Shown: positions 1 to 64,000 of the stretch, piece by piece
Numbering within the stretch: position 1 is the first letter of the stretch
Layout: each line of letters starts with the position of its first letter
Origin: a virus
Lineage: Duplodnaviria > Heunggongvirae > Uroviricota > Caudoviricetes
Reading direction: 5' to 3' (one strand)
IMG/VR virus record: IMGVR_UViG_3300049460_000121
Coordinates: 64,001-128,000 of that record
DNA length: 64,000 nucleotides
The notes under the pieces: model-generated
Databases searched by the model: none
Seen by the model: only the letters and a program-made list of their open reading frames with translations
Told to the model about the DNA's origin: nothing
Program-made: the position numbers and the translations under genes

Positions 1-690
1 GGCGTGTTCGTCGATGCACTCGTCCTGCGTACAGTGCCAATGGCCATCATGATCGAAGAGTTCCTCACGGACCTCAGCGGTGCGAAGACTCCAGGCGATG
101 TTGCTGCGGCTGTGACCAAGGCTCAGATGTTCAACATGACCACCGGTACCTTGGCCGCCTTGGCGAACCAGTGGGGTTGGAAGTCCAACATGCGCACTGA
201 CCCACGCTTGACGCCGTTCAAGTCCATGGTCAGTTACATCGCTGGCACCTTCCGTAGCCAGAGCAACAACCGCGTCGATCTCGATCCGGCCGCTCTGACT
301 GCCATGATGGGTGAGCTGCGCATCGAGCAATGGGGCGACCTCGTACCGGATCTGTCTCAGAGCCGTAAGCGTCTGGAAGCATCCCTGCACCAGTTGCAGT
401 CGTACGACATGGACAAGCATCTGGACCCAGGTCTGGAAGCGCACTACACGGCCATCGTACTGCCGTTCATCAACCAGGTGAGTGTGAACGTGTCGGCGTT
501 GAACGATCTACAGGCCACTGCCAGTATGATCATCACCACCCGTGACGTAGCCATGGTTGACGTAGCCAACGCCTGCTTGGGCGTGGTGAAAGGGATGGAT
601 TCCTTCGTCAGCAAGAACCGTGCAGAGGTTTCTCCTGCATCGATGGTTGCGATCACTCGTTACAAAGCTGCTATCACTCAGTCGCTGTAA
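1..690 (+). CDS. 3' end of a gene truncated by the window edge; hypothetical, possibly an abundant structural protein
   Basis: Frame is open from the window start. Strong C-ending codon bias. Followed by a perfect hairpin. Confidence 0.6.
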   Translation, partial: GVFVDALVLRTVPMAIMIEEFLTDLSGAKTPGDVAAAVTKAQMFNMTTGTLAALANQWGWKSNMRTDPRLTPFKSMVSYIAGTFRSQSNNRVDLDPAALTAMMGELRIEQWGDLVPDLSQSRKRLEASLHQLQSYDMDKHLDPGLEAHYTAIVLPFINQVSVNVSALNDLQATASMIITTRDVAMVDVANACLGVVKGMDSFVSKNRAEVSPASMVAITRYKAAITQSL

Positions 691-692
691 AC

Positions 693-734
693 AGCATAGA
701 CACCCCTGGGCGCAAACCCAGGGGTGTCTATGCT
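693..734. terminator. Hairpin between convergent genes (18-bp perfect stem, AGCATAG...CTATGCT)
   Basis: agcatagacacccctggg-cgcaaa-cccaggggtgtctatgct. Confidence 0.8.
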
Positions 735-742
735 CACCACCT

Positions 743-1165
743 TTAGGAGGGTAACGTATTGCCGTTCTTGTTGCCCCGTTTGCTGCCTTTCGGTTGCTGC
801 TGCTTATTAGCAGCCATCTCCTCCAGGTTCTTACGCATCTTGGCTGCTTCTTCTTCCTCTGCCTTACGGACCTTCCTGCCATCTTCCAGGAGCTTGTCCA
901 GGAACCAGCGGGGGAATTGCAACAGATCCATGAGTGAGGTATTCGTCAGCTCTGGGAGGCGGCACGCCACCAACTCTAAAGTCATCAACTCAAGCCGACT
1001 ACCCGTGATCGCGTTTTCAGCTGGATGCATCCCGATGATCGATAACGGATCGTCGAGCATGTGCGCATCGTGGTCGAAGATGCCGTAGTACTGATCGTAC
1101 GTCTCCATCATCGACAACTGAGCCGTCCAGTCATCCTTACCCTGCCACGACAAGAGGTTTTCCAT
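743..1165 (-). CDS. Hypothetical protein; probably the C-terminal extension of a -1 frameshift product of 1252..3132
   Basis: Frame stays open upstream past the T8 run at 1291-1298, with no start codon before 1165 and only a weak RBS. Confidence 0.7.
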   Translation of the reverse strand: MENLLSWQGKDDWTAQLSMMETYDQYYGIFDHDAHMLDDPLSIIGMHPAENAITGSRLELMTLELVACRLPELTNTSLMDLLQFPRWFLDKLLEDGRKVRKAEEEEAAKMRKNLEEMAANKQQQPKGSKRGNKNGNTLPS

Positions 1166-1251
1166 AATCGGACTACCGTTGGCGTACGGGAACTTCTTGC
1201 GACCAAAGCCTAGCAGCGAGACGTGATGGTATTCACGCTTGCCTTCGAGGG

Positions 1252-3132
1252 TTACCCGCCAGCACGCTTGATTTTGTGGTGGATTAGGGTAAAAAAAACT
1301 TCGATTGGGTTGATGCTTACCAGGTGAGGGTGCTTCGACAGCGAGTCACCGGTGAGAGGAACACCGCACGAAGGGCAGGCAGACTTTGGAACCGCTACAG
1401 TGGCGAGGGTCATCGCGTTGATGAACTTCTCGATAGCTTCGGCAATCTTGGCTGTCAGCTCACCATCGTCCGCGAAGGATTCCAGCAGACGGTCCAGGTC
1501 CTGGTCCGCTTTGTACTGGAGTTCGAGGTCGTTGGCTTCGTCACCTTGCAGAACACGAGTCAGCTCGGTCACCAGACCATTTTCTGCGTTCTCGTCCACT
1601 TTAACAACCGCTTCGATCCAGTGGCTGTAGGCCATGACCATCGCGATGTTGTTGGCACGCAGCAGGTAGGTCTGACGGTCAGCCTCGTTCGCGTAGCTGG
1701 TCATCAGCACACGGGCGCGGTTGTCCATCTCGTCCATCCACGCAGTCGCCTGACGCTCGTAGTCAGCCAGCGTAGGAACACGCATCTTGACTTTGAGGGT
1801 TGGGCTGATGTCGATGTAACGGCTGACTTCAGGACGAATGCTCTCCTGATAGGCCTTGACCGTCTTGATGTCGACACGGGCAGAACGTTTGGCCATCAAC
1901 GCGAACTGGTTCTCGTCGATGCGGCTACGACGCACGAACAACATACGACGCAGGTTGACCTTACGGGTCAACGTTTCACCACAGCCGCCGTGAGTGGTCA
2001 AGCACGGACGGTCGAGGTTGTAGCCATCCGGGAAGATGGTCGCAGCCGCGGCCAGCGTCAGAGGCTCGAGGTCGGTCAAGAGGATGACCTTCTTCAACTC
2101 TTCCACATTGGTGGTGCCGATGGTGGACTTGGTCACGAAACCCAGGATGAAGTCAGCCACAGCTTTGTTCAGGTACACGGACGAAGCTGAGTAAACCAGA
2201 CCGTTGCTGTCACGCGCCATTTCGATCTTCTCATCCAGCAGCTGAGTTTCCAGGCGCAGTTGACTGAGGACCGGAGGACCTTCGAGGGTCAGGTGCATGC
2301 CGGAGTGCCAGAGCACAGCGTTGCCTTCAGTTGCCAGACCCAGTTGGCCACGAATCCGCATCACGGGGTCGTTGCTCTTCGCCGGGTTGTTGGCAGTGAT
2401 GGCGATCTTCTGGTCACCGTTGGTCGGCAGGTTGTTCCAGGTGTCTTCCTCGAAGATCTTGAAGCCGAAACCAACACGCAGCGACTTGGTGTACGAAGTC
2501 ACGTTGTTGATGGCATCGAGTTCTTCAGGGGTGAGGAACACGGTCTTCTGGTCCATGTCGATCCCGGTGAACGGGTGACGTTGGCCGGACTTGACGATGG
2601 CGTAACGGCTTTTCTGCGCTGCGAAGACGCGGCCGTAGACACCACGACGAATCACTTCCAGCTCATTCGCTTCGAAGTTCGACAGCGCGAGCGAGCCGAG
2701 TTTGGCGATGATGGTGTCTTCGAGGACTGGCAGAGTCTCTTCACAGTTCAGACGATTGATCAGTTCACCTGCCCAAGGTGCTGGAGCCACGGGAGCTGCA
2801 TCATCCGCTGGTTCCTCAGCTGCCTGTGCTTGCGCTTCAACCGACGCATCGGCGAGTGCTGGACTGGGAGCTGCGATGACGTTGGTGTTGAGATCTGCGT
2901 CTGTGCTGACAGAAGCGAAGCTCTCAGGTTCTACATCGCCAGCCGGCCATTCATGTCCGTCTTTCGGGAATTCGTTCAGCAGGCCCGAAGGTTGGAGTTC
3001 AACCTCGCCAACCTCTGTGAAGTCGCTTGGACGCGTGGGCTCTTTGGGGAGGTTTTCCCATGCGACGTGTTGTCCTTCAACGTTGCCGACGGTGACGGGC
3101 TCGTCGGCATTGCTCCCTTGATCATCGCTCAT
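1252..3132 (-). CDS. Putative tail/baseplate-hub assembly chaperone with Zn-binding motifs and an acidic disordered N-terminus
   Basis: 626 aa. PCLTTHGGCG and CPSCG Cys pairs; KMRVPTL motif reminiscent of T4 gp26/gp51-like proteins; EVFF near the C-terminus is encoded on a slippery run. Confidence 0.55.
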   Translation of the reverse strand: MSDDQGSNADEPVTVGNVEGQHVAWENLPKEPTRPSDFTEVGEVELQPSGLLNEFPKDGHEWPAGDVEPESFASVSTDADLNTNVIAAPSPALADASVEAQAQAAEEPADDAAPVAPAPWAGELINRLNCEETLPVLEDTIIAKLGSLALSNFEANELEVIRRGVYGRVFAAQKSRYAIVKSGQRHPFTGIDMDQKTVFLTPEELDAINNVTSYTKSLRVGFGFKIFEEDTWNNLPTNGDQKIAITANNPAKSNDPVMRIRGQLGLATEGNAVLWHSGMHLTLEGPPVLSQLRLETQLLDEKIEMARDSNGLVYSASSVYLNKAVADFILGFVTKSTIGTTNVEELKKVILLTDLEPLTLAAAATIFPDGYNLDRPCLTTHGGCGETLTRKVNLRRMLFVRRSRIDENQFALMAKRSARVDIKTVKAYQESIRPEVSRYIDISPTLKVKMRVPTLADYERQATAWMDEMDNRARVLMTSYANEADRQTYLLRANNIAMVMAYSHWIEAVVKVDENAENGLVTELTRVLQGDEANDLELQYKADQDLDRLLESFADDGELTAKIAEAIEKFINAMTLATVAVPKSACPSCGVPLTGDSLSKHPHLVSINPIEVFFTLIHHKIKRAGG

Positions 3133-3659
3133 TCACTTTTCTCTTCGATGGTTACAGGTTGGTTGTAGGCGGCTACGATGTCGAGCATCGTCTCCAGACC
3201 CTTCAATGTGTGATTCGCCAACTGGCGTGAGGCCAGCTTACGCTTGTGGCTGTCCGGAGCCCACGGTTGCAGGCGGTCGCTACGGGTGTTCACGAAGGAC
3301 ACAGCTACTGTGCCGTCGAAAGCACCTCCAGGCAAGGACGTGATCAGAGCAACCGTCTGGTTACCGATCTCGATACCCTGGATGCTCACTTCGTGGCGTT
3401 CGATGCGCACCACGGCCTGCTTGTTCACCATGTCCAGGAAATCTTGCACCGGGGTCATCATCGGGCCGATGGTGGTTTCAGGCGCAATGTGGTGCGAACC
3501 GATGAGGCGAACCAGGCTGGCCGTCAGCGGCTTCTCATCCAAACCGAAGATCGAAGCAACCTCAGTGACCAGCGCTTTGGTCAGTCCGTTCAGGACTTTC
3601 TCCGACACCGGGGTGGAGACCTGAGGGAGGATGCTGTATGTCACTTTCTTTTTATGCAT
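3129..3659 (-). CDS. Hypothetical protein
   Basis: ATG at 3659 overlaps the end of the upstream gene; stop overlaps the next start (ATGA). Confidence 0.65.
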   Translation of the reverse strand: MHKKKVTYSILPQVSTPVSEKVLNGLTKALVTEVASIFGLDEKPLTASLVRLIGSHHIAPETTIGPMMTPVQDFLDMVNKQAVVRIERHEVSIQGIEIGNQTVALITSLPGGAFDGTVAVSFVNTRSDRLQPWAPDSHKRKLASRQLANHTLKGLETMLDIVAAYNQPVTIEEKSE

Positions 3660-4107
3660 GTGCTGGTTCTTCGCTCTTGTTAAGGATCTCGTCGTAGTCA
3701 CCCGCGGATTTAGTGAGGGTGGCCGTAATGCGATCGTTGAGGTCAATGTACTTGAGACCGTGCATCGTCAAGTCCATGTTGTGTTTTGACAGATCGGCGT
3801 TCTTGCTTGGCCGACCTTTCAGGATTTTATCGAACTCAGTATCGAGCACGGTACGTTCAGCGCTGAACTTGTCGAAGTCCTGGGCGATGATGGTACCCAA
3901 TGCGAGGATCTTCGGGACATCCTCGACGCGGCCTTGTTCCTTGAGCGTACGGAGAGACTCAGGCATCTGAACAATTGGTTCAGCAGCGGCGCGCAGAGAG
4001 AAAGTAACGGAATCTTTAAGACCGCGAGTCGACTCTTCGACCTCATCGATCTTCTTCTTGTGATTCACGTTTGACGTACGGTATGAAGGCGAGCGCTTCG
4101 AGGACAT
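3652..4107 (-). CDS. Hypothetical helical protein
   Basis: GAGGTGG RBS; coupled to the downstream gene. Confidence 0.7.
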   Translation of the reverse strand: MSSKRSPSYRTSNVNHKKKIDEVEESTRGLKDSVTFSLRAAAEPIVQMPESLRTLKEQGRVEDVPKILALGTIIAQDFDKFSAERTVLDTEFDKILKGRPSKNADLSKHNMDLTMHGLKYIDLNDRITATLTKSAGDYDEILNKSEEPAHA

Positions 4108-4222
4108 GGTGTCCACCTCGTGATTATGGTCTGAGTCTTAGACGCAGTACCTCTAGTTTGATTAATACGACCTATATAAAAGATCGTTAGTATATTTATT
4201 TACATTCTGAATAGGAGTCGAC

Positions 4223-5119
4223 ATGACCGACGTCAATAACGACATTGAAACGGACGATGCGTCCCAGGAATTGCTGGCTGCATTGACCTTCGGTCAGTGT
4301 GCTCCTGAATTGGCTTCGAGCTACAGTCGCCTGGCGACCATCCTCAACGATGTTGACTTCACAGGTCATATTGATGAGCTCGAGCTGCTGTACACGCTGG
4401 TCAATGACCACAACATCGACACCACCGAAGTGGTTACATCTATCGATGCGATCTTCCGTGTGGCGGTCGAACGTTGCTTGCAGTCGGTCGGTGTAGCGCT
4501 GGACGCTGACACGCCGTTGGCGATGGTTGAAGATGCACTCAGTACATTGTTGCTGTTTGATCCGACTGATGCTCCGGCAGTATTCACGGGGATCGCCGAC
4601 GCGTCTGAGGACAGCACTGAGGCCTTACTATCAATTCTCGCTTATGTAGGTAATTACAGTGAAGAGGACTGGTTCCCGTACATCGTTGAAGTTAGCGAGA
4701 ACACGATTCGTCGCATCCGTGAAATCTCTGCCAAAGAAGATAGCCGCATACAGTCCCAAGCGGATCTTATCGACTCTGATGAGCTGAACCAGCGTGTAGC
4801 GCGTATGGCGGCTCTTCGTCCTGATAGCCTGGGCGTTGAGTTGGCTCGTGACAATGTCGGCGTAGGTGCGTCCCTGGAGAGCCTGTACGGCTGTCATGTG
4901 GAACGTTTGATCGACTTGTCCACTGAACAGGCTGTGGTTGAGTTGTTTTCCCTCGCAGCCATCTCTAATGAGAGTTACGACAAGCTGGATCAGTCCATCT
5001 CTGCCGCTCTCGATGACCTCTGTTTCGAAATGGATGATCGTCGTAAGGCAGAACAGGTGCGCCTGAACATGATGAAGTCGTACCGTCCAATCTTCGGTAT
5101 CGAAAATGAAAAGATTTGA
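4223..5119 (+). CDS. Acidic helical hypothetical protein, probably conserved in phiKZ-like phages
   Basis: AGGAG RBS, AT-rich upstream region; overlaps the start of the vRNAP subunit. Confidence 0.75.
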   Translation: MTDVNNDIETDDASQELLAALTFGQCAPELASSYSRLATILNDVDFTGHIDELELLYTLVNDHNIDTTEVVTSIDAIFRVAVERCLQSVGVALDADTPLAMVEDALSTLLLFDPTDAPAVFTGIADASEDSTEALLSILAYVGNYSEEDWFPYIVEVSENTIRRIREISAKEDSRIQSQADLIDSDELNQRVARMAALRPDSLGVELARDNVGVGASLESLYGCHVERLIDLSTEQAVVELFSLAAISNESYDKLDQSISAALDDLCFEMDDRRKAEQVRLNMMKSYRPIFGIENEKI

Positions 5120-6401
5120 TTACTTTACCGGTGCGTTGCGGGCTAAGGCTCACTACCAGCGGGAATGGGTATTGCGGGCTATGTCGGTGGTACTCACCCC
5201 TCCAAAGGGCAATAACCCGTGGGGGTTGCGACAAACCAAGGAAGGGGCTGAAGTCTACATCCCTAACCTTGGTCAAGAGGGTGAGTGGCACTGGGAAGCT
5301 CTGGAGGGCGTAGGTCCTTACGAGATCCCCTTCGTCTACCACGATTGGGCTGGTCCTCTGAAACCAGGTGACGTCGAGAACGTGGTCGAGAACATCGACA
5401 ACGCGACCTGGGGTGACATCCTCTTCAACAGTCGGGTGTTGGTCTACTCCTGCGGTGATTTGATTCCTTTCGTCTTGGGTCCTGTTAACCTCGGCAGTAT
5501 CGAGGAACGGATCGTCAAGAAGATGGCGGACAACCCGAAGAAGGGTGAGGAACCTAAGCCTGGCCAGATGTACGTCTTCAACTACATGCGCTTCGGTAAG
5601 GCTGTAGGTGACCTGGCAGGTTACGAACTGTTCGTTCCCTCGGTGACTGAGCGGGCCTTGCAGCCTCCTCCTAACCGTACCGAGCTGCGCGACAGCCTGC
5701 TCGAGCAATACAAAGGCCAGCTGGAAGATCCGGTCGTACAGACCAAGATCCAGACGGCCATGGTGGACTCTTATAAGGACTGGATCAAAGGCGATCCGTC
5801 TGAAGGCTTCATCTACAAGAACAAATCGATCAACACCGCTCTCAAGCGGATGTTCCTTATCCACGGTCCAGAAGCTGGATTCGAGGAGGGTGGTCGAGCT
5901 ACGTTGGTGATCAATTCCCTTGAAGAGGGCATCGACGTTACTCACTACCCAACCATGGTGAACTCACTCCGTGCTGGTTCCTACTACCGGGGTGCGTTGA
6001 CTGCATTGGCGGGTGAAGACGTTGACTTGATGGCTCGTGTATTCCAGAACGTCCGGATTCTCCCGGATTTCTGCAACACTCACGAGACCTACGACGTCAA
6101 GATCACCAAGGACTACGTCGGCCGGACGCTGAGCATGAATCGTCAGCGTGTCAAGGTGACCGATGAGAACTTGACTGAGTTCAATGGCAAGATCATGCCG
6201 ATGTACTCCTCAGCTTACTGCAAAGCAACTCGCAGTGACGTCTGCGCCATCTGTGCCGGCGATAAGCTGGCAGCCTTCCCTGAATCGATGGGTTCGATGG
6301 TTGGCGACATCCCTTCTACTATGATGCTGACAATGATGGGATCCGCCCACGCCAAAGAGCTGAAGACCACTCCCATCGATATCGAAAACTTCTTGAGGTA
6401 A
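5106..6401 (+). CDS. Virion RNA polymerase beta' C-terminal subunit (phiKZ gp80-like)
   Basis: SLEEG; NSLRAGSYYRGALTALAG bridge-helix-like segment; C...CK...VCAICAG Zn site; MMGSAH trigger-loop-like end. Confidence 0.85.
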   Translation: MKRFDYFTGALRAKAHYQREWVLRAMSVVLTPPKGNNPWGLRQTKEGAEVYIPNLGQEGEWHWEALEGVGPYEIPFVYHDWAGPLKPGDVENVVENIDNATWGDILFNSRVLVYSCGDLIPFVLGPVNLGSIEERIVKKMADNPKKGEEPKPGQMYVFNYMRFGKAVGDLAGYELFVPSVTERALQPPPNRTELRDSLLEQYKGQLEDPVVQTKIQTAMVDSYKDWIKGDPSEGFIYKNKSINTALKRMFLIHGPEAGFEEGGRATLVINSLEEGIDVTHYPTMVNSLRAGSYYRGALTALAGEDVDLMARVFQNVRILPDFCNTHETYDVKITKDYVGRTLSMNRQRVKVTDENLTEFNGKIMPMYSSAYCKATRSDVCAICAGDKLAAFPESMGSMVGDIPSTMMLTMMGSAHAKELKTTPIDIENFLR

Positions 6402-6405
6402 TGAC

Positions 6406-8154
6406 ATGGCTACCAACAAAACCATCCGTCGCCAACAAGCCGCAGCTGCGGCCGCAGCTGAACAGGCGGTCGCCCCGGAAACCGTTGAAGAGGTGACTGG
6501 TGATGTACTCGATACGTCGACCGAATCCGAAGTTCCGGGATCTGTTGTCATTGATCAAGACTCGGGACTTGTGGAAGGGGATCAGCCGGCTGCGGACACC
6601 GCCGAAGGATCCGACGCGCCTGAAGGCCTCGCCGAATTCTCGGAAGGTCTGGTAGGCGATGAGTCTGATGGTCCAGTGACGCGCGAGCTTGGCGACATCG
6701 TCCCTGCACCGATCCTGGACGTTGCTCAAATCCTGGCCGATCGTACCGTCAAAGACATGTACGAAGGCGCTGACGACCAACCGGAAACTCCGGCCTCTGC
6801 TGAAGAACAAGCAGCCTCTACCGCTGCGCTGCTGGAACAGGAAGCACAGCCTGAGCCTGACGCTCCAGCGGCTGGTGGTCGCATTACCGCCCTGTTGGCT
6901 CAATACACCGAGGGCGAGCAACCTGTACTCAACCCTGATGTGGGTGGTCAGATGGGTTTCGACCCAACTCTCGCTCCGGCTGGCGATGCCAAGGTAGATG
7001 AGGGTTCGGACGAACCTGTTGGCGAGTTGCCTCCACCCGAAGGTGGTGCTGAAGGCGCCGACCTTACCGCGCTGGAAGAATCGGTTGAAGACGAGCAGAC
7101 CGTTCTGGAACACGGCGACCAAGCCGCGGAGCTCGTCTCCCTGGAAGAAGTTGCTGGCGAAGTGGATTACACCACCTACAGCGATGGCCGTCTGCGTGCT
7201 GTCCTGCTGCCAATGGTTGGTCAGATTCCATCCGAAGCCTGGTCTCGTGAAGACATGCTGTTGTACCTCATCAAGGGCGTCTACCCTTCGAAGACTGGTC
7301 GCAACAACTGGATCTACGACGCCCGTCGCAGTCACCGCGTCAAGGCCTGGACTGCCAGTGAGATCCTGGACTTCATCGAAGGCAAGCTTCAACTCGGCGC
7401 TCACGTCGACGAGACCACTGCCTGGGAAGAAGCCTACGCTCGCTACAAGGCTCCGTCCAGCTGGACCATCGAAGCGTTCAAGGAATATGTATGTACCGGA
7501 TCCGTTCCTGAATATACTGCGAACGGCGTTCTGGTCAATGATCGGCAGCGTGATCAGAAGCAGGTACACCACCTGACCTTCCGTGAACTGCGGGCGGCAT
7601 TGCTCGGTAACATCGCGACCCAGTTCAAACACGAACAGCTGTTGTCCCAGTACCGCAAACGCTTGGGCATCAGCGAGTCTTACAGCGAAGAGCGTCTCCT
7701 TGCCGAGATGCCAAACCAACCCGATGAGGTCTCCATGGATAACAGTATCCTGCGCGCCAAGCTTGACGAATACAAAGTCGCAATCAGCAAGAACCCAGGC
7801 ACCCTGACCGAAGCGACTGCCGGCGCTTGCCAAGGCATGCTCTACAAGGCGATCCGCCAGGTCACCAAGCGCGAGTTCAACGAGTTCGTTGAAGGCTGGA
7901 ACATCATCCTCGACTTCGTGAACGAAAACTACACCGCTCTGTTCGACCCGTACAAAGCGCGCCGTGGCTGGTCGGAAGTGGCACTGAGCAAATCTCAGCT
8001 GCAACTGTTCGAAGACCTGATGACCGTGATCATCTCTACCCGTGAACCGGGTAACCGTGCATCGTCTCTGTCGCACAACCTCGAAATCGTCCTGCGCCAC
8101 CTGCCGGAAGAAAACGAGCGCCAGAACTTCTTCATGTACTACGCGGCTCAGTAA
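6406..8154 (+). CDS. Protein with a long acidic N-terminal disordered region and W[ST]xx[ED] repeats (gp79-like position)
   Basis: 582 aa; GAGG RBS; strong codon bias. Confidence 0.75.
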   Translation: MATNKTIRRQQAAAAAAAEQAVAPETVEEVTGDVLDTSTESEVPGSVVIDQDSGLVEGDQPAADTAEGSDAPEGLAEFSEGLVGDESDGPVTRELGDIVPAPILDVAQILADRTVKDMYEGADDQPETPASAEEQAASTAALLEQEAQPEPDAPAAGGRITALLAQYTEGEQPVLNPDVGGQMGFDPTLAPAGDAKVDEGSDEPVGELPPPEGGAEGADLTALEESVEDEQTVLEHGDQAAELVSLEEVAGEVDYTTYSDGRLRAVLLPMVGQIPSEAWSREDMLLYLIKGVYPSKTGRNNWIYDARRSHRVKAWTASEILDFIEGKLQLGAHVDETTAWEEAYARYKAPSSWTIEAFKEYVCTGSVPEYTANGVLVNDRQRDQKQVHHLTFRELRAALLGNIATQFKHEQLLSQYRKRLGISESYSEERLLAEMPNQPDEVSMDNSILRAKLDEYKVAISKNPGTLTEATAGACQGMLYKAIRQVTKREFNEFVEGWNIILDFVNENYTALFDPYKARRGWSEVALSKSQLQLFEDLMTVIISTREPGNRASSLSHNLEIVLRHLPEENERQNFFMYYAAQ

Positions 8155-8157
8155 CAC

Positions 8158-8205
8158 AAAAAAAGAAAGGCATACAGCCAGGGCATGGAAGCCCTGGCTG
8201 TATGC
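8158..8205 (-). terminator. Hairpin plus U-tract terminator between convergent genes
   Basis: aaaaaaagaaag gcatacagccagggc-atggaa-gccctggctgtatgc. Confidence 0.8.
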
Positions 8206-8208
8206 TGT

Positions 8209-8805
8209 TTACTTCTTGTACCAGGAAGACATCGTCTTGTCGAGGCTGCGGATATGGTCAGCCATCTCGGCCGTCAATATAGCCCCTTCAGTAGCATGGC
8301 CGGCTACGAAGAAACCCAACCACAGCTTCCACCGATCGGAATCGCGGAGATTGGCCTCGGATGCGCCTGGGAAGTGATCGTGGACGTAGAAGAACGCCGT
8401 CATGAAGTCCATCAGGTTATTGGTGTCGTTGCGAGAGACCAGTAGGGTGGCCTTCGGAACTAGTAAGACGATATCGCTACCCTCATAACCGCTCTTGGTC
8501 TTCAGGGTCTGAGGTTTGACCTTGTTGCTGCGGAAGACATCATTGGTCTCCAGCCATAAAGGGTTTGCTTCCAGCTCTTGAGCGGTGCAGATACCCAGAT
8601 TGACATCCAGATAATCCTTGGCCACCTTCACCGGACCGTGCTTGGCAAACAGGTAATGGAACTTGGTAGCCGAGACGGTGGCTGGGTTAATACGGCCTGC
8701 CAGTGGTTTCTTGTGTAGGGGGTGGTGATAGTAATCAGCACCTTCAAGGCGGATTACTCGTGGACTATCGTTGACGATGATGCGGTGCAGTATTTCACGA
8801 GCCAT
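8209..8805 (-). CDS. Hypothetical protein
   Basis: 198-aa ORF with AGGA RBS. Confidence 0.7.
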   Translation of the reverse strand: MAREILHRIIVNDSPRVIRLEGADYYHHPLHKKPLAGRINPATVSATKFHYLFAKHGPVKVAKDYLDVNLGICTAQELEANPLWLETNDVFRSNKVKPQTLKTKSGYEGSDIVLLVPKATLLVSRNDTNNLMDFMTAFFYVHDHFPGASEANLRDSDRWKLWLGFFVAGHATEGAILTAEMADHIRSLDKTMSSWYKK

Positions 8806-8829
8806 GGTGTTTGTTCCTAATAGACGGAA

Positions 8830-9165
8830 TTAGTAGCGGTTCTTACCTTTACCACGACGGTAGGGTAAGCCATTGGTTTTGAGTCTGGGGTTCCTGCTCT
8901 CACCACGGACCCAGAAGTCGTTGTGGGTGACAGCGGCTTCTGTACGGAGATCTTTGCCGAAGAGCATGATGTCAGTCATGTCGGTAAGTTCTGTCTGCGC
9001 GCCAGCGGCGAGGTTCGCCAAGTATTCGGCGGTAATCCGCGTACCGACGGAGACAGCGATCTGACGATTTGGGTACTTCTTTACTGTTTCGAGTAGAATG
9101 GCCGGGTCTTCACCCTCCTCGAGGTTGACGATGATCATCCCCTCGGTTTCAATCACCTCACTCAT
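8830..9165 (-). CDS. Hypothetical protein with a basic C-terminus
   Basis: TGATG coupling with the upstream gene. Confidence 0.65.
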   Translation of the reverse strand: MSEVIETEGMIIVNLEEGEDPAILLETVKKYPNRQIAVSVGTRITAEYLANLAAGAQTELTDMTDIMLFGKDLRTEAAVTHNDFWVRGESRNPRLKTNGLPYRRGKGKNRY

Positions 9166-9761
9166 CAGGGATGTCCCTTACTGGCGTGATACGCCTTAAT
9201 GGCGGCAGTGTCGGCTTCGAGTTCGTCGAACATGATTGCGAAGTAGACTGCTACATTGCGGTCAGTCATCACGGTCATGATCGTCTTACCGGCACGGCAG
9301 TCGATTGTCGTAACCCAGCCAGCCTTCCTCAGATCCTCCATAAGGCCCAACACAGGCTTTAGGAGACAAGTGAGGCTGAGATGAGGATTCTCTTCCAACG
9401 TCTTCCTGAGGATGACAGGATCGCCGACAGAGCAGCTTTTGGACTTAGCGGCGTCTGGGAAGCGGTCGAACTCCACAGTAGCGAGTACCGGGGCTTTGAA
9501 ATCAGGAGTTTGCCGGTACACGGACTGAAGGAGGAGGTAGTCTCGTTCCTGTTCGATGAGTGACAGAACCGCACGCCGTTCAGGAGGAACTGACTCCTGG
9601 AACTTCTCCAGGTTGTTGGCCAGAGTATCGTAATAGAACCTGGCCGTGCGATGAAGTTCTTCACGGTGTCTGAAGTGACTGATCAGACGAGTGAGGTAAT
9701 TGTCGATGTGGTTCAGGTAGCGCTGGGCAATGAAGCTCAGGCCAGGTTCTAATGGTTGCAT
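9165..9761 (-). CDS. Hypothetical protein
   Basis: GGAGAG RBS; operon context. Confidence 0.65.
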   Translation of the reverse strand: MQPLEPGLSFIAQRYLNHIDNYLTRLISHFRHREELHRTARFYYDTLANNLEKFQESVPPERRAVLSLIEQERDYLLLQSVYRQTPDFKAPVLATVEFDRFPDAAKSKSCSVGDPVILRKTLEENPHLSLTCLLKPVLGLMEDLRKAGWVTTIDCRAGKTIMTVMTDRNVAVYFAIMFDELEADTAAIKAYHASKGHP

Positions 9762-9763
9762 GG

Positions 9764-10135
9764 TTAACTCTCCTGCTTGATATCAGCAATGGCATAGATC
9801 AGGGCACGGGGTGGATGTTGATCCAACTCGAGTTTGACTTTGAGTTTCATGTTGGTGCACGGGGATTCCCGCCGACCAGAGTAGACGGTACTCATTATGG
9901 CCAGGTGTTCGCGAGCGCGCATCTGTTCGTATTCATTGAGGTCGTCGTAGTTCTCGACATGGACTGGGATGGTGTCGCCTTTCATGAACGTCAACAGGCC
10001 TTCGGCGTAACCGACCATGAAACCCAGCTTATTGGCGGATTCTATCGGGTCAGCGTTGAGGTTCATTTCCATCTGTTCGTTGGTAGTGTCACGACCGGGA
10101 ACTTCTTTGCGAATGCACAGCACTGGGTGAGTCAT
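9764..10135 (-). CDS. Hypothetical protein
   Basis: AAGGA RBS. Confidence 0.65.
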   Translation of the reverse strand: MTHPVLCIRKEVPGRDTTNEQMEMNLNADPIESANKLGFMVGYAEGLLTFMKGDTIPVHVENYDDLNEYEQMRAREHLAIMSTVYSGRRESPCTNMKLKVKLELDQHPPRALIYAIADIKQES

Positions 10136-10189
10136 TGACTATTCCTTGAGAATTGGGGCATAAAGCCGGAGTTTCCTCCGGCTCTTGCG

Positions 10190-11710
10190 TTACACACTGA
10201 TCGGCGCTTGCTCAGTTCCATGGTACAGAACTTTTCCAGCGAAGGCGGCCAATTTTGCTTCGTGATAACGGACATGTTTATCGATCGAAGTACAGACGAA
10301 GTACAGGAATTGCGGGGTACAGTCTGGCCAGCCTTTCAGTCGCCGTGTCCGGCCAAGAGTTTGTTCGTTCGACTGCTGGGAGTTGATCGCCGTGGTCATC
10401 AGACCGATACGCAAGTTCTTGATATCTACAGCCGTACCGGCTGAGAGTACAGTACTGATGACGACATCGGATTCTTCAAACACGGACATCTTGTCGCCAG
10501 AGACATACCGACCGATGACCAGGTTCGGAAACTTCTTCTGGAGGTACTTCTGCACCAACGTACAGAACTTAACCGTACCACAGAAGACCAGCATCTTCTG
10601 ACCCTTCTCCATGACCTTGACGAACTTGTCGTCCACAGCCCAATGGATAAGATCCAGGTAGTTCTTGAGTTCCACCCGGTTCTTGGCTTGCATCATCGAG
10701 GCTTCGTACGCGGTGTGGTTGTAAGCCCCACCGAAACCTTTCCAACGCAGGTTCTTAGGCCGATTCAATTGGTACTTGATGGCAGTCACGTTGATGTACA
10801 CGTCGTAATAGTCGCCGTTAAAGCGCTCATTCCGAGGATACATCAACTCGTACATCTTGGTCATGAAGGCATCCATGGTATCCAGGGTTGCCGACAACGT
10901 GACGAACTTCGGGATGTGGGTGTAGCAAAACAGCTTCATTACCTGATGGGGGTTTTGATGCCCTTCGTCAAGTGCCGCCATCCCAATGTTCAGACGACTG
11001 AAGAACTCACCCGGCGCAATCGGATAGGTCTCCGTTACGCCGTGTTCCTCGAAGTCCTTGATGTACGCTGAATAGGTGTTGATGGAGATGAAGATAGCCG
11101 TGGCTCGATCCAACTCCCCATCAATTGCCATGTGCATGATGGCCGATAGCGATTTACCACCGCGTACCACCAGCAACTCACCAGCCTTAAAATGGAAAGA
11201 CTCTTCCATGTCAGGCGTCCATCGATCAATAAACCCACCCTTCATGAAGAAGCAAGACCGCAGCCCCAGTTGGTTCATGGAGTACTTCGTTAAGAAGGTC
11301 TTCCCTTTACCGGTCTGGAGTGTAACAATCTTATTGGTGCCCTCAGAGAGGATGTGATCGATGATCTTGGGTTGTGGATCCCTTGGCTCAGGGAGATCCT
11401 TAACTTTGAACTTAACCCTGTGCCGATCTTCCACGGCAAAGGAGTGTCTGTGGATCACGTACTCAGATTCGCGGATCTGGTTGTAGGAGACGTGGTCCAA
11501 GAACGGTTGAAGTGCGTTAATGTGTAAGCGATAGTAGTTCCGGCCGATGTCCGCCGATGCAAATACCTTCGCTGCCCGGTAGGACTTCACACCCTCCGTG
11601 ATCACCATTTCGAACTGAACCAACCCACGGCAGAAGGAATCAATCACCTTCTTGTGGATATGGCTAGGCTCTGTGATCATGAAGCAGTGACTATATACAT
11701 CGATCTTCAT
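10190..11710 (-). CDS. Superfamily 2 DNA helicase (phiKZ gp75-like)
   Basis: Walker A LQTGKGKT; DEGH; motif III SAT; motif VI QTLGRTRR. Confidence 0.92.
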   Translation of the reverse strand: MKIDVYSHCFMITEPSHIHKKVIDSFCRGLVQFEMVITEGVKSYRAAKVFASADIGRNYYRLHINALQPFLDHVSYNQIRESEYVIHRHSFAVEDRHRVKFKVKDLPEPRDPQPKIIDHILSEGTNKIVTLQTGKGKTFLTKYSMNQLGLRSCFFMKGGFIDRWTPDMEESFHFKAGELLVVRGGKSLSAIMHMAIDGELDRATAIFISINTYSAYIKDFEEHGVTETYPIAPGEFFSRLNIGMAALDEGHQNPHQVMKLFCYTHIPKFVTLSATLDTMDAFMTKMYELMYPRNERFNGDYYDVYINVTAIKYQLNRPKNLRWKGFGGAYNHTAYEASMMQAKNRVELKNYLDLIHWAVDDKFVKVMEKGQKMLVFCGTVKFCTLVQKYLQKKFPNLVIGRYVSGDKMSVFEESDVVISTVLSAGTAVDIKNLRIGLMTTAINSQQSNEQTLGRTRRLKGWPDCTPQFLYFVCTSIDKHVRYHEAKLAAFAGKVLYHGTEQAPISV

Positions 11711-11789
11711 CTATCATCCCTTTCACCTAACACCTGTAGGACCCCCTGACGCCACCAGAGGGAGAAGGCGGGTTACCCCGCCATACTAC

Positions 11790-13757
11790 CTACAGAGGTA
11801 AAATCAACGGGTCAAGCAGGTGCTGAGGCCGATCAGTGTTCAAGTACTGTCCAACTTTGGTCAACTGTTCAGCGCCGCCCTGGTATGCAAACAACGCACC
11901 CAGAGAGCCACCATTGATGACCTCGTCGTATTTAGCGAAGCGGATAGGCTGACCTACCTCTGGGATCTTGTAATGCCCAGTGCCGACGGCAGGCACCATA
12001 AGCGCCAACATAACAACTGCCAAATGTGTGAAATGAACATGTACCTTTGGCTGGATCAAACCGTGCAGGTCCAGGAGTGCTTCCACCGGGTCCGTATACT
12101 GCCGGAGTTGGCGGAGCTGACCCAGGTGTCGGGATGAGTCATCGTGGGTGGACCGGATAAACACTTCAACTTCTGCTGCGAAGTCTTTCATGCTGACGTG
12201 TTTGTTCGGCAGTTCAAAGACTGGTCGAGTGAAGTCCCAGTCACTCAGATCGATGTGGTACATCGCATCGTCCTGAATACTGAAGCCTTTCTTCAAGAAC
12301 CAACGCAGGAACTCATTGGTCAAGTACGACATCCGTGCACCACGGCTGACCGATACGTGATAACGCACTGGTCGCTTGGTGTTGGAAGGGATCTCGAAGC
12401 TAATATCCCGGAACTGGGAATGTTTCGCCGCAGACATGCCTTCCTGAACGTCGGCCTTCTTGAGGATAGGGAGTTTCGATGCACACGCTGCCCGAGCCTT
12501 TGGGGTGCTCCGCAACAACAACGTAATTCCCTTTTCCTTGAGACGCGGGTTGAGGATGATCTGGTTGAGTTCCTTGCCGGGGAGGATGTACTCCCGCTCA
12601 CCAGAGTTGATCTTGATCGCTTCGGAGACCGTGGAGGATTCCGAGTGCTTCACCTTCAGTACCCGTTGGGATACCTCGGACTGCGTCTTGGTGGACGCGA
12701 TGTGACCGATGTTGGCCCCGTACGGGACGTTATACGCCAGATCACCGTAGCACACGGAGCAGACGCAGTTCATGTGGCGGTGACGGCAGTTGAACGCCAG
12801 ACGGAACTCGAGCTTCTGATCGATCAGTTTCCGATCAGTCTGTTCCAGTGCCCGCAGTTTCCCAGACATGGGGTCTCGGAAGTACAAGCCCAACATCGAC
12901 TTGAACCGATCTGCCGTGACTTCGATCTCGGACAGGTAGTCGGCGCCGCAGTCACCCATCACCAACAGATCCACCCGCTGGGAGGTGAACTGGAGTTTAC
13001 GGTTGGCGTATTCCGTTTGTTCCAACGGAGCGCCCGTAAAGATGATCGACTTACCAGCCAGGGTCGATTCCATCATGGCTTCTGCCGGATCGTGGATCCC
13101 AGCAAAGTAGTTGCCCATGATTGGCGTCTTATAGATGAAGTCATCGATGTCGGTGTTTGCACCCCGTACGCCGATGATCTGGAGCAACTGCTCCATCTTC
13201 ATGATGCCACACCGCAGGTCACTGACCACCGGGTTGCGAGAGATCGACATGTCGTGGAGAAGGATATCCTCCAGCAACTTCTGACCTTTCGCAATCGATG
13301 CATCATTCTTCTTGATGCCTTCCCGCGCCTCTTTGATTGGAGGGTGATTGTAAAGCCGCAGATAGTGGAACGAGTTCACACTCCGAACGTATTCGGAGTA
13401 GTCCACGATCGCGGTGTTGAACAAACGCTCTTCGGCCTTGTAAATCCAGTACCAGAGTTCCTCACGGTTGTAATTACCCGTGCCGTAGATCTCCTGCATG
13501 TCGCGGGCTACCGCTGACAGAAGACCCTGGACCACCTTGTTAGGCATCGGTCCTTTCGGAATAACGTGGCGTTTCAACAGCGGAAGTTGGTTGTACTGCT
13601 CGTGCGGAAGCCAGAGCATTTTACTGACCTCCATCCGAGCCGTTGTCACAACCTCGTTGGTACCATCATCGAATTCCAGCATGAAGCGTTCGTTGTATTC
13701 GCATTTCCACATATCGCGTGGGGTATCGAAGAAATGGCGTACATGGAACTGACGCAT
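11790..13757 (-). CDS. Non-virion RNA polymerase beta' C-terminal subunit (phiKZ gp74-like)
   Basis: QIIGVRG; PLEQTEYANRKLQ bridge helix; GDCG; C..VCSVCYG Zn site; NIGHIAS...SQRVLKVKH trigger loop. Confidence 0.9.
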   Translation of the reverse strand: MRQFHVRHFFDTPRDMWKCEYNERFMLEFDDGTNEVVTTARMEVSKMLWLPHEQYNQLPLLKRHVIPKGPMPNKVVQGLLSAVARDMQEIYGTGNYNREELWYWIYKAEERLFNTAIVDYSEYVRSVNSFHYLRLYNHPPIKEAREGIKKNDASIAKGQKLLEDILLHDMSISRNPVVSDLRCGIMKMEQLLQIIGVRGANTDIDDFIYKTPIMGNYFAGIHDPAEAMMESTLAGKSIIFTGAPLEQTEYANRKLQFTSQRVDLLVMGDCGADYLSEIEVTADRFKSMLGLYFRDPMSGKLRALEQTDRKLIDQKLEFRLAFNCRHRHMNCVCSVCYGDLAYNVPYGANIGHIASTKTQSEVSQRVLKVKHSESSTVSEAIKINSGEREYILPGKELNQIILNPRLKEKGITLLLRSTPKARAACASKLPILKKADVQEGMSAAKHSQFRDISFEIPSNTKRPVRYHVSVSRGARMSYLTNEFLRWFLKKGFSIQDDAMYHIDLSDWDFTRPVFELPNKHVSMKDFAAEVEVFIRSTHDDSSRHLGQLRQLRQYTDPVEALLDLHGLIQPKVHVHFTHLAVVMLALMVPAVGTGHYKIPEVGQPIRFAKYDEVINGGSLGALFAYQGGAEQLTKVGQYLNTDRPQHLLDPLILPL

Positions 13758-13788
13758 TCGGTAACTCCTTGGTGAATGGTACTCCCGC

Positions 13789-15972
13789 TTAGTCGCGGGA
13801 GATGTTCTTGCCGGAAACGATCAACTGGTGGATAGCAAACGCCAGAGGGCGATGTCCACCCAACTTGAACTTCTCGCGGTCGATGACACGTTCGATGTTA
13901 GTTGGCTGTTCAGCCGTGAGGATGTTGTAGCAAACCTCTTTGTGGGCAGTTGGGTTGTTGTTCAGGTCCATGATGTCGGCGATTACTTCCGCCCCCATTG
14001 CATGAGCCATGTTCCGGACAGTGGATTCGTCCATAGACCGGGTTACGGTCTGACGGCCAGGCGACGAGTACTTGTCCTGGTTGGTAAGACGGGCAGTAGT
14101 GCCGAAGTGGCTGGTCTTGGAGGAACTGACACCCGACCAGTCGGTCGCAGTCTTTTCCAGGATCAGGTAGTAGTTCGGACCGATCAGGATTGGCTCCTTG
14201 GTCGTTACCATCTTCCCACTATGGTCACGGTAGGTAACGCAGGTGATCTCTGGCGCGTACGGTCCATTCTCCAGCTGTTCCAGTACCTTGTCCATATGGA
14301 CGCCGGACGTAGATGGCAGGTTGAAGTAAGTACCCCACGGCTCGTCACCGTCTTTGATAACCTGAGCCAAGTGACGCAACCAGCGCTCGGTAGTCTTGAC
14401 GTGTGGCTTGGACAACGCCTTGAAGTTCTCGTTCGGTGCTACGATCTTGTACCAACCCATCAGGTACTCGAACCGTTCATCCGCAATGTCGCGGTTGGCT
14501 GGGTCAAACACCACGTCGTTGATCTCATCCATGGAAATGTATCCCATGTCTGGCAGATCGAATACACGACGGATACGCTTGATCACGTCCCGACCTGCCG
14601 CACCTACCATTTGTTCGTGGATCAGCCCTGGGTTCATCCGGTTACCGACTGATGTGCAGAGCGCCATTACCTCAGAGCGGTTGCCATTCTGGTCGATTGG
14701 CATGTCAGCATCAGGACGCACTTCACCGGACACCCCCTTGTTACCGTGCATGCCGGTACCTTTGGAGCCTTCCTTTACCTGAGCCAGGTATTCGTACGTT
14801 ACTTCAACACGATACTCGTCGAGCGTCTCGCCACGATAACGGCGGTTGACTTCCAGAGCAGCGGTTTGACCTTCATACGGCCACAGGCCTTCATCCAACA
14901 GATCTTTACCGCAGAAAGCGAATGCTTCGTACAACAAGGCATTCAAACGCATCGACAAGTTAGGACGGGCTGTCATGTACTTGCCGGAACGTTTCAGCGA
15001 GGTCTTGATGATTTCCATGTAGTAACGTTTGTCAGCCTGATAGTACCGGTCGAGTTGTTTCACCAACTCTTCTGGCAAGCGACGATCGCGTACCGACTCG
15101 TTGCGCACTACCTTGATGTCAACTACCACCGCATCAGGCACGCCATACACTGGCGTATCCATCCCGTACACCGGCTTCAACAGCTTCTTCGCCGACATGT
15201 ACACAGCGTCCAGGATCGGATCGTATGGACGCATGGCACACAGCAGGCCATTGGAATGGATCTTATCGCCTACATCTGGCAAGACCTTACATTCAGTGGT
15301 GGTGCCGTAGGCGTTGATCGGATAGTGAGTCCGGCCAAAGCCAAAGGTCCGACTTTCATAGCCAGTGGTCTGAATACGCTTGGCGTACGATTCGCTATAT
15401 ACCAGCGCATCTTCAGTTACCGCTGGATCAGTGATCAGGATGACGTTGGTTTCCAACCCTGGCATGTAGTCACCGTCTTCGGTGACGTTAGGACTTCGCA
15501 TCAGGATTGTGCCGGCTTCGAACGTTGGCTTGTTCGTGTTCCGCAACTTGTCCATCAGGTCTTCGTTTTCAACATAACGGAAACCATAGTGCTGGTGCAT
15601 TACGTGGAACTTCGACAACTCCAGCACGTCCAGTTGGCCGGATTCGTAGTTCTCAAAGATAACGATGTCCAACGGGTTGATTTTGAACTCCCCGTGGATA
15701 CCGTCATTCTTAAATCGGGGGATGACCGCCAATACCATCGCATCCACATCGAACTGGTGGCGGAAGGTGGCTTTGGCCAGTTCTTTCTCCAGCGCTGAAC
15801 GCTGACGTTTACGGGTACGTCCTACCACGGACAATTCTTGCGTGCGGTTACCGGTGTACATCACCTGCCGTGCTGCGGACACGTAAGGGAAGTACGGGTT
15901 AGAGCCGCTCACCGGGACCATCTCAATCGGGATTTCTTTCGGCGGCAACATCTCTTGTGACGAGTCCATCAC
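13789..15972 (-). CDS. Non-virion RNA polymerase beta C-terminal subunit (phiKZ gp71-73-like, intron-free)
   Basis: SAARQVM; TEDALVYSES; KGTGMHGNKGV; RMNPG; IGPNYYLILEK. Confidence 0.93.
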   Translation of the reverse strand: MMDSSQEMLPPKEIPIEMVPVSGSNPYFPYVSAARQVMYTGNRTQELSVVGRTRKRQRSALEKELAKATFRHQFDVDAMVLAVIPRFKNDGIHGEFKINPLDIVIFENYESGQLDVLELSKFHVMHQHYGFRYVENEDLMDKLRNTNKPTFEAGTILMRSPNVTEDGDYMPGLETNVILITDPAVTEDALVYSESYAKRIQTTGYESRTFGFGRTHYPINAYGTTTECKVLPDVGDKIHSNGLLCAMRPYDPILDAVYMSAKKLLKPVYGMDTPVYGVPDAVVVDIKVVRNESVRDRRLPEELVKQLDRYYQADKRYYMEIIKTSLKRSGKYMTARPNLSMRLNALLYEAFAFCGKDLLDEGLWPYEGQTAALEVNRRYRGETLDEYRVEVTYEYLAQVKEGSKGTGMHGNKGVSGEVRPDADMPIDQNGNRSEVMALCTSVGNRMNPGLIHEQMVGAAGRDVIKRIRRVFDLPDMGYISMDEINDVVFDPANRDIADERFEYLMGWYKIVAPNENFKALSKPHVKTTERWLRHLAQVIKDGDEPWGTYFNLPSTSGVHMDKVLEQLENGPYAPEITCVTYRDHSGKMVTTKEPILIGPNYYLILEKTATDWSGVSSSKTSHFGTTARLTNQDKYSSPGRQTVTRSMDESTVRNMAHAMGAEVIADIMDLNNNPTAHKEVCYNILTAEQPTNIERVIDREKFKLGGHRPLAFAIHQLIVSGKNISRD

Positions 15973-16007
15973 TATCTCCTACTGCTTTAGTGAATGAGGT
16001 TCAATCT

Positions 16008-16030
16008 GATAATGTATGTCTGCAATTTAA
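16008..16030 (-). promoter_or_regulatory. Putative phage promoter (AT-rich box plus TACATTAT) for the nvRNAP beta gene
   Basis: Minus strand reads TTAAATTGCAGACATACATTATC; motif recurs upstream of several genes. Confidence 0.65.
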
Positions 16031-16040
16031 AGGAGTATTC

Positions 16041-16376
16041 ATGGCCAGTACGTTAGATAACGCAATGATCACAGTCCCGTCGGAATATACCCTGTCGGAC
16101 GAGTACAAGGCGTTCGTGGAATCCATCATCCCCACACTGAGGAATGAGCCGTCCACAAACCTCTTGACGGTGCCAGTGGAAACGGGCTACTTGTTCCGTT
16201 ACGACCTGACATCCTTCTTACTCGATCAAAAAGTAGCCATTGAAGACCATCTGGTGATCATCCGGCTGAATGACCTTAACGGCCCTCAAGACTTCGACGA
16301 ACACACCACCAAACTATTGATCCCGGATCAGCAGTTTCTTGGTCAGCTCAAACAAGTCTATCGCACCCGTATTTAG
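16041..16376 (+). CDS. Small LysM-like / T4 gp53-like baseplate wedge protein
   Basis: AAGGAG RBS; FRYDL..FL...HLVIIRLNDLNGPQDF...LLIPD pattern. Confidence 0.55.
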   Translation: MASTLDNAMITVPSEYTLSDEYKAFVESIIPTLRNEPSTNLLTVPVETGYLFRYDLTSFLLDQKVAIEDHLVIIRLNDLNGPQDFDEHTTKLLIPDQQFLGQLKQVYRTRI

Positions 16377-16377
16377 A

Positions 16378-16426
16378 CAAAAGAAAAGTGGATAGAGGAG
16401 GGTTTGACCCCTCCTCTATTTATGCC
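16378..16426 (-). terminator. Hairpin plus U-tract terminator
   Basis: aaaagaaaag..atagaggaggg-tttga-cccctcctctat ttatgc. Confidence 0.7.
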
Positions 16427-16435
16427 GCTACCTGA

Positions 16436-17719
16436 TTACCAGGAACGGCCAGTTCCACGACGGCTGGTGTAACGGCTATTACGGCCGGTATCCCGCCCAC
16501 CACGGCGACCTTCGTCACGACGGCCACGGCCGCTGTCACGATCATCGTCACGGTCCCGGCCAGAACGGCCCAGGATTTCTGCCAGAGAACGACCGCCGCT
16601 GTCATCACGCTCTTCGTCACGGCTGCCACGATCACGCTCACGATCGCGGTCACGCTCTTCCGGTTCTTCACGACGGCTATCACGCCAGTTACGCTCGCGA
16701 GTACCTTCGTCACGACGGTTGCGTTCACGATCACGCTCGTCGCTGTTGCGGCGAGGACGATCTTCTTCCACCAGGCCCAGGTCATCACCACCCAGTTCCA
16801 GCGCTTCCTTCTTCACCGCTTCATCACGCTCTTTGCCACGGTTACCCGGAAGAACCGGGATAGCACGGCCATGGGTCGCTGCGAAGTTGGTGAAGTCCAC
16901 CAGTTGCTCAGTCCATGCCAGTTCAAACCGCAGACCGGACAGGCTGGAGACAGCTGGGGAGTGACGGTCAATCAACTTGTTCAGGTGAGTGGCCATTGCG
17001 TGGAACGACAGCAGCAACGAATGGAAGTATGGCGCCTCGCCGTCACTGGACGACTTGGTGAATGCCTTACGCTCTTCTTCGTTACCCAGGACGTATTCCA
17101 GCAGGTTGACGATCAGGTGCTTGTCCTTGGTCTTGCGAGCCATCTTCACGCCGAAGAACGTCGTGGTGTCTTCAGCACCAGCATCGTCCATGATCGGGAA
17201 GCTAACCACGCAGCTGCGCAGAGCACCGCCTTCGCCACCGTTCTTGAGGAACAGCGAAACCAGACGTTTCTCAGGAGCAGTACCCAGGGCATTGATTACC
17301 CGGACCAGAGTGTCCAGCGTCTTTTGGTCAGCTTCGACCAGCAGTTGCAGGAACTTCGCCGCATCAGCCTTCAGGCCTTTGTGACGTTTCTGGTCAATGG
17401 CCAATTCCATCAGACCGATGATGACTGCCTTGAAGGTTTCTTTCAGACGCAGCTGAACGTATTCCTTGTAGGCATTCAGGACAGGGCTTGGACCCTGGCT
17501 GATCTGCTCGGCCAACGGAGCGAACGCAATACGCCGTTCCCACTGACCGTCTTCCAGAATGGCAGCGGTTGGCAGGCAGAGACGTTTTGGGCCGATCGTT
17601 ACGGGTTTGGCGATGTCATCTGCCAGATACGACAGGAAACCTTCACCACTGGCGTCGAATACACCAACGTCTTTCAAGACATTGGCTTCGAACTCCAATA
17701 CAACTTCTTTCTTTGACAT
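16436..17719 (-). CDS. Conserved core protein (phiKZ gp70 position) with a ~110-aa Arg/Asp/Glu/Gly-rich C-terminal tail
   Basis: AGGAG RBS; synteny; low-complexity tail ending in W. Confidence 0.75.
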   Translation of the reverse strand: MSKKEVVLEFEANVLKDVGVFDASGEGFLSYLADDIAKPVTIGPKRLCLPTAAILEDGQWERRIAFAPLAEQISQGPSPVLNAYKEYVQLRLKETFKAVIIGLMELAIDQKRHKGLKADAAKFLQLLVEADQKTLDTLVRVINALGTAPEKRLVSLFLKNGGEGGALRSCVVSFPIMDDAGAEDTTTFFGVKMARKTKDKHLIVNLLEYVLGNEEERKAFTKSSSDGEAPYFHSLLLSFHAMATHLNKLIDRHSPAVSSLSGLRFELAWTEQLVDFTNFAATHGRAIPVLPGNRGKERDEAVKKEALELGGDDLGLVEEDRPRRNSDERDRERNRRDEGTRERNWRDSRREEPEERDRDRERDRGSRDEERDDSGGRSLAEILGRSGRDRDDDRDSGRGRRDEGRRGGRDTGRNSRYTSRRGTGRSW

Positions 17720-17735
17720 GGGGTATAGCTCCTAA

Positions 17736-19298
17736 TTACCAGACTGGCCGGCCGTCACGACGTCCGCGCGAATCGCGGCTGTCACGGGCGTCCGACACAT
17801 CTGTGCTGAGACTGATGCCGCGGTTGATGTCGACATGGGACGGGGTGGAATCATCACGGGCGTGACGAACACCTTCGGCCAACTTGACGATCTCATCGGA
17901 CAACAGGTCGACGGTTTGGATAGTGTTGCTGAGGGTTGGGGCTACCAACGAGTCAGCGGCGCTGAAGAATGGGAAGTAATGCTCCTCACCCCCGTCAAGA
18001 CTGATCCAGATTTCGATATCCTGGTCAATGTTGGCGTTGATGGTGCAGTCAATATCCATCATGCCACCGTGGCTGATAGCTTGCAGGATGACCGACTCAA
18101 CCGTGGATTCGAAATACTCCAAGGTAGAGGTGGCTTCCAGTCCCTGTACAAACGGCGTGCAGCGCCCAGCCAGTACCCGAGGCTCGCCCATGCGGGCACG
18201 AGTGTTCAGGATGAGGTTGTCAACCTTCGAGTACATGGCGTTGATCATCACCACCGGAAGGCTCTGGGCAATGATGGTAGCTGCCAGGCATTCAGGGGAG
18301 TCCGAGTTCCAGCTACGCGCTTCGGACAGGTTGATGGAGGACTTCCGCATTTCGTACGGCGTGAACGGCATCTGTTCATCTTCATTGAACTCAGGATTCA
18401 TGTCCATGAGCTCGCCAAAGGTGATGTAGCCAGAGTCCATGATGCCGCTGACGCGACGCAACTCTTCCAGGTACGGATCCACGTCCAGGCAGTTCTCAGG
18501 TGCCAGGTCGGAGGCCGAGGCCATGATCAGATCGTCATCTTCACGATCAAGATCGCTACTGCCACGGGCCGAGGTTGCACGGGAGTGTGCGGTCAGGGCA
18601 CGAGACAGGAAGCGGGATGGGTCATTGTTCTCACGGGTCGATGCCCGCAGCTGAGAGCTAAAGGAACCAGTGGTGTTCGTACCGATAGAACCGGACGACC
18701 GCAGATGGCTACCGAATGCAGACTCGGAACCTTTGCGGTTGAACAGATCCATTGGACGCAGGGTCACTGGGGTCAGGTCAGTGCGACGACGCTCGCCATT
18801 AATAGCCGAACGGTTGAGGATCTGGTCATGCGCCTTGATAGACGGCTGCCAGATCTGACTGCCGCCACGGTAAGTGGCTGCTGACATGTGGACGCGAGTG
18901 ATCGAGTTGAAATACATCTTCATCTCAGGATCGAACTTCGCCCGGCCGGACAACTGGCTGTAGCCGGAGTGGTCGGTGTAGCCAACGATGTATTCGTAAT
19001 GGCTGGAGGTACGGCTGGTTTGAATCTCAACCACCATCGCAAACATCAGACGGCGCTCGCCCCAACCACCATCGATCTTTGAATCCATCTTGAAATCGAT
19101 GGACGGAACGATCATGCCTTCGCTTGCAGAGATTGCACTGGCCAGACGCTCGGCGGTAACACTACGACCATCATCGGTCAGGTTAACCACGCGGTCGATG
19201 TCTGACTGGGTGAAGTCGGTGTCGAAGGGACGAATCACGCCCTGCGCGGCACCATTGGTCTCCACCACACTCAATTTCAACAGTTTCATGTTTCCCAC
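17736..19298 (-). CDS. picA: Probable nuclear protein import factor PicA/Imp1 (phiKZ gp69 position)
   Basis: Lies immediately after the gp68-like gene; ~520 aa; GWGERRL.F, GYTD, YFNSI and LRP.D motifs. Mainly a synteny call. Confidence 0.7.
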   Translation of the reverse strand: MGNMKLLKLSVVETNGAAQGVIRPFDTDFTQSDIDRVVNLTDDGRSVTAERLASAISASEGMIVPSIDFKMDSKIDGGWGERRLMFAMVVEIQTSRTSSHYEYIVGYTDHSGYSQLSGRAKFDPEMKMYFNSITRVHMSAATYRGGSQIWQPSIKAHDQILNRSAINGERRRTDLTPVTLRPMDLFNRKGSESAFGSHLRSSGSIGTNTTGSFSSQLRASTRENNDPSRFLSRALTAHSRATSARGSSDLDREDDDLIMASASDLAPENCLDVDPYLEELRRVSGIMDSGYITFGELMDMNPEFNEDEQMPFTPYEMRKSSINLSEARSWNSDSPECLAATIIAQSLPVVMINAMYSKVDNLILNTRARMGEPRVLAGRCTPFVQGLEATSTLEYFESTVESVILQAISHGGMMDIDCTINANIDQDIEIWISLDGGEEHYFPFFSAADSLVAPTLSNTIQTVDLLSDEIVKLAEGVRHARDDSTPSHVDINRGISLSTDVSDARDSRDSRGRRDGRPVW

Positions 19299-19309
19299 TC
19301 CTTACTTAA

Positions 19310-20887
19310 TTAACGGACGTGATCATTCAGCTTGATCAGGATTTCAGCCAAGCGATTGCGGACGCTAGGCGAGATATCCAGGTACTCTGAAAGATCAGCG
19401 CGGTTGTATTCTACAGCGAGCTGTTTAGGGCAGTCGATGAACCAATCGGACCGCATGAACTCTTTGATGATCTCTTCGATGCCCCGCACTGCCGAGTTGG
19501 CAATGAACAGTTGATCGTCACGCTTAGGATCAGGCATCAGGTACGGGTTGATAACATCCAACACGTCCCGGTGCGTTTGGCTAACTTTCGCCTTGCTGAG
19601 TTCAGTGGTGATTGCTGATACGTCCTTTCGGGCAGTCAGCATGATGGCCAAGTCCAGGAATCCCCATTCCCAGAGAATCGTCTGCGCTACAGCCATGTTG
19701 TTCTTCAATGTTTCCATGTCGAACATGTCAATCACCACACCGGCGATAACAGTGGACATGATCCAAGCGGCCAGGCCTTTCTGGGCCCGTGTCGGGTTGA
19801 AGTCTTCAATGGTTGCGATGTGAGCGATAGCCGCTTGCAAACGCTCCGGTTGGTAGTTCGGATCGATTGCGGCAGCGCAAGTGTGGTACTCGTTCACGTA
19901 CAGCTGGATGAGAGTCAACTCACCGGCGGTAATCGCTTCCTTCATCTTGTACATCGACCAGACGGAGGAGTTATCCTCAACTGGCCCAGCTCCGCTCTTC
20001 TTCTCGGCGACTTGCTGTTTGAACTCGGTAGCCATGCGGTCAAACCGGCCATCGATATAGTTGTACAAGATCTTCATCAGGTGATCACGCTCACGCTCAA
20101 TAGAGAGTGGGGCAATCGAGAGCTTACGGATAACGGCCAGAGCCAACAGGTACGTCGGGATTTCTTCCGACGACATGAAGTTCAGTGCCGCGGTGATGTC
20201 GTACGTGGTTTCTTTGAGATTAGCCCGAACGTACACGTCCAAGCGAGTAAACGCTGGGATCTTGTAGAACTTGCTGTTCATGATCAACTGGTAGGAGGTG
20301 AACTCCTTCATGTTGATGTTTGACTCTTTGCCTGCGATCGGCAGATAGAAACCCCAGATTGGGATCATCAGACGCAAGCCCAATGCCACAGCCACCAGAT
20401 CGATGTATTCCTGGAGGCGGTAGGTCAGGGACTTGTAGGTTGGGGTGATCTTGTCTTCAGTCACGTAATCGTCCGACAGTTCCTGCGGTAGCCGGATCTT
20501 CGGATTGGTGACGATGAATTCGCGCAACTGGTCGAACTTGACGATATTGTAGATACCGTTGACTTCACGCATGATGGCACGCGTCAGGTCGTCGATGTTG
20601 CAGTCTTTCGGGTTGGACTGAGTAAAGATACCTTCCAGCTTTTCGTAATGCAGGAACAGCTGGTCCTTCTGATCTTCGGACAAGTACTTCTGGAGAAACT
20701 GGTTGATCTCCGCGAACATGTCAAGATGGCTCCCAATCTCATCGTCCTCACGAACGGAAGCATTGGGACGGGCGGTCGAGTAGCCTCCTGTTGGGAAGAA
20801 CAACTCACCTTCCGTACCGGGTTCCCGCGTTAGCGACACCGCGGAGAAACTTCGTTCGGTGTAGGTAGAGATTTTAAATTCCATCAC
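19310..20887 (-). CDS. Non-virion RNAP sigma-like specificity subunit (phiKZ gp68-like)
   Basis: 525 aa, helical; FAEIN.F and LRLMIPIWG motifs; synteny with the nvRNAP block. Confidence 0.75.
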   Translation of the reverse strand: MMEFKISTYTERSFSAVSLTREPGTEGELFFPTGGYSTARPNASVREDDEIGSHLDMFAEINQFLQKYLSEDQKDQLFLHYEKLEGIFTQSNPKDCNIDDLTRAIMREVNGIYNIVKFDQLREFIVTNPKIRLPQELSDDYVTEDKITPTYKSLTYRLQEYIDLVAVALGLRLMIPIWGFYLPIAGKESNINMKEFTSYQLIMNSKFYKIPAFTRLDVYVRANLKETTYDITAALNFMSSEEIPTYLLALAVIRKLSIAPLSIERERDHLMKILYNYIDGRFDRMATEFKQQVAEKKSGAGPVEDNSSVWSMYKMKEAITAGELTLIQLYVNEYHTCAAAIDPNYQPERLQAAIAHIATIEDFNPTRAQKGLAAWIMSTVIAGVVIDMFDMETLKNNMAVAQTILWEWGFLDLAIMLTARKDVSAITTELSKAKVSQTHRDVLDVINPYLMPDPKRDDQLFIANSAVRGIEEIIKEFMRSDWFIDCPKQLAVEYNRADLSEYLDISPSVRNRLAEILIKLNDHVR

Positions 20888-20910
20888 GGACTCCTAGGTG
20901 AGTGGTCACT

Positions 20911-20940
20911 AGTATAATGTAGCATTGTAAAGTTTTATCA
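20911..20940 (-). promoter_or_regulatory. Putative phage promoter
   Basis: Minus strand reads ATAAAACTTTACAATGCTACATTATACT. Confidence 0.7.
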
Positions 20941-21022
20941 TGAACGGGCATAATTTCCTCGATACAGGCCCCAAAGGGACCTGTACCTTAGATCGAGATA
21001 CCGTGGTTTACTTGGTTAGACC

Positions 21023-21820
21023 CTAGAAAGGGATATCGTCGTCGAAGCTATCGGACGCTGGGGCCGGTGCTTGTTGTGGACGAGGAGCTTGTTGCTGATT
21101 GCCGCCGTTGTAGTTGTTACCGCCACCACCGCCGTTGTTTGGACGATTGTAGTTGTTACCACCACCGCCACCTGGACGTTGGCCACCGTTGGCCTGAGCA
21201 TTCTGCATGCGCTCAAGACGTTTCTTCTTCTGGAACTCTGGTTCTTTCCAGTTCACCGCGAAGTTGGTGTTGTAGATGTCGCCCAACGCTTTGGCCCAAC
21301 CGGCCGCTGCAACTGGGGAGGTGATCTTCAGAGGAGCCGGCTGGCCGTTCTGAGTGATCGGGTGGAAATCACCTGGCTCGAATACGAACTCGACCAGTTG
21401 CATCTTCTTGGCAGCCAATGCGATGGTAACAACGCCATCGGCGCGCTTCTGAACCTGGGTCTTCGAAATGATGACTCGGTCTTTGGAGCGAATGGACTTG
21501 CCCTGATCGCGGTCCCAGATGAACGGGTGACCCCAGTTCTCGACTTCGAACGAAATCTCGTTAGGGTAGGCCGCTACCTTTTCCAGAAGGATCAGCAGAG
21601 TGTTGAACTCTTTTGGATCCATCGGGCCCTCGATTTTCATCGGGTAGCCTTTCTCGGTTTTCATGCCGAGGTCGACTTCGATGCAAGGGTTGTTTTCGAT
21701 CAACTTGATGCGCAGGCTTGGTGGGTATGCGCCTTCCTGGATTGGTTTGCCATACAGACGCAGCTTACTGTCATCCATGCAGCCTGGGTCACGACGAGCT
21801 TTCTCTGGTGCGTTCGACAT
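21023..21820 (-). CDS. Protein with a Gly/Asn/Gln linker and SSB-type C-terminal tip DSFDDDIPF (phiKZ gp67 position); putative ssDNA/RNA-binding protein
   Basis: Beta-rich N-terminal domain; C-terminus matches the bacterial SSB tip DDDIPF. Confidence 0.7.
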   Translation of the reverse strand: MSNAPEKARRDPGCMDDSKLRLYGKPIQEGAYPPSLRIKLIENNPCIEVDLGMKTEKGYPMKIEGPMDPKEFNTLLILLEKVAAYPNEISFEVENWGHPFIWDRDQGKSIRSKDRVIISKTQVQKRADGVVTIALAAKKMQLVEFVFEPGDFHPITQNGQPAPLKITSPVAAAGWAKALGDIYNTNFAVNWKEPEFQKKKRLERMQNAQANGGQRPGGGGGNNYNRPNNGGGGGNNYNGGNQQQAPRPQQAPAPASDSFDDDIPF

Positions 21821-21875
21821 TAATACTTCTCTTGACGAGTGGGGAATAGTGCAGTGCAACTAATGCGCACGACAT

Positions 21876-21887
21876 GTAAAATTTAAA
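21876..21887 (-). promoter_or_regulatory. Putative middle-type promoter element (AAATTTTAC)
   Basis: Matches the AAanntTAC-type motif described for phiKZ middle promoters. Confidence 0.45.
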
Positions 21888-22740
21888 AGCGGTAGAGGTC
21901 TTTCACCAGCGCTTCGAGTGCCGGATCACGATTCTGCTCCACACAATAGATGACGAAGTCTTTCGTCGTCATTGGTGTCCATTTGTTCTTCTCAGACAGC
22001 TCGATCAACTTCTGACGAACCTTGAGATTCATAGGAGTGAACGTGACGTTGTCACCGAACATTTGGACCGTCATCCGGTCAAACGGAATGCGCTCCAGCT
22101 CTTTGCCGTCCTTTAACTTGGTGTTCCACAGGGATGGCGGCTTAACGGCGCCTGTGTGGGATTCCAGCAAAGTCAGGCTGTCAAACTTGTAACGCTCAAG
22201 TAGATCCACAGGATAGTGAGAAATCAACAGCACCTTGCTGTGGACCTCTGGAAACTTCCGGGTCAGGGTCAAATACGGGATATGGCCCTGGTACTCACTA
22301 TCGATCACCTTGAGGACTTGTTCCTCGAAGATGTGTGAAGCTTTCTGCCCTGGTGACGTTGGGACCTTGAGGATCGCCTTGTTGAAGGTGTAGGTCAGGT
22401 CGTTGTAGCTACATTTATAGAAGGCTACATCAAACCGACCATCCCCATGCTCCACGCAGACCGTTTCAATCGCCCGCATCTCATTGACGATGTACTCAGC
22501 CACCGTCTGCTCAGTGAGGTGCTTGCGGTCCTCGGTCTTGATAGAACCCATCAGGTTACGGATCAGTGTCCGCATATTAACCCAGAGGGTGTCGTGGTCC
22601 TGGATAGGCGGGTGAGCGTTGGGGGCGTCTGGGAAGATGCCGATCAACGACTCAATAGCCAGGGACGTGGAGATGGAGATGGGAAACTGACCAACCGCCC
22701 GATTGGTCAAGAGTTCCCGCGAAACTGATTCTAAGGACAT
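21883..22740 (-). CDS. Putative PIN/FEN-like 5'-3' nuclease-fold protein
   Basis: LWVNMRTLIRN, LLISHYPVDLL, LLESHTG and QMFGD (H3TH-like GD) motifs. Confidence 0.55.
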   Translation of the reverse strand: MSLESVSRELLTNRAVGQFPISISTSLAIESLIGIFPDAPNAHPPIQDHDTLWVNMRTLIRNLMGSIKTEDRKHLTEQTVAEYIVNEMRAIETVCVEHGDGRFDVAFYKCSYNDLTYTFNKAILKVPTSPGQKASHIFEEQVLKVIDSEYQGHIPYLTLTRKFPEVHSKVLLISHYPVDLLERYKFDSLTLLESHTGAVKPPSLWNTKLKDGKELERIPFDRMTVQMFGDNVTFTPMNLKVRQKLIELSEKNKWTPMTTKDFVIYCVEQNRDPALEALVKDLYRF

Positions 22741-22761
22741 GGGATCACTCCTAATGAGCGA

Positions 22762-22962
22762 TTATTGGTTACCCGGCCAAGTGACGGCGTCGGCTTTACC
22801 GGTGAAGACCATCCAGGCAAGTTTGATGCGGCGGACAATGCCGCCATAGCCCAGTGGTCGTGCTGGAACCCATTGATTCCCAATGTTGACCGAATTACCT
22901 ACCTCACCGGTAGTGGATTTGATCAGTTGGGTCAGGGTGTACAGGCGTGGGGTGTTCTTCAT
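22762..22962 (-). CDS. Small phage hypothetical protein
   Basis: ATGA overlap with the nuclease stop; GGAGG RBS; WVPARP...RIKLAWMVFTGKADA. Confidence 0.65.
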   Translation of the reverse strand: MKNTPRLYTLTQLIKSTTGEVGNSVNIGNQWVPARPLGYGGIVRRIKLAWMVFTGKADAVTWPGNQ

Positions 22963-24146
22963 GCAGCCTCCGCGAGGATTCGTTTGATACAGTCGAGTAC
23001 GGGTTTCTCTACATCTTTCACACGCGACCACAGGAGGTCGTTGATCGTATCAGGACGGATAGCCACGATGACTGGCCGTTCGATAAGCTCGGTTGTGTCT
23101 GGCGTGTAGGCATCAGCTTCCACCACCTTGGTCGTGATGTTGAACTGAGGGAACCGGGCCTTGATCTCAGCCAGGGCTGCGTACACGGGATCCTCACGAC
23201 TGATCTCCAACCGGATATGGCTACCGGATGGGAGGTTCTCACGACCCTCCAGGAACTTGTACGCAGCTTTGATCTGCACACCCTTGAGGTCGAAGGTCGA
23301 GAAGATAGTAGCGTCGTCATTGACGATGAAGAGTTCGTTAGCCGCTGTCCAATCTTTACAAATCGTGAACTGGAGGTGGCCTTTGTCCTCCTCCTCATTA
23401 TGCCGCAAACGCTCAGGGGAGCCGGGCACAGTGATTCGCCCACAGGTGGTGTGGGTGTGGTGGTGGCCGATGTAGATCCGCTCTGTCACGATCGAGTGGT
23501 AGTTCTCCACATTGTGGCTGACCACGGTGCGGATTGGCTCTTGGTACGTGAACATGCCGTGCATAAACGCATATTGTACCTGAGGGACTCCACGTTGACG
23601 CAGGAGCTCGTTTACCTGCATCCAGGTAACACTGGCGTCGTGGTTTACTTCGTCCGGCACATAAAGCGCCAGAGGCCCTCCAGCGTACAACTCATCAATC
23701 GCCAGCGTGCCGTAGTACTTGATGTCGAGGTTGATGTTCGACACTTCGTTAATCAATGGCAGCCAACGCGACTGTTTGTTGTCGTGGCTAGGGGTACCTT
23801 CCAGAATCCGTACAGCGACGTTGTGTTTGGCGCACTGACGGAGGAAGATCTCGATCCACCTGGTGATCAGCAATGCATCATCGCTGTCGTAGGTCAATCG
23901 TTTGTCGAATAAGTCACCAGTAATCATGATCATGTCAAGAAGCTTTAACCGCTCCTCGGGGAACATGGTCATCAGGGTCTTGATCACTTTGCTGGCGTGG
24001 ACTCGTCCATGTCCCAAATGGACGTCGCTGATCAGCGCCACGGTATAACCAGCCGCTACTTCACGGATGGCAGCAGTTATACCGTTGAGCTTAACGCGGA
24101 GGATGCGAGTCTCAGTAGATGAGGTCATCGTCTGAGGAGTCGTCAT
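22959..24146 (-). CDS. SbcD/Mre11-like metallophosphoesterase nuclease
   Basis: DVHLGH, GDLFD, GTPSHD, MHG, GHHH and PGS motifs. Confidence 0.92.
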   Translation of the reverse strand: MTTPQTMTSSTETRILRVKLNGITAAIREVAAGYTVALISDVHLGHGRVHASKVIKTLMTMFPEERLKLLDMIMITGDLFDKRLTYDSDDALLITRWIEIFLRQCAKHNVAVRILEGTPSHDNKQSRWLPLINEVSNINLDIKYYGTLAIDELYAGGPLALYVPDEVNHDASVTWMQVNELLRQRGVPQVQYAFMHGMFTYQEPIRTVVSHNVENYHSIVTERIYIGHHHTHTTCGRITVPGSPERLRHNEEEDKGHLQFTICKDWTAANELFIVNDDATIFSTFDLKGVQIKAAYKFLEGRENLPSGSHIRLEISREDPVYAALAEIKARFPQFNITTKVVEADAYTPDTTELIERPVIVAIRPDTINDLLWSRVKDVEKPVLDCIKRILAEAA

Positions 24147-24762
24147 GGGTCTCTTCTGGTTGCGGGGCTGGTAGTGCCGCTTGTGTGGTATTGCGTTTCT
24201 TGGCCAGTGCCAGGATCTCGTCAGCTTGAGGTCCGAGCAGTTCTTCCATAGGTATCTGGTAGAACTTGTAAATATCTACCAACAACATAATCGCATCGGC
24301 GCGATGATGCATTTCGGTTTGAGGCTTATGGGCCTCGTAGATACCGTCTTCGATAGCCATCACACCGCGCATGTCGCCGTTGACGATCATATCGGTCTGT
24401 TGCTGTACGATGTGGTGGGTTGTGGTGAAACGACCCTCAGGCGGCGTTGTCTTGAGCTCAATGTCAATGAATGCTGGTGGGCAGACAAACAGCAACTCAC
24501 CGGAATCATTGACGATGTTCATCGGGTTGTTCAGGCCATCAGCCGTGTTCAACCAAACGCCCAGGTCTTCACAGACCTCGTTACGTACACGCTTGCGTAC
24601 GATAGGCAGTATGACCGCCTGGAAGTACTTCTCCCGCACGTTACGGATTCGGGCTGAGCTACCGGCGTTGATCGCGGCAACCGCACTGTCGAAGCCTTCC
24701 AGGCCCCGACGTACGATTTCTTGATAAGTGTGGTCGGCTTGGGCTTGGGTGAATTGGGTCAT
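24112..24762 (-). CDS. Hypothetical protein, probably conserved
   Basis: AGGA RBS; acidic C-terminus. Confidence 0.7.
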   Translation of the reverse strand: MTQFTQAQADHTYQEIVRRGLEGFDSAVAAINAGSSARIRNVREKYFQAVILPIVRKRVRNEVCEDLGVWLNTADGLNNPMNIVNDSGELLFVCPPAFIDIELKTTPPEGRFTTTHHIVQQQTDMIVNGDMRGVMAIEDGIYEAHKPQTEMHHRADAIMLLVDIYKFYQIPMEELLGPQADEILALAKKRNTTQAALPAPQPEETHDDSSDDDLIY

Positions 24763-24822
24763 AAATGAATTCCTGTCAAGCTGGAGGGTTTTCACCCTCC
24801 AGCTGTGATTGTTACGGCCTAA

Positions 24823-25422
24823 TTACTGAACCGCTGCTGCCACAGTCGCGGCTTCAGAGGATTTCAGCAGTTCTTCAGGACTGGCGCTGTCCAGCTTTTC
24901 GCGCAGAGCTTCGGTAGCCTGGAACATGTCGGTCATGGCTTCCATGTGCGCTTCGATGCCGGCGGCGGTAGTCACGTAGAAGACTAGACCTGGCTGCACT
25001 GCCTGAGACAGAACCAGCTTGGACAGCATTTCCAGAGGAGCAGCTTCCAGAGGCATTGCTTTCCAGACCGGACGGGTCATCTGCACGCCATTCACTTCGT
25101 GCGGTTCCAGGACCAGCTTGCCTTCGGCGTCTTTGGCTTCTTCTTCGAACTTGACGAAGAACTCACCTTCGTTGATGCCGACGGTTGCACGAGCCGAACC
25201 GCGGTAGTAGGTGCCGACTACTACTGGACGGAACTGAGCACGCTCGTCCTTGGCACGACGTTCCTGAACCAGGCCCAGCAGGAAGCCCAACAGGGATTCA
25301 GCCTGGATGGCCTTGTTTTCAGGGATGCTCAGCACTTCGGTCATGGTACCGGCTACGAAGGCACGCAGCTCTTCGGTAGTTTGTGGGAACGCGATCGGTG
25401 CAGGGGTTTGAACTTCAGACAT
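24823..25422 (-). CDS. Hypothetical protein with highly expressed codon bias
   Basis: AAGGA RBS; hairpin downstream at about 24779-24803. Confidence 0.75.
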   Translation of the reverse strand: MSEVQTPAPIAFPQTTEELRAFVAGTMTEVLSIPENKAIQAESLLGFLLGLVQERRAKDERAQFRPVVVGTYYRGSARATVGINEGEFFVKFEEEAKDAEGKLVLEPHEVNGVQMTRPVWKAMPLEAAPLEMLSKLVLSQAVQPGLVFYVTTAAGIEAHMEAMTDMFQATEALREKLDSASPEELLKSSEAATVAAAVQ

Positions 25423-25451
25423 GGTACTTCCTTAATAGGCGGGTTTTTTGA

Positions 25452-25877
25452 TTACGAGGCGTAAACGATGGCACCATTACTAACGTTTACAATGGACTTG
25501 AGGGCTGAATCTCGAGTCGTCAGCGCGTACCCAACACTGGTGCTGGTGGTGCCTGCTGCTGTACTGTCGGTCACCGTCGCCTCAACTTTCAGGTTGATTC
25601 CAGGATCGTCCCCATCGTTCTCGACGGATACGTTCACTGTGGCGCTGGAGAAGAATTTTGCCAGGAATTTCTGGAGTTCCGCTTGAACCTCACCCGGAAT
25701 GGTTAGGTCATCATCCCCGTAGAGTTGAATGATCTTGGCCAAAGAGGTGATGTTGCCACGGTACAGAGTGGTCTGGCTATGTTTTGCGAAGAAGAAACAG
25801 CACATCAGGTAGTCGATCTTGATATCGATATCAGCGATGACCCCTTCCTTGCCTAGTCCTAGGATGCTCGTGGACAC
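25452..25877 (-). CDS. Hypothetical protein; possible gp25-like baseplate/sheath initiator
   Basis: GAGG RBS with GTG start; size and helix-helix-beta layout fit the gp25 fold (inference). Confidence 0.5.
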   Translation of the reverse strand: MSTSILGLGKEGVIADIDIKIDYLMCCFFFAKHSQTTLYRGNITSLAKIIQLYGDDDLTIPGEVQAELQKFLAKFFSSATVNVSVENDGDDPGINLKVEATVTDSTAAGTTSTSVGYALTTRDSALKSIVNVSNGAIVYAS

Positions 25878-25916
25878 AGGATGATACCTCGGCCATGGAA
25901 TACATCCTATTACGAC

Positions 25917-25961
25917 AAAAAAAGAAAGGGAGTAGGGGAGCCGAAGCTCCCCAGTCCTTTA
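25917..25961 (-). terminator. Hairpin (UUCG-type loop) plus U-tract terminator
   Basis: ggggagccgaagctcccc preceded by aaaaaaagaaag; 27 bp identical to 60999-61025. Confidence 0.8.
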
Positions 25962-26582
25962 CAACGTCTTGCGGGTTGGACTGCCAGGATCCTGCTTGCC
26001 CCGGTCCAGAATCTCTGCGAGAGTCCGGTGGGTGTCGCGGGCGGCATCTTTCTCGTTCTGGTTGAACTTGGCGTCGCCGTGTTCATCCACAATTCCAAGG
26101 TAAGTAACGAAAGTATCTTCGCCCTCTTCACCTTCGGCATGCACACCGTTGTAGATCTCACGGTACATGTCGTGTTCCCGACCGATGCTGTCGCGCTCGT
26201 CGTCTTCGTACAGACCGTCGTACCCATCTGCCTGACCTTTATACCACAGGGCCCGGTAGCGTGGGAACGCCATGACGATTGCGCGGTTACGCGGTTTGGC
26301 ATTCTGGAAGTCGCCCAGGTCCACCAGGGGAAGAATGCGGTCTTCATCCCAGCGTTTACCGAAGCGATCCCGCATACCTTCCACACGATCGCGGATGGAG
26401 CTGAAGTCGAAGTTGTCCAACGCTTCTTTCGCGCGGCCCAGGTACCGTGAAGCAAAGTTCCCAGCCGTGCGCGCGACTTTGTCGATACGATCCCGGAAGA
26501 ACTCCAGGTCGTTACGCGACATCATCCCGTGTGTCGATGCGTGTATCACATCGGCGTCACCGTCGCTCACAATGTACGCCAT
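25959..26582 (-). CDS. Conserved protein downstream of the nvRNAP beta' N subunit (approximately the phiKZ gp59/Imp3 position)
   Basis: GGAGG RBS. The identity rests on synteny only. Confidence 0.55.
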   Translation of the reverse strand: MAYIVSDGDADVIHASTHGMMSRNDLEFFRDRIDKVARTAGNFASRYLGRAKEALDNFDFSSIRDRVEGMRDRFGKRWDEDRILPLVDLGDFQNAKPRNRAIVMAFPRYRALWYKGQADGYDGLYEDDERDSIGREHDMYREIYNGVHAEGEEGEDTFVTYLGIVDEHGDAKFNQNEKDAARDTHRTLAEILDRGKQDPGSPTRKTL

Positions 26583-26587
26583 GATAG

Positions 26588-28078
26588 TTAACCCTCCAAT
26601 TCAACAGAATAATCTTCACCTTCCTCAAGTCTAGCGTTAATGGTTGACAATACCGGAGCCGGGATCATCGCATGGTCGCTCACTTGGAAAGGTACGTCCA
26701 AGTCCATGATGCCAGTGCTAGGGGCCATCCGATCGAAAGCGCGGGCTGTGAAATTATCCAGCGCCAGTTGACCAGACATGTAGTCGCCGTCGAAGTCGGC
26801 GTTTGGTGCCTTGAGGCAGAGTACCGAGATACTGGTACTCAGTTGGTTCGGATCACGCTTGATGGTTCTGATGTAGAAGCGCTGAGTGGAGCCACGCTTC
26901 AGGGACGGGAATCGCGTGAATGTACACGGTATCCCTTTGCCGCCAGGCGTTTCCGCGATCAACTGATCGAAGATTCGCTCCAGCTTGTGGTGAGTTCGTA
27001 GAACGTTGTCGTAGATGAGGGTGAAGATCTCGTTGGGAGTATAACCTTCTCTACGTAATTTGTTCGCAATGTGAAGTTTTAACGTTAAGACCGCAGTGCC
27101 CCAAGGAATGTCGAGTTCTTCGTGGTTATGCGGCGTGTGTTTGGAAGTGATCACCGTCCGGAAAGTCCAGTGCGGATCCACCCCGTAGGCCAACTTGCGG
27201 AAGATCCCCTTCTTCGGGAAGATCTTGTTCTTTTCGTTCTCCTGATAGTACATCACCAGGTTAGCCAGAGATCGAGCCACGCGGGACTCTACCTGAGACA
27301 TGGAACGTTTGCGGGCACGTTCAGTGTTCGCAATGGACAGCAATGCGTTCAACGCAGGAGCCATTTTCGGATCCGCGTAGATTCTTTCCCCTACGGTCTC
27401 CAGAATGAACCCGATCTTACTCGGGAATGGCAGGTATTTGCAGAACACCACGTTACGGATCATGTCGATAAATCGAAGCATTTCCTTCCCTTCTTTGTCA
27501 GCAAAGAAAGTCCGTGTGCGGCATAAAGCAGTAATGATGGCGTCAAAGTTGTCATGGAACGAGGTCAGACCACGTTTGAAACCCATACGGGTAACGACAG
27601 CTTCAACGGGACAGTCCTCTTTCAAGGCCTGATAAGACGGGTCCAAGAACCAGTCCAGTGCAGAGAATCCATTCTTTAACAGCTTCTTGCGGAGCTGCGT
27701 ATAAACGGTTAGGTTTAGGAATCCAGGGATCCCATCCGGTACGCGTACCCACACCAGAGGTTCAATACTCTGTTCAGTTACGGGCAAGCATTCAAAACCA
27801 CAGTTCGGACACATGCGATGAACCAGGTGCCCACCTTTTGTCTCGCGGCAGGGGCAGGAGGGAACGTTAGAGAACACGTCACCATCGTAGCTACTGTACA
27901 CAAGACGGTTAAACCGGACTCGACCTTCTTCCGTCGACAGGTCAATGTCGTTTGCCAACACTGGCTCGGTACCCAAACGGCGAAACAGATCGTCGTAATC
28001 TACGATGATCGGATAGATGCCCTTACGTCCAATGTACCGGAATCGGGGCTCTGTAATATCGCCTGTAATGAGTTCCAT
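26588..28078 (-). CDS. Non-virion RNA polymerase beta' N-terminal/catalytic subunit (phiKZ gp55-like, intron-free)
   Basis: NADFDGD catalytic motif; SCPC...CPNC Zn finger; KKGIFRK; FRTVITS; RFPSL. Confidence 0.95.
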   Translation of the reverse strand: MELITGDITEPRFRYIGRKGIYPIIVDYDDLFRRLGTEPVLANDIDLSTEEGRVRFNRLVYSSYDGDVFSNVPSCPCRETKGGHLVHRMCPNCGFECLPVTEQSIEPLVWVRVPDGIPGFLNLTVYTQLRKKLLKNGFSALDWFLDPSYQALKEDCPVEAVVTRMGFKRGLTSFHDNFDAIITALCRTRTFFADKEGKEMLRFIDMIRNVVFCKYLPFPSKIGFILETVGERIYADPKMAPALNALLSIANTERARKRSMSQVESRVARSLANLVMYYQENEKNKIFPKKGIFRKLAYGVDPHWTFRTVITSKHTPHNHEELDIPWGTAVLTLKLHIANKLRREGYTPNEIFTLIYDNVLRTHHKLERIFDQLIAETPGGKGIPCTFTRFPSLKRGSTQRFYIRTIKRDPNQLSTSISVLCLKAPNADFDGDYMSGQLALDNFTARAFDRMAPSTGIMDLDVPFQVSDHAMIPAPVLSTINARLEEGEDYSVELEG

Positions 28079-28100
28079 ACTTCTCTCCGGTGGGACATAA

Positions 28101-28137
28101 ATAAAAAATAGAGCAGGAGGGGTTTCCCCCTCCGCTC
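28101..28137 (-). terminator. Terminator after chimallin
   Basis: ggagggg-tttc-cccctcc with an adjacent A-tract. Confidence 0.7.
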
Positions 28138-28163
28138 CAGGTTTACGCTACCACTAAAGGAAC

Positions 28164-30149
28164 TTAGTAGTAGTTGCCACCGCTGTACGGACGGCGACGG
28201 CGATCAGCGCTGTCGTCGGAACGATTGCGGCGAGTACGACCGATTTCGCTGGTTGCGTACTGGCTGTAGCCATCGTGACCGATCGAGCGACGAGTCGACA
28301 GACCATCGTTGGACGAAACGTGCGGAGACATCTTCGCACCATCCAGCGAGTCTTGCAGAGCGATCAGGTAGTCCAGGTCGAAGGCCAGTTGCTCGGCAGT
28401 GCCGGTAACGTGCAGACCAGGAACCACTTTACGCAGGATCGCGTAACGCTCAGCCAGGTTGAACTCGATCGAACGACGGGTGTCTTCGAAAGTAGCCTGG
28501 AAGTCCTGTACCAGGTCCAGGTTCTTCTCGCCAACACGAGTCAGCAACGCAGGGACGTTCCATTCACGGATGTCACGGCGGTTCTGGTTCTCGTCCAACC
28601 AGGTGCCCAGCAGGGTGCGGCTACCGGTAGTGTAGACCGGACGGTAGTCGTTACCCAGGTTACGCTTGGCCAACGCATCGCTGAAGCGATTGCCGGTCAG
28701 AACGTCTGCCGAAGCATGCAGCAGGTCGATCAAGTCGTCCAGCTCGGTGCCAGGCTCTGCGATCGCGATGCGCTCGTAGATGCTCAGTACCCAGGACTTC
28801 TCGCCCGAGGATGGAACGGTCATGCCGAACGCGACGTCAGGCTTGACGGTCAGGTCGAGGTAATCGGCCAGATCGTTGTCGCTGATGTTCGGACCGATGT
28901 CCTTGGCTACGCAGGCAGCTTCTTCGTCCGGGTTCATCAGGAACAGATGGCCCAGGGAAGTCAGAGGCTTGAGACCTTCGGCCAGAGTGGCGCGAGGACG
29001 CAGCATGGTTGCCCAGCGGTAGTCGTTGGACTGTTGCACTGCCTGAGCGATCAGGAGTTGTGCCAGTTCCAGCGAGTACGGGAAGTCGCCCGAGCCAACA
29101 GAGTTGATGTTCAACACTGCTTGCCAGAACGGGCTCTCGGTATCACGACCACGACGGCGACGGCCGCCGAAACGACGCTGTTCGCTTTCGCCCTTCTCGT
29201 CGTAGGAGACGAACATGTCCAGGCCGCAGCGGATGTCGCCCATTTTGGTACGGGAGAACAGGTTGTCTTCGCCGTTCGGCTCGGAGTAGTACAGGTTGGT
29301 GGTCACGTCGCTACGAACAGGCAGACCCGAAGTGTCGATGATCTGCTTGCCGGTGTAGTCGAACGCGATTTCCAGACGGGAGCCTTTACCCATCTTGTCC
29401 GGGCTAACGCGGAACTGCGAGGAACGAGTGCCCGACTTGGCGTCGATCATGTTCTCGCGGAAGCCGCAGATGGCCTCCATCGCGTTATCGTAGATGTGAG
29501 CAACGATCTGCTCCATCTCTTTCTCGGTACGGTGGGTGAAGGTGTCAGCCAGGATAACCTGATTGCCAACCACACGGGCAGTACCGCCAACGGCCGCTTG
29601 AGCCTGATCACGCACGATGTTGATGTACGTTTCGGTCAGGTGATCTTCTGGCAGAACCAGAGCGTCGAAGGTTTCGCCACGCTCAACCAGCGGACGGGTT
29701 TGCACGTCGCCGCTTTGCTCGATCAGCAGGATGTAGGTCAGGGCGTAACGCTCGGCACCGATGGTGGCCGGCAGAACAACCAACAGGCTGGATTGCGAAG
29801 AACGCGCCAGCGAGCCATCCATCGGGATGACCTTGAACAGGTTACGCTTGGTTTCAGCAGGAACGCCAGGCTTGTCGTAAGTCTTGGCGTTCTCGAAGGT
29901 ATTAACCAGCAGAGACAGAACCGCATCGCTCAGGCCGCCCATGGATGGACGAGCTTGGAGGCGGGACATGTCAGCGAAGGTCACCTGAGTTTCGCGGTTT
30001 TCATCGCGACGGCTGCCACGGCTGCCACGGTCGCTGTCGCGGGAATCACGCTCGTCACGGCTACGATCTTCACGCAGTTCGGAACGGGTGTCTTCGCGAC
30101 GCGGCTCTTTAGCATTGTCCGGGGCGTCGGTTACAAAAGTATCGCTCAT
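28164..30149 (-). CDS. chmA: Chimallin (major phage nuclear shell protein)
   Basis: 661 aa; directly upstream of the beta' N subunit; strong codon bias; SGLPVRSD motif; disordered N-terminus and aromatic C-terminal end. Confidence 0.85.
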   Translation of the reverse strand: MSDTFVTDAPDNAKEPRREDTRSELREDRSRDERDSRDSDRGSRGSRRDENRETQVTFADMSRLQARPSMGGLSDAVLSLLVNTFENAKTYDKPGVPAETKRNLFKVIPMDGSLARSSQSSLLVVLPATIGAERYALTYILLIEQSGDVQTRPLVERGETFDALVLPEDHLTETYINIVRDQAQAAVGGTARVVGNQVILADTFTHRTEKEMEQIVAHIYDNAMEAICGFRENMIDAKSGTRSSQFRVSPDKMGKGSRLEIAFDYTGKQIIDTSGLPVRSDVTTNLYYSEPNGEDNLFSRTKMGDIRCGLDMFVSYDEKGESEQRRFGGRRRRGRDTESPFWQAVLNINSVGSGDFPYSLELAQLLIAQAVQQSNDYRWATMLRPRATLAEGLKPLTSLGHLFLMNPDEEAACVAKDIGPNISDNDLADYLDLTVKPDVAFGMTVPSSGEKSWVLSIYERIAIAEPGTELDDLIDLLHASADVLTGNRFSDALAKRNLGNDYRPVYTTGSRTLLGTWLDENQNRRDIREWNVPALLTRVGEKNLDLVQDFQATFEDTRRSIEFNLAERYAILRKVVPGLHVTGTAEQLAFDLDYLIALQDSLDGAKMSPHVSSNDGLSTRRSIGHDGYSQYATSEIGRTRRNRSDDSADRRRRPYSGGNYY

Positions 30150-30333
30150 GTTGCATCTCCAGATGTGTATACACGTTTTATTAGCGAGTGGGACTATTCC
30201 CAGAATTCAGTACGATTCCTTCGTATCGCTATTGAAGGTTCCCAGTGGGATTTCTACCGTCGTAGACACTGGGCCTACTCATCCGTTGTACTAGCGGACT
30301 GCGGGTTAACAACAGTTGCGGTCTGTGTCACTA

Positions 30334-30360
30334 GAATAATGTAGGTCTGTGAATTTTTAC
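30334..30360 (-). promoter_or_regulatory. Putative early promoter of chimallin, giving a ~180-nt leader
   Basis: Minus strand reads GTAAAAATTCACAGACCTACATTATTC. Confidence 0.7.
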
Positions 30361-30496
30361 AACGAGATCCTTCATTCTAGGCAATACCACGATAGACGCA
30401 GCATTGGTGCTTGCCCGGTTGTTACACCAGGCTAGTTATTTTACATACTATACACACGAGTATGTAAACTTTTACATCATTCAATGGATTACTGAA

Positions 30497-31573
30497 ATGC
30501 ACACGAGTTTTAACCGCACCAACGGATTCGATGACAGTCCGTTTCAGTACGCCCGAATGACCTATCTCCAAGGTCGGGTAGCTGAGAACCTCAAGAAGTA
30601 CACGGATCTCAGGCAGCAGGTATCTGGCCGCTTGAATTCCTCACACCTCCTCATGAAGCTCCTGTCCACCCTCACCACTGAATTCCGTGGGGACCTGCTG
30701 AGTTACATCGATCGCGTCACGTCTGATTGTGAACGAATCTGCGGGACCCTCGGGATTACTTCTGCTTATAGTCGTGGTCGTGTTCACAAGGAAGGGCACT
30801 TCTACGACAACTGCCCGGAGATCATTACCTTTGTCCGGTCAGAGAACTGGAACTGGATGGACCTCTGGCGAGATTGGCGAGCAGTATCAGCCATCGAAGT
30901 GTTGGAACACCCGGTGACAGAACTGACCATCTACGAACTGGGCGTCATGAATGAGGCCAGAACTTCGAAGCGTGGACTTGCGGTGGTAAATATCGACATC
31001 CCACTTCTGGCGTGTCAGTGGCGGATGTGGAAAGCCGCTAATCCATTCGACAACAATGAAACCTTCATCACCACCGTACTGCTACCAGGGATGATGAAGA
31101 GCCACCTCGATCAGGTGATGTTCAACAAGATGCTGGTCAAGTGCGGACTCCGTAAGGAATGCTCCGTCAAGACCAACCTCCTGTTCACTCAGACCCCTAC
31201 TGACACCCATGCCGACGAAATCATTGAGGATGCCTACAACAAGACTCTGTCGCGCCGTATGACGGCCAACCAGATACTTGCCAGCATTCCAACTCTTTAT
31301 AGTCGGGACGCGTTGGAAGCAGGTGCGTTCCCCAATGTAACGCCTACCCACCAAATCCTCTGGGCTATACTGACCCAGAAAGAGTCCCGTGCGGCTTTGG
31401 CCATCTATTGGGCAGATAAGGTGGGTGAGGAGAAGATGCTGCCTACGATGATCAAGTTGCGCCGTACGGTAATCCGTGCAGAGCAAGACAAGACGTTCAG
31501 CGCAGGGCAGACTTCTGACAACGCCGCTTGGTTAGAAGACCGGTTTGTCCGTTACGTCTCTTCGAAGCTGTAA
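30497..31573 (+). CDS. phiKZ-like protein transcribed divergently from chimallin
   Basis: ~358 aa; preceded by a GTAAACTTTTAC element. Confidence 0.7.
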   Translation: MHTSFNRTNGFDDSPFQYARMTYLQGRVAENLKKYTDLRQQVSGRLNSSHLLMKLLSTLTTEFRGDLLSYIDRVTSDCERICGTLGITSAYSRGRVHKEGHFYDNCPEIITFVRSENWNWMDLWRDWRAVSAIEVLEHPVTELTIYELGVMNEARTSKRGLAVVNIDIPLLACQWRMWKAANPFDNNETFITTVLLPGMMKSHLDQVMFNKMLVKCGLRKECSVKTNLLFTQTPTDTHADEIIEDAYNKTLSRRMTANQILASIPTLYSRDALEAGAFPNVTPTHQILWAILTQKESRAALAIYWADKVGEEKMLPTMIKLRRTVIRAEQDKTFSAGQTSDNAAWLEDRFVRYVSSKL

Positions 31574-32178
31574 TAGCCTGGCCAGAGTGTCCCGAACGAT
31601 TCGCTGTAGTAGCGACCAAAACCGCCAATCTTCTTGGCGGGTTCCAGTAGCCTGGCAGGGACGCCCATGGCTTCGATGATGCCGGTACGGAGTTTAGCGT
31701 AGAAGTCCAGATCTGGAGCGTACATGGCCTTCAGGTCAGGAAGCACGAACGCGCAAGTACCCAGTGGGTCAGGATCAGTTGGGTCTAGTTCGAAGGCCGG
31801 GGTGTGGATATCTTCCAGTTTCCAGATCTTGCCGCCACAATTGATGGCACAGGACTTAACGCCTGGGTCAATACCGATGACGATACCCACGTCACCGGAG
31901 TCTACAGTACTCTCGGAGATGAAACCCAGTTCGTGTAGGCCGTGCTGGTGACGTACCGGCTTTCGGGTTGCTTTACGGGATACGGCGATACCAGGCTCCA
32001 TTACGACGTCCCAACCAGTCTCGCGATTGAAGCGCCTTGACTTATCGAGAGAACTGAACCCCAGGGAGGTCGGTTTACTTCTGGCGTAACTGACCGCTCT
32101 GAGGCCTTCGATCAGCAAGGCCATCATGTCTTTCGACTTCTCCGCCTCATCTTCGTTGTATCGGTACACTTCACTCAT
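31552..32178 (-). CDS. Hypothetical protein
   Basis: ORF coupled to the upstream gene. Confidence 0.5.
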   Translation of the reverse strand: MSEVYRYNEDEAEKSKDMMALLIEGLRAVSYARSKPTSLGFSSLDKSRRFNRETGWDVVMEPGIAVSRKATRKPVRHQHGLHELGFISESTVDSGDVGIVIGIDPGVKSCAINCGGKIWKLEDIHTPAFELDPTDPDPLGTCAFVLPDLKAMYAPDLDFYAKLRTGIIEAMGVPARLLEPAKKIGGFGRYYSESFGTLWPGYYSFEET

Positions 32179-32965
32179 CCGGATTCACCGTGTAGACATG
32201 TGTCAAATACGGGGAGGGGAAACTCTCCCCTTTATGCCGCACCTCTTTCATCGCTTCGTCCAGAGACTTGGTTACCCCAGTATTGGCGTCGGTGACCGTA
32301 GCCCCTACAGACTCCCAATTCACCGGGAGTAACTCCTCGATCGGGATACCGCACTGGTGCTCAGGGAATGAAGTCGCTCCCCGTCCACGGTACTGCGCCA
32401 ATGGCCGATCCTTCATCCGCACCCCATGCTTCGCGATATCCAGGAACGACGGGAATTCAGGTACGGGATGGTTGATGCCAAACGACAGCGGGTCCGGATT
32501 AGATTCCCAGGTACCAAGGAAATCCTTTACCGGGTTTTCCCTGGCTTCCTCGATCTTCTTTTTGATCCAATCGTTGTCGTAGAAGTAACAGTAGTATTTG
32601 GCGCCGCCGTACTCTCGCACTTCTCGACGGAAGTACTTACGCTGGTCCGGCTGGGGTTCAGACTGCGGCAACACCACCATTGGGATCCGCTCAGCGGCAC
32701 TACGCCTGGCAAAGGCACCCGGTGTACACTCGCACGGGATAACCTTCTTACGCAGACCCTCAACGACCTTGTAGTCCTTCACGACGCAGAAGGATTCGAG
32801 CTCACCCAACTCCCTGAGCTCAGCAGCACCACAACGACACTTGAAGAAATCGGAAGAAATCTTCTGATTCAGGCCAACCAGGTAGCGACCCGCTGGGGTC
32901 GCCTCCAGTTTGCTCAGTGCCAGCATGTAGTCCGTATAACTCTTATCGTCATCCATTCCACTCAT
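32171..32965 (-). CDS. Hypothetical protein with CxC pairs
   Basis: ATGA overlap with the DNA polymerase stop. Confidence 0.6.
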   Translation of the reverse strand: MSGMDDDKSYTDYMLALSKLEATPAGRYLVGLNQKISSDFFKCRCGAAELRELGELESFCVVKDYKVVEGLRKKVIPCECTPGAFARRSAAERIPMVVLPQSEPQPDQRKYFRREVREYGGAKYYCYFYDNDWIKKKIEEARENPVKDFLGTWESNPDPLSFGINHPVPEFPSFLDIAKHGVRMKDRPLAQYRGRGATSFPEHQCGIPIEELLPVNWESVGATVTDANTGVTKSLDEAMKEVRHKGESFPSPYLTHVYTVNPDE

Positions 32966-35082
32966 GGTTCAAGCCCCAAGAAGTCGTACACCAGACGGAG
33001 GTTGTTGCGATCCACAATGAACAGGCCCATGGATTCCAGGATCCGGTAGAAACCGGAGTTGATCTGGTAGGCGAGTTTACGGATGTTGGCCGCTTGCTGG
33101 ATCTCAACAGGTAGACCGCACTGACGAATCGCCTGAGTAGGCAACAGGATAGTGCTCAGGTCCTTACGGTTGTACTTGGTACACCACAGCGCCATGCGCT
33201 CAGCGAACTCACGATCTTCCAAGTCTGCCAGCCATGCCTTGAGGGCCGTCTGGTTTTGAAGGTCGAGGGACAGCTTAACGCAAGCATACGGAGGCTCAGT
33301 CATCTTGCCGTACTTCGGACCGAACACATCCTGCCACAGTTCATGGTAAGGCATCTTCTTGCTGTCGGGTTTGATGTTGTCCGACTTCAAGAAGGTGTAC
33401 TCACCGCGCAGGATAGACCGCACGCATTCCAACTCTGAGTTGGCCACCAGCTTCAATACTTCACCGGCGTTGAGCTTTCTGCCTTCGTTCACCGCATGGA
33501 GGGTGTCATGCATCAAGTCGGCAGTGGCTTTCAGGATGTGCTTCTGCGAAGTCGAACCACGCAGCTCCACGCCCTTGGTTTCCATCTCCAGCTCTTTATA
33601 GACGTTACCTTCACGCATGGACATGGTCGAGTAGTAGTGCTTCGCCAGATTCGTCAAAGCGAACTGAGGGAAGGCGAACTCGTTCTTCATCGCCAGACGG
33701 AAGGTCTGAGACTTCTCCACGCCAATGTTGGTGGACAGCTTGGCCAACGAGTGGGCAATGCACTGGCAGACCATGTAAGTGGCCAGGTACCAGATACGAT
33801 CCTGTTCCTCACCACGGCGCAGGTTACCCGAGTACCATTCAACCCAACCTTCACAGGTAAAGATGGAGGAGTCGGTATCCGCCGCCAAACATACCCGGCG
33901 CTGAATGGATTTCAACGAGGCCACAGTTGGTGGGAGGTGGGAGGTAGCAAAGAACATGGTGATGAAGTCAGCGTAGTGATTCAGACCTTGCTGGACTTTC
34001 CACGCCACCTTACCGATCGTTTGCCAACCCGCTGGGTCGTTTGCCTTTACTCGGGCATACGTAGAACCACGCAGGACGGTCGCACACAGGGCGTTCACGT
34101 ACGCCAGGTCAGTCGGGTCCATGTCTTTGATTACGTCGTCTGTAACAACGTCTGGGACGTCGCTGATGTCGATCGCGATAAGGGTGGTCAACATGTCACG
34201 AATGACTTTGTCGTTGTACTGGGCCAAGTGGAACATGTCGCCGGAGTAGCAGAAGATTGCCCGTTCCAGTTCAGTCATGCCTTCTACGGCCGAACGGATG
34301 ATGGCGTCTTCGGTGGTGTCGCTCCAGTACAGGTCAGTCGACCGGGAGATCATCTTGCAGACCTGATCCACGGTTGGGTAGACGATCCCGTACTTCTCGA
34401 TAATGTCAGCGAACTGAGCCCGACGCTCGATGGTGCACACTGCTACGATGTTCGCCTTGGCGATCTCTGGCGAGTGGTAGTGACGGGAACCAGCCAGGAA
34501 GCGTTCTACCGTAGCGTTACCGTAACCTGCCGCTGCGCGGCACAGGGATGTCAGGCTGGAGTGACCAGTGGCGATGAACAGAGGGTTACCCTCAAAGCCA
34601 CGCATACCGGACACGGAGTTGATACGGATCTTACGGGCGTTCTGGTCATAGTCGGCCAGTTGGCTGCCCAGGATGTCGCCTTCTTGCTTCAAGACGAACA
34701 TGCGCTTCTTGGAACGCTTACGAGCGGCGATGTTGTCGTCCTGCCATTCGGCGGTTACGGACTTCTCAACTTCCGGACGCTCGTAGATCACCATGGACGG
34801 GGACAGAATCCGGTTGGTGTCGATGACTTCGTTTACATAGCCCAGAAAGGTGGTCTCTTCCGCTTCACGGTGACCCGGCCCTTTACGTACCAGTTGGAGC
34901 ATCTGTGGATCTTGAAATTCAAACTTACCGCCGCGGCGGGTCTCTTTCTTAACGTATTCGAGACACTCGGCCAAAGGCTTCTTTAATTGCAAGGAGATGT
35001 ACTTGGCGGTTTGCTCGATGTAGCCCTGACGAATATCCAGGTTACGGTTATAATCGTCGAGGGGAAGAAGAAATGGGTTCAT
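32962..35082 (-). CDS. Family B DNA polymerase, polymerase-domain half (phiKZ gp50-like)
   Basis: Motif B QNARKIRINSVSG; motif C ADTDS; KNE; KHY; KGVEL. Confidence 0.92.
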   Translation of the reverse strand: MNPFLLPLDDYNRNLDIRQGYIEQTAKYISLQLKKPLAECLEYVKKETRRGGKFEFQDPQMLQLVRKGPGHREAEETTFLGYVNEVIDTNRILSPSMVIYERPEVEKSVTAEWQDDNIAARKRSKKRMFVLKQEGDILGSQLADYDQNARKIRINSVSGMRGFEGNPLFIATGHSSLTSLCRAAAGYGNATVERFLAGSRHYHSPEIAKANIVAVCTIERRAQFADIIEKYGIVYPTVDQVCKMISRSTDLYWSDTTEDAIIRSAVEGMTELERAIFCYSGDMFHLAQYNDKVIRDMLTTLIAIDISDVPDVVTDDVIKDMDPTDLAYVNALCATVLRGSTYARVKANDPAGWQTIGKVAWKVQQGLNHYADFITMFFATSHLPPTVASLKSIQRRVCLAADTDSSIFTCEGWVEWYSGNLRRGEEQDRIWYLATYMVCQCIAHSLAKLSTNIGVEKSQTFRLAMKNEFAFPQFALTNLAKHYYSTMSMREGNVYKELEMETKGVELRGSTSQKHILKATADLMHDTLHAVNEGRKLNAGEVLKLVANSELECVRSILRGEYTFLKSDNIKPDSKKMPYHELWQDVFGPKYGKMTEPPYACVKLSLDLQNQTALKAWLADLEDREFAERMALWCTKYNRKDLSTILLPTQAIRQCGLPVEIQQAANIRKLAYQINSGFYRILESMGLFIVDRNNLRLVYDFLGLEP

Positions 35083-35128
35083 CTATTGCTCCAGGGTACA
35101 TTGCTCTACATTACGTAAGTACGCCCAG

Positions 35129-35180
35129 TAAAAAAAGAAAGAGCATAAACCCACCCGCGGTTAGGCGGGTGGGCTATATG
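35129..35180 (-). terminator. Terminator ending the small-gene operon
   Basis: aaaaaaaagaaag agcata.. cccacccgc-ggttag-gcgggtggg. Confidence 0.8.
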
Positions 35181-35573
35181 TCACAATGTCTCGATCGTGA
35201 AGTCTTCGATACCGTGCGCAATCATCATCGATCGCAGGGACGCCAGGGTGTTGTCGTCCGAGTTGCGGAGGGTGATGAGACGCACTGGATTCGCGTTCTC
35301 CGTGATGGAGGCAGGTTTTACCCACGGGATACCCATGTACAGGGTCTCGTTGTTAGCATTGATCAGCTTGGCGTAGCTGTAGCCCGTGTAGGAGTCCGGA
35401 ACACCTGGTGGGAGGTACGGATAGTTCTGCATGTGTTTCGCGGCAGCATCGAAGCCCAGGGCGACTACAGTCCCAGCGTCGAGGATACCGACAAAGCGGA
35501 GGTTCTTGTGACGAACACCTTCGTAAGTGTCGAAGGTTAACGTCTTATTGAGTGCATCGGAATTCAACTGCAT
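35181..35573 (-). CDS. Small beta-rich protein (phiKZ gp49-like position)
   Basis: GGAG RBS; H...YPYLPPGVPD and GIPWV motifs. Confidence 0.7.
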   Translation of the reverse strand: MQLNSDALNKTLTFDTYEGVRHKNLRFVGILDAGTVVALGFDAAAKHMQNYPYLPPGVPDSYTGYSYAKLINANNETLYMGIPWVKPASITENANPVRLITLRNSDDNTLASLRSMMIAHGIEDFTIETL

Positions 35574-35904
35574 TGAAAGGTGTCTCCATTAACAGGGCGC
35601 TGAAGTAGCCGTGTTCGACCATCTCGAGTTTACTCACCAGTCCTACGGACAGGAATTCGAGCAGCTCGTCATGATCGATGTTGTCCCAGAGGGGATCCAG
35701 GTCAATACCCAGGCTGTCAAGGTAACCTTCACCTTGGACCAAAGATTCCAGGACAAAGTCCCAGCACTCCTTGAACGCTACTGACTTCTGGGAGAGTCTC
35801 CGCGGAACCTCCCCAAGAACAGGGTCATTCCGCACGCAGTCCCAGACCAGCGTGGTTAACATCGATCCTAGTTTTGGGGAATGTCCCAGTATGTAGTAGC
35901 TCAT
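35545..35904 (-). CDS. Small hypothetical protein (array member 9)
   Basis: 119 aa; N-terminal strand YYILG and C-terminal hairpin. Confidence 0.65.
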   Translation of the reverse strand: MSYYILGHSPKLGSMLTTLVWDCVRNDPVLGEVPRRLSQKSVAFKECWDFVLESLVQGEGYLDSLGIDLDPLWDNIDHDELLEFLSVGLVSKLEMVEHGYFSALLMETPFNAVEFRCTQ

Positions 35905-35925
35905 GATTATTGGTCCAGGGATACG

Positions 35926-36303
35926 TCAGATACAGGCCACCAGTACTCTGGCATGAATTTGACGTGAATCGGAAATGGTTAATCGCACAAGATGGACGGC
36001 AGCAGCGCTTAGCCCGACATTCCTGAAGATACTCTCGAGCGCAGGGTAGTACTCATCCAATAAGTAGTCAGCTGCGATCTCGGCAGCGCCGATTGATTTG
36101 AAAACCTCATCACTCCGCAGTTCCCGAGCGAGTTTCTCGCGGTTAGCACCATTGGACATCCGCCGTCCCCAGACGGCTTGTTTCTGGATGATGAGGTCGG
36201 GACGATAGTTCAACTCGTCTAACCTGCCATCTAGATACCGAATGAGTGCTCGGGTCGGCTGAGTGACATCGACTATCTGAAAGTCAACATCACCAGTGGC
36301 CAA
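35926..36303 (-). CDS. Small hypothetical protein (array member 8)
   Basis: GAGGT RBS with TTG start overlapping the upstream gene end. Confidence 0.65.
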   Translation of the reverse strand: MATGDVDFQIVDVTQPTRALIRYLDGRLDELNYRPDLIIQKQAVWGRRMSNGANREKLARELRSDEVFKSIGAAEIAADYLLDEYYPALESIFRNVGLSAAAVHLVRLTISDSRQIHARVLVACI

Positions 36304-36673
36304 TTTTCCACCTCGTATCAATGGACAGTAAAAGGAATGGCCCCGCTCTCTTGAACTTGGCCGCCTGGAGTGTGTAAATCGAGCCAAGTGAGTAGACGCC
36401 ATATAAATGATCGGCTAGGACGCGGTACAGCTTCTGGGCTTGGGAGTAGGGTCCGATCTGGCAGTGCAGTTTCTCCCGAGGGATGTACGGCAAGAACAGA
36501 CCCAACTCATAGCCCTTCTCGGCTGCCTTATCGCCCATTTGCTCCACATCTTCATGGACCAGGTCCGCCAACTGCTTCAGCGTGCGCTGAATGTCCTGAA
36601 GGGACACGAAGTCCCTGAGCAGGAGGTCGTGGATCAGGACAAGCTCACGGGTGGTTCTTGTTAGCTCTGTCAT
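36290..36673 (-). CDS. Small hypothetical protein (array member 7)
   Basis: GGAG RBS. Confidence 0.65.
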   Translation of the reverse strand: MTELTRTTRELVLIHDLLLRDFVSLQDIQRTLKQLADLVHEDVEQMGDKAAEKGYELGLFLPYIPREKLHCQIGPYSQAQKLYRVLADHLYGVYSLGSIYTLQAAKFKRAGPFLLLSIDTRWKIGHW

Positions 36674-36983
36674 TCCAGGCGATCTCCACGAACGCTGACC
36701 GGTGGACTACCTCAACGTCGACATTCGACAGAGGATGCGTCACGTTCAAGACTGAGCTGAAGATCTTGGTGTTGTACAGGATCGTCAGTAGTCGGTTGAT
36801 GTACAACTCCACATCGTGCAGTGTCACCTGATGTTCCCGGCTGATACTCCCCAATACCTCACGGTCGAGACCCATGTTGGCTTCTGCCGTCATGGTTATT
36901 ACTTCACGGACGATTCGCTCAGCTGCGTCTTTATCCATGACTGGGAAATCGGGCAGCTCGAGCACATAACGTTCTACTTGCAT
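36645..36983 (-). CDS. Small hypothetical protein (array member 6)
   Basis: GAGGT RBS. Confidence 0.7.
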   Translation of the reverse strand: MQVERYVLELPDFPVMDKDAAERIVREVITMTAEANMGLDREVLGSISREHQVTLHDVELYINRLLTILYNTKIFSSVLNVTHPLSNVDVEVVHRSAFVEIAWNDRANKNHP

Positions 36984-36990
36984 GCTTACC

Positions 36991-37395
36991 TCAGCTTATA
37001 AGGAAATGTCTCCCTGACCGACTGGACTTGACGTGGAGCAAACCCTCCTCGCAATAGCCGCAATCGCGTGGAAGTACATCGTGGATCATGTTCTTGAGAT
37101 CTTCGTCGTGGATATACCGACGCTTGAACACATAGAACGTTGCATGAAAGTCGGACCAGAACCTGGCATAACCTTCATGGTGGGGGTCTTTGTAACACAC
37201 GCTCAATCGCTCGAAGGCGCGCATCACCTCGTCTTCAGGTGCCACCAGGCCAAACAGCATAATGGACAACAGAAGACAAGGCAGTTCGCCATAGTTCGGG
37301 TAATCGCCCTGTTCCTCCAGAGCAGCGAGCGCTCCGGCAAGATCAGGTTCCAACGTCAGGACGAATCCTGGATATAGGTCTACGCTAGGTGGCAT
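36991..37395 (-). CDS. Small hypothetical protein (array member 5)
   Basis: GAGG RBS; ATG at 37395. Confidence 0.65.
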   Translation of the reverse strand: MPPSVDLYPGFVLTLEPDLAGALAALEEQGDYPNYGELPCLLLSIMLFGLVAPEDEVMRAFERLSVCYKDPHHEGYARFWSDFHATFYVFKRRYIHDEDLKNMIHDVLPRDCGYCEEGLLHVKSSRSGRHFLIS

Positions 37396-37879
37396 CGACG
37401 AATTCCTCGTAAGTAAACTCGAGGAGTACCGACCGGTTTTTGATTTCGACATTATTCACCCTCATTGGGGCAAACTTCTTCACCACGTCGAAGACGCCTA
37501 GAAAGCGCTTCTCAAAGATGGAGAACCAAACATCTACCGCCATGGTCGCTCTCCCTATATCTTCGGGCGGAATAAACTCATCCGTCAGACGTTCTAGGAA
37601 GAACTCATCATCGTAGTAAACGTAGTGGATAAATGCCTTGAGGATAACATCGGCCTCAGCGCACAAATCCATCTCGAGCGATTCAAACTCCAGGTCCTCC
37701 AGGTTAACGATGGCGTGGCGATACTCGGCTTGGCCTTGATACGGTGGAACGATGGTCCAGCTCTCGTTGGAACTGCTCCAGTGCCTTCTCGACCTCAGGG
37801 TGGATGAGTTCTCCCGCTTGCCGTCTGTGTCGGATAAATCGACTGAACGTTTGCGGCTCCTCCTTAGGTACTGTTTCAT
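37385..37879 (-). CDS. Small hypothetical protein (array member 4); start uncertain
   Basis: Protein-like sequence begins only near 37750; the nearest ATG is 37879. Confidence 0.55.
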   Translation of the reverse strand: MKQYLRRSRKRSVDLSDTDGKRENSSTLRSRRHWSSSNESWTIVPPYQGQAEYRHAIVNLEDLEFESLEMDLCAEADVILKAFIHYVYYDDEFFLERLTDEFIPPEDIGRATMAVDVWFSIFEKRFLGVFDVVKKFAPMRVNNVEIKNRSVLLEFTYEEFVDAT

Positions 37880-38246
37880 GATACTCGACTTCCAATAACG
37901 GCTTGTCGTAGATGAACTTCGCATCTACTACGGTGAAGCGCCGCATGTCACTCAGGGTCTTGTCTTTATAAACAAAGTCCTCAAACTCAATCAGGACGTT
38001 GATCATATCCCTGCGGTCGACACGGTGGGGCCGTAGGTCTTCCAGGATGTCCAAGATGGTACTCCCCTCTCCGCTAAAACAACGGATAAAGGTTTCAATC
38101 AGGATGTCCTCGGTCGCCTTTTGGATCTTGAACAGGTCCATGTTAGACTTATTCAAGACATGCCGGAGTTGGTCGATAAAGTCACTACAGCCTATGCGGC
38201 AGTATCGAACCACTCTAGTTTGCTCTGATGCCGTACTCGTGTCCAT
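37704..38246 (-). CDS. Small hypothetical protein (array member 3)
   Basis: ATG at 38246 with GAGAG RBS. Confidence 0.65.
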   Translation of the reverse strand: MDTSTASEQTRVVRYCRIGCSDFIDQLRHVLNKSNMDLFKIQKATEDILIETFIRCFSGEGSTILDILEDLRPHRVDRRDMINVLIEFEDFVYKDKTLSDMRRFTVVDAKFIYDKPLLEVEYHETVPKEEPQTFSRFIRHRRQAGELIHPEVEKALEQFQRELDHRSTVSRPSRVSPRHR

Positions 38247-38736
38247 GGTCTCTCGTCCACTCTTCGATCCGATAATCCTCACCCACTTCCACGCAGATAC
38301 TGTTTCGTATCCGGCTGATGTGAACGATCCTCCAAGTAGGCAGGTCAATGTGGTCCAGGATGAAAACAGACAACTTATCGGACATATCGGTCAGTATCTC
38401 GTTAACCTTCGGGATCTTCTCCAACAGGTAATGGAACTCGTTGATCAGGTCGTTGGTTCTTGCATGCTGGACCTGATACCGCTGGACCCGCTTTCTTTTG
38501 GACCCATACCGCTCATAACCCATCAGGTCACGGACTTCCGAGGAGGCACGCTTTGGACGTGCCCAGAGAAGTTGCTCAGTGATAAAGTCATCGACCATTT
38601 TGTAGATTAGGTCGGATGCATCGTTTTGCAGCTGGCGGCTCCCTTTCTCCTCGTACCGTAAGGCACGCTGATAGATTTGATTGGCAAATTCGCTAATGTC
38701 TAGGACGAATGAGCCTGTAGCATGTTCTAACGTCAC
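38215..38736 (-). CDS. Small hypothetical protein (array member 2)
   Basis: GGAG RBS with GTG start; PTWR...GEDYRI motif. Confidence 0.7.
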   Translation of the reverse strand: MTLEHATGSFVLDISEFANQIYQRALRYEEKGSRQLQNDASDLIYKMVDDFITEQLLWARPKRASSEVRDLMGYERYGSKRKRVQRYQVQHARTNDLINEFHYLLEKIPKVNEILTDMSDKLSVFILDHIDLPTWRIVHISRIRNSICVEVGEDYRIEEWTRDHGHEYGIRAN

Positions 38737-39043
38737 GGAAATCTCCAATGATCAAGGTATTTCTGTTGACCAAAAACCAGAGTTCTTCATCGCAAAGTCG
38801 CTCTCCAACGCTACGGGGTAGATACGTAATTGCGTCCAATCCAAACCGACGCACTGCCGCATCCAACTTTCGAACATCGTGACTGACTGATTGACCCTTT
38901 TGCGGAGTCATCGGAGAACAAGGAATGCCGTAAGAGTGGGTGTACTCTTTGACCAACCAATCCTCGATAACTCCAGCATGAATTTCGCGTTCGGGATCAA
39001 TCAACCTGACGAGTTCGGATATGTCAGTGATGATGTAAGCCAT
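38693..39043 (-). CDS. Small hypothetical protein (array member 1)
   Basis: AAGGGGG RBS; directly after a promoter-like motif. Confidence 0.7.
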   Translation of the reverse strand: MAYIITDISELVRLIDPEREIHAGVIEDWLVKEYTHSYGIPCSPMTPQKGQSVSHDVRKLDAAVRRFGLDAITYLPRSVGERLCDEELWFLVNRNTLIIGDFRDVRTCYRLIRPRH

Positions 39044-39062
39044 AGATCCCCCTTTATACATC

Positions 39063-39090
39063 AGATAAGTAGATTCTGTAACTAATTACA
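39063..39090 (-). promoter_or_regulatory. Putative promoter of the small-gene operon
   Basis: Minus strand reads GTAATTAGTTACAGAATCTACTTATC, a variant of the recurring motif. Confidence 0.55.
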
Positions 39091-39187
39091 CGGGAAGGTG
39101 TCTGAGAGCCTCGCTGTGCAACGTTCGTTACAATTGGCTAGCGTGGTATAGGTTTGAGCCTGAACGCCAGCCAGTGGGGGAATCTGC

Positions 39188-39409
39188 TTACGAGAAGGAG
39201 GGATCGCCGAGGTCCTCGAAGGATGGGTCATCCTTGTTCAGCAACCCGCGGTGTTTCAGAGGATCGTAGGTCTCCTGAGGGAAAGCGCCGTGCCACGATT
39301 GACCGCGGCAGCAGGCGCACTTGAAACCGTCACCGTTGGACGGAGTCAGTTGAAGGGAGTCGATGGTGTTGCAGCACACGCAAACAAACATGGATCCGCC
39401 GTAAGACAT
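39188..39409 (-). CDS. Small Zn-ribbon protein
   Basis: AAGGA RBS; CVCC...CACC...WH. Confidence 0.65.
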   Translation of the reverse strand: MSYGGSMFVCVCCNTIDSLQLTPSNGDGFKCACCRGQSWHGAFPQETYDPLKHRGLLNKDDPSFEDLGDPSFS

Positions 39410-39479
39410 GACGTATTCCTTTATAATGAAGTTAAGGGCACAAAGGTACCTGGGGTTACCAGGTACCGGTGCGTTTAGA

Positions 39480-40496
39480 TCACTCGAAGACCAGACCGGT
39501 AGCGTGGGTGACGGTTTTGGCGTCACTCAGCTTGGTGGTGGCTTGCTGGTTTTGCTTCTGCAAGGCAACAGTGCTCTTCAGGGTGTTCAGGCGATCGAAC
39601 AGGCCGGACAGGTTGTCCACCGAGACGGTGTAGAAGAAGTTGTTCTTGCTGTTGGCATCGGCCGGCAGGTAGCCAGTCTTGTCGTAGTCGGCGTCGATCT
39701 GAGGACCAACCTGATCTTCGCCGGTCAGCAGCGAGATGTACGCGATCGGACGGGCCGAGGCTTTCTGGATGTCTTCAGTCTTGGTGAACACGTCCAGCAT
39801 GGCCAGACCTGGCTTGTTGTGGCTGACCAGGTGGAAGTCGAACATGTTCTGGATGTCGGCGCTGTCCAGAGCTTTGTTACGGCCAGAGGCCAACATGCCC
39901 AGCGAGCCCAGGACGAACTTCGGCACCAGGTTGTTGTCGATGATCGATTTGGTTGGACTGTTTTCGGCGTAGAACATAACGATCGGACGACCAACGCGTG
40001 CAACGGCTTGTTCCAGACCAGTCAGAGTGCCGATGGTGTTGGTGGTACGCTTCAGGGTTTCGTGGGAACCGATGATGATCGCCACCGCCATCTTGCCCTG
40101 TTTCAGCAGTTCTTCCAGGATCAGAGGACCTGCAACGGAACCCGAACCACCGGATGCCGAGAACAGAACCACGTTGAAGTCCTTCGGTTCGTGCGCCAGC
40201 AGGATTTGTGGCAGGACGCCCATGATCGCTTCGGCGTTCTTCGGGCGGTTGGAACCGGAACCATCCAGACCCTTCAGGGTGAAGGTGTGTTTGGACGGGA
40301 CGTTGTGCAGGTTGGCGAACGAGGTGTCGATGTACGCGAAGTGCTCGCTGGCATTTTGCTCGTCAGCAGTCAGGACCAGATCTTCACGATGGCTGCGCAA
40401 CAGGTTTATACCGGTCCCACCACAACTGTAAAACATAATGCTGCGAGTTTTCGGTTTGATCAAGTCGGCGTTGATTTGCTCGTTTACTGCGTTCAT
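39480..40496 (-). CDS. phuZ: PhuZ tubulin-like spindle protein
   Basis: CGGTGINL; IDTS; GSG; GGSGSVAG signature; LDSADIQN T7 loop; C-terminal GLVFE. Confidence 0.95.
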   Translation of the reverse strand: MNAVNEQINADLIKPKTRSIMFYSCGGTGINLLRSHREDLVLTADEQNASEHFAYIDTSFANLHNVPSKHTFTLKGLDGSGSNRPKNAEAIMGVLPQILLAHEPKDFNVVLFSASGGSGSVAGPLILEELLKQGKMAVAIIIGSHETLKRTTNTIGTLTGLEQAVARVGRPIVMFYAENSPTKSIIDNNLVPKFVLGSLGMLASGRNKALDSADIQNMFDFHLVSHNKPGLAMLDVFTKTEDIQKASARPIAYISLLTGEDQVGPQIDADYDKTGYLPADANSKNNFFYTVSVDNLSGLFDRLNTLKSTVALQKQNQQATTKLSDAKTVTHATGLVFE

Positions 40497-40560
40497 GTAA
40501 AGCTCCACTATTTAATTGGCGGGATCTGATATGAAGATCCCAGGAAAAGAGGTTATTGCA

Positions 40561-41400
40561 ATGGATCCCGTGTCGACGGCAATAAATAACATCAAGTTTG
40601 AGGTCCCGCGTGAGATCCTGAACCAAGCGTTCATGCCCAAGCGTTATGACCCCACTCGACGTGTCCGGTATCAAGACAACGTTTTCGCAGCGTCCATCGA
40701 TGAACTCATCCGCACCATCGTAGTTGAAGGTCGGGTGGCTATCGATGTCAACCTGTTGTCTGGCACCGAAATGGTTCTCCCACTACAAGCCGCGGTGATG
40801 GAACACATCGACCCTTGGAACGTCATCTACCGGTTTGGTAGCGATGTCACCAACGGCCGGCGTATCACAGCGGTCTATGAAGTGTTGTACGGTATTACTC
40901 AGGGACTCAATGGCAACAACGTCTCTGGATTGACCATGCAGCGCAGCAGCCAAATGCTCAAGGTCGGTCGGGACATCCTCAACGCCTCGGTTGGCGTGAA
41001 TACCGCCTCCACCTCTTACTGTCAGTTGGTTGGTCAGAACACCGTGTTGGTGAATGACGTAAACCAGATGATCGCTTATGGTGGTTTGCGTTGCCGGTTG
41101 TCCCACGAACTGAACTTCAACGACATCAAACCGGTCTACTACCACGCGTTTGGCGAACTGGTGACGTTGGCCACGAAAGCCTACATCTACAACACCTTGG
41201 TTATCGACCTCGATGAGGGCGCTATCAAAGGCGGTGCATCCCTGGGCCGCATCCGTGAGATGGTTGACCAGTACGCCGACGCGAACCAGATGTACAAAGA
41301 GTACCTGAACACCAAGTGGCAACGAATCGGCATGATGAACGATACCGAAGCGTACCGCAAAGTGATGAAGCTTGCTCTAGGCGCCAGGCCTAAGTTCTAA
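40561..41400 (+). CDS. Conserved protein; possible head-tail adaptor (neck)
   Basis: GAGG RBS; C-terminal LATKAYI...IKGGASLG...Y segment weakly resembles T4 gp13-type adaptors (inference). Confidence 0.55.
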   Translation: MDPVSTAINNIKFEVPREILNQAFMPKRYDPTRRVRYQDNVFAASIDELIRTIVVEGRVAIDVNLLSGTEMVLPLQAAVMEHIDPWNVIYRFGSDVTNGRRITAVYEVLYGITQGLNGNNVSGLTMQRSSQMLKVGRDILNASVGVNTASTSYCQLVGQNTVLVNDVNQMIAYGGLRCRLSHELNFNDIKPVYYHAFGELVTLATKAYIYNTLVIDLDEGAIKGGASLGRIREMVDQYADANQMYKEYLNTKWQRIGMMNDTEAYRKVMKLALGARPKF

Positions 41401-41430
41401 TACCTCCGCATTATCAATCGCTTACACCTT

Positions 41431-41457
41431 GATAATGTACGACTGTATTAGTTTTGC
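41431..41457 (-). promoter_or_regulatory. Putative phage promoter pointing antisense into 40561..41400, toward phuZ
   Basis: Minus strand reads GCAAAACTAATACAGTCGTACATTATC. Confidence 0.6.
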
Positions 41458-42008
41458 GGTTTACGCGTGATGAATACACGACCTTGTTGGAGGGTGACGG
41501 TGTCGCCTTCCATCAGGGAGGTGTTTATGCCCAAACTGTCAATGCGTAGGTCGCGCTTGACGATACCCAGAGGAATATCGCCAATAGGCAGGTCAGGCAC
41601 CGGTGCGGATTCTAGGGTCAGGACGTGACTAATACCCTGTTCGTTCAGGACGTTAATGATCTCGACCAGTTTCGGGCAGCTAAAGCCGTAAGGTGGAATA
41701 ACTGCTTCGATGGTAGACTTGGCACGGTCCCAGTATTCAGTGATGGCTTCGGCGAACATGCGACCGATCTCATCTTGCAGTGCTTCGCAGTCCACGTCTT
41801 TCAGGTAGGACAATGCACCCCAGCCGCGTATACGAGCACAGCGCTCCGAAGCCTGATCCAGATCAGCAAACATCTGAGTACCATTCGTAGACGGATCACC
41901 TTTGGCCCAGACGTAGCCGCCCATGCTATCGAAGTGGAACGGTCCCTTGTAGAAGCTCAGGCCAATCGCCCGAAGTTCTGGGTTTACTGCGTTTTCTTTC
42001 TTAGCCAT
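41448..42008 (-). CDS. Hypothetical phage protein
   Basis: GGAG RBS; RIRGWGALSYL motif. Confidence 0.7.
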   Translation of the reverse strand: MAKKENAVNPELRAIGLSFYKGPFHFDSMGGYVWAKGDPSTNGTQMFADLDQASERCARIRGWGALSYLKDVDCEALQDEIGRMFAEAITEYWDRAKSTIEAVIPPYGFSCPKLVEIINVLNEQGISHVLTLESAPVPDLPIGDIPLGIVKRDLRIDSLGINTSLMEGDTVTLQQGRVFITRKPQN

Positions 42009-42065
42009 GCGTGACTCCAACGGCAGAGGGGTGTTTTACGTACGATACCTCTGCCGTGTAAGTTT

Positions 42066-42605
42066 TTACGCCCGGAGCAACACCAGCAGTTCGTCGGTGG
42101 TGGTCGCGACCTTATAGCCCTCAGTGGAGAGGTACTCTTTGGTGCTACCGAACTCATCGTCTTCAGCGAGGTAGAGTACATCCGCCTCAGGATCGACGAC
42201 ATCGTTAGGTGTCATGATGGACACCGTCTGAGCCGGTGTCTGGGTAACCGAATCTGCCAGATGTACACCGTTGACCACGAGGTTCTGCTCAGCAGGCAGT
42301 TGACCGTTACCGACCGCATTTTGCAGGGCGATAGGATCGTGGCCAGAAGATTCCAGGCTAGGCTTGACCGCAGGGGTAGGACCATCCTCTTCCCCGATGT
42401 CCAGCGTACCGTCACCTTTGATCAGGTAACCGGAGGCTTGCAGTGCCTTACGGACTTCTTCCTTGACTGGAACGATCTTGCCCAGTACCGGATCTTCAGT
42501 GGTCTTAAGGTCGATCATCGAGCCACCGCTCGAGCGCATACCTGGTTCAGTGGCAGACTTCAGGGATTCGAAACTCCCCTTGAGTAGTTCAGCATAATAG
42601 GACAT
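42066..42605 (-). CDS. Hypothetical acidic protein
   Basis: AAGGG RBS; 179 aa. Confidence 0.65.
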   Translation of the reverse strand: MSYYAELLKGSFESLKSATEPGMRSSGGSMIDLKTTEDPVLGKIVPVKEEVRKALQASGYLIKGDGTLDIGEEDGPTPAVKPSLESSGHDPIALQNAVGNGQLPAEQNLVVNGVHLADSVTQTPAQTVSIMTPNDVVDPEADVLYLAEDDEFGSTKEYLSTEGYKVATTTDELLVLLRA

Positions 42606-42680
42606 GAATAGACCCTTGAGTCAGTGAGTTATGAATTCGTACGGTTTACCACCGCACTCATCTTATTCCAATCTATAAAG

Positions 42681-42900
42681 AGCATAGAGTCTGGGCCTAC
42701 TACCCAGACTCTCTTACGGCTAAATAGAATTTAAGTATTCTGTAATATTTTACAACCCTATTAGCGCCTGCGGCGCTATATAGATAATCTAGTCTAACGG
42801 CGTTCGCTACGCTCTCTGGCCAGACTAGATTGAGTTATGCCTCATCCACTCCATCCCCCGGTATATCCTCATCGCTTCGCTCGAGTCTATACCACCCCCT
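42681..42900. other. Structured non-coding region (multiple hairpins plus an AT-rich tract); candidate origin or ncRNA
   Basis: Four inverted repeats within the largest intergenic gap (42606-43022). Confidence 0.45.
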
Positions 42901-42966
42901 TCCTCGCCTTCTCCAGGTTGAAAAGAGGTGAAACATACTATCTAGCCAACCGTGTCATTATTTACA

Positions 42967-43010
42967 CAAAAAAAAGAAAGACAGGAGAGGGGTTGGCCCT
43001 CCCCTCCTGC
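42967..43010 (-). terminator. Hairpin plus U-tract terminator
   Basis: aaaaaaaaagaaag caggagagggg...cccctcctg. Confidence 0.7.
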
Positions 43011-43022
43011 CCTGCCTAGCCC

Positions 43023-43712
43023 TTAACGGGCTCGACGCGAGTTCCGCTCATCGCGCTCGTGACGTGGCGACACGCGTTGCATGTCCTCACGAGAGCTGTT
43101 GCGGTGAAGTGCTGGCATCCAACGTTCGCCCCGCGAAGGGCTGTCGTTGCGGTGATCGCCGTAGACGGCTTCGATGGCCAGTTCTTTGATCTGTTGCGGA
43201 GTGGCCTGGATGTTGCCGCCGAGACGACTGATCAGACCTTCAGTGAGGATTTCTTCCTGACCTTCCAGCGCGTACCAGACACCGAGGTCCAGCAGACCGC
43301 CGATGTCGTCATTCTGACCGTCTTCGATCAGCAGAGGACGCAGACGCGACGCGTAGAAGTCCAAGAAGTAGGAAACCTCCACTTCATCGATGTCGCGGAT
43401 GGCGTGAAGTACCGTCTGCATCTGGAAGATGTCGAAGATCAGGGCGTGAGCCATGTTCTCCAAGAACACCTTCCGGACGCCAGCCACTTCCACGAATGTG
43501 GTGAAGGTGGACTCAGCCTGAGGTTGTTCGGCCGCAGTCCGGCTACGGACACCGAGGACGCGCTCACCCAGACTGGCATCAGCACCAGGCTTGGCGGCCG
43601 CTTTATCGGCAGCCGATTTTGGACCAGGTTTAGCGCCTGGCTTAGGGCCTGGCTTGACGCGTTCTTTTGCGTCAGCAGCTTTAGCAGGTGTAGCGGTTGT
43701 CTTGCCAGCCAT
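43023..43712 (-). CDS. Hypothetical protein with a K/P/A-rich (KPGP repeat) N-terminus and an R/D/S-rich C-terminus
   Basis: AAGGAG RBS. Confidence 0.75.
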   Translation of the reverse strand: MAGKTTATPAKAADAKERVKPGPKPGAKPGPKSAADKAAAKPGADASLGERVLGVRSRTAAEQPQAESTFTTFVEVAGVRKVFLENMAHALIFDIFQMQTVLHAIRDIDEVEVSYFLDFYASRLRPLLIEDGQNDDIGGLLDLGVWYALEGQEEILTEGLISRLGGNIQATPQQIKELAIEAVYGDHRNDSPSRGERWMPALHRNSSREDMQRVSPRHERDERNSRRAR

Positions 43713-43721
43713 GACGGCTCC

Positions 43722-44204
43722 TTAGATTTTCACAGTGTCGCGGTTATCGAGGACGTCGGCAATCTGCTCGACAGTAACGCCCAGTCGCTGAGACAGGGAT
43801 TGGATATCTTCGCCGGCATCTTCTGCCAAACGCACCAGATCTTCGAAGGACGCGCCTTCGAGCAGGCTAGCACGGTACTTCTCAACTTCGGCCTTGCACA
43901 GGACAAAGCCTTGAGCCCAGTCCTTATTGTCCAGCACGCTCATCAGGCGCGATTGCGCGCGCATCAGAGGAACGTTGTCCAGGACTACGTCCAGAGCTGC
44001 CTGACGTGCACGCAGGGCCAGATGGATGTCTGACTGGGTGACGCCAGTGGCGGTGCCTGTGTCCAGGGATTGATCGCCGTTGTTGCGGCGGTCACCTTCG
44101 TTGTTTTGCTGATCTACTTCGAAAGTCATGGCTGGTTTCTCCGCCGATGGTTGTTGAGTTGGTGGTGTGTAGGGCCGTTGTGGCTGCCCATGAAATTTCT
44201 TCAT
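43722..44204 (-). CDS. Hypothetical protein, possible C-terminal HTH
   Basis: QSLSQRLGVTVEQIADVL segment. Confidence 0.65.
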   Translation of the reverse strand: MKKFHGQPQRPYTPPTQQPSAEKPAMTFEVDQQNNEGDRRNNGDQSLDTGTATGVTQSDIHLALRARQAALDVVLDNVPLMRAQSRLMSVLDNKDWAQGFVLCKAEVEKYRASLLEGASFEDLVRLAEDAGEDIQSLSQRLGVTVEQIADVLDNRDTVKI

Positions 44205-44317
44205 ACTCTCGCTCCCTTGCCGTCAGGCATGGTTGATGCTTTACTTCGACCACGCCCAGCGTACTGAGCCGAAGAGGACGCAGCACAAAGGCAGAGGCTT
44301 TCACCCCCGCCTAAGTA

Positions 44318-44797
44318 CTATTGTTGGATAGCGTGGAACTGGTCGATGGGTTGGATATCCCAGAACATACCTTCCCAGCTGAACGGCTTCGCAGGATACT
44401 CTTCACCGGTCAAGAAGACCAGCAGCTTGATGACGCCCGACTTGGTCGAGACTTCGTCGTGGAACTCATCCAGGGAGAGCTCAGGACGGTAGTTCTCATG
44501 AACCTGGAGCATCATGGCTACGAAAGTACCACTTTCCATTTCGAGGCTGTAATGATGATCCGGCATGTACGCGAGAATGCGGAGATACTCCAGACAGCTC
44601 TCGGTAGACGACCAGCGTTTGGTCGGTGGGTAGGACATCCCGACGACAACGCGCGGAGCAGGGACATCTTCGTTCATTGCAACAAGCCGCTGGCTCAGTT
44701 CTTCATCGCACATGAGGTTATCCAGGGAATGGTGTTTCAGAACGTGAGCGAACGCGCTTCGTTGGGCTACTTGAGTCTGATGCATGGTTACCTCCAC
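44318..44797 (-). CDS. Hypothetical protein
   Basis: GGAGGT RBS before the ATG at about 44785. Confidence 0.6.
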   Translation of the reverse strand: MEVTMHQTQVAQRSAFAHVLKHHSLDNLMCDEELSQRLVAMNEDVPAPRVVVGMSYPPTKRWSSTESCLEYLRILAYMPDHHYSLEMESGTFVAMMLQVHENYRPELSLDEFHDEVSTKSGVIKLLVFLTGEEYPAKPFSWEGMFWDIQPIDQFHAIQQ

Positions 44798-44803
44798 GGT
44801 AAA

Positions 44804-44986
44804 TCAAACTAATGATGTGGTTTTTGCTGCGGCGAGCTTTTCGATATCGTCGCGGCGATCTTGATAATGGTTTCGGCAGAGATGAAATGTCTCCGTTGGG
44901 ATAGTTACCCTAACGGTAGCGAATGAGCAGCAATCTTCGCATTCAATGCCTTGGCCGGTACTAAGGGTTTCGGTTTTGATGGACAT
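44804..44986 (-). CDS. Small Zn-finger protein
   Basis: AAGGAG RBS; CEDC...LCRNH. Confidence 0.6.
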   Translation of the reverse strand: MSIKTETLSTGQGIECEDCCSFATVRVTIPTETFHLCRNHYQDRRDDIEKLAAAKTTSLV

Positions 44987-45007
44987 CTTTCTTCTCCTTA
45001 TCATGGC

Positions 45008-45034
45008 AGTAATGTACTGTCATAATTAATTTCA
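45008..45034 (-). promoter_or_regulatory. Putative early promoter
   Basis: Minus strand reads GAAATTAATTATGACAGTACATTAC, close to the phiKZ early motif TATATTAC. Confidence 0.65.
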
Positions 45035-45053
45035 ATCGATTTTTGAGGTACTC

Positions 45054-46313
45054 ATGAGCAACGTCTTGCCGTTTGCAAAGGCCGGAGCGCCTTGCGTCAA
45101 CAGTACCTTTGAGAAACACTGTTCTCACATCATTTTTGACGTGAAGTTTCTTACAAAGGTAAAAGTCTACGAGCAGCAGTTCGTAAACAAGAACGACACA
45201 CACATCGCGTTCTTCGGCGGCAACCTCATGGGGGTTCATCCAGTTCGGTTTAAAGACGAAGATCGCAACCGCTGGTTCAACGAAGTGATGGATGCGGACG
45301 AAGATTCGTTGGAGGATGATCTCCACGCCCTGACCGCGATCTTGCCACACCGCCACGTTTCCAGTGACGTGATGAACCTGTCGTGTTTCTGGATGGCTCA
45401 CAAGTTCCTGTCCAGTCCACACCTGACTCCTCTGCAACAGCATGAAGGGGCCATGGCCTCTATCCTGGTGGTGCAGTACAAGTTCATCACTTCGATCCTC
45501 ACCGATTGGTTCCGCTACAACGCTGACCCGATTATCGCACAGGCGACCTACGCCGCCCTCAACAAGCGTTTCGGCTTGAAGGTGGCAGGTAGTTGGGGTG
45601 CCCTCCTGCGTATCCGTGCTGCGGCCGTAGTGGGTAAAGGTGAGTTACACCATAAAGAGTTGTTGTCATTTCTTAACGACGACAAGGTTGTATATATGGT
45701 GAACGACACTCAAGGTCGTATCAAGGACATCCTGAAGAACATCCGGGACGTCTTCACCATCGTTAAGAACAGTCCTGAGATGCAGATCAGGTCCAGCAGC
45801 TCCATGATCGAGATGGATGGCGAATTGAAGGTCCGTGATAAGACCCGACTCGTGTCCACCTACATGCGTTACATTCTGGAGACCCTTCCGGATAAGAACA
45901 GCTTCATGGTGCCGGAACTCATCGATGTCATTGCCAAGACCGTCCCCACGATGCCTAAGAGCTCGTTGCAGGCGACTTTGCAGTACATGAGTGCCAACTC
46001 CTCTCCTCGTGCCGACAAAGACGTTCAGCAGCTTTGTACGGTCGTACTGCAACACGCCTTCAATTACCTGGCTCGAAATCCTAACGTGATGGAGAACCAG
46101 AGTGACATCGGTGGGTTGCTGAAGAAGATGCGTGCTCTCTACCAGGCCAGTCGTACTACCGATCCGCAGATCATCGAGATGCGGGAACTGGCTGAAGGGA
46201 TTGCCCGTCGGACTCTCAAGAGCAAGAACGGTGTCCTCATCGCAGCTGTCCGCAACGCAGTACTGCTGTACATCCTCCTCCGCACTTTCACTATGAAACA
46301 CTATCGTCAATAA
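45054..46313 (+). CDS. Conserved phiKZ-like helical protein
   Basis: GAGGT RBS; 419 aa; FFGGNLMGV motif. Confidence 0.75.
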   Translation: MSNVLPFAKAGAPCVNSTFEKHCSHIIFDVKFLTKVKVYEQQFVNKNDTHIAFFGGNLMGVHPVRFKDEDRNRWFNEVMDADEDSLEDDLHALTAILPHRHVSSDVMNLSCFWMAHKFLSSPHLTPLQQHEGAMASILVVQYKFITSILTDWFRYNADPIIAQATYAALNKRFGLKVAGSWGALLRIRAAAVVGKGELHHKELLSFLNDDKVVYMVNDTQGRIKDILKNIRDVFTIVKNSPEMQIRSSSSMIEMDGELKVRDKTRLVSTYMRYILETLPDKNSFMVPELIDVIAKTVPTMPKSSLQATLQYMSANSSPRADKDVQQLCTVVLQHAFNYLARNPNVMENQSDIGGLLKKMRALYQASRTTDPQIIEMRELAEGIARRTLKSKNGVLIAAVRNAVLLYILLRTFTMKHYRQ

Positions 46314-46325
46314 ATGGAGCGTCAC

Positions 46326-46667
46326 ATGACTCAACACTATGTCGGCCGTAAGATCGTAATGGCCTGGGAACAGGACAGTGCTGGCCAACCTGGCTTTCAG
46401 GTTAAGTATTCCAACGGTCATATTTCCTGGTCGCCGAAAGACGCGTTCGACGAATCCCACCTGGCTATCGGTCACGTAGGTCAGTACACCTACGACCAAC
46501 AGCTGATCATGGCCGACATGGTTGAGTTCCAAGCCCGTCTGGATGCGCTGCAAGGCGTTCAGGGTGAGTTGGCAGATATCGAGCGACGCGTACTCGAGCT
46601 GTACATGAACATCACCCAGAAGAAGGTTGACGCGTTCAGTAACATCGAACACGAAGTCGCCGTCTAA
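46326..46667 (+). CDS. Small phage protein with a YVGxK...SWSPKD.F domain plus a helical hairpin; candidate anti-defence protein
   Basis: GGAG RBS; motif recognised from widespread phage proteins. Confidence 0.6.
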   Translation: MTQHYVGRKIVMAWEQDSAGQPGFQVKYSNGHISWSPKDAFDESHLAIGHVGQYTYDQQLIMADMVEFQARLDALQGVQGELADIERRVLELYMNITQKKVDAFSNIEHEVAV

Positions 46668-46831
46668 TGGTCAGGCTCAGTCAGCTCGACCGTAGCAAGA
46701 TCAAGCCACGTCCTCGTGAGTGGCACCTCCAACAAGTGCGGCGGTTCCAGGCGGCTCAAGAAGAGCTTGAGAAACGTTGCGCTGAGTTGGGTATCCCGGT
46801 TCCAGTCATGGTTTGCAAGGCGGTGGCGTAA
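46667..46831 (+). CDS. 54-aa hypothetical protein (not in the ORF track)
   Basis: TAATG coupling at both ends; MVRLSQLDRSKIKPRPREWHLQQ... Confidence 0.65.
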   Translation: MVRLSQLDRSKIKPRPREWHLQQVRRFQAAQEELEKRCAELGIPVPVMVCKAVA

Positions 46832-47154
46832 TGCATCAGTTCAGTATTCCGTTCAAACAGAAGACGGCCAACCTCATTGCTCTCGTGGGCGGTGATCATC
46901 CTGACTTCACTGACAGCATCGCTGATGTCAAACTGATTGCGGTCAAGGATGCCGAAGGTGAGTTGCTCGAAACTTCCCACATCGGTTTCAAAGGTGGTCC
47001 TATCAAACGTGAAGCCAGCGGCTACACCGTGGACGTAGGACCATTCGTGGTTCGTGTGGACTACCAGACTGGTTTGGTAGAGATGTGGGGTGAGACCTTC
47101 CAAGACCTGACCCTGGTGCTCGGCGTTACGCTCGAGAACCTGAACCGCCGTTAA
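46831..47154 (+). CDS. Hypothetical protein
   Basis: TAATG coupling. Confidence 0.65.
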   Translation: MHQFSIPFKQKTANLIALVGGDHPDFTDSIADVKLIAVKDAEGELLETSHIGFKGGPIKREASGYTVDVGPFVVRVDYQTGLVEMWGETFQDLTLVLGVTLENLNRR

Positions 47155-47161
47155 GTAAGCA

Positions 47162-47198
47162 GCATAGAGGCAGGGGCGGTAAACCCCTGCCTCTATGC
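47162..47198. terminator. Hairpin between convergent genes (GCATAG...CTATGC)
   Basis: gcatagaggcagggg-cggtaaa-cccctgcctctatgc. Confidence 0.8.
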
Positions 47199-47200
47199 CG

Positions 47201-49360
47201 TTAACGTTTCAGGAACATGTTGTTCTTGAACCCACCAAACAGTTGGTCGCGATGTTTGGACTTCGCAGCCGCTTGCTTGTTGAACCGTGCTGTATCCGAG
47301 TGCTTGTCGATCGACACACCAGAATCCACCACTTCGACCGACTTCAGTTCCGACTTCATGACCTTGAGCTTGGTCTCCAAGTACTTACGTTCCATGTGGG
47401 ACTTGGACTTCTCAACCCGCTCTTCCATATCCTGGATATCGTTGAGCAGACGCTCTTCCTTCATGATGCGTTTGGTTTCTTGAGGCGATTCAACCGCCGC
47501 AGTCCGCAGACGACACAAGATGGAGCGGGTATTGATGCCGTAGTGATCCAGGTTACGAGCCGACCGCAGGAACCAGTGAGTCATGAGCCATGAGATTACA
47601 TGGTCATCGTGTCCGCTGGAGGCGTGGTCGATGCGGCCCCGACGCTCTACCAGAGTCGAGAGTTCCTCAATCAACGAGGCGTCCCGAATCAGGGTGGCGG
47701 TAGTTTCAGTCGCCACTGGCATGATGTCGATGTACAGCGCTTCACGCAATGGCCCGGAAGTTGGGAAACCAAAATCCGAACGGTACGGGAAGAACTTACG
47801 CTCCGTTGGGATGCCATGCGAGTACTCGCGATAATCGCGCTTAGCTGCGTCAGACAGCTCTGCGCGGTCGACAACCCGAGAGTAGATGCGACGGCCAGGG
47901 TCAACGCCATGTACCGGCAGATCGATCAGCAGGAAGTCCAGGATGGTGATCCAAGTAGACTTCGCTTCAGGGATGACCGTCATCTCTGTGAACTCCTGGA
48001 TAAACTTGGAGAACCACATCGAGAATCGGATCAAGTTGGACTCAGACACCGAGAAGGCCAACAGCACTTCACCCGTTTCGATATCCACCATGATACCGGA
48101 CATGCTGTCTCGTCCGACGGCGTTGGAGGTATCGAGACCCAGTACAGACTTACGGCGTAGTGCTTCCGCTTTAGGTACATGGTAACGGATAATGTACGAT
48201 TCGTTGGATTTGTCAGTAATCGGCTCTTGGTTCAAACTCTTCCGGATACGGTTGAGGACTTTCTCCTTGATCGGGTTACTGGCAGAACCGAACGTCCACT
48301 GCCCCAGGTAGTCTCGACGGATCTTGTCTCGGGACGCTGGTACAGTCGCGATCTTTTCACGCAACCAGGCATCACTGTAGCCCAACTGCAAGTGGTTGAA
48401 CGAGATGTCGACGTAGGGTGCTTCCGACTTACTGTTAGCCCGGATAGTGGCCACGGCGTCTTTACGGTCAACGCAGTCGTAAAGGATCTCGCTGAAGAAC
48501 ATCGCAATCGACTTGATCTTCTCGAACACGTACTTACCAGAATCGGTGGACAAGTCACCGGCGGTAGTCGTGTACAAGATGCCGTGCATGGAACCGTTTG
48601 CGCGGGCTTCGTCGAAAGAGGCTGTGGTTGCAGCGATCAGGGAAGGAATCGAGATCTCTGCGTACGGAAGGAAAGGAACCTCGTCACCCGTTACCAGGGT
48701 TGGAGTTGTACCACGACCCACGCCGTTAGCTGCCTCAGGGTCACCCTGGGGAACATACGACTTGGTGCGGTTGCCACGAGACAGGGTGGTGAACTCATGT
48801 TGGTTGTCCGCGTCCTTAGGATGCAAGTACCACATCCATTTAGGCAGCAGGTCCCGCATCAACTTGTATTCCTTGATCTCCTCTTTCCGAAGGTCGCCCT
48901 TGGTGAAGAGAATGTGCATGGAATCACGAGCTGCCACGTTGTGGAAGTAGTTCACCACAGCGCGGGTGTTCAGCGACTTACCGGTTTGACGAATTTGCTG
49001 GACGTAGGTAATGAACGAGTTCAGTACGCACCAGAACATGGCGATGTTACCGCGGTTAGCCCGCAGCGGGTGAGAACCACCACCAGATTTAGCAGGTACC
49101 CGTTGGATTTCCCGGAAGAAGTACCAAGGGTTCTCCTCACATTCCAGCATCATCATCTGGACGATGTGTTCCGGCAGGTTAGGATCGAATGGATCCCACT
49201 TCTGGAGTTCCGGTTGAATCAACGCCAGCATCATGTACCAGTGTTTGACGCCCATTGCCTTGTATTTCGCCGCCATCTTGACCCACGACTCGTTACGAGA
49301 AGAGGTGTCAACAATAGCGTTGGGATACTTGTCCCAATCCTTTTCGTACAAAATGGCCAT
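47201..49360 (-). CDS. terL: Terminase large subunit
   Basis: NPWYFFRE; Walker A IRQTGKS; Walker B TGDE; TTT coupling motif; nuclease GLDTS and HDD motifs. Confidence 0.93.
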   Translation of the reverse strand: MAILYEKDWDKYPNAIVDTSSRNESWVKMAAKYKAMGVKHWYMMLALIQPELQKWDPFDPNLPEHIVQMMMLECEENPWYFFREIQRVPAKSGGGSHPLRANRGNIAMFWCVLNSFITYVQQIRQTGKSLNTRAVVNYFHNVAARDSMHILFTKGDLRKEEIKEYKLMRDLLPKWMWYLHPKDADNQHEFTTLSRGNRTKSYVPQGDPEAANGVGRGTTPTLVTGDEVPFLPYAEISIPSLIAATTASFDEARANGSMHGILYTTTAGDLSTDSGKYVFEKIKSIAMFFSEILYDCVDRKDAVATIRANSKSEAPYVDISFNHLQLGYSDAWLREKIATVPASRDKIRRDYLGQWTFGSASNPIKEKVLNRIRKSLNQEPITDKSNESYIIRYHVPKAEALRRKSVLGLDTSNAVGRDSMSGIMVDIETGEVLLAFSVSESNLIRFSMWFSKFIQEFTEMTVIPEAKSTWITILDFLLIDLPVHGVDPGRRIYSRVVDRAELSDAAKRDYREYSHGIPTERKFFPYRSDFGFPTSGPLREALYIDIMPVATETTATLIRDASLIEELSTLVERRGRIDHASSGHDDHVISWLMTHWFLRSARNLDHYGINTRSILCRLRTAAVESPQETKRIMKEERLLNDIQDMEERVEKSKSHMERKYLETKLKVMKSELKSVEVVDSGVSIDKHSDTARFNKQAAAKSKHRDQLFGGFKNNMFLKR

Positions 49361-49400
49361 AAGTTGGTGTACGGCTGGGTGTTACCCCAGCCGTCTCCTA

Positions 49401-51116
49401 TCAGTATTTGTGAACAGTCACACCACTGACACCCAGCTGTAGATCGCCATTGATCATACGCTTGATCCACTTCAGGTAAATGGTGCCACCTTCCTGTACG
49501 TCGTTGACGAAGACAGTTTTGGTAGCCCACTGGCTGATAGGTAGCTCGAACGTGCGGGTGTTGGTTGTGATGATGACGTGCGTTGGCAGAGGTGCCGAGA
49601 GCTCGCTCGCGTTGTCGTACAGCGGGTTGATCGCCTGGTACAGCGCGGCCATCCAGTCTGCTTGAAGTACGAAGCCGTTCGCCAACTCGATGTTGGACAG
49701 ACCACCGCCAGCATTGGTGACCTTGGCCATGAGGTTGTTACCGTACCAGTCTGGCTGGTTACCGGAGAACTTCATTTTCCAGTTGGTAAAGCGCTGACCG
49801 CCGTCACGCAGCAAGCTGACTTGGAACAATTGGACGTGGACGTAGTCGCCGTAGGACGGATCGATCAGCTTCATCCGCACACCGACCTTGATGGTCTGGA
49901 TAGTGGTGAAGTCGATGCCGTTGAACGGAGAACTGTCCGGATGCAGGTCCACAGCGTTGCGAGGCACCCGCACAGCCGTTTGACGGGTAGCGTCGTACAG
50001 CCAGTAGTCCAGGACATACCCGGTGACATCGCTGACCCAAGTCGGGAAGGCGTAGAGCTTCAGGCTGTAAGCTGGATCGGACTCGATACCACGGATCAAG
50101 TACGGTTCAGTCACACGACCGTTGGCAGTCTGACCTTGCAGGTACGAATATTCCTCGTTCTGCGACAGCTCGTAGGTCAGGGTCAGAGGTTGCTCGCGAC
50201 CGCCCACGGTTGGAGACCAGTACTTCAGGCCATTCAACTTGAACTTACCATTCGCTTCTTCGTCCACCACGTCCATGATGGCAGTGCTGCCATCGGTGTA
50301 CGTGACTTGCCCACGCATGGCCAACGAGGCCACAGTGATGTTGACCGGCATCTCGATGACGTTCGGTTCGCTACTGGACAGACGGGAGCTGATCAGCTTG
50401 ATCCCCTGCACGCGCTTCTGCGCTTCCTCTGGACGACGAGTCAGGTTGGTGTTGTGGATCAGGAGCTTGTCGTAGCCGATCGGAGTACCGTGGATGTTGT
50501 ACGTCACCGCAGTGACCACTTCGCTGTCGTTGAGCTTACGGCTGGTGTAGCCCATCTTCGGCACTTTCTCAGCGACGTTGTTCAACGTGGTGGTCGCGTA
50601 GACTTCCAGCGGGATCGCGTCGTTGACGTACTCGTTGTTCACGTAGTACGCACTGATGACTTCACCAGAGACCGAGGTGTTCACACCTTTGAAGATGCGG
50701 ATCTCATGCGCCTCAGAACCGCGGATGTGGAGTTGGTTATCCACTTGCAGTAGGTGTGGGAACACGCGAGTGTCCAGGTAGCAGCGCCAGGTTTCGCTAG
50801 CGTATCCGGGACCAGTGCCCAAGAAACGATCCAGCTCTTCTAGCGTAGGACCTTCGTCCTTAGGCTCCCAGATGGCCAACTCTGCGACGTAGGTGGTGTA
50901 ATCCACCCGACTGACGCGGAAAAAGCCCATGGAGAAATCGTGGACGAGGTCATTTTCGTTCGGGACGTGTTTCCCCGACTCGGTCTTGACCACTTCATTG
51001 CCGCTGTCCAGCAACGAGTACTGGTACAGATCCTGAAGGTCGAACTGGAGCCGTCGACGATCTTTATTGACGATAACGGAATCGCCGTTATCGAGGGGAA
51101 TAGTAACTTCAGCCAT
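49401..51116 (-). CDS. Virion structural protein (phiKZ gp26-like)
   Basis: Beta-rich, 571 aa; synteny with the terminase. Confidence 0.7.
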   Translation of the reverse strand: MAEVTIPLDNGDSVIVNKDRRRLQFDLQDLYQYSLLDSGNEVVKTESGKHVPNENDLVHDFSMGFFRVSRVDYTTYVAELAIWEPKDEGPTLEELDRFLGTGPGYASETWRCYLDTRVFPHLLQVDNQLHIRGSEAHEIRIFKGVNTSVSGEVISAYYVNNEYVNDAIPLEVYATTTLNNVAEKVPKMGYTSRKLNDSEVVTAVTYNIHGTPIGYDKLLIHNTNLTRRPEEAQKRVQGIKLISSRLSSSEPNVIEMPVNITVASLAMRGQVTYTDGSTAIMDVVDEEANGKFKLNGLKYWSPTVGGREQPLTLTYELSQNEEYSYLQGQTANGRVTEPYLIRGIESDPAYSLKLYAFPTWVSDVTGYVLDYWLYDATRQTAVRVPRNAVDLHPDSSPFNGIDFTTIQTIKVGVRMKLIDPSYGDYVHVQLFQVSLLRDGGQRFTNWKMKFSGNQPDWYGNNLMAKVTNAGGGLSNIELANGFVLQADWMAALYQAINPLYDNASELSAPLPTHVIITTNTRTFELPISQWATKTVFVNDVQEGGTIYLKWIKRMINGDLQLGVSGVTVHKY

Positions 51117-51155
51117 TGTCGTATCCAGGTTAGGGGAGGTTACCCTCCCCGATGG

Positions 51156-53798
51156 TTATTGACCTACAGATTCCCAGGTCCGATGTGGATGAGGGTGGTC
51201 TTCCGCGTAATGCTCAAACCCTTCCTCAACGATGACCAAGTCACGATTGATCGACACGCGACCATCGAGCATGACTTCGATCACTCGGTCCAACAACCGA
51301 TACTGGTAGATGTTGAGGGAGATCGGCTCATTCTCTGGGTGAGGATGGATGATGACGTGCTGGAGGTCTACTTCAACCTTCAGTGCCGGATCGTACTTGA
51401 GCAACCAGTCGTAACCGCGCATCCGCTCACGGAGCCAATCGAGGGTGTATTCCTCTTTGAACTCACTCATGTTGATCACGCCATCAATCATGTCGTAGAT
51501 CAACTTGGTGCAGAGCGGACTGTAGACCCTATACCAAGCTGGGATCGGGTTAGGGATCTCACCAGGTTCCTGAGGGAGGGTGTAGGACAGGTAGTCCTCA
51601 ATCTCTTTATCCACAGCCAACGAGGTGGCACGCCATTCGTAGGTGTCGATGTCCGTCAACCCTTTCATTGGAATGATTGGGTTGGTGACTTGGTAAGGTG
51701 CGCCGTTCTTGATAGAGGTTGGCAATACTGCACCGTCCTCAGCCCAAGCCAGTTCACTGCGCGAATACAGCTGACCACCGATCACCACACGGGACACTTG
51801 GTCATCGTGCAGGTTGAACCGGAAGTTCTTACTGACCTGACGATGGGCAATGAAGCCCCAGTCGTGCGCCAGTTCACGGTTGAAGTCCTTGTCGCAGAAC
51901 CCACGCCCCCGCACAGTCACGTACTGGACACGATCATCCAGCAGGTACTCTTTGTTGACGATGCAGATCTCAGGCCACGAGACGTAATAGTCGAGGTTCT
52001 CGATCAAGGTGCGTCCATTTAAGAACACGTCCACCTGACCAAATGGAATCTCAACCATGGCCTCCAGATCAGTCTCGTCATCAGCGACGATCATGTCTTC
52101 TTTGGAGATCACGCTGAATGCCAGCGCACGGTCACGGTAGGACAGCTCAAAGTCCTTGATGTACGTTTGAGTATCGCAGCGGATCGCAGCTTTCTTCTGA
52201 GCGGTGTTGATCTTCCAACTCACGACACCGTTGACGACCTCGTAATAGTCGTCATCACCTGTCACGTCCACCCAGTCGTTGCGGGGGATGTTGTTCCAGA
52301 TGGTGCAGACGTAGAAGCGGTAGTCAACTTCAGGGGAGAGTTTGTACTCCTCCACATCGTAGATCGTGTAGTCAGCGGCCGAGGCCTTACCGGTCAACGC
52401 TTCGAAGTACATCGCACTCGGGTTGTTAACGAGGTATTCCATTGAGTAATCATGCGGATACCAACCCAGCAGCAGACCAGCAGCGTTATACTCAAAGATG
52501 GTCCCCTTCTTCACGGTGTTCCACGGCAACATCAACCAACGGGCCAGGTTAGACAGCGGCACCTTCTGCGGCAGGTCTCCCACCAGGCGACTGATCGCAT
52601 GGTAGCCCAACGCATCCCGTGCCAGTGGACGATCGATCTGACCGTCAAGCGCAGCGATCGCTTTGCAGTAAGCGCTGTTCTCAAGGTTAGCCGCTTGCCA
52701 CACCGAGACGTGTGCGTCTTCGCCAATCATGGCGTTGATGCGTTTCTCGTACGGAAGCTTGAACAGCTCCTTAATGCGCTGAGCGTTGAACACCAACGGA
52801 CGACGATAGCCGCCATGACGGATCACGACTTCCACCCGGAGGTCGTGGTAGCCCTGCCAATGCTCTTCGCCTTCAATGATGGAAGCGATGTTAGCGGTCG
52901 ACAGCGAGTAGTCCCGGTGGGTTACCATCCGGACAGCGTCTTCGCGGTTCTGGTGGTAGTACAGGCCGTCATAGACGAACTCTGTGGTGTACCGCAGCAG
53001 GAAGAAGTCCACATCGTCCAGGTAGTCGATGACGGTCCCCAGTCCATCACGGGCAATCAGGTATTTCTCCTTATTGTCCAGGGTACTGATGAAGGACTTC
53101 AAGTCAGCGAGTGTGTACTCTTTGACTTCACGCACCGACAGATCGCGGACGTACTCAATGATGTCACCCAACTTGCAGGTTACGCCGTTGATGTCCTTGA
53201 CCCGCTTACCGTTGACGTACGCCATGGCGTAGCCTGGGCGAGCGGCTTTAGCCAGACGCCATTTCTGCTGGTAGGCGTAGAAGCCGTTCTGGTCTTTGAA
53301 CGTGTAACCTTCGATCTCGATCCCTGCATCGATAGCCACGGCATCCGCACTGTCGAACCAGGCGTTGCTGCGCCAGCGGATATAAGGCTGACGCGTACCG
53401 AGGGTGTCGATGATAGGCATGTCGGGAATAGCGATCAACATGTTGCCATCGAAGGTGTATAGGAAGTAGCACTTGTGCGCCGGGATCCGTTTACCTGGAC
53501 CCGTGTAGATATCGATCAGCAGCGACGTATTGATCGAATGCGCCCGAGCGGACACCCACTTGTTCCGGATCTCATCCATCCCCACGAGGAACGGTGGCAG
53601 ATCACCGATCACGAAGACGTGGTAATAGGTGTTCACCGTTGGGAGGTTGTAGTCACGCCGACCGATACGCACATTCGCATACGCACCCCAATGCCGTGTT
53701 ACTCGCGTTGGGGCGACGATGTGTTGGCGGTCCATTCCTGGAGCACACCAGACATTGCGATTGACGTAGTCGACCAAGTAGTCAGTCGAACTGCTCAT
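51156..53798 (-). CDS. Virion structural/baseplate protein (phiKZ gp27-like)
   Basis: 880 aa; NVWCAP.D motif; synteny. Confidence 0.75.
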   Translation of the reverse strand: MSSSTDYLVDYVNRNVWCAPGMDRQHIVAPTRVTRHWGAYANVRIGRRDYNLPTVNTYYHVFVIGDLPPFLVGMDEIRNKWVSARAHSINTSLLIDIYTGPGKRIPAHKCYFLYTFDGNMLIAIPDMPIIDTLGTRQPYIRWRSNAWFDSADAVAIDAGIEIEGYTFKDQNGFYAYQQKWRLAKAARPGYAMAYVNGKRVKDINGVTCKLGDIIEYVRDLSVREVKEYTLADLKSFISTLDNKEKYLIARDGLGTVIDYLDDVDFFLLRYTTEFVYDGLYYHQNREDAVRMVTHRDYSLSTANIASIIEGEEHWQGYHDLRVEVVIRHGGYRRPLVFNAQRIKELFKLPYEKRINAMIGEDAHVSVWQAANLENSAYCKAIAALDGQIDRPLARDALGYHAISRLVGDLPQKVPLSNLARWLMLPWNTVKKGTIFEYNAAGLLLGWYPHDYSMEYLVNNPSAMYFEALTGKASAADYTIYDVEEYKLSPEVDYRFYVCTIWNNIPRNDWVDVTGDDDYYEVVNGVVSWKINTAQKKAAIRCDTQTYIKDFELSYRDRALAFSVISKEDMIVADDETDLEAMVEIPFGQVDVFLNGRTLIENLDYYVSWPEICIVNKEYLLDDRVQYVTVRGRGFCDKDFNRELAHDWGFIAHRQVSKNFRFNLHDDQVSRVVIGGQLYSRSELAWAEDGAVLPTSIKNGAPYQVTNPIIPMKGLTDIDTYEWRATSLAVDKEIEDYLSYTLPQEPGEIPNPIPAWYRVYSPLCTKLIYDMIDGVINMSEFKEEYTLDWLRERMRGYDWLLKYDPALKVEVDLQHVIIHPHPENEPISLNIYQYRLLDRVIEVMLDGRVSINRDLVIVEEGFEHYAEDHPHPHRTWESVGQ

Positions 53799-53801
53799 GG
53801 A

Positions 53802-54695
53802 TTACCCCTTGATGAGGTTGTTGACGTTCTTGATGAACTCTTTGTGGTTGTCGCGACTGATCACGCGCTCAACGATTTTACCCAGACCAGTCTTGGAGTA
53901 GCCCCGATCATTCACCGCGGTATACACCATGGCAATAAAGGTAGGTGGGTATTCCAATGCAACCGCCACCGCTTCACGATACGCCGGGCCGTAGGAAGCA
54001 CCCAGAGCGATGTAAATGAAGCCAACGGTCAACTGCTCGAGACGTGGGCTGTTCATCACTTTCTTCACCCAAGTCACGAAGTCCTGGATGTTGGTCAGAG
54101 GAGGAACTTCACCTACGACAGCGTTCAGTGTGATCGGATCCATCGCTGTCAAAGCACGAGCGGCACGGACCATAATACGGTCCTGCTCTAATGGTGTGGT
54201 GTGACTATCGACCACTTCGTGCAATTGCAAGAAGTAAATGGTCGTTAAGGCACGCAACATTGTGGTCTGACCGAAGTCTAGACCTAACCGTAAGCCCAGC
54301 GCAGACGTCACCCAACTAACGAACGATTTCAACGCGAAGTCGCCGACGTTCAGGAAGTCATGACGTGCCGGTGCGTCGCCATCAACCCAAAGCTTGGTCA
54401 GTTTGGCAGTGAGGACGGCGTGCTGGAATGCATCGATCCGCACCGCAGTACCATCGGGACGTAGCAACGACCGACCGTCAAGTACGACGGTATTAGCGAG
54501 CGTAGGAATTTCTTTATTGGTGATGGCTTGTTGGAACGGTGGGAAATCAGTGACGCCTGGCGGTACAAGGGCGATACCTTCCACACCTGCTACCTTCACC
54601 AGTTTTTCATCGATCTCGAGTCTGCGGATGCCGGTTGCGATGTTTGTCAGAACGAACCGCGTACACGGTGTTGTTTGGTATGGGGTATCGAACAT
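53802..54695 (-). CDS. Virion structural protein (phiKZ gp28-like)
   Basis: GGAG RBS; ALEYPPTF motif; synteny. Confidence 0.7.
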   Translation of the reverse strand: MFDTPYQTTPCTRFVLTNIATGIRRLEIDEKLVKVAGVEGIALVPPGVTDFPPFQQAITNKEIPTLANTVVLDGRSLLRPDGTAVRIDAFQHAVLTAKLTKLWVDGDAPARHDFLNVGDFALKSFVSWVTSALGLRLGLDFGQTTMLRALTTIYFLQLHEVVDSHTTPLEQDRIMVRAARALTAMDPITLNAVVGEVPPLTNIQDFVTWVKKVMNSPRLEQLTVGFIYIALGASYGPAYREAVAVALEYPPTFIAMVYTAVNDRGYSKTGLGKIVERVISRDNHKEFIKNVNNLIKG

Positions 54696-54862
54696 TGTTC
54701 GCGGTCTCCATGAAGGTTTGTAAAATATTAAAACAGCTGCTGTAGGAGCTGATTTAAAATAGTATGCGTACGCTGCGACATTTGGCGTATTCCACCAATG
54801 TGGTAGCGACCATACAATTCCTCGATTGTTCTGCGCGGAACTAAACTCCTGGGAGTATAAAC

Positions 54863-56914
54863 ATGTCTGTAAGTACTTACAGTTCTTTGCCACGGACGGT
54901 TTTCCGTGGTATCAAGGACGAATCGGCGGTCAACCTGGTTATGCCAGGCGAAAGCCTTCCGATCCGCGTGCCACTGTTTTTCACCCTGGCTGCCTGGGGC
55001 GAAACCGACAAAGCACGTTACGTGGACGGCGATGGTCAGGAATTGCTTTACGGCAAAGAGTTGACCAACCCGCGTTCGAAATTCTTCACCCACCAGAGTC
55101 AGTTCATTCGCTCTCACTTCGCCGCTGGCGGCAAGGCGCTCTTGCAGCGTATCGTGCCTGCCGATGCGAAACGTGCGACTGCCCGCCTGTCCCTGGACAT
55201 GGTTGCTGATGAGCTGCCGGTTTACGAGCGTAATGCTGACGGTACCTTCAAGCTCGACGCACAAGGCGCCAAGATCCTGGTTGTCGGCGAAACCATCGAA
55301 GGCTTCCGTCTTCAGTGGAAGATGGTCGAAATCCCAGCCAACGGCTTCGGCGTTGGTGTGGCTGGTGAAGGCGGTCTGGTTTCCGGTAAAGACGGTGCTA
55401 TCTCCGTCCTGACTCCGGTCATCGACCTCAATGGTCGTCACATCGGTGAGAAAGGCAAGAACCTCGGTTTCCGCCTGAGCGCTCCGACTGTTAACACCGT
55501 TGATCCGGCTGACGCCGATCTGAGCGAAAACCTGGGCTCGTTCCTGTATCGCATCCAGATGGTTCAGCGTACCGACGCCAAGTCGACCGCTCGCCTGCAA
55601 AGCAACCTCGACGGTGGCAACTTCGTCGACTTCAGCCTGAAGAAAGGTGCCGTGGACCTGTCCACCGACATCGAGTACTACGGTGCGAAGAACATCATCC
55701 GTTCGTACGAAACCACTGACCTGACTCAGTTCACCGGTTTCGGCAACTTCGAAAAGCTGAACATCTACGATGAAGGCATTGCCGCCATCCTGGAACAGCT
55801 GAAAGATGCGGAAGAAGCGCACACCGGCGACGAGATCGCTGATGCGCACCTGCTCAACATCCTGACGGGTGTGGACGTCAACGGCGTTCCGTACAACACC
55901 TTCGTTGTTGAAGGTCCTCAGGCTGGTGGTCTGCTGTTCACCGAAACCTCGAACTACTTCCTGCAAGGCGGTAGCGACGGCACCATCGGTGTGGCCGAGT
56001 ACAACGTCCTCGTTGACAACGTGCTGGCTGGTCTGTCCGACGCTGCGTTCCCTTACGCTGACATCGCGCGCATGCCGTACGATTCGGTTTGGGATTCGGG
56101 CTTCCCGGTTGACACCAAGTTGAAGTTCGCCAACTTCCACGCGATCCGTCCAGACGTGTTCATCCACGCCTGCACCCAGGACGTGCTGAAGCCGCTGAAC
56201 AGCGCTGCCGCGGATTCGTCCATCGGCGTGACCCTGCGTTCGCACTTCCGTGCATCGCAAGAGTCGGCTGAGTTCGGCACCAAGGCCTGCCGCTATGCGG
56301 TGGTAATGTCGGCTGGTCGTTTGATCAACGACAACTACGATGGTCTGGTTCCGTTCCTGGAATGGTTGCTGATCAAAGGCGCCGAGTACATGTCGTCCGC
56401 TGACGGCTCGATGAACTCCGACTTCGCTTTCGGGCGTGGTGAGCAGAACATCGTGACCCGTTACCGTGATCACAACGCCGGCACCAAGCTGGTTGGCTCC
56501 CGCAAGAACGATTGGGATAACGGCCTGAACTACGCTGAGTGGTTCGACATGTCTCGCCTGTTCTACGCAGGTATCCAGTCGATCTACGAAACCCACACCT
56601 CCATCCTCCACGGTTACCTGAACACTCAGATTGCTTGCAACCTGACGCGTATCGGTCACATCGTGTGGCGTGAGATGTCGGGCGACAGCCAACTGACCGA
56701 CGAAGAGTTCCTGGACGCAGTTACCGCCAAGGTCAACGAGCGTACCACTGGCAAGTACGACGGCCGGGTGACCATCACTCCGAACGCCTACTACAATGCC
56801 CTGGACGAAGCGTTGGGCTTCAGCTGGCACCTGGACATCGGCATGGCTGGTGACAACATCCGCACTGTGCAGAACCTCGCGGTGATCGCACAACGTCGTC
56901 GTAACGAGGAGTAA
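54863..56914 (+). CDS. Contractile tail sheath protein (phiKZ gp29-like)
   Basis: 683 aa; GIKDES; LQGGSDG; WDSGF motifs; upstream TATG at 54763. Confidence 0.9.
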   Translation: MSVSTYSSLPRTVFRGIKDESAVNLVMPGESLPIRVPLFFTLAAWGETDKARYVDGDGQELLYGKELTNPRSKFFTHQSQFIRSHFAAGGKALLQRIVPADAKRATARLSLDMVADELPVYERNADGTFKLDAQGAKILVVGETIEGFRLQWKMVEIPANGFGVGVAGEGGLVSGKDGAISVLTPVIDLNGRHIGEKGKNLGFRLSAPTVNTVDPADADLSENLGSFLYRIQMVQRTDAKSTARLQSNLDGGNFVDFSLKKGAVDLSTDIEYYGAKNIIRSYETTDLTQFTGFGNFEKLNIYDEGIAAILEQLKDAEEAHTGDEIADAHLLNILTGVDVNGVPYNTFVVEGPQAGGLLFTETSNYFLQGGSDGTIGVAEYNVLVDNVLAGLSDAAFPYADIARMPYDSVWDSGFPVDTKLKFANFHAIRPDVFIHACTQDVLKPLNSAAADSSIGVTLRSHFRASQESAEFGTKACRYAVVMSAGRLINDNYDGLVPFLEWLLIKGAEYMSSADGSMNSDFAFGRGEQNIVTRYRDHNAGTKLVGSRKNDWDNGLNYAEWFDMSRLFYAGIQSIYETHTSILHGYLNTQIACNLTRIGHIVWREMSGDSQLTDEEFLDAVTAKVNERTTGKYDGRVTITPNAYYNALDEALGFSWHLDIGMAGDNIRTVQNLAVIAQRRRNEE

Positions 56915-56920
56915 TAGCGT

Positions 56921-57787
56921 ATGGCACGTTATAAGGAGACGTTGACCAACAAGGCCTACGCAGGAACAGCACAGACTAATGTGCTCAACCTCGCAGTCCA
57001 AGGTCAGCAGGGCTATATCACCGATATGGCCTACTACCCTTCGGCTACGGATTACATCCGCAAGCCGTTGATCGTGAAGGTTCTTCAGGCACCGGTAGGT
57101 TTGACCTACATGCCTAACGCCGCGGCTTACATCGCAGCGTACAAGAACCTGATCGAGAACTGGATGCAGTCCTGGTCCGGTTTCAACCGCACCCTGGCCG
57201 TTTCGGTAAACGAAACCCAGATCGGTAACTCGGGTGAGTCCTTCCAGACTCCATCCCGTGTGGCTCGTGCTCGTTCGCAGATCACCTCGACCATCGTCGA
57301 GAAAGATCGTCGTCCAGTGATTCGCTTCCTGGAAGACTACACCCGCTACCTGATCATGGATCCGGATGTGGGCCATGCGCTCCTGAGCGGCGTGAGCGAC
57401 AAGTTCACCGATCAACTCGCCGACATCTACGGCGGTACCATCATCGCGTTCGAACCAGACAAGACTTTCCGCTACGTGGAAAACGCCTTCCTGGTCACCA
57501 ACTTCTTCCCGTACAACGACATCGGTGAGAACATTGGTAGCCGTCAGTTGCAACAAGACGGTGAGATCGCGACGTACAACCTGTCGTGGACTGGCTTCCA
57601 GAAAGTTGGTTACGCCGTGGACAAGTTGGCGCAAGCCTTCATGGACGCTCAGCGTGTTACTGGTATCGATCCTTCGTACCAGCCAACATTCGTCCAAGGT
57701 GTCGACAGCAACGTCGGCGCAGTGAAAACTGGTTACAGCGAACAAATCAACTTGCTGAAAAGCTCGCTGGTTTCGCCGGGTCAGTAA
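56921..57787 (+). CDS. Tail tube protein (phiKZ gp30-like)
   Basis: Follows the sheath; GAGGAG RBS; 288 aa. Confidence 0.85.
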   Translation: MARYKETLTNKAYAGTAQTNVLNLAVQGQQGYITDMAYYPSATDYIRKPLIVKVLQAPVGLTYMPNAAAYIAAYKNLIENWMQSWSGFNRTLAVSVNETQIGNSGESFQTPSRVARARSQITSTIVEKDRRPVIRFLEDYTRYLIMDPDVGHALLSGVSDKFTDQLADIYGGTIIAFEPDKTFRYVENAFLVTNFFPYNDIGENIGSRQLQQDGEIATYNLSWTGFQKVGYAVDKLAQAFMDAQRVTGIDPSYQPTFVQGVDSNVGAVKTGYSEQINLLKSSLVSPGQ

Positions 57788-57804
57788 GTAAGGCCGGGAC
57801 CTTT

Positions 57805-57833
57805 GGGGTAGCTAGGGCTACCCCTTTGGTTTT
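57805..57833 (+). terminator. Terminator after the tail tube gene
   Basis: ggggtagc-tagg-gctacccc followed by a T-rich tract. Confidence 0.65.
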
Positions 57834-57860
57834 ATAGGGAAGTCGCCTGAGTTTGCCAAC

Positions 57861-58178
57861 ATGACAGCATGCGAGCAGTTACATGCAGCGTTACGAGATC
57901 TGGAAGCAGACCTCAAGAATTATAAAGTGTATGGCAGTGCACTGGTCACATTGAGCGAAGATAGCTCATCTCCTGAGCTACGGGAAATCTATCGCGCGGT
58001 GATTGGTCTCAAATGCCGTATACCGGTGTACACGAATGATTTCGATCAGTACAAGATCCCAGAAACGGGACACGCTGTGTTCGTAATCAAATTGACAGGG
58101 ATGGTCTACATTCAGACCGTTGTCGGGAAATTGGTGTTGCCGTATGGATCAGGAGTGCTCATCAAGGGTAAGTTCTGA
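57861..58178 (+). CDS. Hypothetical protein
   Basis: 105-aa ORF filling the gap. Confidence 0.5.
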   Translation: MTACEQLHAALRDLEADLKNYKVYGSALVTLSEDSSSPELREIYRAVIGLKCRIPVYTNDFDQYKIPETGHAVFVIKLTGMVYIQTVVGKLVLPYGSGVLIKGKF

Positions 58179-58237
58179 AAAGAAACAAAAAAAGAACACA
58201 TGCATACAGCCAGGGGATTTCTCCCCTGGCTGTATGC
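58178..58237 (-). terminator. Hairpin plus U-tract; stem nearly identical to 8170-8205
   Basis: gcatacagccagggg-atttct-cccctggctgtatgc. Confidence 0.8.
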
Positions 58238-58238
58238 T

Positions 58239-58961
58239 CTATGCTGAACGTGACAATAACGACATCAGTAACGATGATGGACTTGCTGGGTTGGGGATGC
58301 GCTTTGGAATACGTTTCCATCCACGGGGTATACGGTAATCCGTAGTGTGTTCTGCTTCGGGTGGTTGATCATCGTCCACCATTCGCATATGCCAGTCATC
58401 GAACAGTCGGGGGCGTCGCTCCTCCCTCATCTCACGCAAGGAGTGGATGAGGCCATCAAATGCCTTACCTAAGATATTGCGTCCACCGATACCTACGTGG
58501 ATATCGGAATGACCACCTATACCTACGTTTCGTTGGGGACGGACAAACTCGCGAGGACGTGAGAAGTTGTAGCTCATACTCAGATCAGCACGAACCGGCA
58601 AACCCTCAATATCCTTCATCGGCTGGTTAGGCACTATCGCACCCAACATCCCATCGAGCAGGCTGGAGCGGATCGTAGCCTTACCCGGCTGGCGGGCGAA
58701 GTGGTCCATGTAAGTCTTGAACCCCATCGGGACTTCGTAATGGTCGAAGAGAGTCTTCTCCATCTGCATCCAGAGCTTCAGGTCCTTCTCCACCGAACAG
58801 CGTAGAGTGAAGAACCCAGGCATTTGCCGATGGGGGAACGGGATAGGGTCTAAACTTTCCATCCCATCCAGACGCAAGTGACCGTACTCCTGCCGATAGA
58901 TCCGGCAGTGTATTTCCATCAAGGCAATCAGTGCCGGATCTATCGGTGTCAGCTCGCTCAT
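58239..58961 (-). CDS. Hypothetical protein
   Basis: AGGA RBS. Confidence 0.6.
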   Translation of the reverse strand: MSELTPIDPALIALMEIHCRIYRQEYGHLRLDGMESLDPIPFPHRQMPGFFTLRCSVEKDLKLWMQMEKTLFDHYEVPMGFKTYMDHFARQPGKATIRSSLLDGMLGAIVPNQPMKDIEGLPVRADLSMSYNFSRPREFVRPQRNVGIGGHSDIHVGIGGRNILGKAFDGLIHSLREMREERRPRLFDDWHMRMVDDDQPPEAEHTTDYRIPRGWKRIPKRIPNPASPSSLLMSLLSRSA

Positions 58962-58970
58962 GGTCCTGTC

Positions 58971-59411
58971 CTAGGGTTGGACTTCCGACAATTGGTCGAA
59001 GTCAATTGCGTGTTGGAAACCGATGATGGCTACCGTGCGGTCGTCTTCATCGAGCTCTAGGTATTCTTCCTCATCGAACCAATCGTGATCGCCAAGGGTG
59101 ACCTCGTACGTCCGATTCCAGATATCGATCTCGTAGTACAGATCGTTGCCAGCCATGCAGAATGGGGTGTACCCGTCCTCGATGCTGAGTGTCACCAACC
59201 CTTTGGCGTAATCGAGGGTCAGGATGCGCAGGTTGCGTGAGTGTTCAGCCGTTTGACGACCCGACTTGCTGACTCCGCACAGGTACCCGTAATGACGGAC
59301 ATCCATTGCCAGGAAGTTAGGGTTGTGTCCATCGAGCTCTGGTGGGAACGGTTGTTTGCCGTTGGTGGGGCGGGCTGGGATACGTAGTTCTTTCTGAGTC
59401 ACGGACAACAC
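58971..59411 (-). CDS. Hypothetical protein
   Basis: AGGAG RBS near the start. Confidence 0.6.
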   Translation of the reverse strand: MLSVTQKELRIPARPTNGKQPFPPELDGHNPNFLAMDVRHYGYLCGVSKSGRQTAEHSRNLRILTLDYAKGLVTLSIEDGYTPFCMAGNDLYYEIDIWNRTYEVTLGDHDWFDEEEYLELDEDDRTVAIIGFQHAIDFDQLSEVQP

Positions 59412-59488
59412 TCCTAAGGCACAAGAAAAAAAGATACACCAGAGGATGCGGCCCCCGGTGTATCTGCCAGACTGACGTTACTCGATGA

Positions 59489-60277
59489 TCAGGTCCACGC
59501 GTTTAGCGTGCTGTGAACAAACGAGGTCTTGTCAACCAGCGAAGTTACGAAATGACCGCTGATACCGTTGGAGAATTCCACCAGGTCCATCAATTTCTTG
59601 CTGCTGCTCATTACGACGTACTTACCGTCAACCAGAGCAACAGTTGCAACTTCACCGGATTCGGCTTTAACGACGATGGTGTCCTGGACACTGGTGCCGT
59701 TCAGCGAAGCGTAGGTGTAAACGCCAGCCAGGGTGTTCGGTAGACGATTGGTCACGATCTGTGCGACGTCAGTCATGCCGTCACGCTGGGTGTAGAAAGC
59801 GCGCAGATCGAGTTTGTCTTCGATCTTCTCCAGCGTCTTGTAGAAGGTTGCCTTGGAGGCGTTCGCCAGGGCGCTCTTGACTTCAGCCTTGGACAGTTGT
59901 TCGCGGATGGTTGCACCGGCTGGGGTGCTGAAGGTCTGAACGAATTCGATCAGGCCGGCAAAGAATGTAGTGGCGTCGATTTTACCGACACGGCTCCAAC
60001 CCATGATCTTCTTGACCACGTCGCCGACGTAGCCTTGTTTCTGAGCCTGGTAGGTGGTGACGCCTTGTTCGATGTCGATGAGCTTGGACACACGGTAGCT
60101 TGCGTTAGCCGCATTGATGGTCAGATGTTCGGTGGTATCGCCCTTGAACAGAACCACGGTGTACGGGAAGACGCCTTCTTGACCACAGACACAACCTTCG
60201 ACAGTACGGTCTGCCAGAGAAGCCAGGGTGACCCAGAGGGAGTGAGCTGCGAGAGGATTGCTAACAGTGATTTGCAT
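59489..60277 (-). CDS. Hypothetical protein with highly expressed codon bias
   Basis: 262 aa; terminator at 59421-59466. Confidence 0.7.
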   Translation of the reverse strand: MQITVSNPLAAHSLWVTLASLADRTVEGCVCGQEGVFPYTVVLFKGDTTEHLTINAANASYRVSKLIDIEQGVTTYQAQKQGYVGDVVKKIMGWSRVGKIDATTFFAGLIEFVQTFSTPAGATIREQLSKAEVKSALANASKATFYKTLEKIEDKLDLRAFYTQRDGMTDVAQIVTNRLPNTLAGVYTYASLNGTSVQDTIVVKAESGEVATVALVDGKYVVMSSSKKLMDLVEFSNGISGHFVTSLVDKTSFVHSTLNAWT

Positions 60278-60354
60278 GTTCGAAAGGAACCTTGTTCAAT
60301 TGAGGGCATAAAGCCTGGGGAAGAACCCCAGGCCTGACTTGCGCTGACCGGCGA

Positions 60355-60816
60355 TTACTTGCCGCCGAACACTTTCTCGGCTTCTTCGCCCAGGTAGCTG
60401 ACTACGGATTTGTAGTTGCTGGTGCGACGACCGACGCCGATGATTACGTCGGACTTGGCCACGCCGAACTTGTTCCATTCAGCACCGGCAGCGGTACCGG
60501 ATTTGTGACGGCTGTACGAAGTATCGATGGCGCTGTGGCCGAGCTTGGTGCGCAGGGTGGTGCGATCCAGGTCTTTGTCGACAACCATAGCGGCTTGCGA
60601 CTTGTTACCGAAGGCCAGGGTCTGAGCCGATGCGACGTCGATCAGGAAGCCTTGGCTGTCCTTCAGCTGATCCAGGCTCAGCGACGGCGGCAGGTATTTG
60701 GCAACGATGTCTTCGAAACCAGGCATGTCGCCGGTTTTGGTAGCCACGTCGAGAACGGTGATTGCTTCCAGTTCTTGAGCCAGAGTCTTGATGTTGTCCG
60801 GGAGTTCTTTACTCAT
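60355..60816 (-). CDS. Hypothetical abundant small protein
   Basis: AAGGA RBS; tandem promoter motifs upstream; hairpin downstream at 60306-60333. Confidence 0.75.
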   Translation of the reverse strand: MSKELPDNIKTLAQELEAITVLDVATKTGDMPGFEDIVAKYLPPSLSLDQLKDSQGFLIDVASAQTLAFGNKSQAAMVVDKDLDRTTLRTKLGHSAIDTSYSRHKSGTAAGAEWNKFGVAKSDVIIGVGRRTSNYKSVVSYLGEEAEKVFGGK

Positions 60817-60870
60817 GATTCATTTTTCCTTGCAGGTTGTGATTGGGGACGAAATAGTGGTTGTTCACTT

Positions 60871-60952
60871 CATACCCAGGTTTGGTAAAGTTTTACAGAT
60901 GAAGTATCTAGCCCCACTGTGCAAGTCGATAATGTAGGGCTAAAAAAGCTTT
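60871..60952 (-). promoter_or_regulatory. Tandem promoter motifs (TACATTAT type, GTAAAACTTTAC type and TATG)
   Basis: Minus strand TTTTTTAGCCCTACATTATC and GTAAAACTTTACCAAACCTGGGTATG. Confidence 0.55.
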
Positions 60953-60980
60953 GCCTGAAGATTTACCACTGCATCAAGGC

Positions 60981-61025
60981 AAAAGAAAAGGTGGAGCTGG
61001 GGAGCCGAAGCTCCCCAGTCCTTTA
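60981..61025 (-). terminator. Hairpin plus U-tract terminator, duplicate of 25935-25961
   Basis: ggggagccgaagctccccagtccttta. Confidence 0.8.
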
Positions 61026-61271
61026 GGCTGCTTTAGCCTTCTTGTTCGAGAAGCCTTTGAACAGCTTGTAGCTACCGTAGACAGCTGCGGCTGCGGCAGC
61101 TGCACCAACGAGAGCAGCAGCCACCGGGTGAGCCTTGGCGATGTTAGCGCCAACCTGAGCGTACTTCGCAACTGCTGCACCAGCCAGAGCGGTTTGACTT
61201 GCAGTTGCAGCAGCGTCAGCAGCTACGGAACCAGCTTCAACAACGGTACCAACGATTTCGATAGCGGACAT
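61023..61271 (-). CDS. Small Ala-rich putative membrane protein
   Basis: AGGAG RBS; hydrophobic helix followed by a Lys-rich tail. Confidence 0.7.
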   Translation of the reverse strand: MSAIEIVGTVVEAGSVAADAAATASQTALAGAAVAKYAQVGANIAKAHPVAAALVGAAAAAAAVYGSYKLFKGFSNKKAKAA

Positions 61272-61341
61272 GGTGAATCTCCTAGAACTTAAATTGGGTC
61301 TTGCGAATTTGGGTTGGGGTATTACGATTTACCAGCGCAAC

Positions 61342-61464
61342 TTACTTCTTGCTGAACTTGGCCTTAACCCGACCAACAACGTTGTGCTTCACGCCGAACT
61401 CATGAATGATGTCGACGGCTACGCAGATCACAGCGACTTTAACGATAGTGTTTACGATGTTCAT
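61342..61464 (-). CDS. 40-aa putative membrane peptide (not in the ORF track)
   Basis: GGAGG RBS; MNIVNTIVKVAVICVAVDIIHEFGVKHNVVGRVKAKFSKK. Confidence 0.65.
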   Translation of the reverse strand: MNIVNTIVKVAVICVAVDIIHEFGVKHNVVGRVKAKFSKK

Positions 61465-61499
61465 GCTATTGTCCTCCACGGACTAGGGTTGGGTATTGC

Positions 61500-61697
61500 T
61501 TAACTGCGGGTCCAGGTAAAGTTCGTTTCTACCGAATCCTTACCGAAGATCTTTTCCATCTCGTCAGCCAGGTTCTGGAAGGCGTCGATGATTTGTTTCT
61601 CAGCTTTCTTTTGCTGATAACGCTTCAGTGCTTTGTAACCAACGACTACCGCGCCAGTTACTGCCACTGCACCTGCAACTATTTTGAGAGTACTCAT
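61500..61697 (-). CDS. Small single-pass membrane protein
   Basis: AAGGA RBS; IVAGAVAVTGAVVVGYKALKR. Confidence 0.7.
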   Translation of the reverse strand: MSTLKIVAGAVAVTGAVVVGYKALKRYQQKKAEKQIIDAFQNLADEMEKIFGKDSVETNFTWTRS

Positions 61698-61924
61698 GGA
61701 CGGTATTCCTTGATCAGTGTGATTGTTCATGTCTACTATGTATGACTCAAAATATTTAGGATCGTATTCTCTAGGCCCTACAGCGTACCTGTGACAAACG
61801 TTCTCTATTCAGACGGGCGTTTCCTTACCTTTATAGATAGCGCAGCGTATACGTGATCCTAGGGCTATGCGGTGGTAAGGCAAAAAGAAAGGGCATAAGG
61901 CCCGGCACGATGCCGGGCTGTACG

Positions 61925-62494
61925 CTATTTACTGGTGTGCCATTCGCTGAAGTCAACAGGTCGTGGTGTCAACATCTCGAGCGTTGGCCAATTGACCACG
62001 TTGTACAGGATCCCCTGAGAGGAAGCCATACCGAACTTGACGCGGATCTCCTTACGCAGGACGCAGCCAGGCGGGAGTGGTAGGTCACCCCGAACAGGAC
62101 CGAAGCTGTACTGAGCCAGAAACGAGAAGTCTTCCAGCTGGAGTACAATGATCTTGTCTTTCAGGCGCACATCGTGAGATGTCCAACGCTGTTCAGGATG
62201 GATACTGTTATAATCCAGACCGTGATTGACCATGACGGAGGTGAATGCAAACCCACGATCCCAGAGTTCCTTCACAGTCGCAGGATCTTCGATCTCTTCT
62301 ACCACGCCATGTTTCTCGATCTCTTTCAACGCCTGGGTGACGACAGCGTTGTCCAGGTAGATCCTGGCGGCAGCCGAGACCTGGAGATCCGCATCGTGCA
62401 TGTCGACCGGCACCAGCCCCTCGAACACTTCGAAGGTTGTGGACATATCCGGTTCAGCAACCCAATCAACCCCGTAGAACTTTTGGAAACACAT
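61925..62494 (-). CDS. Hypothetical protein
   Basis: AGGAG RBS; terminator downstream at 61882-61925. Confidence 0.6.
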   Translation of the reverse strand: MCFQKFYGVDWVAEPDMSTTFEVFEGLVPVDMHDADLQVSAAARIYLDNAVVTQALKEIEKHGVVEEIEDPATVKELWDRGFAFTSVMVNHGLDYNSIHPEQRWTSHDVRLKDKIIVLQLEDFSFLAQYSFGPVRGDLPLPPGCVLRKEIRVKFGMASSQGILYNVVNWPTLEMLTPRPVDFSEWHTSK

Positions 62495-62559
62495 GCAGCC
62501 CACTCCTAGAAAAAAGAAAGACACAGCAGGGGCCACCACCCCTGCTGCGCTTATGACGG

Positions 62560-63483
62560 TTACTGCTTAGGAGTCAGATCCAGGATCTTTTCCATCAGCG
62601 CGTTCGCACGGTCGGTGTCTTCAGCAGACATCGCCACCATGTTCATCACGCCTGGACCGGTGATAGTGATGGTGCCGTTGACGAACAGTTTGATTTCAGT
62701 CTGGCCATCTTTCATGCTGGCTACCAGCGGCTTGGGGTGGTCGGCATCAAAGTGGAATTCGCCGCCCAGCGGGATGGAGCCGAAACCTTCCTTCAGTTTC
62801 AGGATCAAAGAAACCACTTGTTCGGCAGTGCTCGTCTGAGGCTTGCCGTAGTTCCAGAACGGATGACCGTCTTGTAGCACTTCGACCCCGACCTTATCGT
62901 CACGGGTGACTTTCTGGAGGGTGTAGACGCCAGTCTCGATACCTTCGCGAGAAGTCTTGATGGTGAGCGTATCACCAGCTTCGATGTCGCCGAATTCACG
63001 CAGGCTTGCGGCCGCTTCCAGCCAGGACAGAGGATCGTACTGTTGGAAGAAGTGGGCGATGCCAGTACCGTCAAGACCGGTTTCTAGCGCATGTCGCTGT
63101 ACGGCTTCATTCATCACGGTGGCGTAGGGTGCGCCGGTACTCATCAGCGATGGGAGCTTACCCTTATTGTGGGCGCGCAGAGTCATCATCGTGTCGACGA
63201 GCTCTTCAGCCGAGCGCAGGTTGTGCATCGGGTCATTGATCAGAGGCTTACCGCCCAGGTTCACGATCAGGTAGTGGGTTTTGTGGTCATCGAGAGTCGA
63301 CGACTGGATACGCAGCTCGTAGACGTGGTCCGGTTTACCCAGACCACTCACGTCGTATTCGTACGAGTGGGCGATGTCGACGATAGGTTGACCTGACGAC
63401 TCTTGCAGTCGTGCAAACAGTGCTGGCCAGCCTGCGATATTGTTGATTTGGTAGTGGTTGTTCAGTTCGTGGTATTGCGCCAT
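62560..63483 (-). CDS. Hypothetical protein with an internal domain duplication; paralog of the upstream gene
   Basis: AGGAG RBS; SAEELV...HNKGKLP and STAEQVV...SIP segments. Confidence 0.75.
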   Translation of the reverse strand: MAQYHELNNHYQINNIAGWPALFARLQESSGQPIVDIAHSYEYDVSGLGKPDHVYELRIQSSTLDDHKTHYLIVNLGGKPLINDPMHNLRSAEELVDTMMTLRAHNKGKLPSLMSTGAPYATVMNEAVQRHALETGLDGTGIAHFFQQYDPLSWLEAAASLREFGDIEAGDTLTIKTSREGIETGVYTLQKVTRDDKVGVEVLQDGHPFWNYGKPQTSTAEQVVSLILKLKEGFGSIPLGGEFHFDADHPKPLVASMKDGQTEIKLFVNGTITITGPGVMNMVAMSAEDTDRANALMEKILDLTPKQ

Positions 63484-63513
63484 GGTGACTCTCCTGTGAG
63501 GTCATAAAGGTAA

Positions 63514-63537
63514 ATGTGCTGCAATATTGCAGCACAT
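63514..63537. promoter_or_regulatory. Perfect 24-bp palindrome in a 5' leader
   Basis: atgtgctgcaatattgcagcacat. Confidence 0.6.
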
Positions 63538-63604
63538 GAGCTAACGCTGAGTGCGGGGGTGCTCAAAGAGATTACGATGTTCTGTAAAATTTTACATAAA
63601 ACGT

Positions 63605-64000
63605 TTAGACAACCGAGGTCAAGATATTCTCAAGAGACTTGGTTACCATATCCGGATGACGCTCAGCCATCTCAGCCAGATGGCCGCCACGTTCGGACTT
63701 GATCACGATGGAACCGTCGAGGAACAGCTTAACCTCATCAGTCGCATCCTTGACCATCATCACGAAAGGCAACTTACCTTTGTGGTTACCTTCGTACAGA
63801 TGGATCATCGACTCCATCACGTCTTCAGCCGAGATGGTCCACTTGGAACCAGGTTGGTCGAAAGACTTATCGTTGAGGTTGATGCGGTAACCCTGGACAT
63901 CTTGCTCCGTGGTTACGTACAGATTGTAGGTCGCCTCGCCAGTGTTAAAGGTAAGGTCAGGCATCGCCTTACCGTTGACAGCCGCTCCAAGCTCAAGCAA
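63605..64000 (-). CDS. 3' part of a gene truncated by the window edge; paralog of 62560..63483
   Basis: SAEDVM...NHKGKLP and EVKLFLDGSIVI segments. Confidence 0.7.
   Translation of the reverse strand: MLELGAAVNGKAMPDLTFNTGEATYNLYVTTEQDVQGYRINLNDKSFDQPGSKWTISAEDVMESMIHLYEGNHKGKLPFVMMVKDATDEVKLFLDGSIVIKSERGGHLAEMAERHPDMVTKSLENILTSVV

Follow-up and report, generated by a model that had tools for sequence, protein, structure and literature searches.

We propose that the phiKZ gp77 homologue in the window (the whole 64,000-nucleotide stretch of DNA analysed here), a gene that all phiKZ-like giant phages have in common, is expressed through a programmed −1 frameshift, yielding a short product and one that is extended at its C-terminus. 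Comparison across relatives strongly supports this reading. We further consider it probable that the shift is ribosomal and that the short and long forms are chaperones for assembly of the tail's baseplate hub.

All coordinates of the recoding locus lie on the minus strand of the window sequence. The 0-frame gene (1252..3132) encodes a protein of 626 aa that matches phrog_4585 (E 2.6e-76), with a variable, acidic N-terminal part followed by a conserved domain of ~390 aa with Cys motifs, and with a translated C-terminus of ...IEVFFTLIHHKIKRAGG*. The CPSC half of a Cys4 (zinc-ribbon-like) motif (1366..1377) precedes an FFTL motif, and the codons that follow read GAA GTT TTT TTT ACC. This T8 run (1298..1291) contains the slippery heptamer T TTT TTT (1291..1297; X XXY YYZ), whose two Phe codons occupy 1296..1294 and 1293..1291. 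The gene ends 12 codons past the slip site; the 0-frame tail, TLIHHKIKRAGG plus the stop (1252..1290), overlaps the −1 frame and is predicted to complete the last helix of the short form (helix 370–386 in an AF2 model of residues 240–626).

The −1 frame is opened by a TGA (1348..1346), is closed by a TAA (745..743) and translates as ...FFYPNPPQNQACWRVTLEGKREYHHVSLLGFGRKKFPYANGSPI-M..., where the Met is ATG 1165, the earliest ATG, GTG or TTG in that frame. A separately annotated small gene, the phiKZ 076.4 homologue (743..1165, 140 aa), begins there and encodes a helical domain with a long helix at its end. Between slip site and ATG lies a start-less stretch of 42 codons (1166..1291), encoding a Pro-rich linker (YPNPPQ...) and then a conserved HV....FG motif (1202..1225). 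Translation would give 626 aa if no slip occurs and 796 aa if it does (533 and 687 aa in phiKZ), and the junction peptide of the fusion would be ...EVFFYPNPPQ... in the window and ...STFFYFGGLEVK... in phiKZ. An earlier note on this DNA had described the open reading frame, the T8 run and its heptamer, a stop-free passage into the downstream frame giving ~796 aa, the opening TGA and the lack of a start before 1165, and it was correct on each of these.

Homologues of phiKZ gp78, gp79 and gp80 (RNAP beta) and one convergent gene flank the locus, and this context is unchanged in phiKZ, PA1C, FLC9, Goslar and SPN3US. Directly past the −1-frame stop, between the convergent genes, stands a perfect 18-bp hairpin (693..734, no strand assigned; RNAfold −41 kcal/mol, z −8.7) that likely marks the transcript end. 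A sigma-70/intrinsic-terminator scan did not call it, because it is without a T tract.

The frame layout was compared across 52 distinct junctions from relatives (IMG/VR, FLC9, PA1C, pEa54 and phiKZ), with PhiPA3, 201phi2-1, Goslar, SPN3US and PCH45 checked separately; one locus, L021, was excluded as a false positive of the motif filter. Beyond these, the relatives P0170–P0179 are 90–99% identical. A metagenome pattern scan returned one true relative and one chance match, L088. In 52/52 junctions the small ORF is shifted by −1 relative to the large gene. Counted from the two Phe codons, the −1 frame stays open for 149–184 codons, against a median of 11 for the +1 frame, and the 0-frame tail is 9–17 codons long, the sole exception being PCH45 with 46. 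The same layout holds in cultured phiKZ, PhiPA3, 201phi2-1, Goslar, SPN3US and PCH45, which include the phages in which the earlier note had proposed looking for a conserved heptamer and −1 frame. At other places in these genes, a −1 frame would stay open over such a length with a median probability of 0.22 per locus, and with a probability of 0.002 in AT-rich phiKZ, L017 and L059. At many loci the −1 frame opens merely 3–6 codons upstream of the slip site, which pins the frame switch to ~15 codons. The comparative evidence strongly supports the programmed −1 frameshift that the earlier note suspected.

These data also bear on whether the layout reflects a homopolymer sequencing or assembly error, such that the locus is truly one uninterrupted gene or the small ORF a dead remnant. 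Homopolymer runs are error-prone and the window comes from a metagenome assembly, but the same frame relation recurs across the 52 distinct junctions, and six cultured phages whose genomes were sequenced independently show it too. Moreover, close relatives L004 and L089, assembled independently, have an identical T8, conservation extends to the 0-frame tail, which is predicted to form a helix, and the dN/dS values given below show the −1 part to be live coding sequence. As a cause of the layout, such an error is refuted by the comparative data and we regard it as exceedingly improbable.

Codon choice at the slip site is strongly biased. In 52/52 junctions TTT encodes the first Phe, while the relatives' other Phe codons divide into 178 TTT and 579 TTC (23.5% TTT); in the window's gene, Phe codons outside the site comprise 0 TTT and 14 TTC. 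The heptamer is T TTT TTT in 29 junctions, T TTT TTC in 10 and T TTT TTG in 3, and the remainder are A TTT TTT (6), G TTT TTT (3) and A TTT TTC (1); the A or G in first position in these 10/52 is non-canonical for P-site re-pairing. Within the overlap, the −1-frame Pro is 81% conserved, against 29–60% for the overlapping 0-frame residues. The T run is shown to be under selection.

The same long form could arise if RNA polymerase stuttered on the T run and added one U in some transcripts. Such slippage would suit a site that is a homopolymer of 5–9 T (T8 in the window) and lies beside an RNAP beta gene, and chimalliviruses transcribe with unusual multisubunit RNA polymerases of their own. It would also suit the window's clade, in which we found no conserved downstream RNA stimulator (consensus fold −1 kcal/mol); a search for a universal stimulator over all loci was likewise negative (mean z −0.7). 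Against this, the run ranges between T5 and T9, with only T5–T6 in 19/59 loci, which is short for a polymerase to slip on, and the conserved feature is a codon-phased UUU UUY/G hexamer. In addition, the weaker A TTT TTT site is accompanied, in the clades that have it, by a conserved hairpin 3 nt downstream, an arrangement typical of ribosomal frameshifting. Conservation of a downstream hairpin is confined to the PA1C-like clade, with almost no covariation. We therefore infer that the ribosome, and not RNA polymerase, slips at this site; polymerase stuttering seems to us unlikely.

In the 29 codons of the −1 frame past the 0-frame stop, dN is 0.03–0.046 and dS 0.67–0.97 (dN/dS ~0.05), with 9–10 of 11–14 differences falling in −1-frame third positions. 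The other frames hold stops in the start-less stretch. Alignment A2 shows no variation at F30 and conservation of 90% or more at H24 and G31, and all three positions precede the ATG. These substitution patterns show the start-less −1 stretch to be coding and under purifying selection. In phiKZ it is the 218-nt 'intergenic' gap that encodes the HV....FG motif.

Alternatively, the locus could make two separate proteins, with the small ORF initiating by itself, from a start codon that is non-canonical or specific to a lineage, and with the upstream open −1 frame being incidental. Gene callers do place starts in all the small ORFs, and an ATG, GTG or TTG occurs near HV....FG in PA1C, the L051–L065 clade and L023; furthermore, natural in-frame fusions were not found among proteins of 325–2000 aa, although this is weak evidence. 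A −1-frame canonical start upstream of the site is present in a few loci (L001, L006, L035 and L041). However, across the 52 junctions the first ATG, GTG or TTG after the site is scattered between 18 and 135 codons downstream, and matches resembling a Shine-Dalgarno sequence are nearly absent. Most possible start codons come after the HV....FG motif, 40/52 loci having no canonical start positioned to include it, and in phiKZ, L037, pEa54 and the window conserved coding sequence precedes any canonical start. At every locus the open −1 frame extends back as far as the T run, and independent initiation would explain neither the preference for TTT at the slip site nor the conservation of a −1-frame Pro within the overlap. 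We judge two separate proteins to be a little less probable even than polymerase stuttering, and retain the frameshift as the preferred reading.

On that reading, the small downstream gene (phiKZ 076.4, Goslar gp82, SPN3US gp40) is the truncated tail of the long form. In the match of the 140-aa small ORF to phrog_12109, residue 14 falls on profile position 41, which means that members of the family extend further at the N-terminus. The small-ORF family has 1598 cluster representatives in a library of 1.84 billion, and their called N-termini span profile positions 1–61. In the model phages the locus is annotated as two unrelated hypothetical genes, the second cut to differing annotated lengths (80 aa in phiKZ, 75 aa in pEa54). 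Our literature search returned no paper linking phiKZ-like phages to programmed frameshifting and none naming PHIKZ077/076.4. The proteins called gp77 in the Goslar and PCH45 papers are products of different genes. The frameshift is described neither in the genome records nor in the literature searched.

To what kind of protein the shift adds its extension was addressed by structural modeling. The AF2 model of residues 240–626 of the 0-frame protein has a pLDDT of 84 and a pTM of 0.84, and a Foldseek search of BFVD with this domain returned its own family first and then T4-like baseplate hub proteins. Among T4-like 'baseplate hub subunit/assembly' proteins of ~250 aa, 12 or more were matched with E values of 4e-6 to 6e-4 and probability 1.00, at a target-normalised TM of 0.48–0.59, all of these being predicted structures and none solved. 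At the sequence level the best Pfam family is PF12322 (T4_baseplate), at 13.8 bits and E 0.046 against a gathering cut-off of 24.5 bits; it is matched by only 3/43 family members, and a six-frame search of the window's own genome found no PF12322 protein. In the Atlas features, the PF12322 set is carried by 21/30 named matches (score 0.92).

Table 2 of Leiman et al. (2010; PMC3004832) includes gp26 (208 aa) and gp51 (249 aa) of T4 as 'hub assembly chaperones'. Both belong to PF12322, and gp51 also carries PF28602 (Gp51_C). T4 gp26 ends ...AVPIKCPECGK...FFELL, and the jumbo phage consensus reads AIPxxxCPxCG...FFTL; hhalign aligns these C-terminal segments locally (E 1e-3, probability 21%). Profile–profile probabilities for the jumbo domain against gp26 and gp51 are 21–26%, and our alignment A3 gave only short local matches to them, at the CPxCG and VP motifs. 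An IMG/VR search for diverse gp51 relatives returned only close T4-like phages. Based on the predicted fold and the C-terminal motifs, the conserved domain resembles, and may be a distant relative of, the T4 gp26/gp51 hub-assembly chaperones.

The protein is apparently absent from the virion. Goslar gp81 and gp82 are not in the virion model, where all hub density is assigned, neither product has a sequence match among PDB chains, and phiKZ gp77 is without the 'structural' note that its neighbours have. Searches of the PDB with Foldseek and VIA gave nothing significant for the large domain (weak proteasome-like rows at TM ~0.1 and helical fragments with Z up to 5.7) or for the small domain (best Z 5.0, to a helix-loop-long-helix).

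The AF2 model of the −1 domain has a pLDDT of 75 and reaches at least 84 from ~13 residues before the ATG onward. Atlas offered Gp51_C as a lead for this domain (0.83), and a match between the two was noticed by eye (YGIF.H...SI..MHP.E against YQINH...SIM.MIP.ER). This match was left unconfirmed by hhalign, which gave E 0.06–0.24 and probability <1% with segments that differed between runs, and by HMM comparison with the gp51 C-terminus, where scores equalled those of shuffled controls. It is a tentative idea, and in our view rather doubtful, that the −1 domain truly corresponds to the C-terminal domain of T4 gp51, that one gene makes both a gp26-like and a gp51-like chaperone, and that a two-form hub chaperone is general. 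If it were true, two-form hub chaperones, made by frameshift or by duplication, would be a general and unrecognised rule of T4- and phiKZ-type contractile tails, paralleling G/GT of other long-tailed phages.

Taken together, we envisage that some ribosomes decoding UUU UUU (1296..1291) would slip back one base on U UUU UUU and carry on in the −1 frame to make the 796-aa long form, while those that do not slip would terminate 12 codons on, giving the 626-aa short form with its last helix complete. In the long form, the end of that helix would be swapped for the Pro-rich linker, the HV....FG element and a helical domain of ~130 aa. Given a shared domain that would be a distant gp26/gp51 relative, the two forms would most likely be hub builders that act off the virion, at a fixed ratio, in constructing the tail's central hub, much as lambda G and GT serve the tape measure; the ratio and the hub role are, like the ribosomal nature of the slip, inferred.

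The model systems among nucleus-forming phages are phiKZ, PhiPA3, 201phi2-1, Goslar and SPN3US, and phage therapy has candidates among their relatives. Recognition of a single recoded gene would correct a core-gene annotation family-wide. It would also offer recoding studies a bacterial-virus frameshift site, U UUU UUY, that is well conserved and in many cases has no obvious stimulator, and give a testable handle on hub assembly in very large tails and on the roles of T4 gp26 and gp51.

Compared with the T4 system, the jumbo protein is alike in predicted fold, in sharing the C-terminal order AVP..CPxCG...FF.L of gp26, and in that neither kind of protein is found in virion structures. The T4 gp26 short form stops after FFELL and its paralogue gp51 continues past the equivalent IFKLL, much as the two jumbo forms would. 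However, T4 uses two genes, gene 26 also having an internal start, and lacks a slippery run (GAG TTC TTT GAG); the jumbo protein is over twice the length, has extra N-terminal parts and falls below the Pfam cut-off.

E. coli dnaX (tau/gamma) and HIV-1 gag-pol (U UUU UUA) also rely on −1 slips on homopolymeric heptamers to set a fixed ratio of two products. The jumbo gene would likewise yield two products from one gene by a −1 slip on such a heptamer, the HIV heptamer being nearly identical. In dnaX, unlike here, the shift shortens the protein rather than extending it, and both systems have defined stimulatory structures, which the jumbo site conserves only in some clades.

A conserved −1 frameshift is also found in the tail assembly chaperone (TAC) genes of long-tailed phages, among them lambda (gpG/gpGT), P2 (E/E+E') and Mu (gp41/42). 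The earlier note had placed the present pair in the G/GT type; an assembly-chaperone pair remains plausible, but the filing under lambda G/GT does not stand. Neither product has a Pfam match at E ≤ 0.1 and none of 43 family members matches a TAC family, P2 GpE appearing only as an Atlas lead (0.83); no TAC is among the Foldseek or VIA matches for either model, an absence still compatible with a TAC fold. At 626 aa with a Cys4 motif, against ~130 aa, the jumbo protein is four times too large, and its gene does not adjoin a tape-measure gene in the window, as that note had observed, or in phiKZ. We therefore rejected TAC membership; the likely target would be the baseplate hub and not the tape measure itself. 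What the two systems share is a −1 slip on an X XXY YYZ heptamer near the 3′ end of a morphogenesis gene, short and C-terminally extended forms with a common N-terminal part, a downstream ORF without its own start codon, and apparent absence from the virion. The jumbo pair may thus work like G/GT while standing outside the G/GT family, a likeness that is only an analogy.

The frame change in the window falls near the end of the large protein, a homologue of phiKZ gp77. Its 0-frame ORF (3132..1252, minus strand) encodes a 626-aa short form, whose C-terminal end is ...NPIEVFFTLIHHKIKRAGG followed by the stop, and carries a T8 run (1298..1291, minus) within the codons GTT TTT TTT (1299..1291), giving the heptamer T TTT TTT at 1297..1291 (minus). 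On the same strand the -1 frame opens at a TGA (1348..1346) and is stop-free to a TAA (745..743), with its earliest ATG, GTG or TTG at 1165 in the ORF listing. If the slip follows the second Phe codon, the product reads ...EVFF-YPNPPQ... and is a long form of 796 aa. The earlier note had described all of this correctly: the T8 run and heptamer, the open -1 frame and its TGA, the lack of a start before 1165 and the fusion of ~796 aa. The gene is single-copy in the complete 267-kb virus record containing the window, whose source is, by its neighbouring genes, a nucleus-forming (chimallin-encoding) jumbo phage. The first residues past the slip (YPNPPQ; 1274-1288, minus) are Pro-rich and take the place of the end of the short form's last helix; FYPxxP is found in most relatives, and consecutive prolines just after the shift could slow ribosomes. 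Right after the -1-frame stop, between convergent genes, lies a perfect 18-bp hairpin (693-734; -41 kcal/mol, z -8.7). Lacking a T tract, this hairpin went uncalled in an intrinsic-terminator scan; it may stabilise the mRNA end or terminate transcription by the phage's own RNA polymerase.

The large protein was matched in 215 phage records by tblastn, and a pattern scan of IMG/VR gave 62 loci at 20-77% identity. The junctions of FLC9, PA1C, pEa_SNUABM_54 and phiKZ were read by eye and the remainder analysed by script. Across 52 distinct junctions no stop interrupts the -1 frame for 149-184 codons past the pair of Phe codons, the +1 frame has a median of 11 open codons, and the 0-frame stop comes 9-17 codons past the site. 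Many loci have a -1 frame that opens just 3-6 codons ahead of the site, so the frame change must lie within ~15 codons around the T run. PhiPA3, 201phi2-1, Goslar (gp81/gp82), SPN3US (gp39/gp40) and PCH45 share this arrangement; the check proposed earlier, conservation of the slippery site and -1 frame in phiKZ, 201phi2-1, PhiPA3, SPN3US and Goslar, thus returned the same layout. PCH45 (MN334766, minus, record about 210428-210560) has a 46-codon 0-frame tail past the site, as against 9-17 in the 52 junctions, and hence an unusually long overlap of the two frames.

Chance and sequencing error were considered as sources of this layout. Under a null model asking for an equally long open -1 frame from a codon picked at random within that gene, the per-locus probabilities have a median of 0.22, falling to 0.002-0.004 in AT-rich members (e.g. 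phiKZ, L017 and L037) and to 0.002 in loci L059 and L060; the joint probability over dozens of diverged lineages is negligible. That the broken frame reflects an error or a pseudogene is refuted: GAA GTT TTT TTT ACC is identical in L004 and L089, independent assemblies of close relatives, which excludes a homopolymer error.

The stretch of the -1 frame that precedes any start codon is conserved as coding sequence. Among 43 aligned -1-frame products, the motif HV....FG, with Phe invariant and His and Gly nearly so, lies 24-31 residues past the site, and in the window 13-20 residues upstream of the ATG at 1165. Over the 29 codons between the 0-frame stop and that ATG, comparison of the window, L004 and L089 gave dN 0.03-0.046 and dS 0.67-0.97; third positions take 9 or 10 of the 11-14 differences, and stops interrupt both other frames. 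The -1-product family has 1598 cluster representatives in a library of 1.84 billion proteins, with gene-caller N-termini scattered from profile positions 1 to 61 and the called start placed after the conserved motif in about 67 of the 150 best-scoring products. The earliest canonical start lies 18 to 135 codons downstream of the site across junctions. Given these scattered starts, and since Shine-Dalgarno-like matches are almost absent at them, the coding sequence is conserved without a conserved start. In public records the downstream ORF stands as a gene of its own, truncated to differing lengths, as at phiKZ (NC_004629, record 71442-71903), locus L003 (4001-4306), Goslar (2996-3418) and SPN3US (3025-3441), and 45-218 nt of conserved coding sequence are left 'intergenic'. 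In phiKZ, whose gp076.4 is given just 80 aa, HV....FG falls inside such a 218-nt gap; in pEa_SNUABM_54 (75 aa) the annotated start removes even the conserved ...SYGIFNH... core.

Selection is also seen at the slip site. All 52 junctions have TTT as their first Phe codon, and the second is TTT in 38, TTC in 11 and TTG in 3, against 178 TTT and 579 TTC for Phe in the rest of these genes. With the slip site set aside, the last 500 codons of the window gene have 0 TTT against 14 TTC, so that TTT is confined to the site, and several GC-rich relatives resemble it in this bias. A canonical X XXY YYZ heptamer is present in 42/52, and the first base is A or G in 10/52. Where the two frames overlap, 81% of junctions keep a -1-frame Pro, compared with 29-60% conservation of the 0-frame residues that share its bases; reading in the -1 frame has thus begun ahead of the 0-frame stop. 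Independent initiation of the small ORF, which leaves unexplained the codon choice, the -1 frame open back to the site and the conserved -1 residues within the overlap, is very unlikely.

No universal downstream RNA structure was found (mean z -0.7 over loci; window-clade consensus -1 kcal/mol). The PA1C-like clade (L002 3942-4010, L051-L065) combines a weaker site, A TTT TTT/C, with a conserved long hairpin 3 nt downstream (consensus -13 kcal/mol, z -2 to -3.7, covariation almost nil), which looks like compensation for the poorer slippery sequence. The long form would most likely arise by a ribosome slipping -1 on U UUU UUY. The T run keeps its phase across loci but ranges in length from T5 to T9, and hairpins accompany the weaker sites. 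RNA polymerase slippage on the T run is an unlikely alternative route to the long form. The programmed -1 frameshift suggested earlier thus holds on comparative evidence, in a layout common to 52 junctions.

The N-terminal ~240 aa of the large protein (2800-3132, minus) are acidic, Ala/Pro/Glu-rich and unalignable between relatives, and probably disordered and lineage-specific. The large protein has no Pfam match above threshold, and its PHROGs matches are to families of unknown function only. An AlphaFold2 model of residues 240-626 with 43 relatives (pLDDT 84, pTM 0.84) had no convincing structural match in the PDB, where no chain matched either the large or the added part. In BFVD its own family ranks first, followed by ~250-aa proteins named baseplate hub subunit, hub assembly chaperone or baseplate hub assembly protein T4-like (E 4e-6 to 6e-4, target-normalised TM 0.48-0.59). 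The best Pfam family is PF12322 (T4_baseplate, the family of T4 gp26 and gp51), at a sub-threshold 13.8 bits against 24.5 bits, and it is also the commonest named set among Atlas neighbours (0.92). The C-terminus of T4 gp26, ...AVPIKCPECGK...FFELL and stop, has the motif order of the jumbo consensus AIPxxxCPxCG...FFTL. The large protein probably belongs, as a distant member, to the gp26/gp51 family. Both T4 proteins are listed as hub assembly chaperones, and gp51 is described as required for assembly yet absent from the particle (Leiman et al., PMC3004832). The Goslar virion structure attributes its hub density in full to gp13, gp48, gp203 and gp62 and makes no mention of gp81 and gp82, and phiKZ gp77 lacks the 'structural' note present on its neighbours. 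Together, the BFVD and PF12322 matches, the motif order and the lack of a virion assignment make a non-virion role in hub assembly the best-supported function, and a reasonably likely one.

The -1 product is modelled by AlphaFold2 (pLDDT 75) as a poorly ordered linker and then a helical domain, confidently folded from ~13 residues ahead of the window's ATG and ending in a 37-residue helix; it has no significant PDB match (best Z 5.0, to a common helix-loop-helix arrangement). T4 gp51 extends beyond its IFKLL motif with a further domain, Gp51_C (Pfam 38), which raises the unproven idea of a short form equivalent to gp26 and a long form equivalent to gp51. Gp51_C came up for the -1 domain only as an Atlas lead, at 0.83; hhalign aligned the two inconsistently, at probabilities below 1%, and shuffled controls reached the same HMM scores.

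A literature search found no published frameshift in the gp26/gp51 family, and the practical value of the present one lies in the annotation of every chimallivirus. The earlier note had called the products a G/GT-type tail assembly chaperone pair. The chaperone logic is plausible, and the locus works like lambda G/GT in making an assembly factor in two nested forms through a late -1 slip, but the G/GT label itself falls: the jumbo protein matched no family of such chaperones, its gene has no tape-measure neighbour, and its 626-aa short form is far larger than lambda G. T4 gene 26 (3803-4429, minus) likewise has two nested products, but makes them through an annotated internal start (26', 95 aa), and its end, GAG TTC TTT GAG TTA CTA TAA, is without a slippery run and has its stop overlapping the start of gene 25.

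Follow-up and report, generated by a model that had tools for sequence, protein, structure and literature searches.

The window analysed here, a stretch of 64,000 nucleotides, sits inside the 267-kb genome of an uncultured chimallivirus. It encodes, all on its minus strand, ChmA (chimallin), PicA/Imp1 and a homologue of phiKZ gp70 / PhiPA3 gp64 (the gp70-like protein). The genes and segments considered below are the following.

16436..17719, minus strand: phiKZ gp70 / PhiPA3 gp64 homologue, 427 aa
16439..16810, minus strand: gp70-like disordered tail, residues 304-427, ending Gly-Arg-Ser-Trp (AF2, composition)
16565..16597, minus strand: island within the gp70-like tail, residues 375-385, Gly-Gly-Arg-Ser-Leu-Ala-Glu-Ile-Leu-Gly-Arg (conservation, AF2)
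16811..17719, minus strand: gp70-like folded N-domain, residues 1-303 (tblastn, phrog_3520, AF2)
17736..19298, minus strand: PicA/Imp1 homologue, 520 aa
17739..17837, minus strand: PicA C-terminal tail, residues 488-520, Arg/Asp/Ser-rich, ending Gly-Arg-Pro-Val-Trp (AF2)
17838..19298, minus strand: PicA/Imp1 folded body, residues 1-487 (homology, AF2)
19310..20887, minus strand: homologue of the nvRNAP subunit gp68 (phrog_3209, E=1.1e-86), used as a composition control
21023..21859, minus strand: ChmC/Imp6-like protein, its tail rich in Asn/Gly/Gln and its tip acidic-aromatic (phrog_3284; phiKZ gp67 position), taken as a control because its disordered region, also on a shell protein, is of another flavour
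28164..30149, minus strand: ChmA, major nuclear-shell protein, 661 aa
28167..28292, minus strand: ChmA C-terminal segments, namely CTS1-equivalent (residues 620-641), Arg-rich linker (642-652) and CTS2-equivalent (653-661)
29139..29198, minus strand: ChmA internal loop, residues 318-337, with a Phe-Gly-x-Arg-Arg-Arg cluster between acidic residues
29934..29975, minus strand: ChmA NTS-equivalent, residues 59-72, intra-tetramer docking segment (alignment)
29976..30149, minus strand: ChmA N-tail, residues 1-58, upstream of the segment aligning with the 201phi2-1 NTS
43026..43106, minus strand: weaker Arg/Asp/Glu/Ser C-terminal tract, residues 203-229 of the 43023..43712 product (composition scan)

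The original prediction had named the three proteins from the sequence, and Pfam, PHROG, PDB and tblastn matches bear it out; the peptides that it quoted were all found where it had placed them, on the minus strand. The 28164..30149 product matched Pfam PF25677 (28.5 bits, cut-off 27), phrog_4795 'nuclear shell protein' (E=2.8e-41) and, in the PDB, chimallin 7sqt (E=3.8e-10) and PhiPA3 PhuN 8fne (E=3.4e-7), and by these profile and solved-chimallin matches it is classed as a chimallin family member. The 17736..19298 product matched PHIKZ069 (tblastn E=5e-18, 90% coverage), PhiPA3 063 (E=6e-16; 88-90% coverage for these two matches) and phrog_3141 (E=2.3e-59), and its gene is flanked by gp68 and gp70 homologues in the same order as in phiKZ. 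Judged by homology and gene position it is PicA/Imp1, whose known members show homology to it along 90% of its length and lie in the same gene order. PicA (phiKZ gp69, PhiPA3 gp63, Goslar gp174) is an essential import specificity factor, needed for selective protein import and seen as a punctum on the shell (PMC11087766; bioRxiv 10.1101/2024.03.27.586873). The 16436..17719 product matched PHIKZ070 (tblastn E=6e-20) and PhiPA3 064 (E=3e-25) over residues 20-306 only, as well as phrog_3520 (E=2.9e-58). Its gene lies directly downstream of the PicA gene, the position also held by phiKZ gp70 / PhiPA3 gp64, so that N-domain homology and position together assign it to this family. In PhiPA3, gp63 (PicA) and gp64 are each found at the shell and each co-purify with ChmB (bioRxiv 10.1101/2023.05.18.541317); the suggestion that the gp70-position protein was newly implicated by its tail had thus been overtaken by the published shell localisation of gp64.

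ChmA, PicA and the gp70-like protein carry segments that are rich in Arg and Asp/Glu and poor in hydrophobic residues (RD tracts), and such segments are scarce among the other ORFs of the genome. A genome-wide scan of 20-aa windows (at least five Arg, at least five Asp/Glu, at most three hydrophobic residues) flagged only ChmA (including its loop), PicA, the gp70-like protein, 43023..43712 on the minus strand and one ORF beyond the window (genome 1143..2306), together with a few doubtful short or antisense ORFs. The claim that within the window this composition is missing elsewhere bar 43023..43712 therefore stands, save for those doubtful ORFs, and the proposed search for further RD-rich proteins adds the one ORF beyond the window. 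The 43023..43712 product has 229 aa with a Lys/Pro/Ala/Gly-rich N-terminus, and had no match in Pfam or PHROG. Other polar segments of the genome are G/N/Q-, S/T- or P-rich, and one is a Lys/Asp/Glu tail without Arg. The tracts do not stem from DNA microsatellites; a single repeat, an imperfect hexamer run of 28 bp, was found. Across 34-80 metagenomic homologues the tails are kept, and their composition is maintained despite indels.

In ChmA, the RD tracts correspond, by alignment, to known disordered parts of the protein: the N-tail, a loop and the CTS1-CTS2 linker. The N-tail begins with a conserved extreme N-terminal Met-Ser..Phe motif, followed by an Arg/Asp/Glu/Ser-rich spacer (about residues 16-53) whose sequence is poorly conserved while its composition is retained. 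For the N-tail the counts are R13 K1 D8 E7 in 45 aa (FCR 0.64, NCPR -0.02, kappa 0.03). Residues 59-72 align with 48-61 of 201phi2-1 in a 40-sequence alignment and are conserved clade-wide, and the C-terminal segments align with 201phi2-1 CTS1 (590-611), linker (612-621) and CTS2 (622-631). The NTS/CTS1/CTS2 docking layout, as placed by alignment, is thus present, in the order described for ChmA of 201phi2-1 and Goslar: N-tail, NTS, core, CTS1, disordered linker, aromatic CTS2. In 201phi2-1 the linkers are unresolved, CTS2 is the last 10 residues, and deletion of the N-tail leaves shell incorporation unaffected (bioRxiv 10.1101/2022.02.14.480162), so at least that N-tail is dispensable for assembly. 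The extreme N-terminal motif and the Phe-Gly-x-Arg-Arg-Arg loop motif are clade-specific; the loop cluster is conserved in most of 34 clade homologues. All three proteins have the aromatic ends originally noted (ChmA Tyr, PicA Trp, gp70-like Trp). The CTS2-equivalent ends Tyr-Tyr, with Tyr or Phe last in 34/34 clade homologues; the ChmA end is aromatic as proposed, but belongs to an already-known lattice-docking segment.

Disorder of the PicA and gp70-like tails is supported by AF2. The whole PicA model has a mean pLDDT of 83 and a pTM of 0.83, with low-confidence stretches only within the tail (pLDDT <50 at 488-506 and 508-520). This tail ends in Trp in 28/37 clade homologues, while in phiKZ and PhiPA3 it is rich in Gln/Pro/Asn, with Val-Leu or Leu-Leu as its end. 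Our literature search on PicA found no account of the tail or its terminal motif. Goslar PicA bearing a C-terminal sfGFP tag lost complementation (PMC11087766), and in that phage a free PicA C-terminus therefore appears to be needed.

The N-domain of the gp70-like protein is predicted with pLDDT of at least 90 in nearly every 10-residue block to about residue 290, whereas most of 304-427 falls below 50. An RD-rich tail had been proposed at ~110 aa; it is real, with a length of about 124 aa. Arg makes up 30% and Asp/Glu 30%, with no Lys (R36 K0 D20 E16 in 122 aa; FCR 0.59, NCPR 0.00, kappa 0.09), and the same 122 aa hold 13 hydrophobic residues; three residues of the tail are aromatic. Among 80 homologues tail Arg ranges over 14-30% and Asp/Glu over 17-36%, tail length is conserved, and 55/79 end in Trp. 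The tail starts acidic and becomes basic and RG-rich towards its end: charge is negative over the first 40 aa in 71/77 homologues and positive over the last 30 aa in 76/77, with RG/GR dipeptides at 3.2 per 30 aa there against 1.0 elsewhere in the tail (at least three in the last 30 aa of 41/77). The island contains the sole predicted helix C-terminal of residue 314 (379-383) and is recognisable in clade relatives and, by eye, in the gp70 tails of phiKZ, 201phi2-1 and DT01. The tail of phiKZ gp70 / PhiPA3 gp64 is likewise long and disordered and holds an island resembling Ser-Leu/Ile-x-Asp-Leu/Phe-Leu.

A lineage-specific C-terminal motif is common to PicA and gp70, [R/K]-x-Trp in this clade and Gly-Leu-Leu/Ile in most phiKZ-like phages. 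This sharing, as read from the sequences, appears to be new here, as do the charge gradient, RG-rich end and helical island of the gp70 tail. Trp ends are rare (6/275 ORFs genome-wide), and the adjacent PicA and gp70-like genes account for two of those 6. Per phage, matched PicA/gp70 ends are RSW/RSW, G[KR]GW pairs, DW/DW, F/F (L006) and LGLL/LGLL (PhiPA3); discordant ends occur in Eowyn (N/W) and in pVa-21, PhiEaH1 and pEa48 (aliphatic/Arg). Terminal Trp arose once and was jointly lost once, and an independent-pairs test gave 2/2 pairs and is underpowered; with so few independent events, the concordance is a weak point.

Arg exceeds Lys 7-17:1 in the tails across homologues: 1090:64 in gp70 tails against 616:1089 in the folded domain of the same proteins, 214:32 in PicA tails against 1463:619 in cores, and 245:17 in the ChmA N-tail (25 sequences: 19 clade homologues, 6 isolates). 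A ratio of 17:1 in the gp70 tail and 0.57:1 in its folded domain excludes mutational or proteome-wide bias as the source, and these counts indicate that Arg is preferred over Lys by selection. The expectation of Arg-type mixed-charge domains was thereby upheld; the gp70 tail and ChmA N-tail have the sequence features of an R-MCD (disorder, Arg with Asp/Glu, Arg not Lys). The Arg-enriched mixed-charge domains of nuclear-speckle proteins (bioRxiv 10.1101/771592) are likewise disordered, with R + D/E at about 60% and Arg in place of Lys, and both they and the tails here are near-neutral with a net-positive end. Unlike the speckle domains, the tails belong to a bacterial virus and span 33-124 aa, and the speckle class is defined by length-dependent condensation while the likeness here is one of sequence and predicted disorder. 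A supposed resemblance to an FG-nucleoporin meshwork fails, since the tails have no FG repeats and the tracts are charge-based except for the Phe of the conserved ChmA loop motif.

Together, the tails look more like flexible tethers with small docking motifs than like a condensate system. The best explanation, to which we give a probability of roughly 0.45, is that the RD tracts are disordered Arg mixed-charge segments serving chiefly as flexible tethers for short docking motifs. The ChmA N-tail, surface loop and CTS1-CTS2 linker flank NTS, CTS1 and CTS2, the peptides by which a protomer docks into its neighbours. The PicA (33-aa) and gp70 (124-aa) tails both finish in the [R/K]-x-Trp carboxy-terminus, gp70 adding the small helical island and the RG-rich basic end, and the terminal motifs may anchor the two proteins at one shared site, either on the shell itself or on a protein bound to it. 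The Arg/acid chemistry would keep the tails soluble and give them a weak multivalent attraction to RNA, to one another or to the acidic faces of the shell. This tether reading draws on the match of the ChmA tracts to the 201phi2-1 scheme, tail disorder and conserved composition, the shared and rare PicA/gp70 ends, the gp70 charge gradient and RG enrichment, the failed Goslar PicA-sfGFP complementation, the presence of PhiPA3 gp63 and gp64 at the shell with ChmB, and selection for Arg in a genome where a Lys-based mixed-charge tail exists elsewhere. Against it stand the few independent motif events, the discordant lineages, the harmless 201phi2-1 N-tail deletion, and phiKZ gp70, which has been used as a nuclear (interior) protein and was not pulled down with Imp1 (bioRxiv 10.1101/2024.03.27.586873).

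An unlikely alternative, though the strongest of those considered, is that flavour-matched tails form a cohesive, condensate-like phase of the nuclear-speckle type, co-localising ChmA, PicA and gp70 and gating import or mRNA export. Pure RD repeats do condense, and R-to-K substitution abolishes this (bioRxiv 10.1101/771592). Moreover, the disordered segments of these shell proteins switch flavour together between lineages. The ChmA N-tail, loop and linker are Arg/acid-rich here but Gln/Ala/Pro/Thr-rich in 201phi2-1, phiKZ and PhiPA3 (the PhiPA3 loop aligned to the RD loop is Gln/Pro-rich), and across ChmA, PicA and gp70 the switch is from RD-rich to Gln/Pro/Met-rich in phiKZ-like phages. For the gp70 tail, DT01, RSL2, Moabite, FBKp24, pVa-21, PhiEaH1 and PCH45 share the RD type seen here, and a Gln/Met/Pro/Gly type is found in Goslar, Eowyn, pEa48 and phiKZ-like phages. 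A lack of co-variation had originally been named as refuting the idea, but the R+D+E contents of the three tails do vary together in 21-43 phages, and continue to do so when phylogenetically independent contrasts are taken (PIC; correlations 0.44-0.71). However, gp70 tail R+D+E varies equally with that of the PicA and ChmA folded cores (PIC r 0.57 for each) and with the nvRNAP subunit gp68 (rho 0.58), so that a tail-specific code is not demonstrated. In addition, positive and negative charges are evenly interspersed and cancel out (kappa 0.03-0.09), the 33-aa PicA tail offers low valency, the tails lack FG or other hydrophobic repeats, and PicA forms a single punctum and not a shell-wide phase (PMC12908238). 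In DT01, RSL2 and FBKp24, the PicA tail is not RD-rich despite RD-rich gp70 tails. The neighbouring ChmC (PhiPA3 gp61 / phiKZ gp67 Imp6) does make RNA condensates through its own N/G-rich C-terminal tail (PMC11077065), and it too is shell-associated, encoded in the same gene block and disordered in its tail, with an aromatic end. The ChmC tail differs in being of Asn/Gly/Gln type with an acidic tip, N/G-rich in every lineage examined, its R+D+E independent of the other tails.

It is improbable that the gp70 tail is chiefly a nucleic-acid-binding module with a basic, RG/RGG-like end and a start that is acidic and autoinhibitory; it would then engage phage RNA or DNA at the inner shell face, and the likeness to ChmA and PicA would be incidental. 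The charge gradient, RG enrichment and strong Arg preference are in keeping with this, as is the listing of phiKZ gp70 among nuclear proteins (bioRxiv 10.1101/2024.03.27.586873). For the N-domain, Foldseek found no match among known structures and the best VIA Z was 5.6; ribosome-binding HPF/RaiA/pY chains, hibernation factors with a beta-alpha-beta-beta-beta-alpha domain, recur among the weak matches (VIA-align Z 4.2-5.3, ~90 residues), below the noise level that the tool gives. Furthermore, phiKZ-like gp70 tails are nearly chargeless, and tail nucleic-acid binding therefore cannot be a family-wide function.

We hold it similarly improbable that the composition lacks a specific function, with unconstrained spacers drifting along with a lineage-wide shift in proteome charge and the three-protein similarity a by-product. 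Tail R+D+E does follow folded cores and an unrelated polymerase subunit, flavour differs wholesale between lineages, and tail sequence is poorly conserved with many indels. Set against this are the divergent R:K ratios within one protein, the different flavours of other disordered regions in the genome (the Lys/acid tail included), the constant ChmC tail, and the conserved length, charge gradient, island and Trp end of the tails. Nor is composition accounted for by GC content (rho 0.32): RD tails are seen at 45-47% GC, whereas Noxifer, at 55%, has none. Equally doubtful is a lineage-specific, flavour-matched low-complexity code by which the ChmA, PicA and gp70 tails would cohere into a selective phase or docking zone at an import/export site. 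If true, it would require all partners to change flavour in concert when the lineage does, and would amount to a viral counterpart, at a protein shell, of the low-complexity cohesion of nucleoporins or speckles.

Returning to the tether reading, the tails offer handles on how PicA and gp64/gp70 attach to the chimallin lattice: a shared carboxy-terminal motif that differs between lineages, and, in the gp70 tail, the conserved island and the RG-rich end with its graded charge. The PicA motif also offers an explanation for the failed complementation by C-terminally tagged PicA. The Arg-specific tail chemistry is swapped wholesale for Gln/Pro/Met in the model Pseudomonas phages; if tail flavour is functional, this would be a condensate-type sequence grammar acting on the organelle of a bacterial virus.

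The window covers bases 64001-128000 of a single contig of 267,467 bp (53.6% GC), and its minus strand carries the conserved 'nucleus block' of chimalliviruses in the same gene order as phiKZ gp54-gp74.

Genes of the nucleus block in the window
28164..30149, minus strand: ChmA (chimallin, the major nuclear-shell protein); matches Pfam PF25677, phrog_4795 and PDB chimallins
26588..28078, minus strand: nvRNAP beta'
22959..24146, minus strand: SbcD-like, at the phiKZ gp65 position
21023..21859, minus strand: ChmC/Imp6-like
19310..20887, minus strand: gp68-like
17736..19298, minus strand: PicA/Imp1, the import specificity factor; tblastn match to PHIKZ069 (E=5e-18), also to PhiPA3 063
16436..17719, minus strand: homologue of phiKZ gp70 and PhiPA3 gp64 (E=6e-20 and 3e-25), over residues 20-306 only
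13789..15972, minus strand: nvRNAP beta

A megablast search with a 14.5-kb region found no close DNA-level relative among GenBank phages, and the window phage is known from metagenomes only. Among isolates, Pseudomonas phage pPa_SNUABM_DT01 comes closest, with protein identity of 24-34%, and one IMG/VR relative is 84-97% identical over the five proteins compared. Protein searches of metagenomes recovered 39 PicA, 34 ChmA and 80 gp70-type homologues, with identity down to ~30%, and gene order was identical in eleven PicA-centred loci of the clade to which the window phage belongs. ChmA partners were matched to loci either through contigs of equal length or by C-terminal overlap; for two loci (L003 and L004) the partner is a cluster representative ~91-94% identical, not the exact protein. 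A small opposite-strand gene (15957..16376, plus strand; ~111-114 aa) separates the gp70 homologue from nvRNAP beta. This strand-flipped gene is strikingly well conserved: every clade locus has it in that place (L002-L012, ~12.9-13.3 kb), and DT01, Goslar, 201phi2-1, RSL2, Moabite and further isolates carry it too. Loci L002, L003, L005, L006, L008 and L009 contain homing-endonuclease-type ORFs (HNH, GIY-YIG, LAGLIDADG) at varied sites; insertions in relatives include an 851-853-aa ORF with LAGLIDADG after the second nvRNAP gene. Apart from the homing-endonuclease-type insertions, the nucleus block of those relatives is collinear.

The original prediction read Arg- and acid-rich (RD) tracts as a candidate condensate-type system at the phage nuclear shell, and all the peptides it quoted were found. 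A genome-wide scan (20-residue windows with Arg >=5, Asp/Glu >=5 and hydrophobic residues <=3) matched two long stretches of the gp70 homologue, the C-terminus of PicA, and both the N-terminus and an internal loop of ChmA. Further matches were the ORF at 43023..43712 (minus strand) and, beyond the window, a single ORF at genome 1143..2306. The remaining matches, a handful of short or antisense ORFs, are probably not genes. No family match was found for 43023..43712 (Pfam, PHROG) or for genome 1143..2306; the former encodes a 229-aa orphan that starts with a Lys/Pro/Ala/Gly-rich region resembling histone H1, looks folded in its middle and closes with a weak Arg/Asp/Glu/Ser tail.

A second scan of the whole genome, for any long hydrophobic-poor segment, revealed other disordered-looking tracts of very different composition: some are of Gly/Asn/Gln or Ser/Thr type or rich in Pro, an RG-rich stretch belongs to a 2658-aa protein, and one tail is made of Lys/Asp/Glu without Arg (1083-aa protein at G000:C1:184687-187938, outside the window; K 24%, D/E 34%). 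Because these tracts differ in make-up, the Arg/acid flavour is mainly a trait of the shell proteins, not one that all low-complexity sequence of the phage shares. Against the Arg-only shell-protein tails, the Lys/acid tail of the 1083-aa protein is a useful contrast from within the genome. DNA slippage was rejected as the origin of the tracts, which are not recent DNA repeats.

AlphaFold2 was run with family alignments on the gp70 homologue and PicA. In the gp70 homologue, pLDDT was at least 90 in nearly every block up to ~residue 290 and mostly below 50 across residues 304-427, where a single short helix was predicted (379-383); PicA was well folded until ~485, with pLDDT below 50 at 488-520. 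For the folded gp70 N-domain (16811..17719, minus strand), Foldseek and VIA returned no convincing structural relative and ESM Atlas no usable match; weak HPF/RaiA/pY matches (Z 4.2-5.3 over ~90 aligned residues) do not reach the level that the tool sets for noise, and serve as a lead only.

The tracts are strong, well-mixed, near-neutral polyampholytes (FCR ~0.6, NCPR ~0, kappa 0.03-0.09). All of them, together with the terminal residues, are kept in the IMG/VR relative with 84-97% identity, which has additional indels in the gp70 tail. Apart from one truncated outlier, gp70 tails span 74-137 aa, with 14-30% Arg and 17-36% Asp/Glu except in the most distant homologue. Trp is the last residue of 55 of 79 gp70 tails and 28 of 37 PicA homologues, but of only 6 of the 275 ORFs in the window phage genome; ChmA closes with Tyr or Phe in each of its 34 homologues. 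Conservation extends to the layout of the gp70 tail: its first 40 residues are acidic (negative in 71 of 77 homologues), its middle is neutral, and its last 30 residues are basic (positive in 76 of 77) and denser in RG/GR dipeptides (3.2 vs 1.0 per 30 aa), leading to the terminal Trp. Counts of Arg and Lys pooled across 43-47 phages separate the tails from the rest of each protein.

Arg:Lys counts in tails and folded parts
gp70 homologue: tail 1090:64; folded part 616:1089
ChmA: N-tail 245:17; core 883:442
PicA: tail 214:32; folded part 1463:619

Mutational or GC bias could not give opposite ratios within one protein, and therefore Arg is under selection in the tails.

We aligned the clade ChmA proteins with those of 201phi2-1, Goslar, phiKZ, DT01, RSL2 and Moabite. 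The docking segments of 201phi2-1 ChmA fall at window residues 59-72 (the solved NTS, 48-61), 620-641 (CTS1, 590-611) and 653-661 (CTS2, 622-631, the extreme C-terminus), and the linker 612-621, unresolved in the structure, aligns to 642-652. The RD-rich N-terminal stretch of window ChmA is therefore the 'N-tail'. By the same alignment, the Arg-rich C-terminal stretch is the CTS1-CTS2 linker and the aromatic end is CTS2. In 201phi2-1, deletion of the N-tail leaves shell incorporation unaffected, CTS2 is a lattice-docking peptide, and both faces of the shell are acidic (bioRxiv 10.1101/2022.02.14.480162). The internal loop (29139..29198, minus strand) carries Phe-Gly-x-Arg-Arg-Arg between acidic flanks in most of the 34 clade homologues, whereas the PhiPA3 loop at the aligned position is Gln/Pro-rich.

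The PicA and gp70 homologues of one phage tend toward like C-terminal ends, a sharper signal than the co-variation of tail composition described below. In the window clade both end in [R/K]-x-Trp, for example Arg-Ser-Trp in both or Gly-Lys/Arg-Gly-Trp in both, another pairing shares an Asp-Trp end, and in a sister pair (L006/L009) Trp has been lost from both proteins (Phe/Phe; Ile/Phe). In most phiKZ-like phages both proteins end in Gly-Leu-Leu/Ile, with Leu-Gly-Leu-Leu at both ends in PhiPA3 and the aliphatic end alone kept in phiKZ (Val-Leu, Leu-Leu) and Noxifer gp70 (Ser-Leu-Leu); the Goslar ends are Asn-Phe and Arg-Phe. These likenesses suggest that the two C-termini may share one receptor site. 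Such a site fits the failure of Goslar PicA with C-terminal sfGFP to complement (PMC11087766), and the shell localisation of PhiPA3 gp63 and gp64, which both co-purify with ChmB (bioRxiv 10.1101/2023.05.18.541317). Several lineages are discordant, and independent events are few (one gain and one joint loss of Trp; one origin of the Leu-Leu state), with significance out of reach of an underpowered independent-pairs test of the last residues. At the position preceding the terminal Trp, PicA and gp70 agreed in ~6 of 22 pairs by hand count, vs ~2 expected; this count was set aside because the pairs are phylogenetically non-independent. The idea that the PicA and gp70 ends mimic ChmA CTS2 was not supported, as ChmA ends differ from them (Tyr-Tyr in the window phage; Trp-Tyr or Phe-Tyr in phiKZ-like phages).

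The ChmC/Imp6-like protein (21023..21859, minus strand) ends differently, in an Asn/Gly/Gln-rich linker and an acidic-aromatic tip of the Asp-Phe-Asp-Asp-Asp-Ile-Pro-Phe type, the same motif that forms the C-terminal tip of bacterial SSB. Across the clade genomes examined this tip hardly varies, whereas phiKZ, 201phi2-1 and Goslar have a degenerate form; the ChmC paper makes no mention of SSB (PMC11077065). Since the phrog match starts only at residue 14 of the ORF, the Met at that position is the likely true start. A second SSB-tip-like end within the nucleus block belongs to a 227-aa protein upstream of the SbcD-like gene (24112..24795, minus strand; phrog_5171), with a Pro/Gln-rich stretch and an acidic tip finishing in Leu-Ile-Tyr.

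We compared the R+D+E fraction of the ChmA N-tail, ChmA C-end, PicA tail, gp70 tail and, as a control, ChmC tail in up to 49 phages (32 clade genomes and 17 isolates; 43-47 per comparison). The four RD segments correlated with one another at raw Spearman values of 0.61-0.72, and their correlations with the ChmC tail were not significant (-0.13 to 0.38).

Phylogenetically independent contrasts of the R+D+E fraction
gp70 tail and ChmA C-end: r 0.71, p 1e-4
gp70 tail and ChmA N-tail: r 0.58, p 0.0015
gp70 tail and PicA tail: r 0.44-0.49, p <=0.003

The tails thus co-vary across phages as predicted, but not specifically with one another: the gp70 tail correlates as well with the folded cores of PicA and ChmA (0.57 each, independent contrasts) and with the nvRNAP subunit gp68 (rho 0.58), which weakens the inference drawn from it. 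Qualitatively, the family divides into two flavours. Arg/acid tails occur in the window clade, DT01, RSL2, SURPRISE13, Moabite, FBKp24, pVa-21, PhiEaH1 and PCH45, and Gln/Pro/Met/Asn/Gly tails in phiKZ, PhiPA3, 201phi2-1, Phabio, Noxifer, Viktualia, Goslar, pEa48, Eowyn and Yong. ChmA N-tail flavour tracks that of the gp70 tail in isolates where both could be read, more weakly in Moabite and Goslar, and PicA follows only in part (not RD-rich in DT01, RSL2 or FBKp24). The ChmC tail is Asn/Gly-rich in every lineage examined, so disordered segments do not simply share one make-up throughout a lineage. GC content was rejected as the driver (rho 0.32), with RD tails present at 45-47% GC (pVa-21, PCH45, Moabite, FBKp24) and absent at 55% (Noxifer).

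These data are compatible with a putative condensate formed by the RD tails. Tail flavour switches in concert between lineages, and the preference for Arg over Lys is shared with the mixed-charge domains of nuclear speckles, where it is a known rule (bioRxiv 10.1101/771592); the lack of tail-specific co-variation counts against such a condensate. The proposed analogy to FG-nucleoporins fails on its defining feature, since the tails have no FG repeats.

Earlier publications describe the disorder of the ChmA tails, condensate formation by the ChmC tail and the shell localisation of gp63/gp64. In the literature examined, we found no description of the Arg/acid flavour, its selection or the two-flavour split of the family, nor of the gp70 tail architecture or the shared PicA/gp70 C-terminal motif. 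Taken together, the best-supported reading is that the tracts serve as tethers of the Arg-type mixed-charge kind, kept by selection and presenting docking motifs. In ChmA these are the known NTS and CTS peptides; in PicA and the gp70 homologue they would be the shared C-terminal motif, to which gp70 would add its helical island and RG-rich terminus. Tails of such chemistry would suit weak multivalent contacts with the faces of the shell, both of which are acidic in 201phi2-1, or with RNA.

Follow-up and report, generated by a model that had tools for sequence, protein, structure and literature searches.

Small, fast-evolving genes between PhuZ and DNA polymerase in a Chimalliviridae locus as candidate relatives of the Imp2 and Imp4 import adaptors

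In phiKZ, the region running from the tubulin PhuZ to the DNA polymerase has the gene order gp39 (PhuZ), gp43, gp44-46, gp47 (Imp2), gp48 (Imp4), gp49 (SH3DP), and gp50 (DNAP-C). Genetics identified the products of orf47 and orf48 as cargo-specific nuclear-import adaptors. Imp2 and Imp4 came out of selections with different cargos and act separately; Imp2 needs Imp1 for its own import and is itself required to import the specific cargo Nlp1, and Imp4 is needed to import host TopA. Both imp2 and imp4 tolerated zero transposon insertions and appear essential. A block consisting of PhuZ, a gp43-like gene, small fast-evolving genes, SH3DP, and the C-terminal DNA polymerase subunit is common to the Chimalliviridae.

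The DNA stretch analyzed here, referred to as the window, is 64,000 nucleotides long and comes from an uncultured jumbo phage of the nucleus-forming kind. It carries ten ORFs between positions 35181 and 39061 on the minus strand, flanked upstream by PhuZ and downstream by the DNA polymerase, which are also encoded on the minus strand. In the order of transcription, the features are as follows.

39480-40508, minus strand: PhuZ tubulin, upstream flank (phrog_4733, E 2e-71)
39063-39090, minus strand: promoter-like motif (ACAGAATC-TACTTAT) upstream of g1, read from the sequence
38693-39043, minus strand: g1, 116 aa, first array member (dN/dS 0.20)
38215-38736, minus strand: g2, ~173 aa, homologous to phiKZ gp43 over the N-terminal half of the latter (profile matches)
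37704-38246, minus strand: g3, ~180 aa, array member (dN/dS 0.18; 17-locus family)
37385-37879, minus strand: g4, 164 aa, array member (family of 37 members in 35 loci)
36991-37395, minus strand: g5, 134 aa, array member (dN/dS 0.10-0.12; 17-locus family)
36645-36983, minus strand: g6, 112 aa, array member (dN/dS 0.08; 15-locus family)
36290-36673, minus strand: g7, 127 aa, array member (dN/dS 0.12-0.25; 18-locus family)
35926-36402, minus strand: g8, 125-158 aa, at the phiKZ Imp2 position, second before SH3DP (AlphaFold model, synteny)
35545-35904, minus strand: g9, 119 aa, at the phiKZ Imp4 position, directly before SH3DP (AlphaFold model, synteny)
35181-35573, minus strand: g10, 130 aa, SH3DP, phiKZ gp49 family (Pfam PF20287)
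35129-35175, minus strand: intrinsic terminator between g10 and the polymerase gene (stem and T run)
32962-35082, minus strand: DNA polymerase of the C-terminal subunit type, phiKZ gp50 family, downstream flank (phrog_2927, E 4e-212)

The higher coordinate given for each array gene is the likely start as judged by ribosome-binding sites (for g8, either 36303 or 36402). With these starts, seven of the nine gene junctions overlap, by 11-176 nt, and the other two are gaps of 7 and 21 nt. Relative to the close relatives L005 and L002, dN/dS ranges from 0.06 to 0.36 across the ten genes; hence all ten are real genes, and g1 to g10 are all under purifying selection. The TACTTAT of the motif ahead of g1 lies at 39065-39071, behind ACAGAATC, and the whole corresponds, with one base fewer, to the TACATTAT motif, of which the window has seven occurrences on that strand. 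It is plausibly a putative promoter. At the other end of the array, the terminator hairpin (35175-35148) has a G+C-rich 11-bp stem with eight G-C pairs and is followed by a T run, and the polymerase gene has a TACTTAC motif of its own at 35115-35121. An earlier note on this DNA had described these genes as an operon of ten mostly overlapping genes with one promoter and, after the tenth gene, one terminator. The ORFs, their overlaps, and the terminator are all borne out; for the promoter, the motif variant is present where it had been placed, as a predicted rather than a proven element.

Two of the ten genes tie the array to phiKZ by sequence. Against the gp43 group, g2 reaches hhalign probabilities of 95% to 99.8% (hmmsearch E 4e-10), and it matches phrog_14023 with an E-value of 1e-7. 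This profile-level homology identifies g2 as a member of the known phiKZ gp43 family; it has the same relative position, but at ~173 aa it matches only the N-terminal half of the 357-aa gp43. Likewise, g10 matches Pfam PF20287 over its full length (E 1e-19, 70.8 bits against a gathering threshold of 25) and lies directly upstream of the polymerase gene, as gp49 does. Judged by this profile match, g10 is SH3DP, the known SH3-fold neighbor of the polymerase (77 locus ORFs in the family), and not a new partner, as the earlier note had suggested that the tenth gene may be. Because g2 matches gp43 and g10 matches gp49, the array block corresponds to phiKZ gp43-gp49. The statement in the earlier note that some phiKZ import genes map just upstream of the polymerase was correct, with orf47 and orf48 directly preceding gp49 and gp50.

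Synteny from PhuZ to SH3DP is kept in more than 50 loci, and the order g1 to g10 is collinear in ~25 relatives with polymerase identities of 60-96%. The number of ORFs in the array differs by clade, from 3 to 16, and the window lacks family c14, a member loss within its clade. The g1 proteins form an ortholog family of their own with a fixed position in 29 loci, and g1 has no Pfam or PHROG match. In g3, a C-terminal tail of 58 aa is present, and weak profile links lead to family c4 (26%) and to g8 (7%); g5 has a similarly weak link to c14 (12%). The g4 protein starts with an Arg/Ser-rich tail of at least 54 aa, there is no in-frame start codon closer to its first strand, and its gene shares at least 176 nt with g3. 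Among the phages represented in the g4 family is a cultured relative, Pseudomonas phage pPa_SNUABM_DT01 (DT01). The g8 family occurs at a constant position in 46 loci, upstream of the SH3DP start by a median of 324 nt, and has 111 cluster representatives among 1.84 billion proteins; it is restricted to the clade of the window and DT01-like clades.

AlphaFold models were examined for g8 and g9. The g8 model has a strand (residues 40-45), four helices, and a hairpin (134-157), with a domain pLDDT of 85-94, and g9 is modeled with a strand (3-8), helices, and a hairpin (90-105) at pLDDT 78; the order of the elements is identical. A strand-helices-hairpin layout is simple and could have more than one origin. 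The earlier note had ascribed this layout to nine of the proteins. It is seen in the models of g8 and g9, and for the other seven it extends to the N-terminal strand, which a crude propensity predictor run on family alignments, a weak form of evidence, placed in all nine. In a Foldseek search of a viral structure library, nearly all top matches of g8 and g9 were small Chimalliviridae proteins, and 11 targets were common to the two top-50 lists. The matches are weak, with all E-values at 0.02 or worse. For g8, Imp2 orthologs (Psa21, SL2, and PhiPA3 gp044) appear at ranks 4, 10, and 29 (E 0.05-0.25, TM 0.25-0.33). For g9, rank 1 is 201phi2-1 gp80 (E 0.02, probability 0.93, TM 0.42), and a 126-aa Psa21 protein, the Imp4 ortholog, is matched with probability 0.95 and TM 0.51; both are taken as gp48 orthologs on the basis of an hhalign probability of 83%. 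Moreover, three Eowyn matches and one Mortimer match fit, by length, genes within the PhuZ-polymerase arrays of those phages. A PDB library of similar size gave no clear match for either model (best Foldseek probability 0.18).

Whether the array members are copies of one another is a separate matter. Among the nine window proteins no pair shows significant similarity (hhalign probability below 7% throughout), so that at the level of the window proteins the profile-profile comparison proposed in the earlier note gave no support to its claim of tandem duplicates of one fold. Other observations bear the claim out in part. Between array families, nine of 276 pairs reach P <= 0.003 and none of 276 does so in a reversed-sequence control, and at P <= 0.03 there are 32 real pairs against 5 reversed (Fisher 4e-6). 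The best profile links across positions have probabilities of 26-55%. Detectable tandem duplicates occur in two relatives: locus L013 has three tandem copies of g4 (blastp E 7e-5 and 1e-3), and L033 has a tandem duplicate pair (E 2.6e-7). Together with the layout common to g8 and g9, these data point to common descent as most likely: the nine would be ancient copies of a single compact domain that have since diverged.

The comparison with Imp2 and Imp4 is closest for g8 and g9. Imp2 (phiKZ gp47, PhiPA3 gp44, 201phi2-1 gp79, Psa21 gp042) is, like g8, encoded by the second gene upstream of SH3DP and is of similar size. In an alignment of Imp2 proteins, a hydrophobic strand follows an N-terminal extension, and after the helices comes a C-terminal hairpin opening with a Gly-Tyr motif; g8 is built likewise. 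Imp2 is also fast-evolving, as g8 is (phiKZ and PhiPA3 Imp2 have ~31% identity). In the same way, Imp4 (phiKZ gp48, 201phi2-1 gp80, Psa21 gp044, PhiPA3 gp45) is encoded directly upstream of SH3DP, and its 127 aa compare with 119 aa in g9. Unlike these likenesses, sequence gives no link. Searches with phmmer, hmmsearch, and hhalign, using Imp2 alignments of 4 and 24 sequences, detected no Imp2 homology in any array family (probabilities <=1%), so that g8 resembles Imp2 in position and, by weak structural matches, perhaps in fold, but not detectably in sequence or profile. The Imp4 group scores <=2.3% in hhalign against g9 and the same-position family c9, and the Foldseek E-values of g9 are 0.02-0.07. 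For g1 and g3-g9, even enriched alignments gave no link to Imp2 or Imp4 by sequence or profile.

Imp2 import needs Imp1, and the window has an Imp1/PicA homolog with which g8 is predicted to form a complex.

17736-19298, minus strand: Imp1/PicA homolog, predicted docking partner of g8 (BLASTP against phiKZ gp69: E 6e-26, 23% identity over 509 columns)

The g8 domain and this homolog gave an ipSAE of 0.80 (runs 0.61, 0.81, and 0.80), and the best of three control scores was 0.00. Of 80 solved complexes, 58 attained this ipSAE mark, as did 2 of 110 mismatched pairs; these counts are rough here, where our own alignments were used. At least 68% of the contacts agree between runs, and the partner pLDDT is at least 87. 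Because the PDB holds, by sequence, no relative of Imp1, Imp2, or g8, the score is not the memory of a solved complex. In the model, the sheet face of g8 contacts Imp1 residues 187-272, including H198. In the BLASTP alignment with gp69, H198 aligns with phiKZ I226, a mapping that is uncertain in this poorly conserved region; I226 is mutated in phages escaping Imp2 import. The remaining sites known to be related to Imp2, G88 and R90, fall outside the interface residues listed. The prediction speaks for g8 docking on the Imp1/PicA homolog, and such binding would fit a plain imported cargo equally well as an adaptor. The earlier note had suggested cargo-specific import adaptors and a multimer prediction with PicA. 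The latter came out in favor of an interaction for g8; the former now has synteny, the weak g8-Imp2 and g9-Imp4 structural matches, and the predicted complex behind it, and the lack of a sequence link against it.

These data can be set against other readings of the array. One is that the proteins are unrelated, have a simple layout in common, and serve the neighboring split DNA polymerase and SH3DP, not import. The array genes are co-oriented with and adjoin SH3DP and the polymerase throughout the family, the SH3 protein has been put forward as a possible polymerase subunit (Iyer et al.), and no two of the nine proteins are significantly similar in sequence. However, the strong terminator and the separate promoter-like motif divide the array from the polymerase gene, and published work on the phiKZ polymerase finds DNAP-N, DNAP-C, and Rhc but none of the array proteins. 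Moreover, genetics assigned orf47 and orf48 to import, the predicted docking of g8 on Imp1 argues against a replication role, and the excess of weak similarity between families over the reversed control favors common descent. We therefore regard a replication role as unlikely.

Poorer still are the prospects of a fast-evolving accessory island encoding host-takeover or anti-defense proteins with no tie to nuclear import. The amino-acid divergence of the array far outpaces that of its flanking genes, most members lack known domains (Pfam, PHROG), and dS is uneven (0.29-1.8, compared with 0.45 in the polymerase), which points to allele exchange by recombination. Accessory islands are usually variable in content. 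Here, each position keeps a constant order across the clade down to 60% polymerase identity, all members are under purifying selection, imp2 and imp4 are apparently essential genes in phiKZ, and docking on Imp1 is predicted for g8. Finally, joint assembly of the nine proteins into a hetero-oligomeric ring or stack, the ring being the first option of the earlier note, is very improbable: the genes are tightly packed, and the overlap of their stop and start codons hints at coupled translation, and three-stranded sheets could pair edge to edge, but phiKZ Imp2 and Imp4 act separately on different cargos, an array that varies in size, is triplicated at g4 in L013, and has lost c14 in the window fits a fixed assembly poorly, and the g8 sheet face is taken up by Imp1 in the model.

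Collectively, the balance tips, if not by much, toward the array as a set of Imp2/Imp4-like adaptor domains, old copies of one fold within the conserved Chimalliviridae block. The array proteins are most likely of the same kind as phiKZ Imp2 and Imp4; we infer their adaptor function, and g1 and g3-g7 would share the fold and role of g8 and g9. Each protein would be a compact domain in which an N-terminal strand and about four helices are followed by a C-terminal hairpin, whose strands make up a three-stranded sheet with the first one. At the nuclear shell, the sheet face would bind Imp1/PicA in a variable region rich in Ser, Thr, and Gly, leaving the helical face free for cargo, and a given member may grant import to a cargo of its own or to itself. 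The array would then diverge rapidly because its members co-evolve with their cargos and with this variable part of Imp1.

Ten ORFs of 112-214 aa (g1-g10, 35181-39061) lie on the minus strand between the genes for PhuZ, the phage tubulin, and DNA polymerase, where the earlier note placed them. Nine of them (g1-g9) constitute the array of small proteins. The window is a section of a 267,467-base virus record, and the features framing the array are the following.

39480-40508, minus strand: PhuZ, flank of the array
35175-35148 and onward, minus strand: terminator (strong hairpin and T run), at which the unit stops before the polymerase gene
35107-35121, minus strand: another promoter-like variant (TACTTAC followed by GTAATGTA), past the terminator and ahead of the polymerase start
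32962-35082, minus strand: DNA polymerase, 706 aa, other flank of the array

With starts judged by ribosome-binding sites, the ten products are probably about 112-180 aa long. Seven of the nine gene junctions overlap, by 11-176 nt, and the other two are gaps of 7 and 21 nt. Relative to two close relatives (loci L005 and L002), dN/dS is 0.06-0.36 for all ten genes; since purifying selection acts on all ten, the ORFs are real genes. Upstream of g1 is a promoter-like element, ACAGAATC-TACTTAT, which equals the TACATTAT motif shortened by one base; TACATTAT itself occurs seven times on the same window strand. The gene packing, the terminator and this putative promoter bear out the proposal that the genes form one operon. 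Given the TACTTAC variant between the terminator and its start, the polymerase seems to have a putative promoter of its own. A longer promoter pattern common to the g1 and polymerase leaders has just two occurrences in the window and was dropped as a family motif. Between PhuZ and the promoter-like motif of the array there is also a small ORF (39188-39409, minus strand) with a good ribosome-binding site at ATG 39409 and two Cys-x-x-Cys-type pairs that give it a zinc-ribbon look; a PHROG search found no match for it. Within the operon, g4 starts inside g3 in another reading frame, and the two share at least 176 nt (37704-37879, minus strand). Because no ATG, GTG or TTG lies closer to its first strand, g4 has an Arg/Ser/Lys-rich N-terminal tail at least 54 aa long, encoded within the 3′ end of g3. 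Obligatory tails of at least 20 aa are present in 11 of 37 g4-family and 13 of 46 g8-family members.

Two genes anchor the operon to the phiKZ gene order, which runs gp39 (PhuZ), gp43, gp44, gp45, gp46, gp47, gp48, gp49 (SH3DP) and gp50 (DNAP-C). The product of g10 belongs to an SH3-fold family that accompanies phage polymerases (PF20287, E 1e-19) and that Iyer et al. described upstream of the polymerase. With hhalign probabilities of 95% and 99.8% and an hmmsearch E of 4e-10, the g2 protein is homologous to phiKZ gp43 over the N-terminal half of the latter. Since g2 is a gp43 homolog and g10 is SH3DP (gp49), it follows from the phiKZ order that g3-g9 fill the gp44-gp48 interval. Here g8 occupies the position of Imp2 (phiKZ orf47) and g9 that of Imp4 (orf48), and both positions are constant across clades. 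Imp2 and Imp4 are cargo-specific import factors; in published work Imp2, Imp4 and Imp5 act as cargo-specific adaptors, with conservation reported only among Pseudomonas phiKZ-like phages, and phiKZ imp2 and imp4 are free of transposon insertions. Literature searches for functions of phiKZ gp43-gp46 gave no result, and Pfam and PHROGs searches gave no match for g1 or g3-g9, just sub-threshold noise (e.g., TetR_C_7 and TFIID).

At the DNA level, none of 50,697 phage records matches the region. Among cultured phages, Pseudomonas phage pPa_SNUABM_DT01 is the nearest (polymerase identity 43%); its PhuZ and polymerase genes are likewise separated by several small genes in a row, and it has members of both the g8 family and the g4 family. 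Relatives from viral and metagenome collections span 27-96% polymerase identity, and more than 50 loci retain PhuZ-to-SH3DP synteny, with the two genes separated by 3-16 ORFs. In about 25 loci with 60-96% polymerase identity, each of g1-g10 has an ortholog of its own and the order is unchanged. The array proteins diverge much faster than the polymerase, with 56-94% amino-acid identity to L005 vs 95% for the polymerase. Moreover, dS relative to L005 and L002 is uneven across the operon (0.29-1.8 vs 0.45 for the polymerase), being 1.7-1.8 for g2, about 1.0 for g1, g5 and g7, and 0.29 for g9. This unevenness suggests allele exchange by recombination on top of fast change, and points to mosaic swapping of single-gene alleles between related phages. 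Gene content varies as well: most relatives have an extra gene between g5 and g6, encoding a protein of about 138 aa (family c14; e.g., L004 7632-8067), which is absent from the window, L005 and L002.

The earlier note had regarded the nine proteins as tandem duplicates of one fold. Among the window's own array proteins, no pair is significant by all-against-all BLASTP or by hhalign of the window families. Single linkage over all loci yielded 24 families and hence 276 profile-profile comparisons, with the same 276 against reversed sequences as control. At P ≤ 0.003 there were nine real pairs vs none in the control, at P ≤ 0.01 there were 15 vs 2, and at P ≤ 0.03 there were 32 vs 5 (Fisher 4e-6). 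The strongest link (55%) joins c4 and c15, two of the 24 families; g9 and c9 are linked at 43% and share the same position, g2-c15, g8-c4 and c4-g3 reach 26% each, and g4-c14, g4-c12 and g5-c14 reach 12-15%. The strongest inter-family links are collinear and nearly full-length. Tandem copies are also found, namely three consecutive g4-type genes in L013 (6437-7533; 26-31% identity, E 7e-5 and 1e-3) and a pair in L033 (3668-4735; E 2.6e-7). Together, the profile excess over the reversed control, the tandem copies and family c14 favor array growth by duplication, followed by divergence past recognition. In 201phi2-1, gp76 (L103 5680-6057), directly after the gp43 homolog, matches c9 (hhalign 35%, E 4e-4), a family that in other clades stands immediately before SH3DP, and the two may be linked as paralogs across positions.

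The layout predicted in the earlier note, a strand followed by helices and a hairpin, is seen in the AlphaFold models of g8 (domain pLDDT 85-94) and g9 (mean pLDDT 78), each of which has a single strand at the N terminus, helices in the middle and a hairpin at the C terminus. The remaining members, g1 and g3-g7, would share this fold; a crude strand/helix predictor, which covers them, places an N-terminal strand in all nine proteins. Foldseek against predicted viral structures gave no match for g8 or g9 at E 0.001. Even so, among the best 30-35 structural matches per model almost every one is a small uncharacterized protein from a nucleus-forming jumbo phage. For g8, Imp2 orthologs from Psa21, SL2 and PhiPA3 are among them, and the best match overall is a Mortimer protein of 120 aa (prob 0.98, TM 0.60). 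The first-ranked match of g9 is 201phi2-1 gp80, an Imp4 ortholog, and a 126-aa Imp4 ortholog of Psa21 matches g9 with prob 0.95 and TM 0.51. Eleven targets are common to the g8 and g9 top-50 lists. Three Eowyn matches (116, 118 and 153 aa) and the Mortimer match agree in length with genes inside the PhuZ-polymerase arrays of Eowyn and Mortimer themselves, which is suggestive, not proof. Searches of the PDB for the fold gave a best Foldseek probability of 0.18 (g8 best E 0.45), and VIA-align found no clear relative of g8 (best Z 4.7, rmsd 9.4, 92 aligned) or g9 (best Z 4.2, rmsd 3.7, 83 aligned); a new fold is not thereby proved.

By sequence, no link between the array families and the Imp2 or Imp4 groups was detected in direct, profile or profile-profile searches (with the Imp2 alignment enriched to 24 sequences), and neither extending the families by single linkage nor searching the full library with profiles gave a bridge. 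The g8 profile reaches pPa_SNUABM_DT01, but not phiKZ, PhiPA3, Psa21, 201phi2-1, Mortimer or Eowyn. Whether the array is Imp2/Imp4-like is therefore answered with a no by sequence and a weak yes by predicted structure.

The window also encodes a homolog of Imp1/PicA, the central import protein.

17736-19298, minus strand: Imp1/PicA homolog, E 6e-26 to phiKZ gp69

Complex prediction with this homolog (15-row alignment), the g8 domain (residues 37-158) and three controls gave an ipSAE of 0.80 for g8-Imp1 (runs 0.61, 0.81 and 0.80) vs 0.00 for the best control. Of 80 solved complexes 58 attained that mark, as did 2 of the 110 mismatched pairs; these counts apply only roughly, because the prediction was run with custom alignments. 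Contact agreement between runs is at least 68% and partner pLDDT at least 87. The model supports putative binding of g8 to the Imp1 homolog. Searching the PDB by sequence with Imp1, Imp2 and the g8 family returned nothing meaningful, so recall of a solved complex is an unlikely source of this result.

In the model, g8 contacts Imp1 through its sheet (strand 39-45, hairpin 138-154, plus 124-131), and the Imp1 surface (187-215 and 241-272) is Ser/Thr/Gly-rich and poorly conserved. This interface was compared with published phiKZ Imp1 sites (four for the alleles selected by Imp2), placed by pairwise alignment of the homolog with gp69. H198 of the homolog, within the interface, corresponds to phiKZ I226, a residue altered in phages that were selected for blocking the import of Imp2. 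H300, an Nlp2-specific site, falls inside the interface, A270 two residues off an interface residue, and G88 and R90 outside the listed contacts. The agreement with the predicted interface is partial, and the alignment is uncertain. Within the region matching residues 187-272, phiKZ has a 13-residue insertion that includes R212, a reported Imp7-specific site.

Collectively, the operon is most likely this clade's set of Imp2/Imp4-type proteins. Replication accessory factors, the hetero-oligomeric assembly entertained in the earlier note and an anti-defense island are less likely readings, each of which fits fewer of the observations. As Imp2/Imp4-type proteins, the small array domains would dock on Imp1 via their sheet and either carry cargo or be licensed cargos themselves, and if they diverge rapidly in step with the variable Imp1 region, this would explain why sequence searches find each family only in its own clade. 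Because the cultured pPa_SNUABM_DT01 carries g8- and g4-family members, the adaptor idea is testable at the bench, and the predicted g8-Imp1 interface offers a concrete surface for mutation.

These proteins bear on how the shell of the phage nucleus selects what it admits. Should structurally related, Imp1-docking proteins occupy these positions in distant phages, adaptors would be a general and expandable component of import, and genome sequences could show how many there are and how far they have diverged. A broader and rather doubtful extension is that the entire PhuZ-to-polymerase block of Chimalliviridae represents the family's repertoire of Imp1-docking import adaptors. One ancient small fold would have been duplicated again and again, each copy pairing its sheet with a variable Imp1 loop and showing a distinct helical face to one cargo class, such that the array would serve as the nucleus's specificity code. 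Were this so, Imp2 and Imp4 of phiKZ would not be oddities of Pseudomonas phages but two members, already visible, of a universal family.
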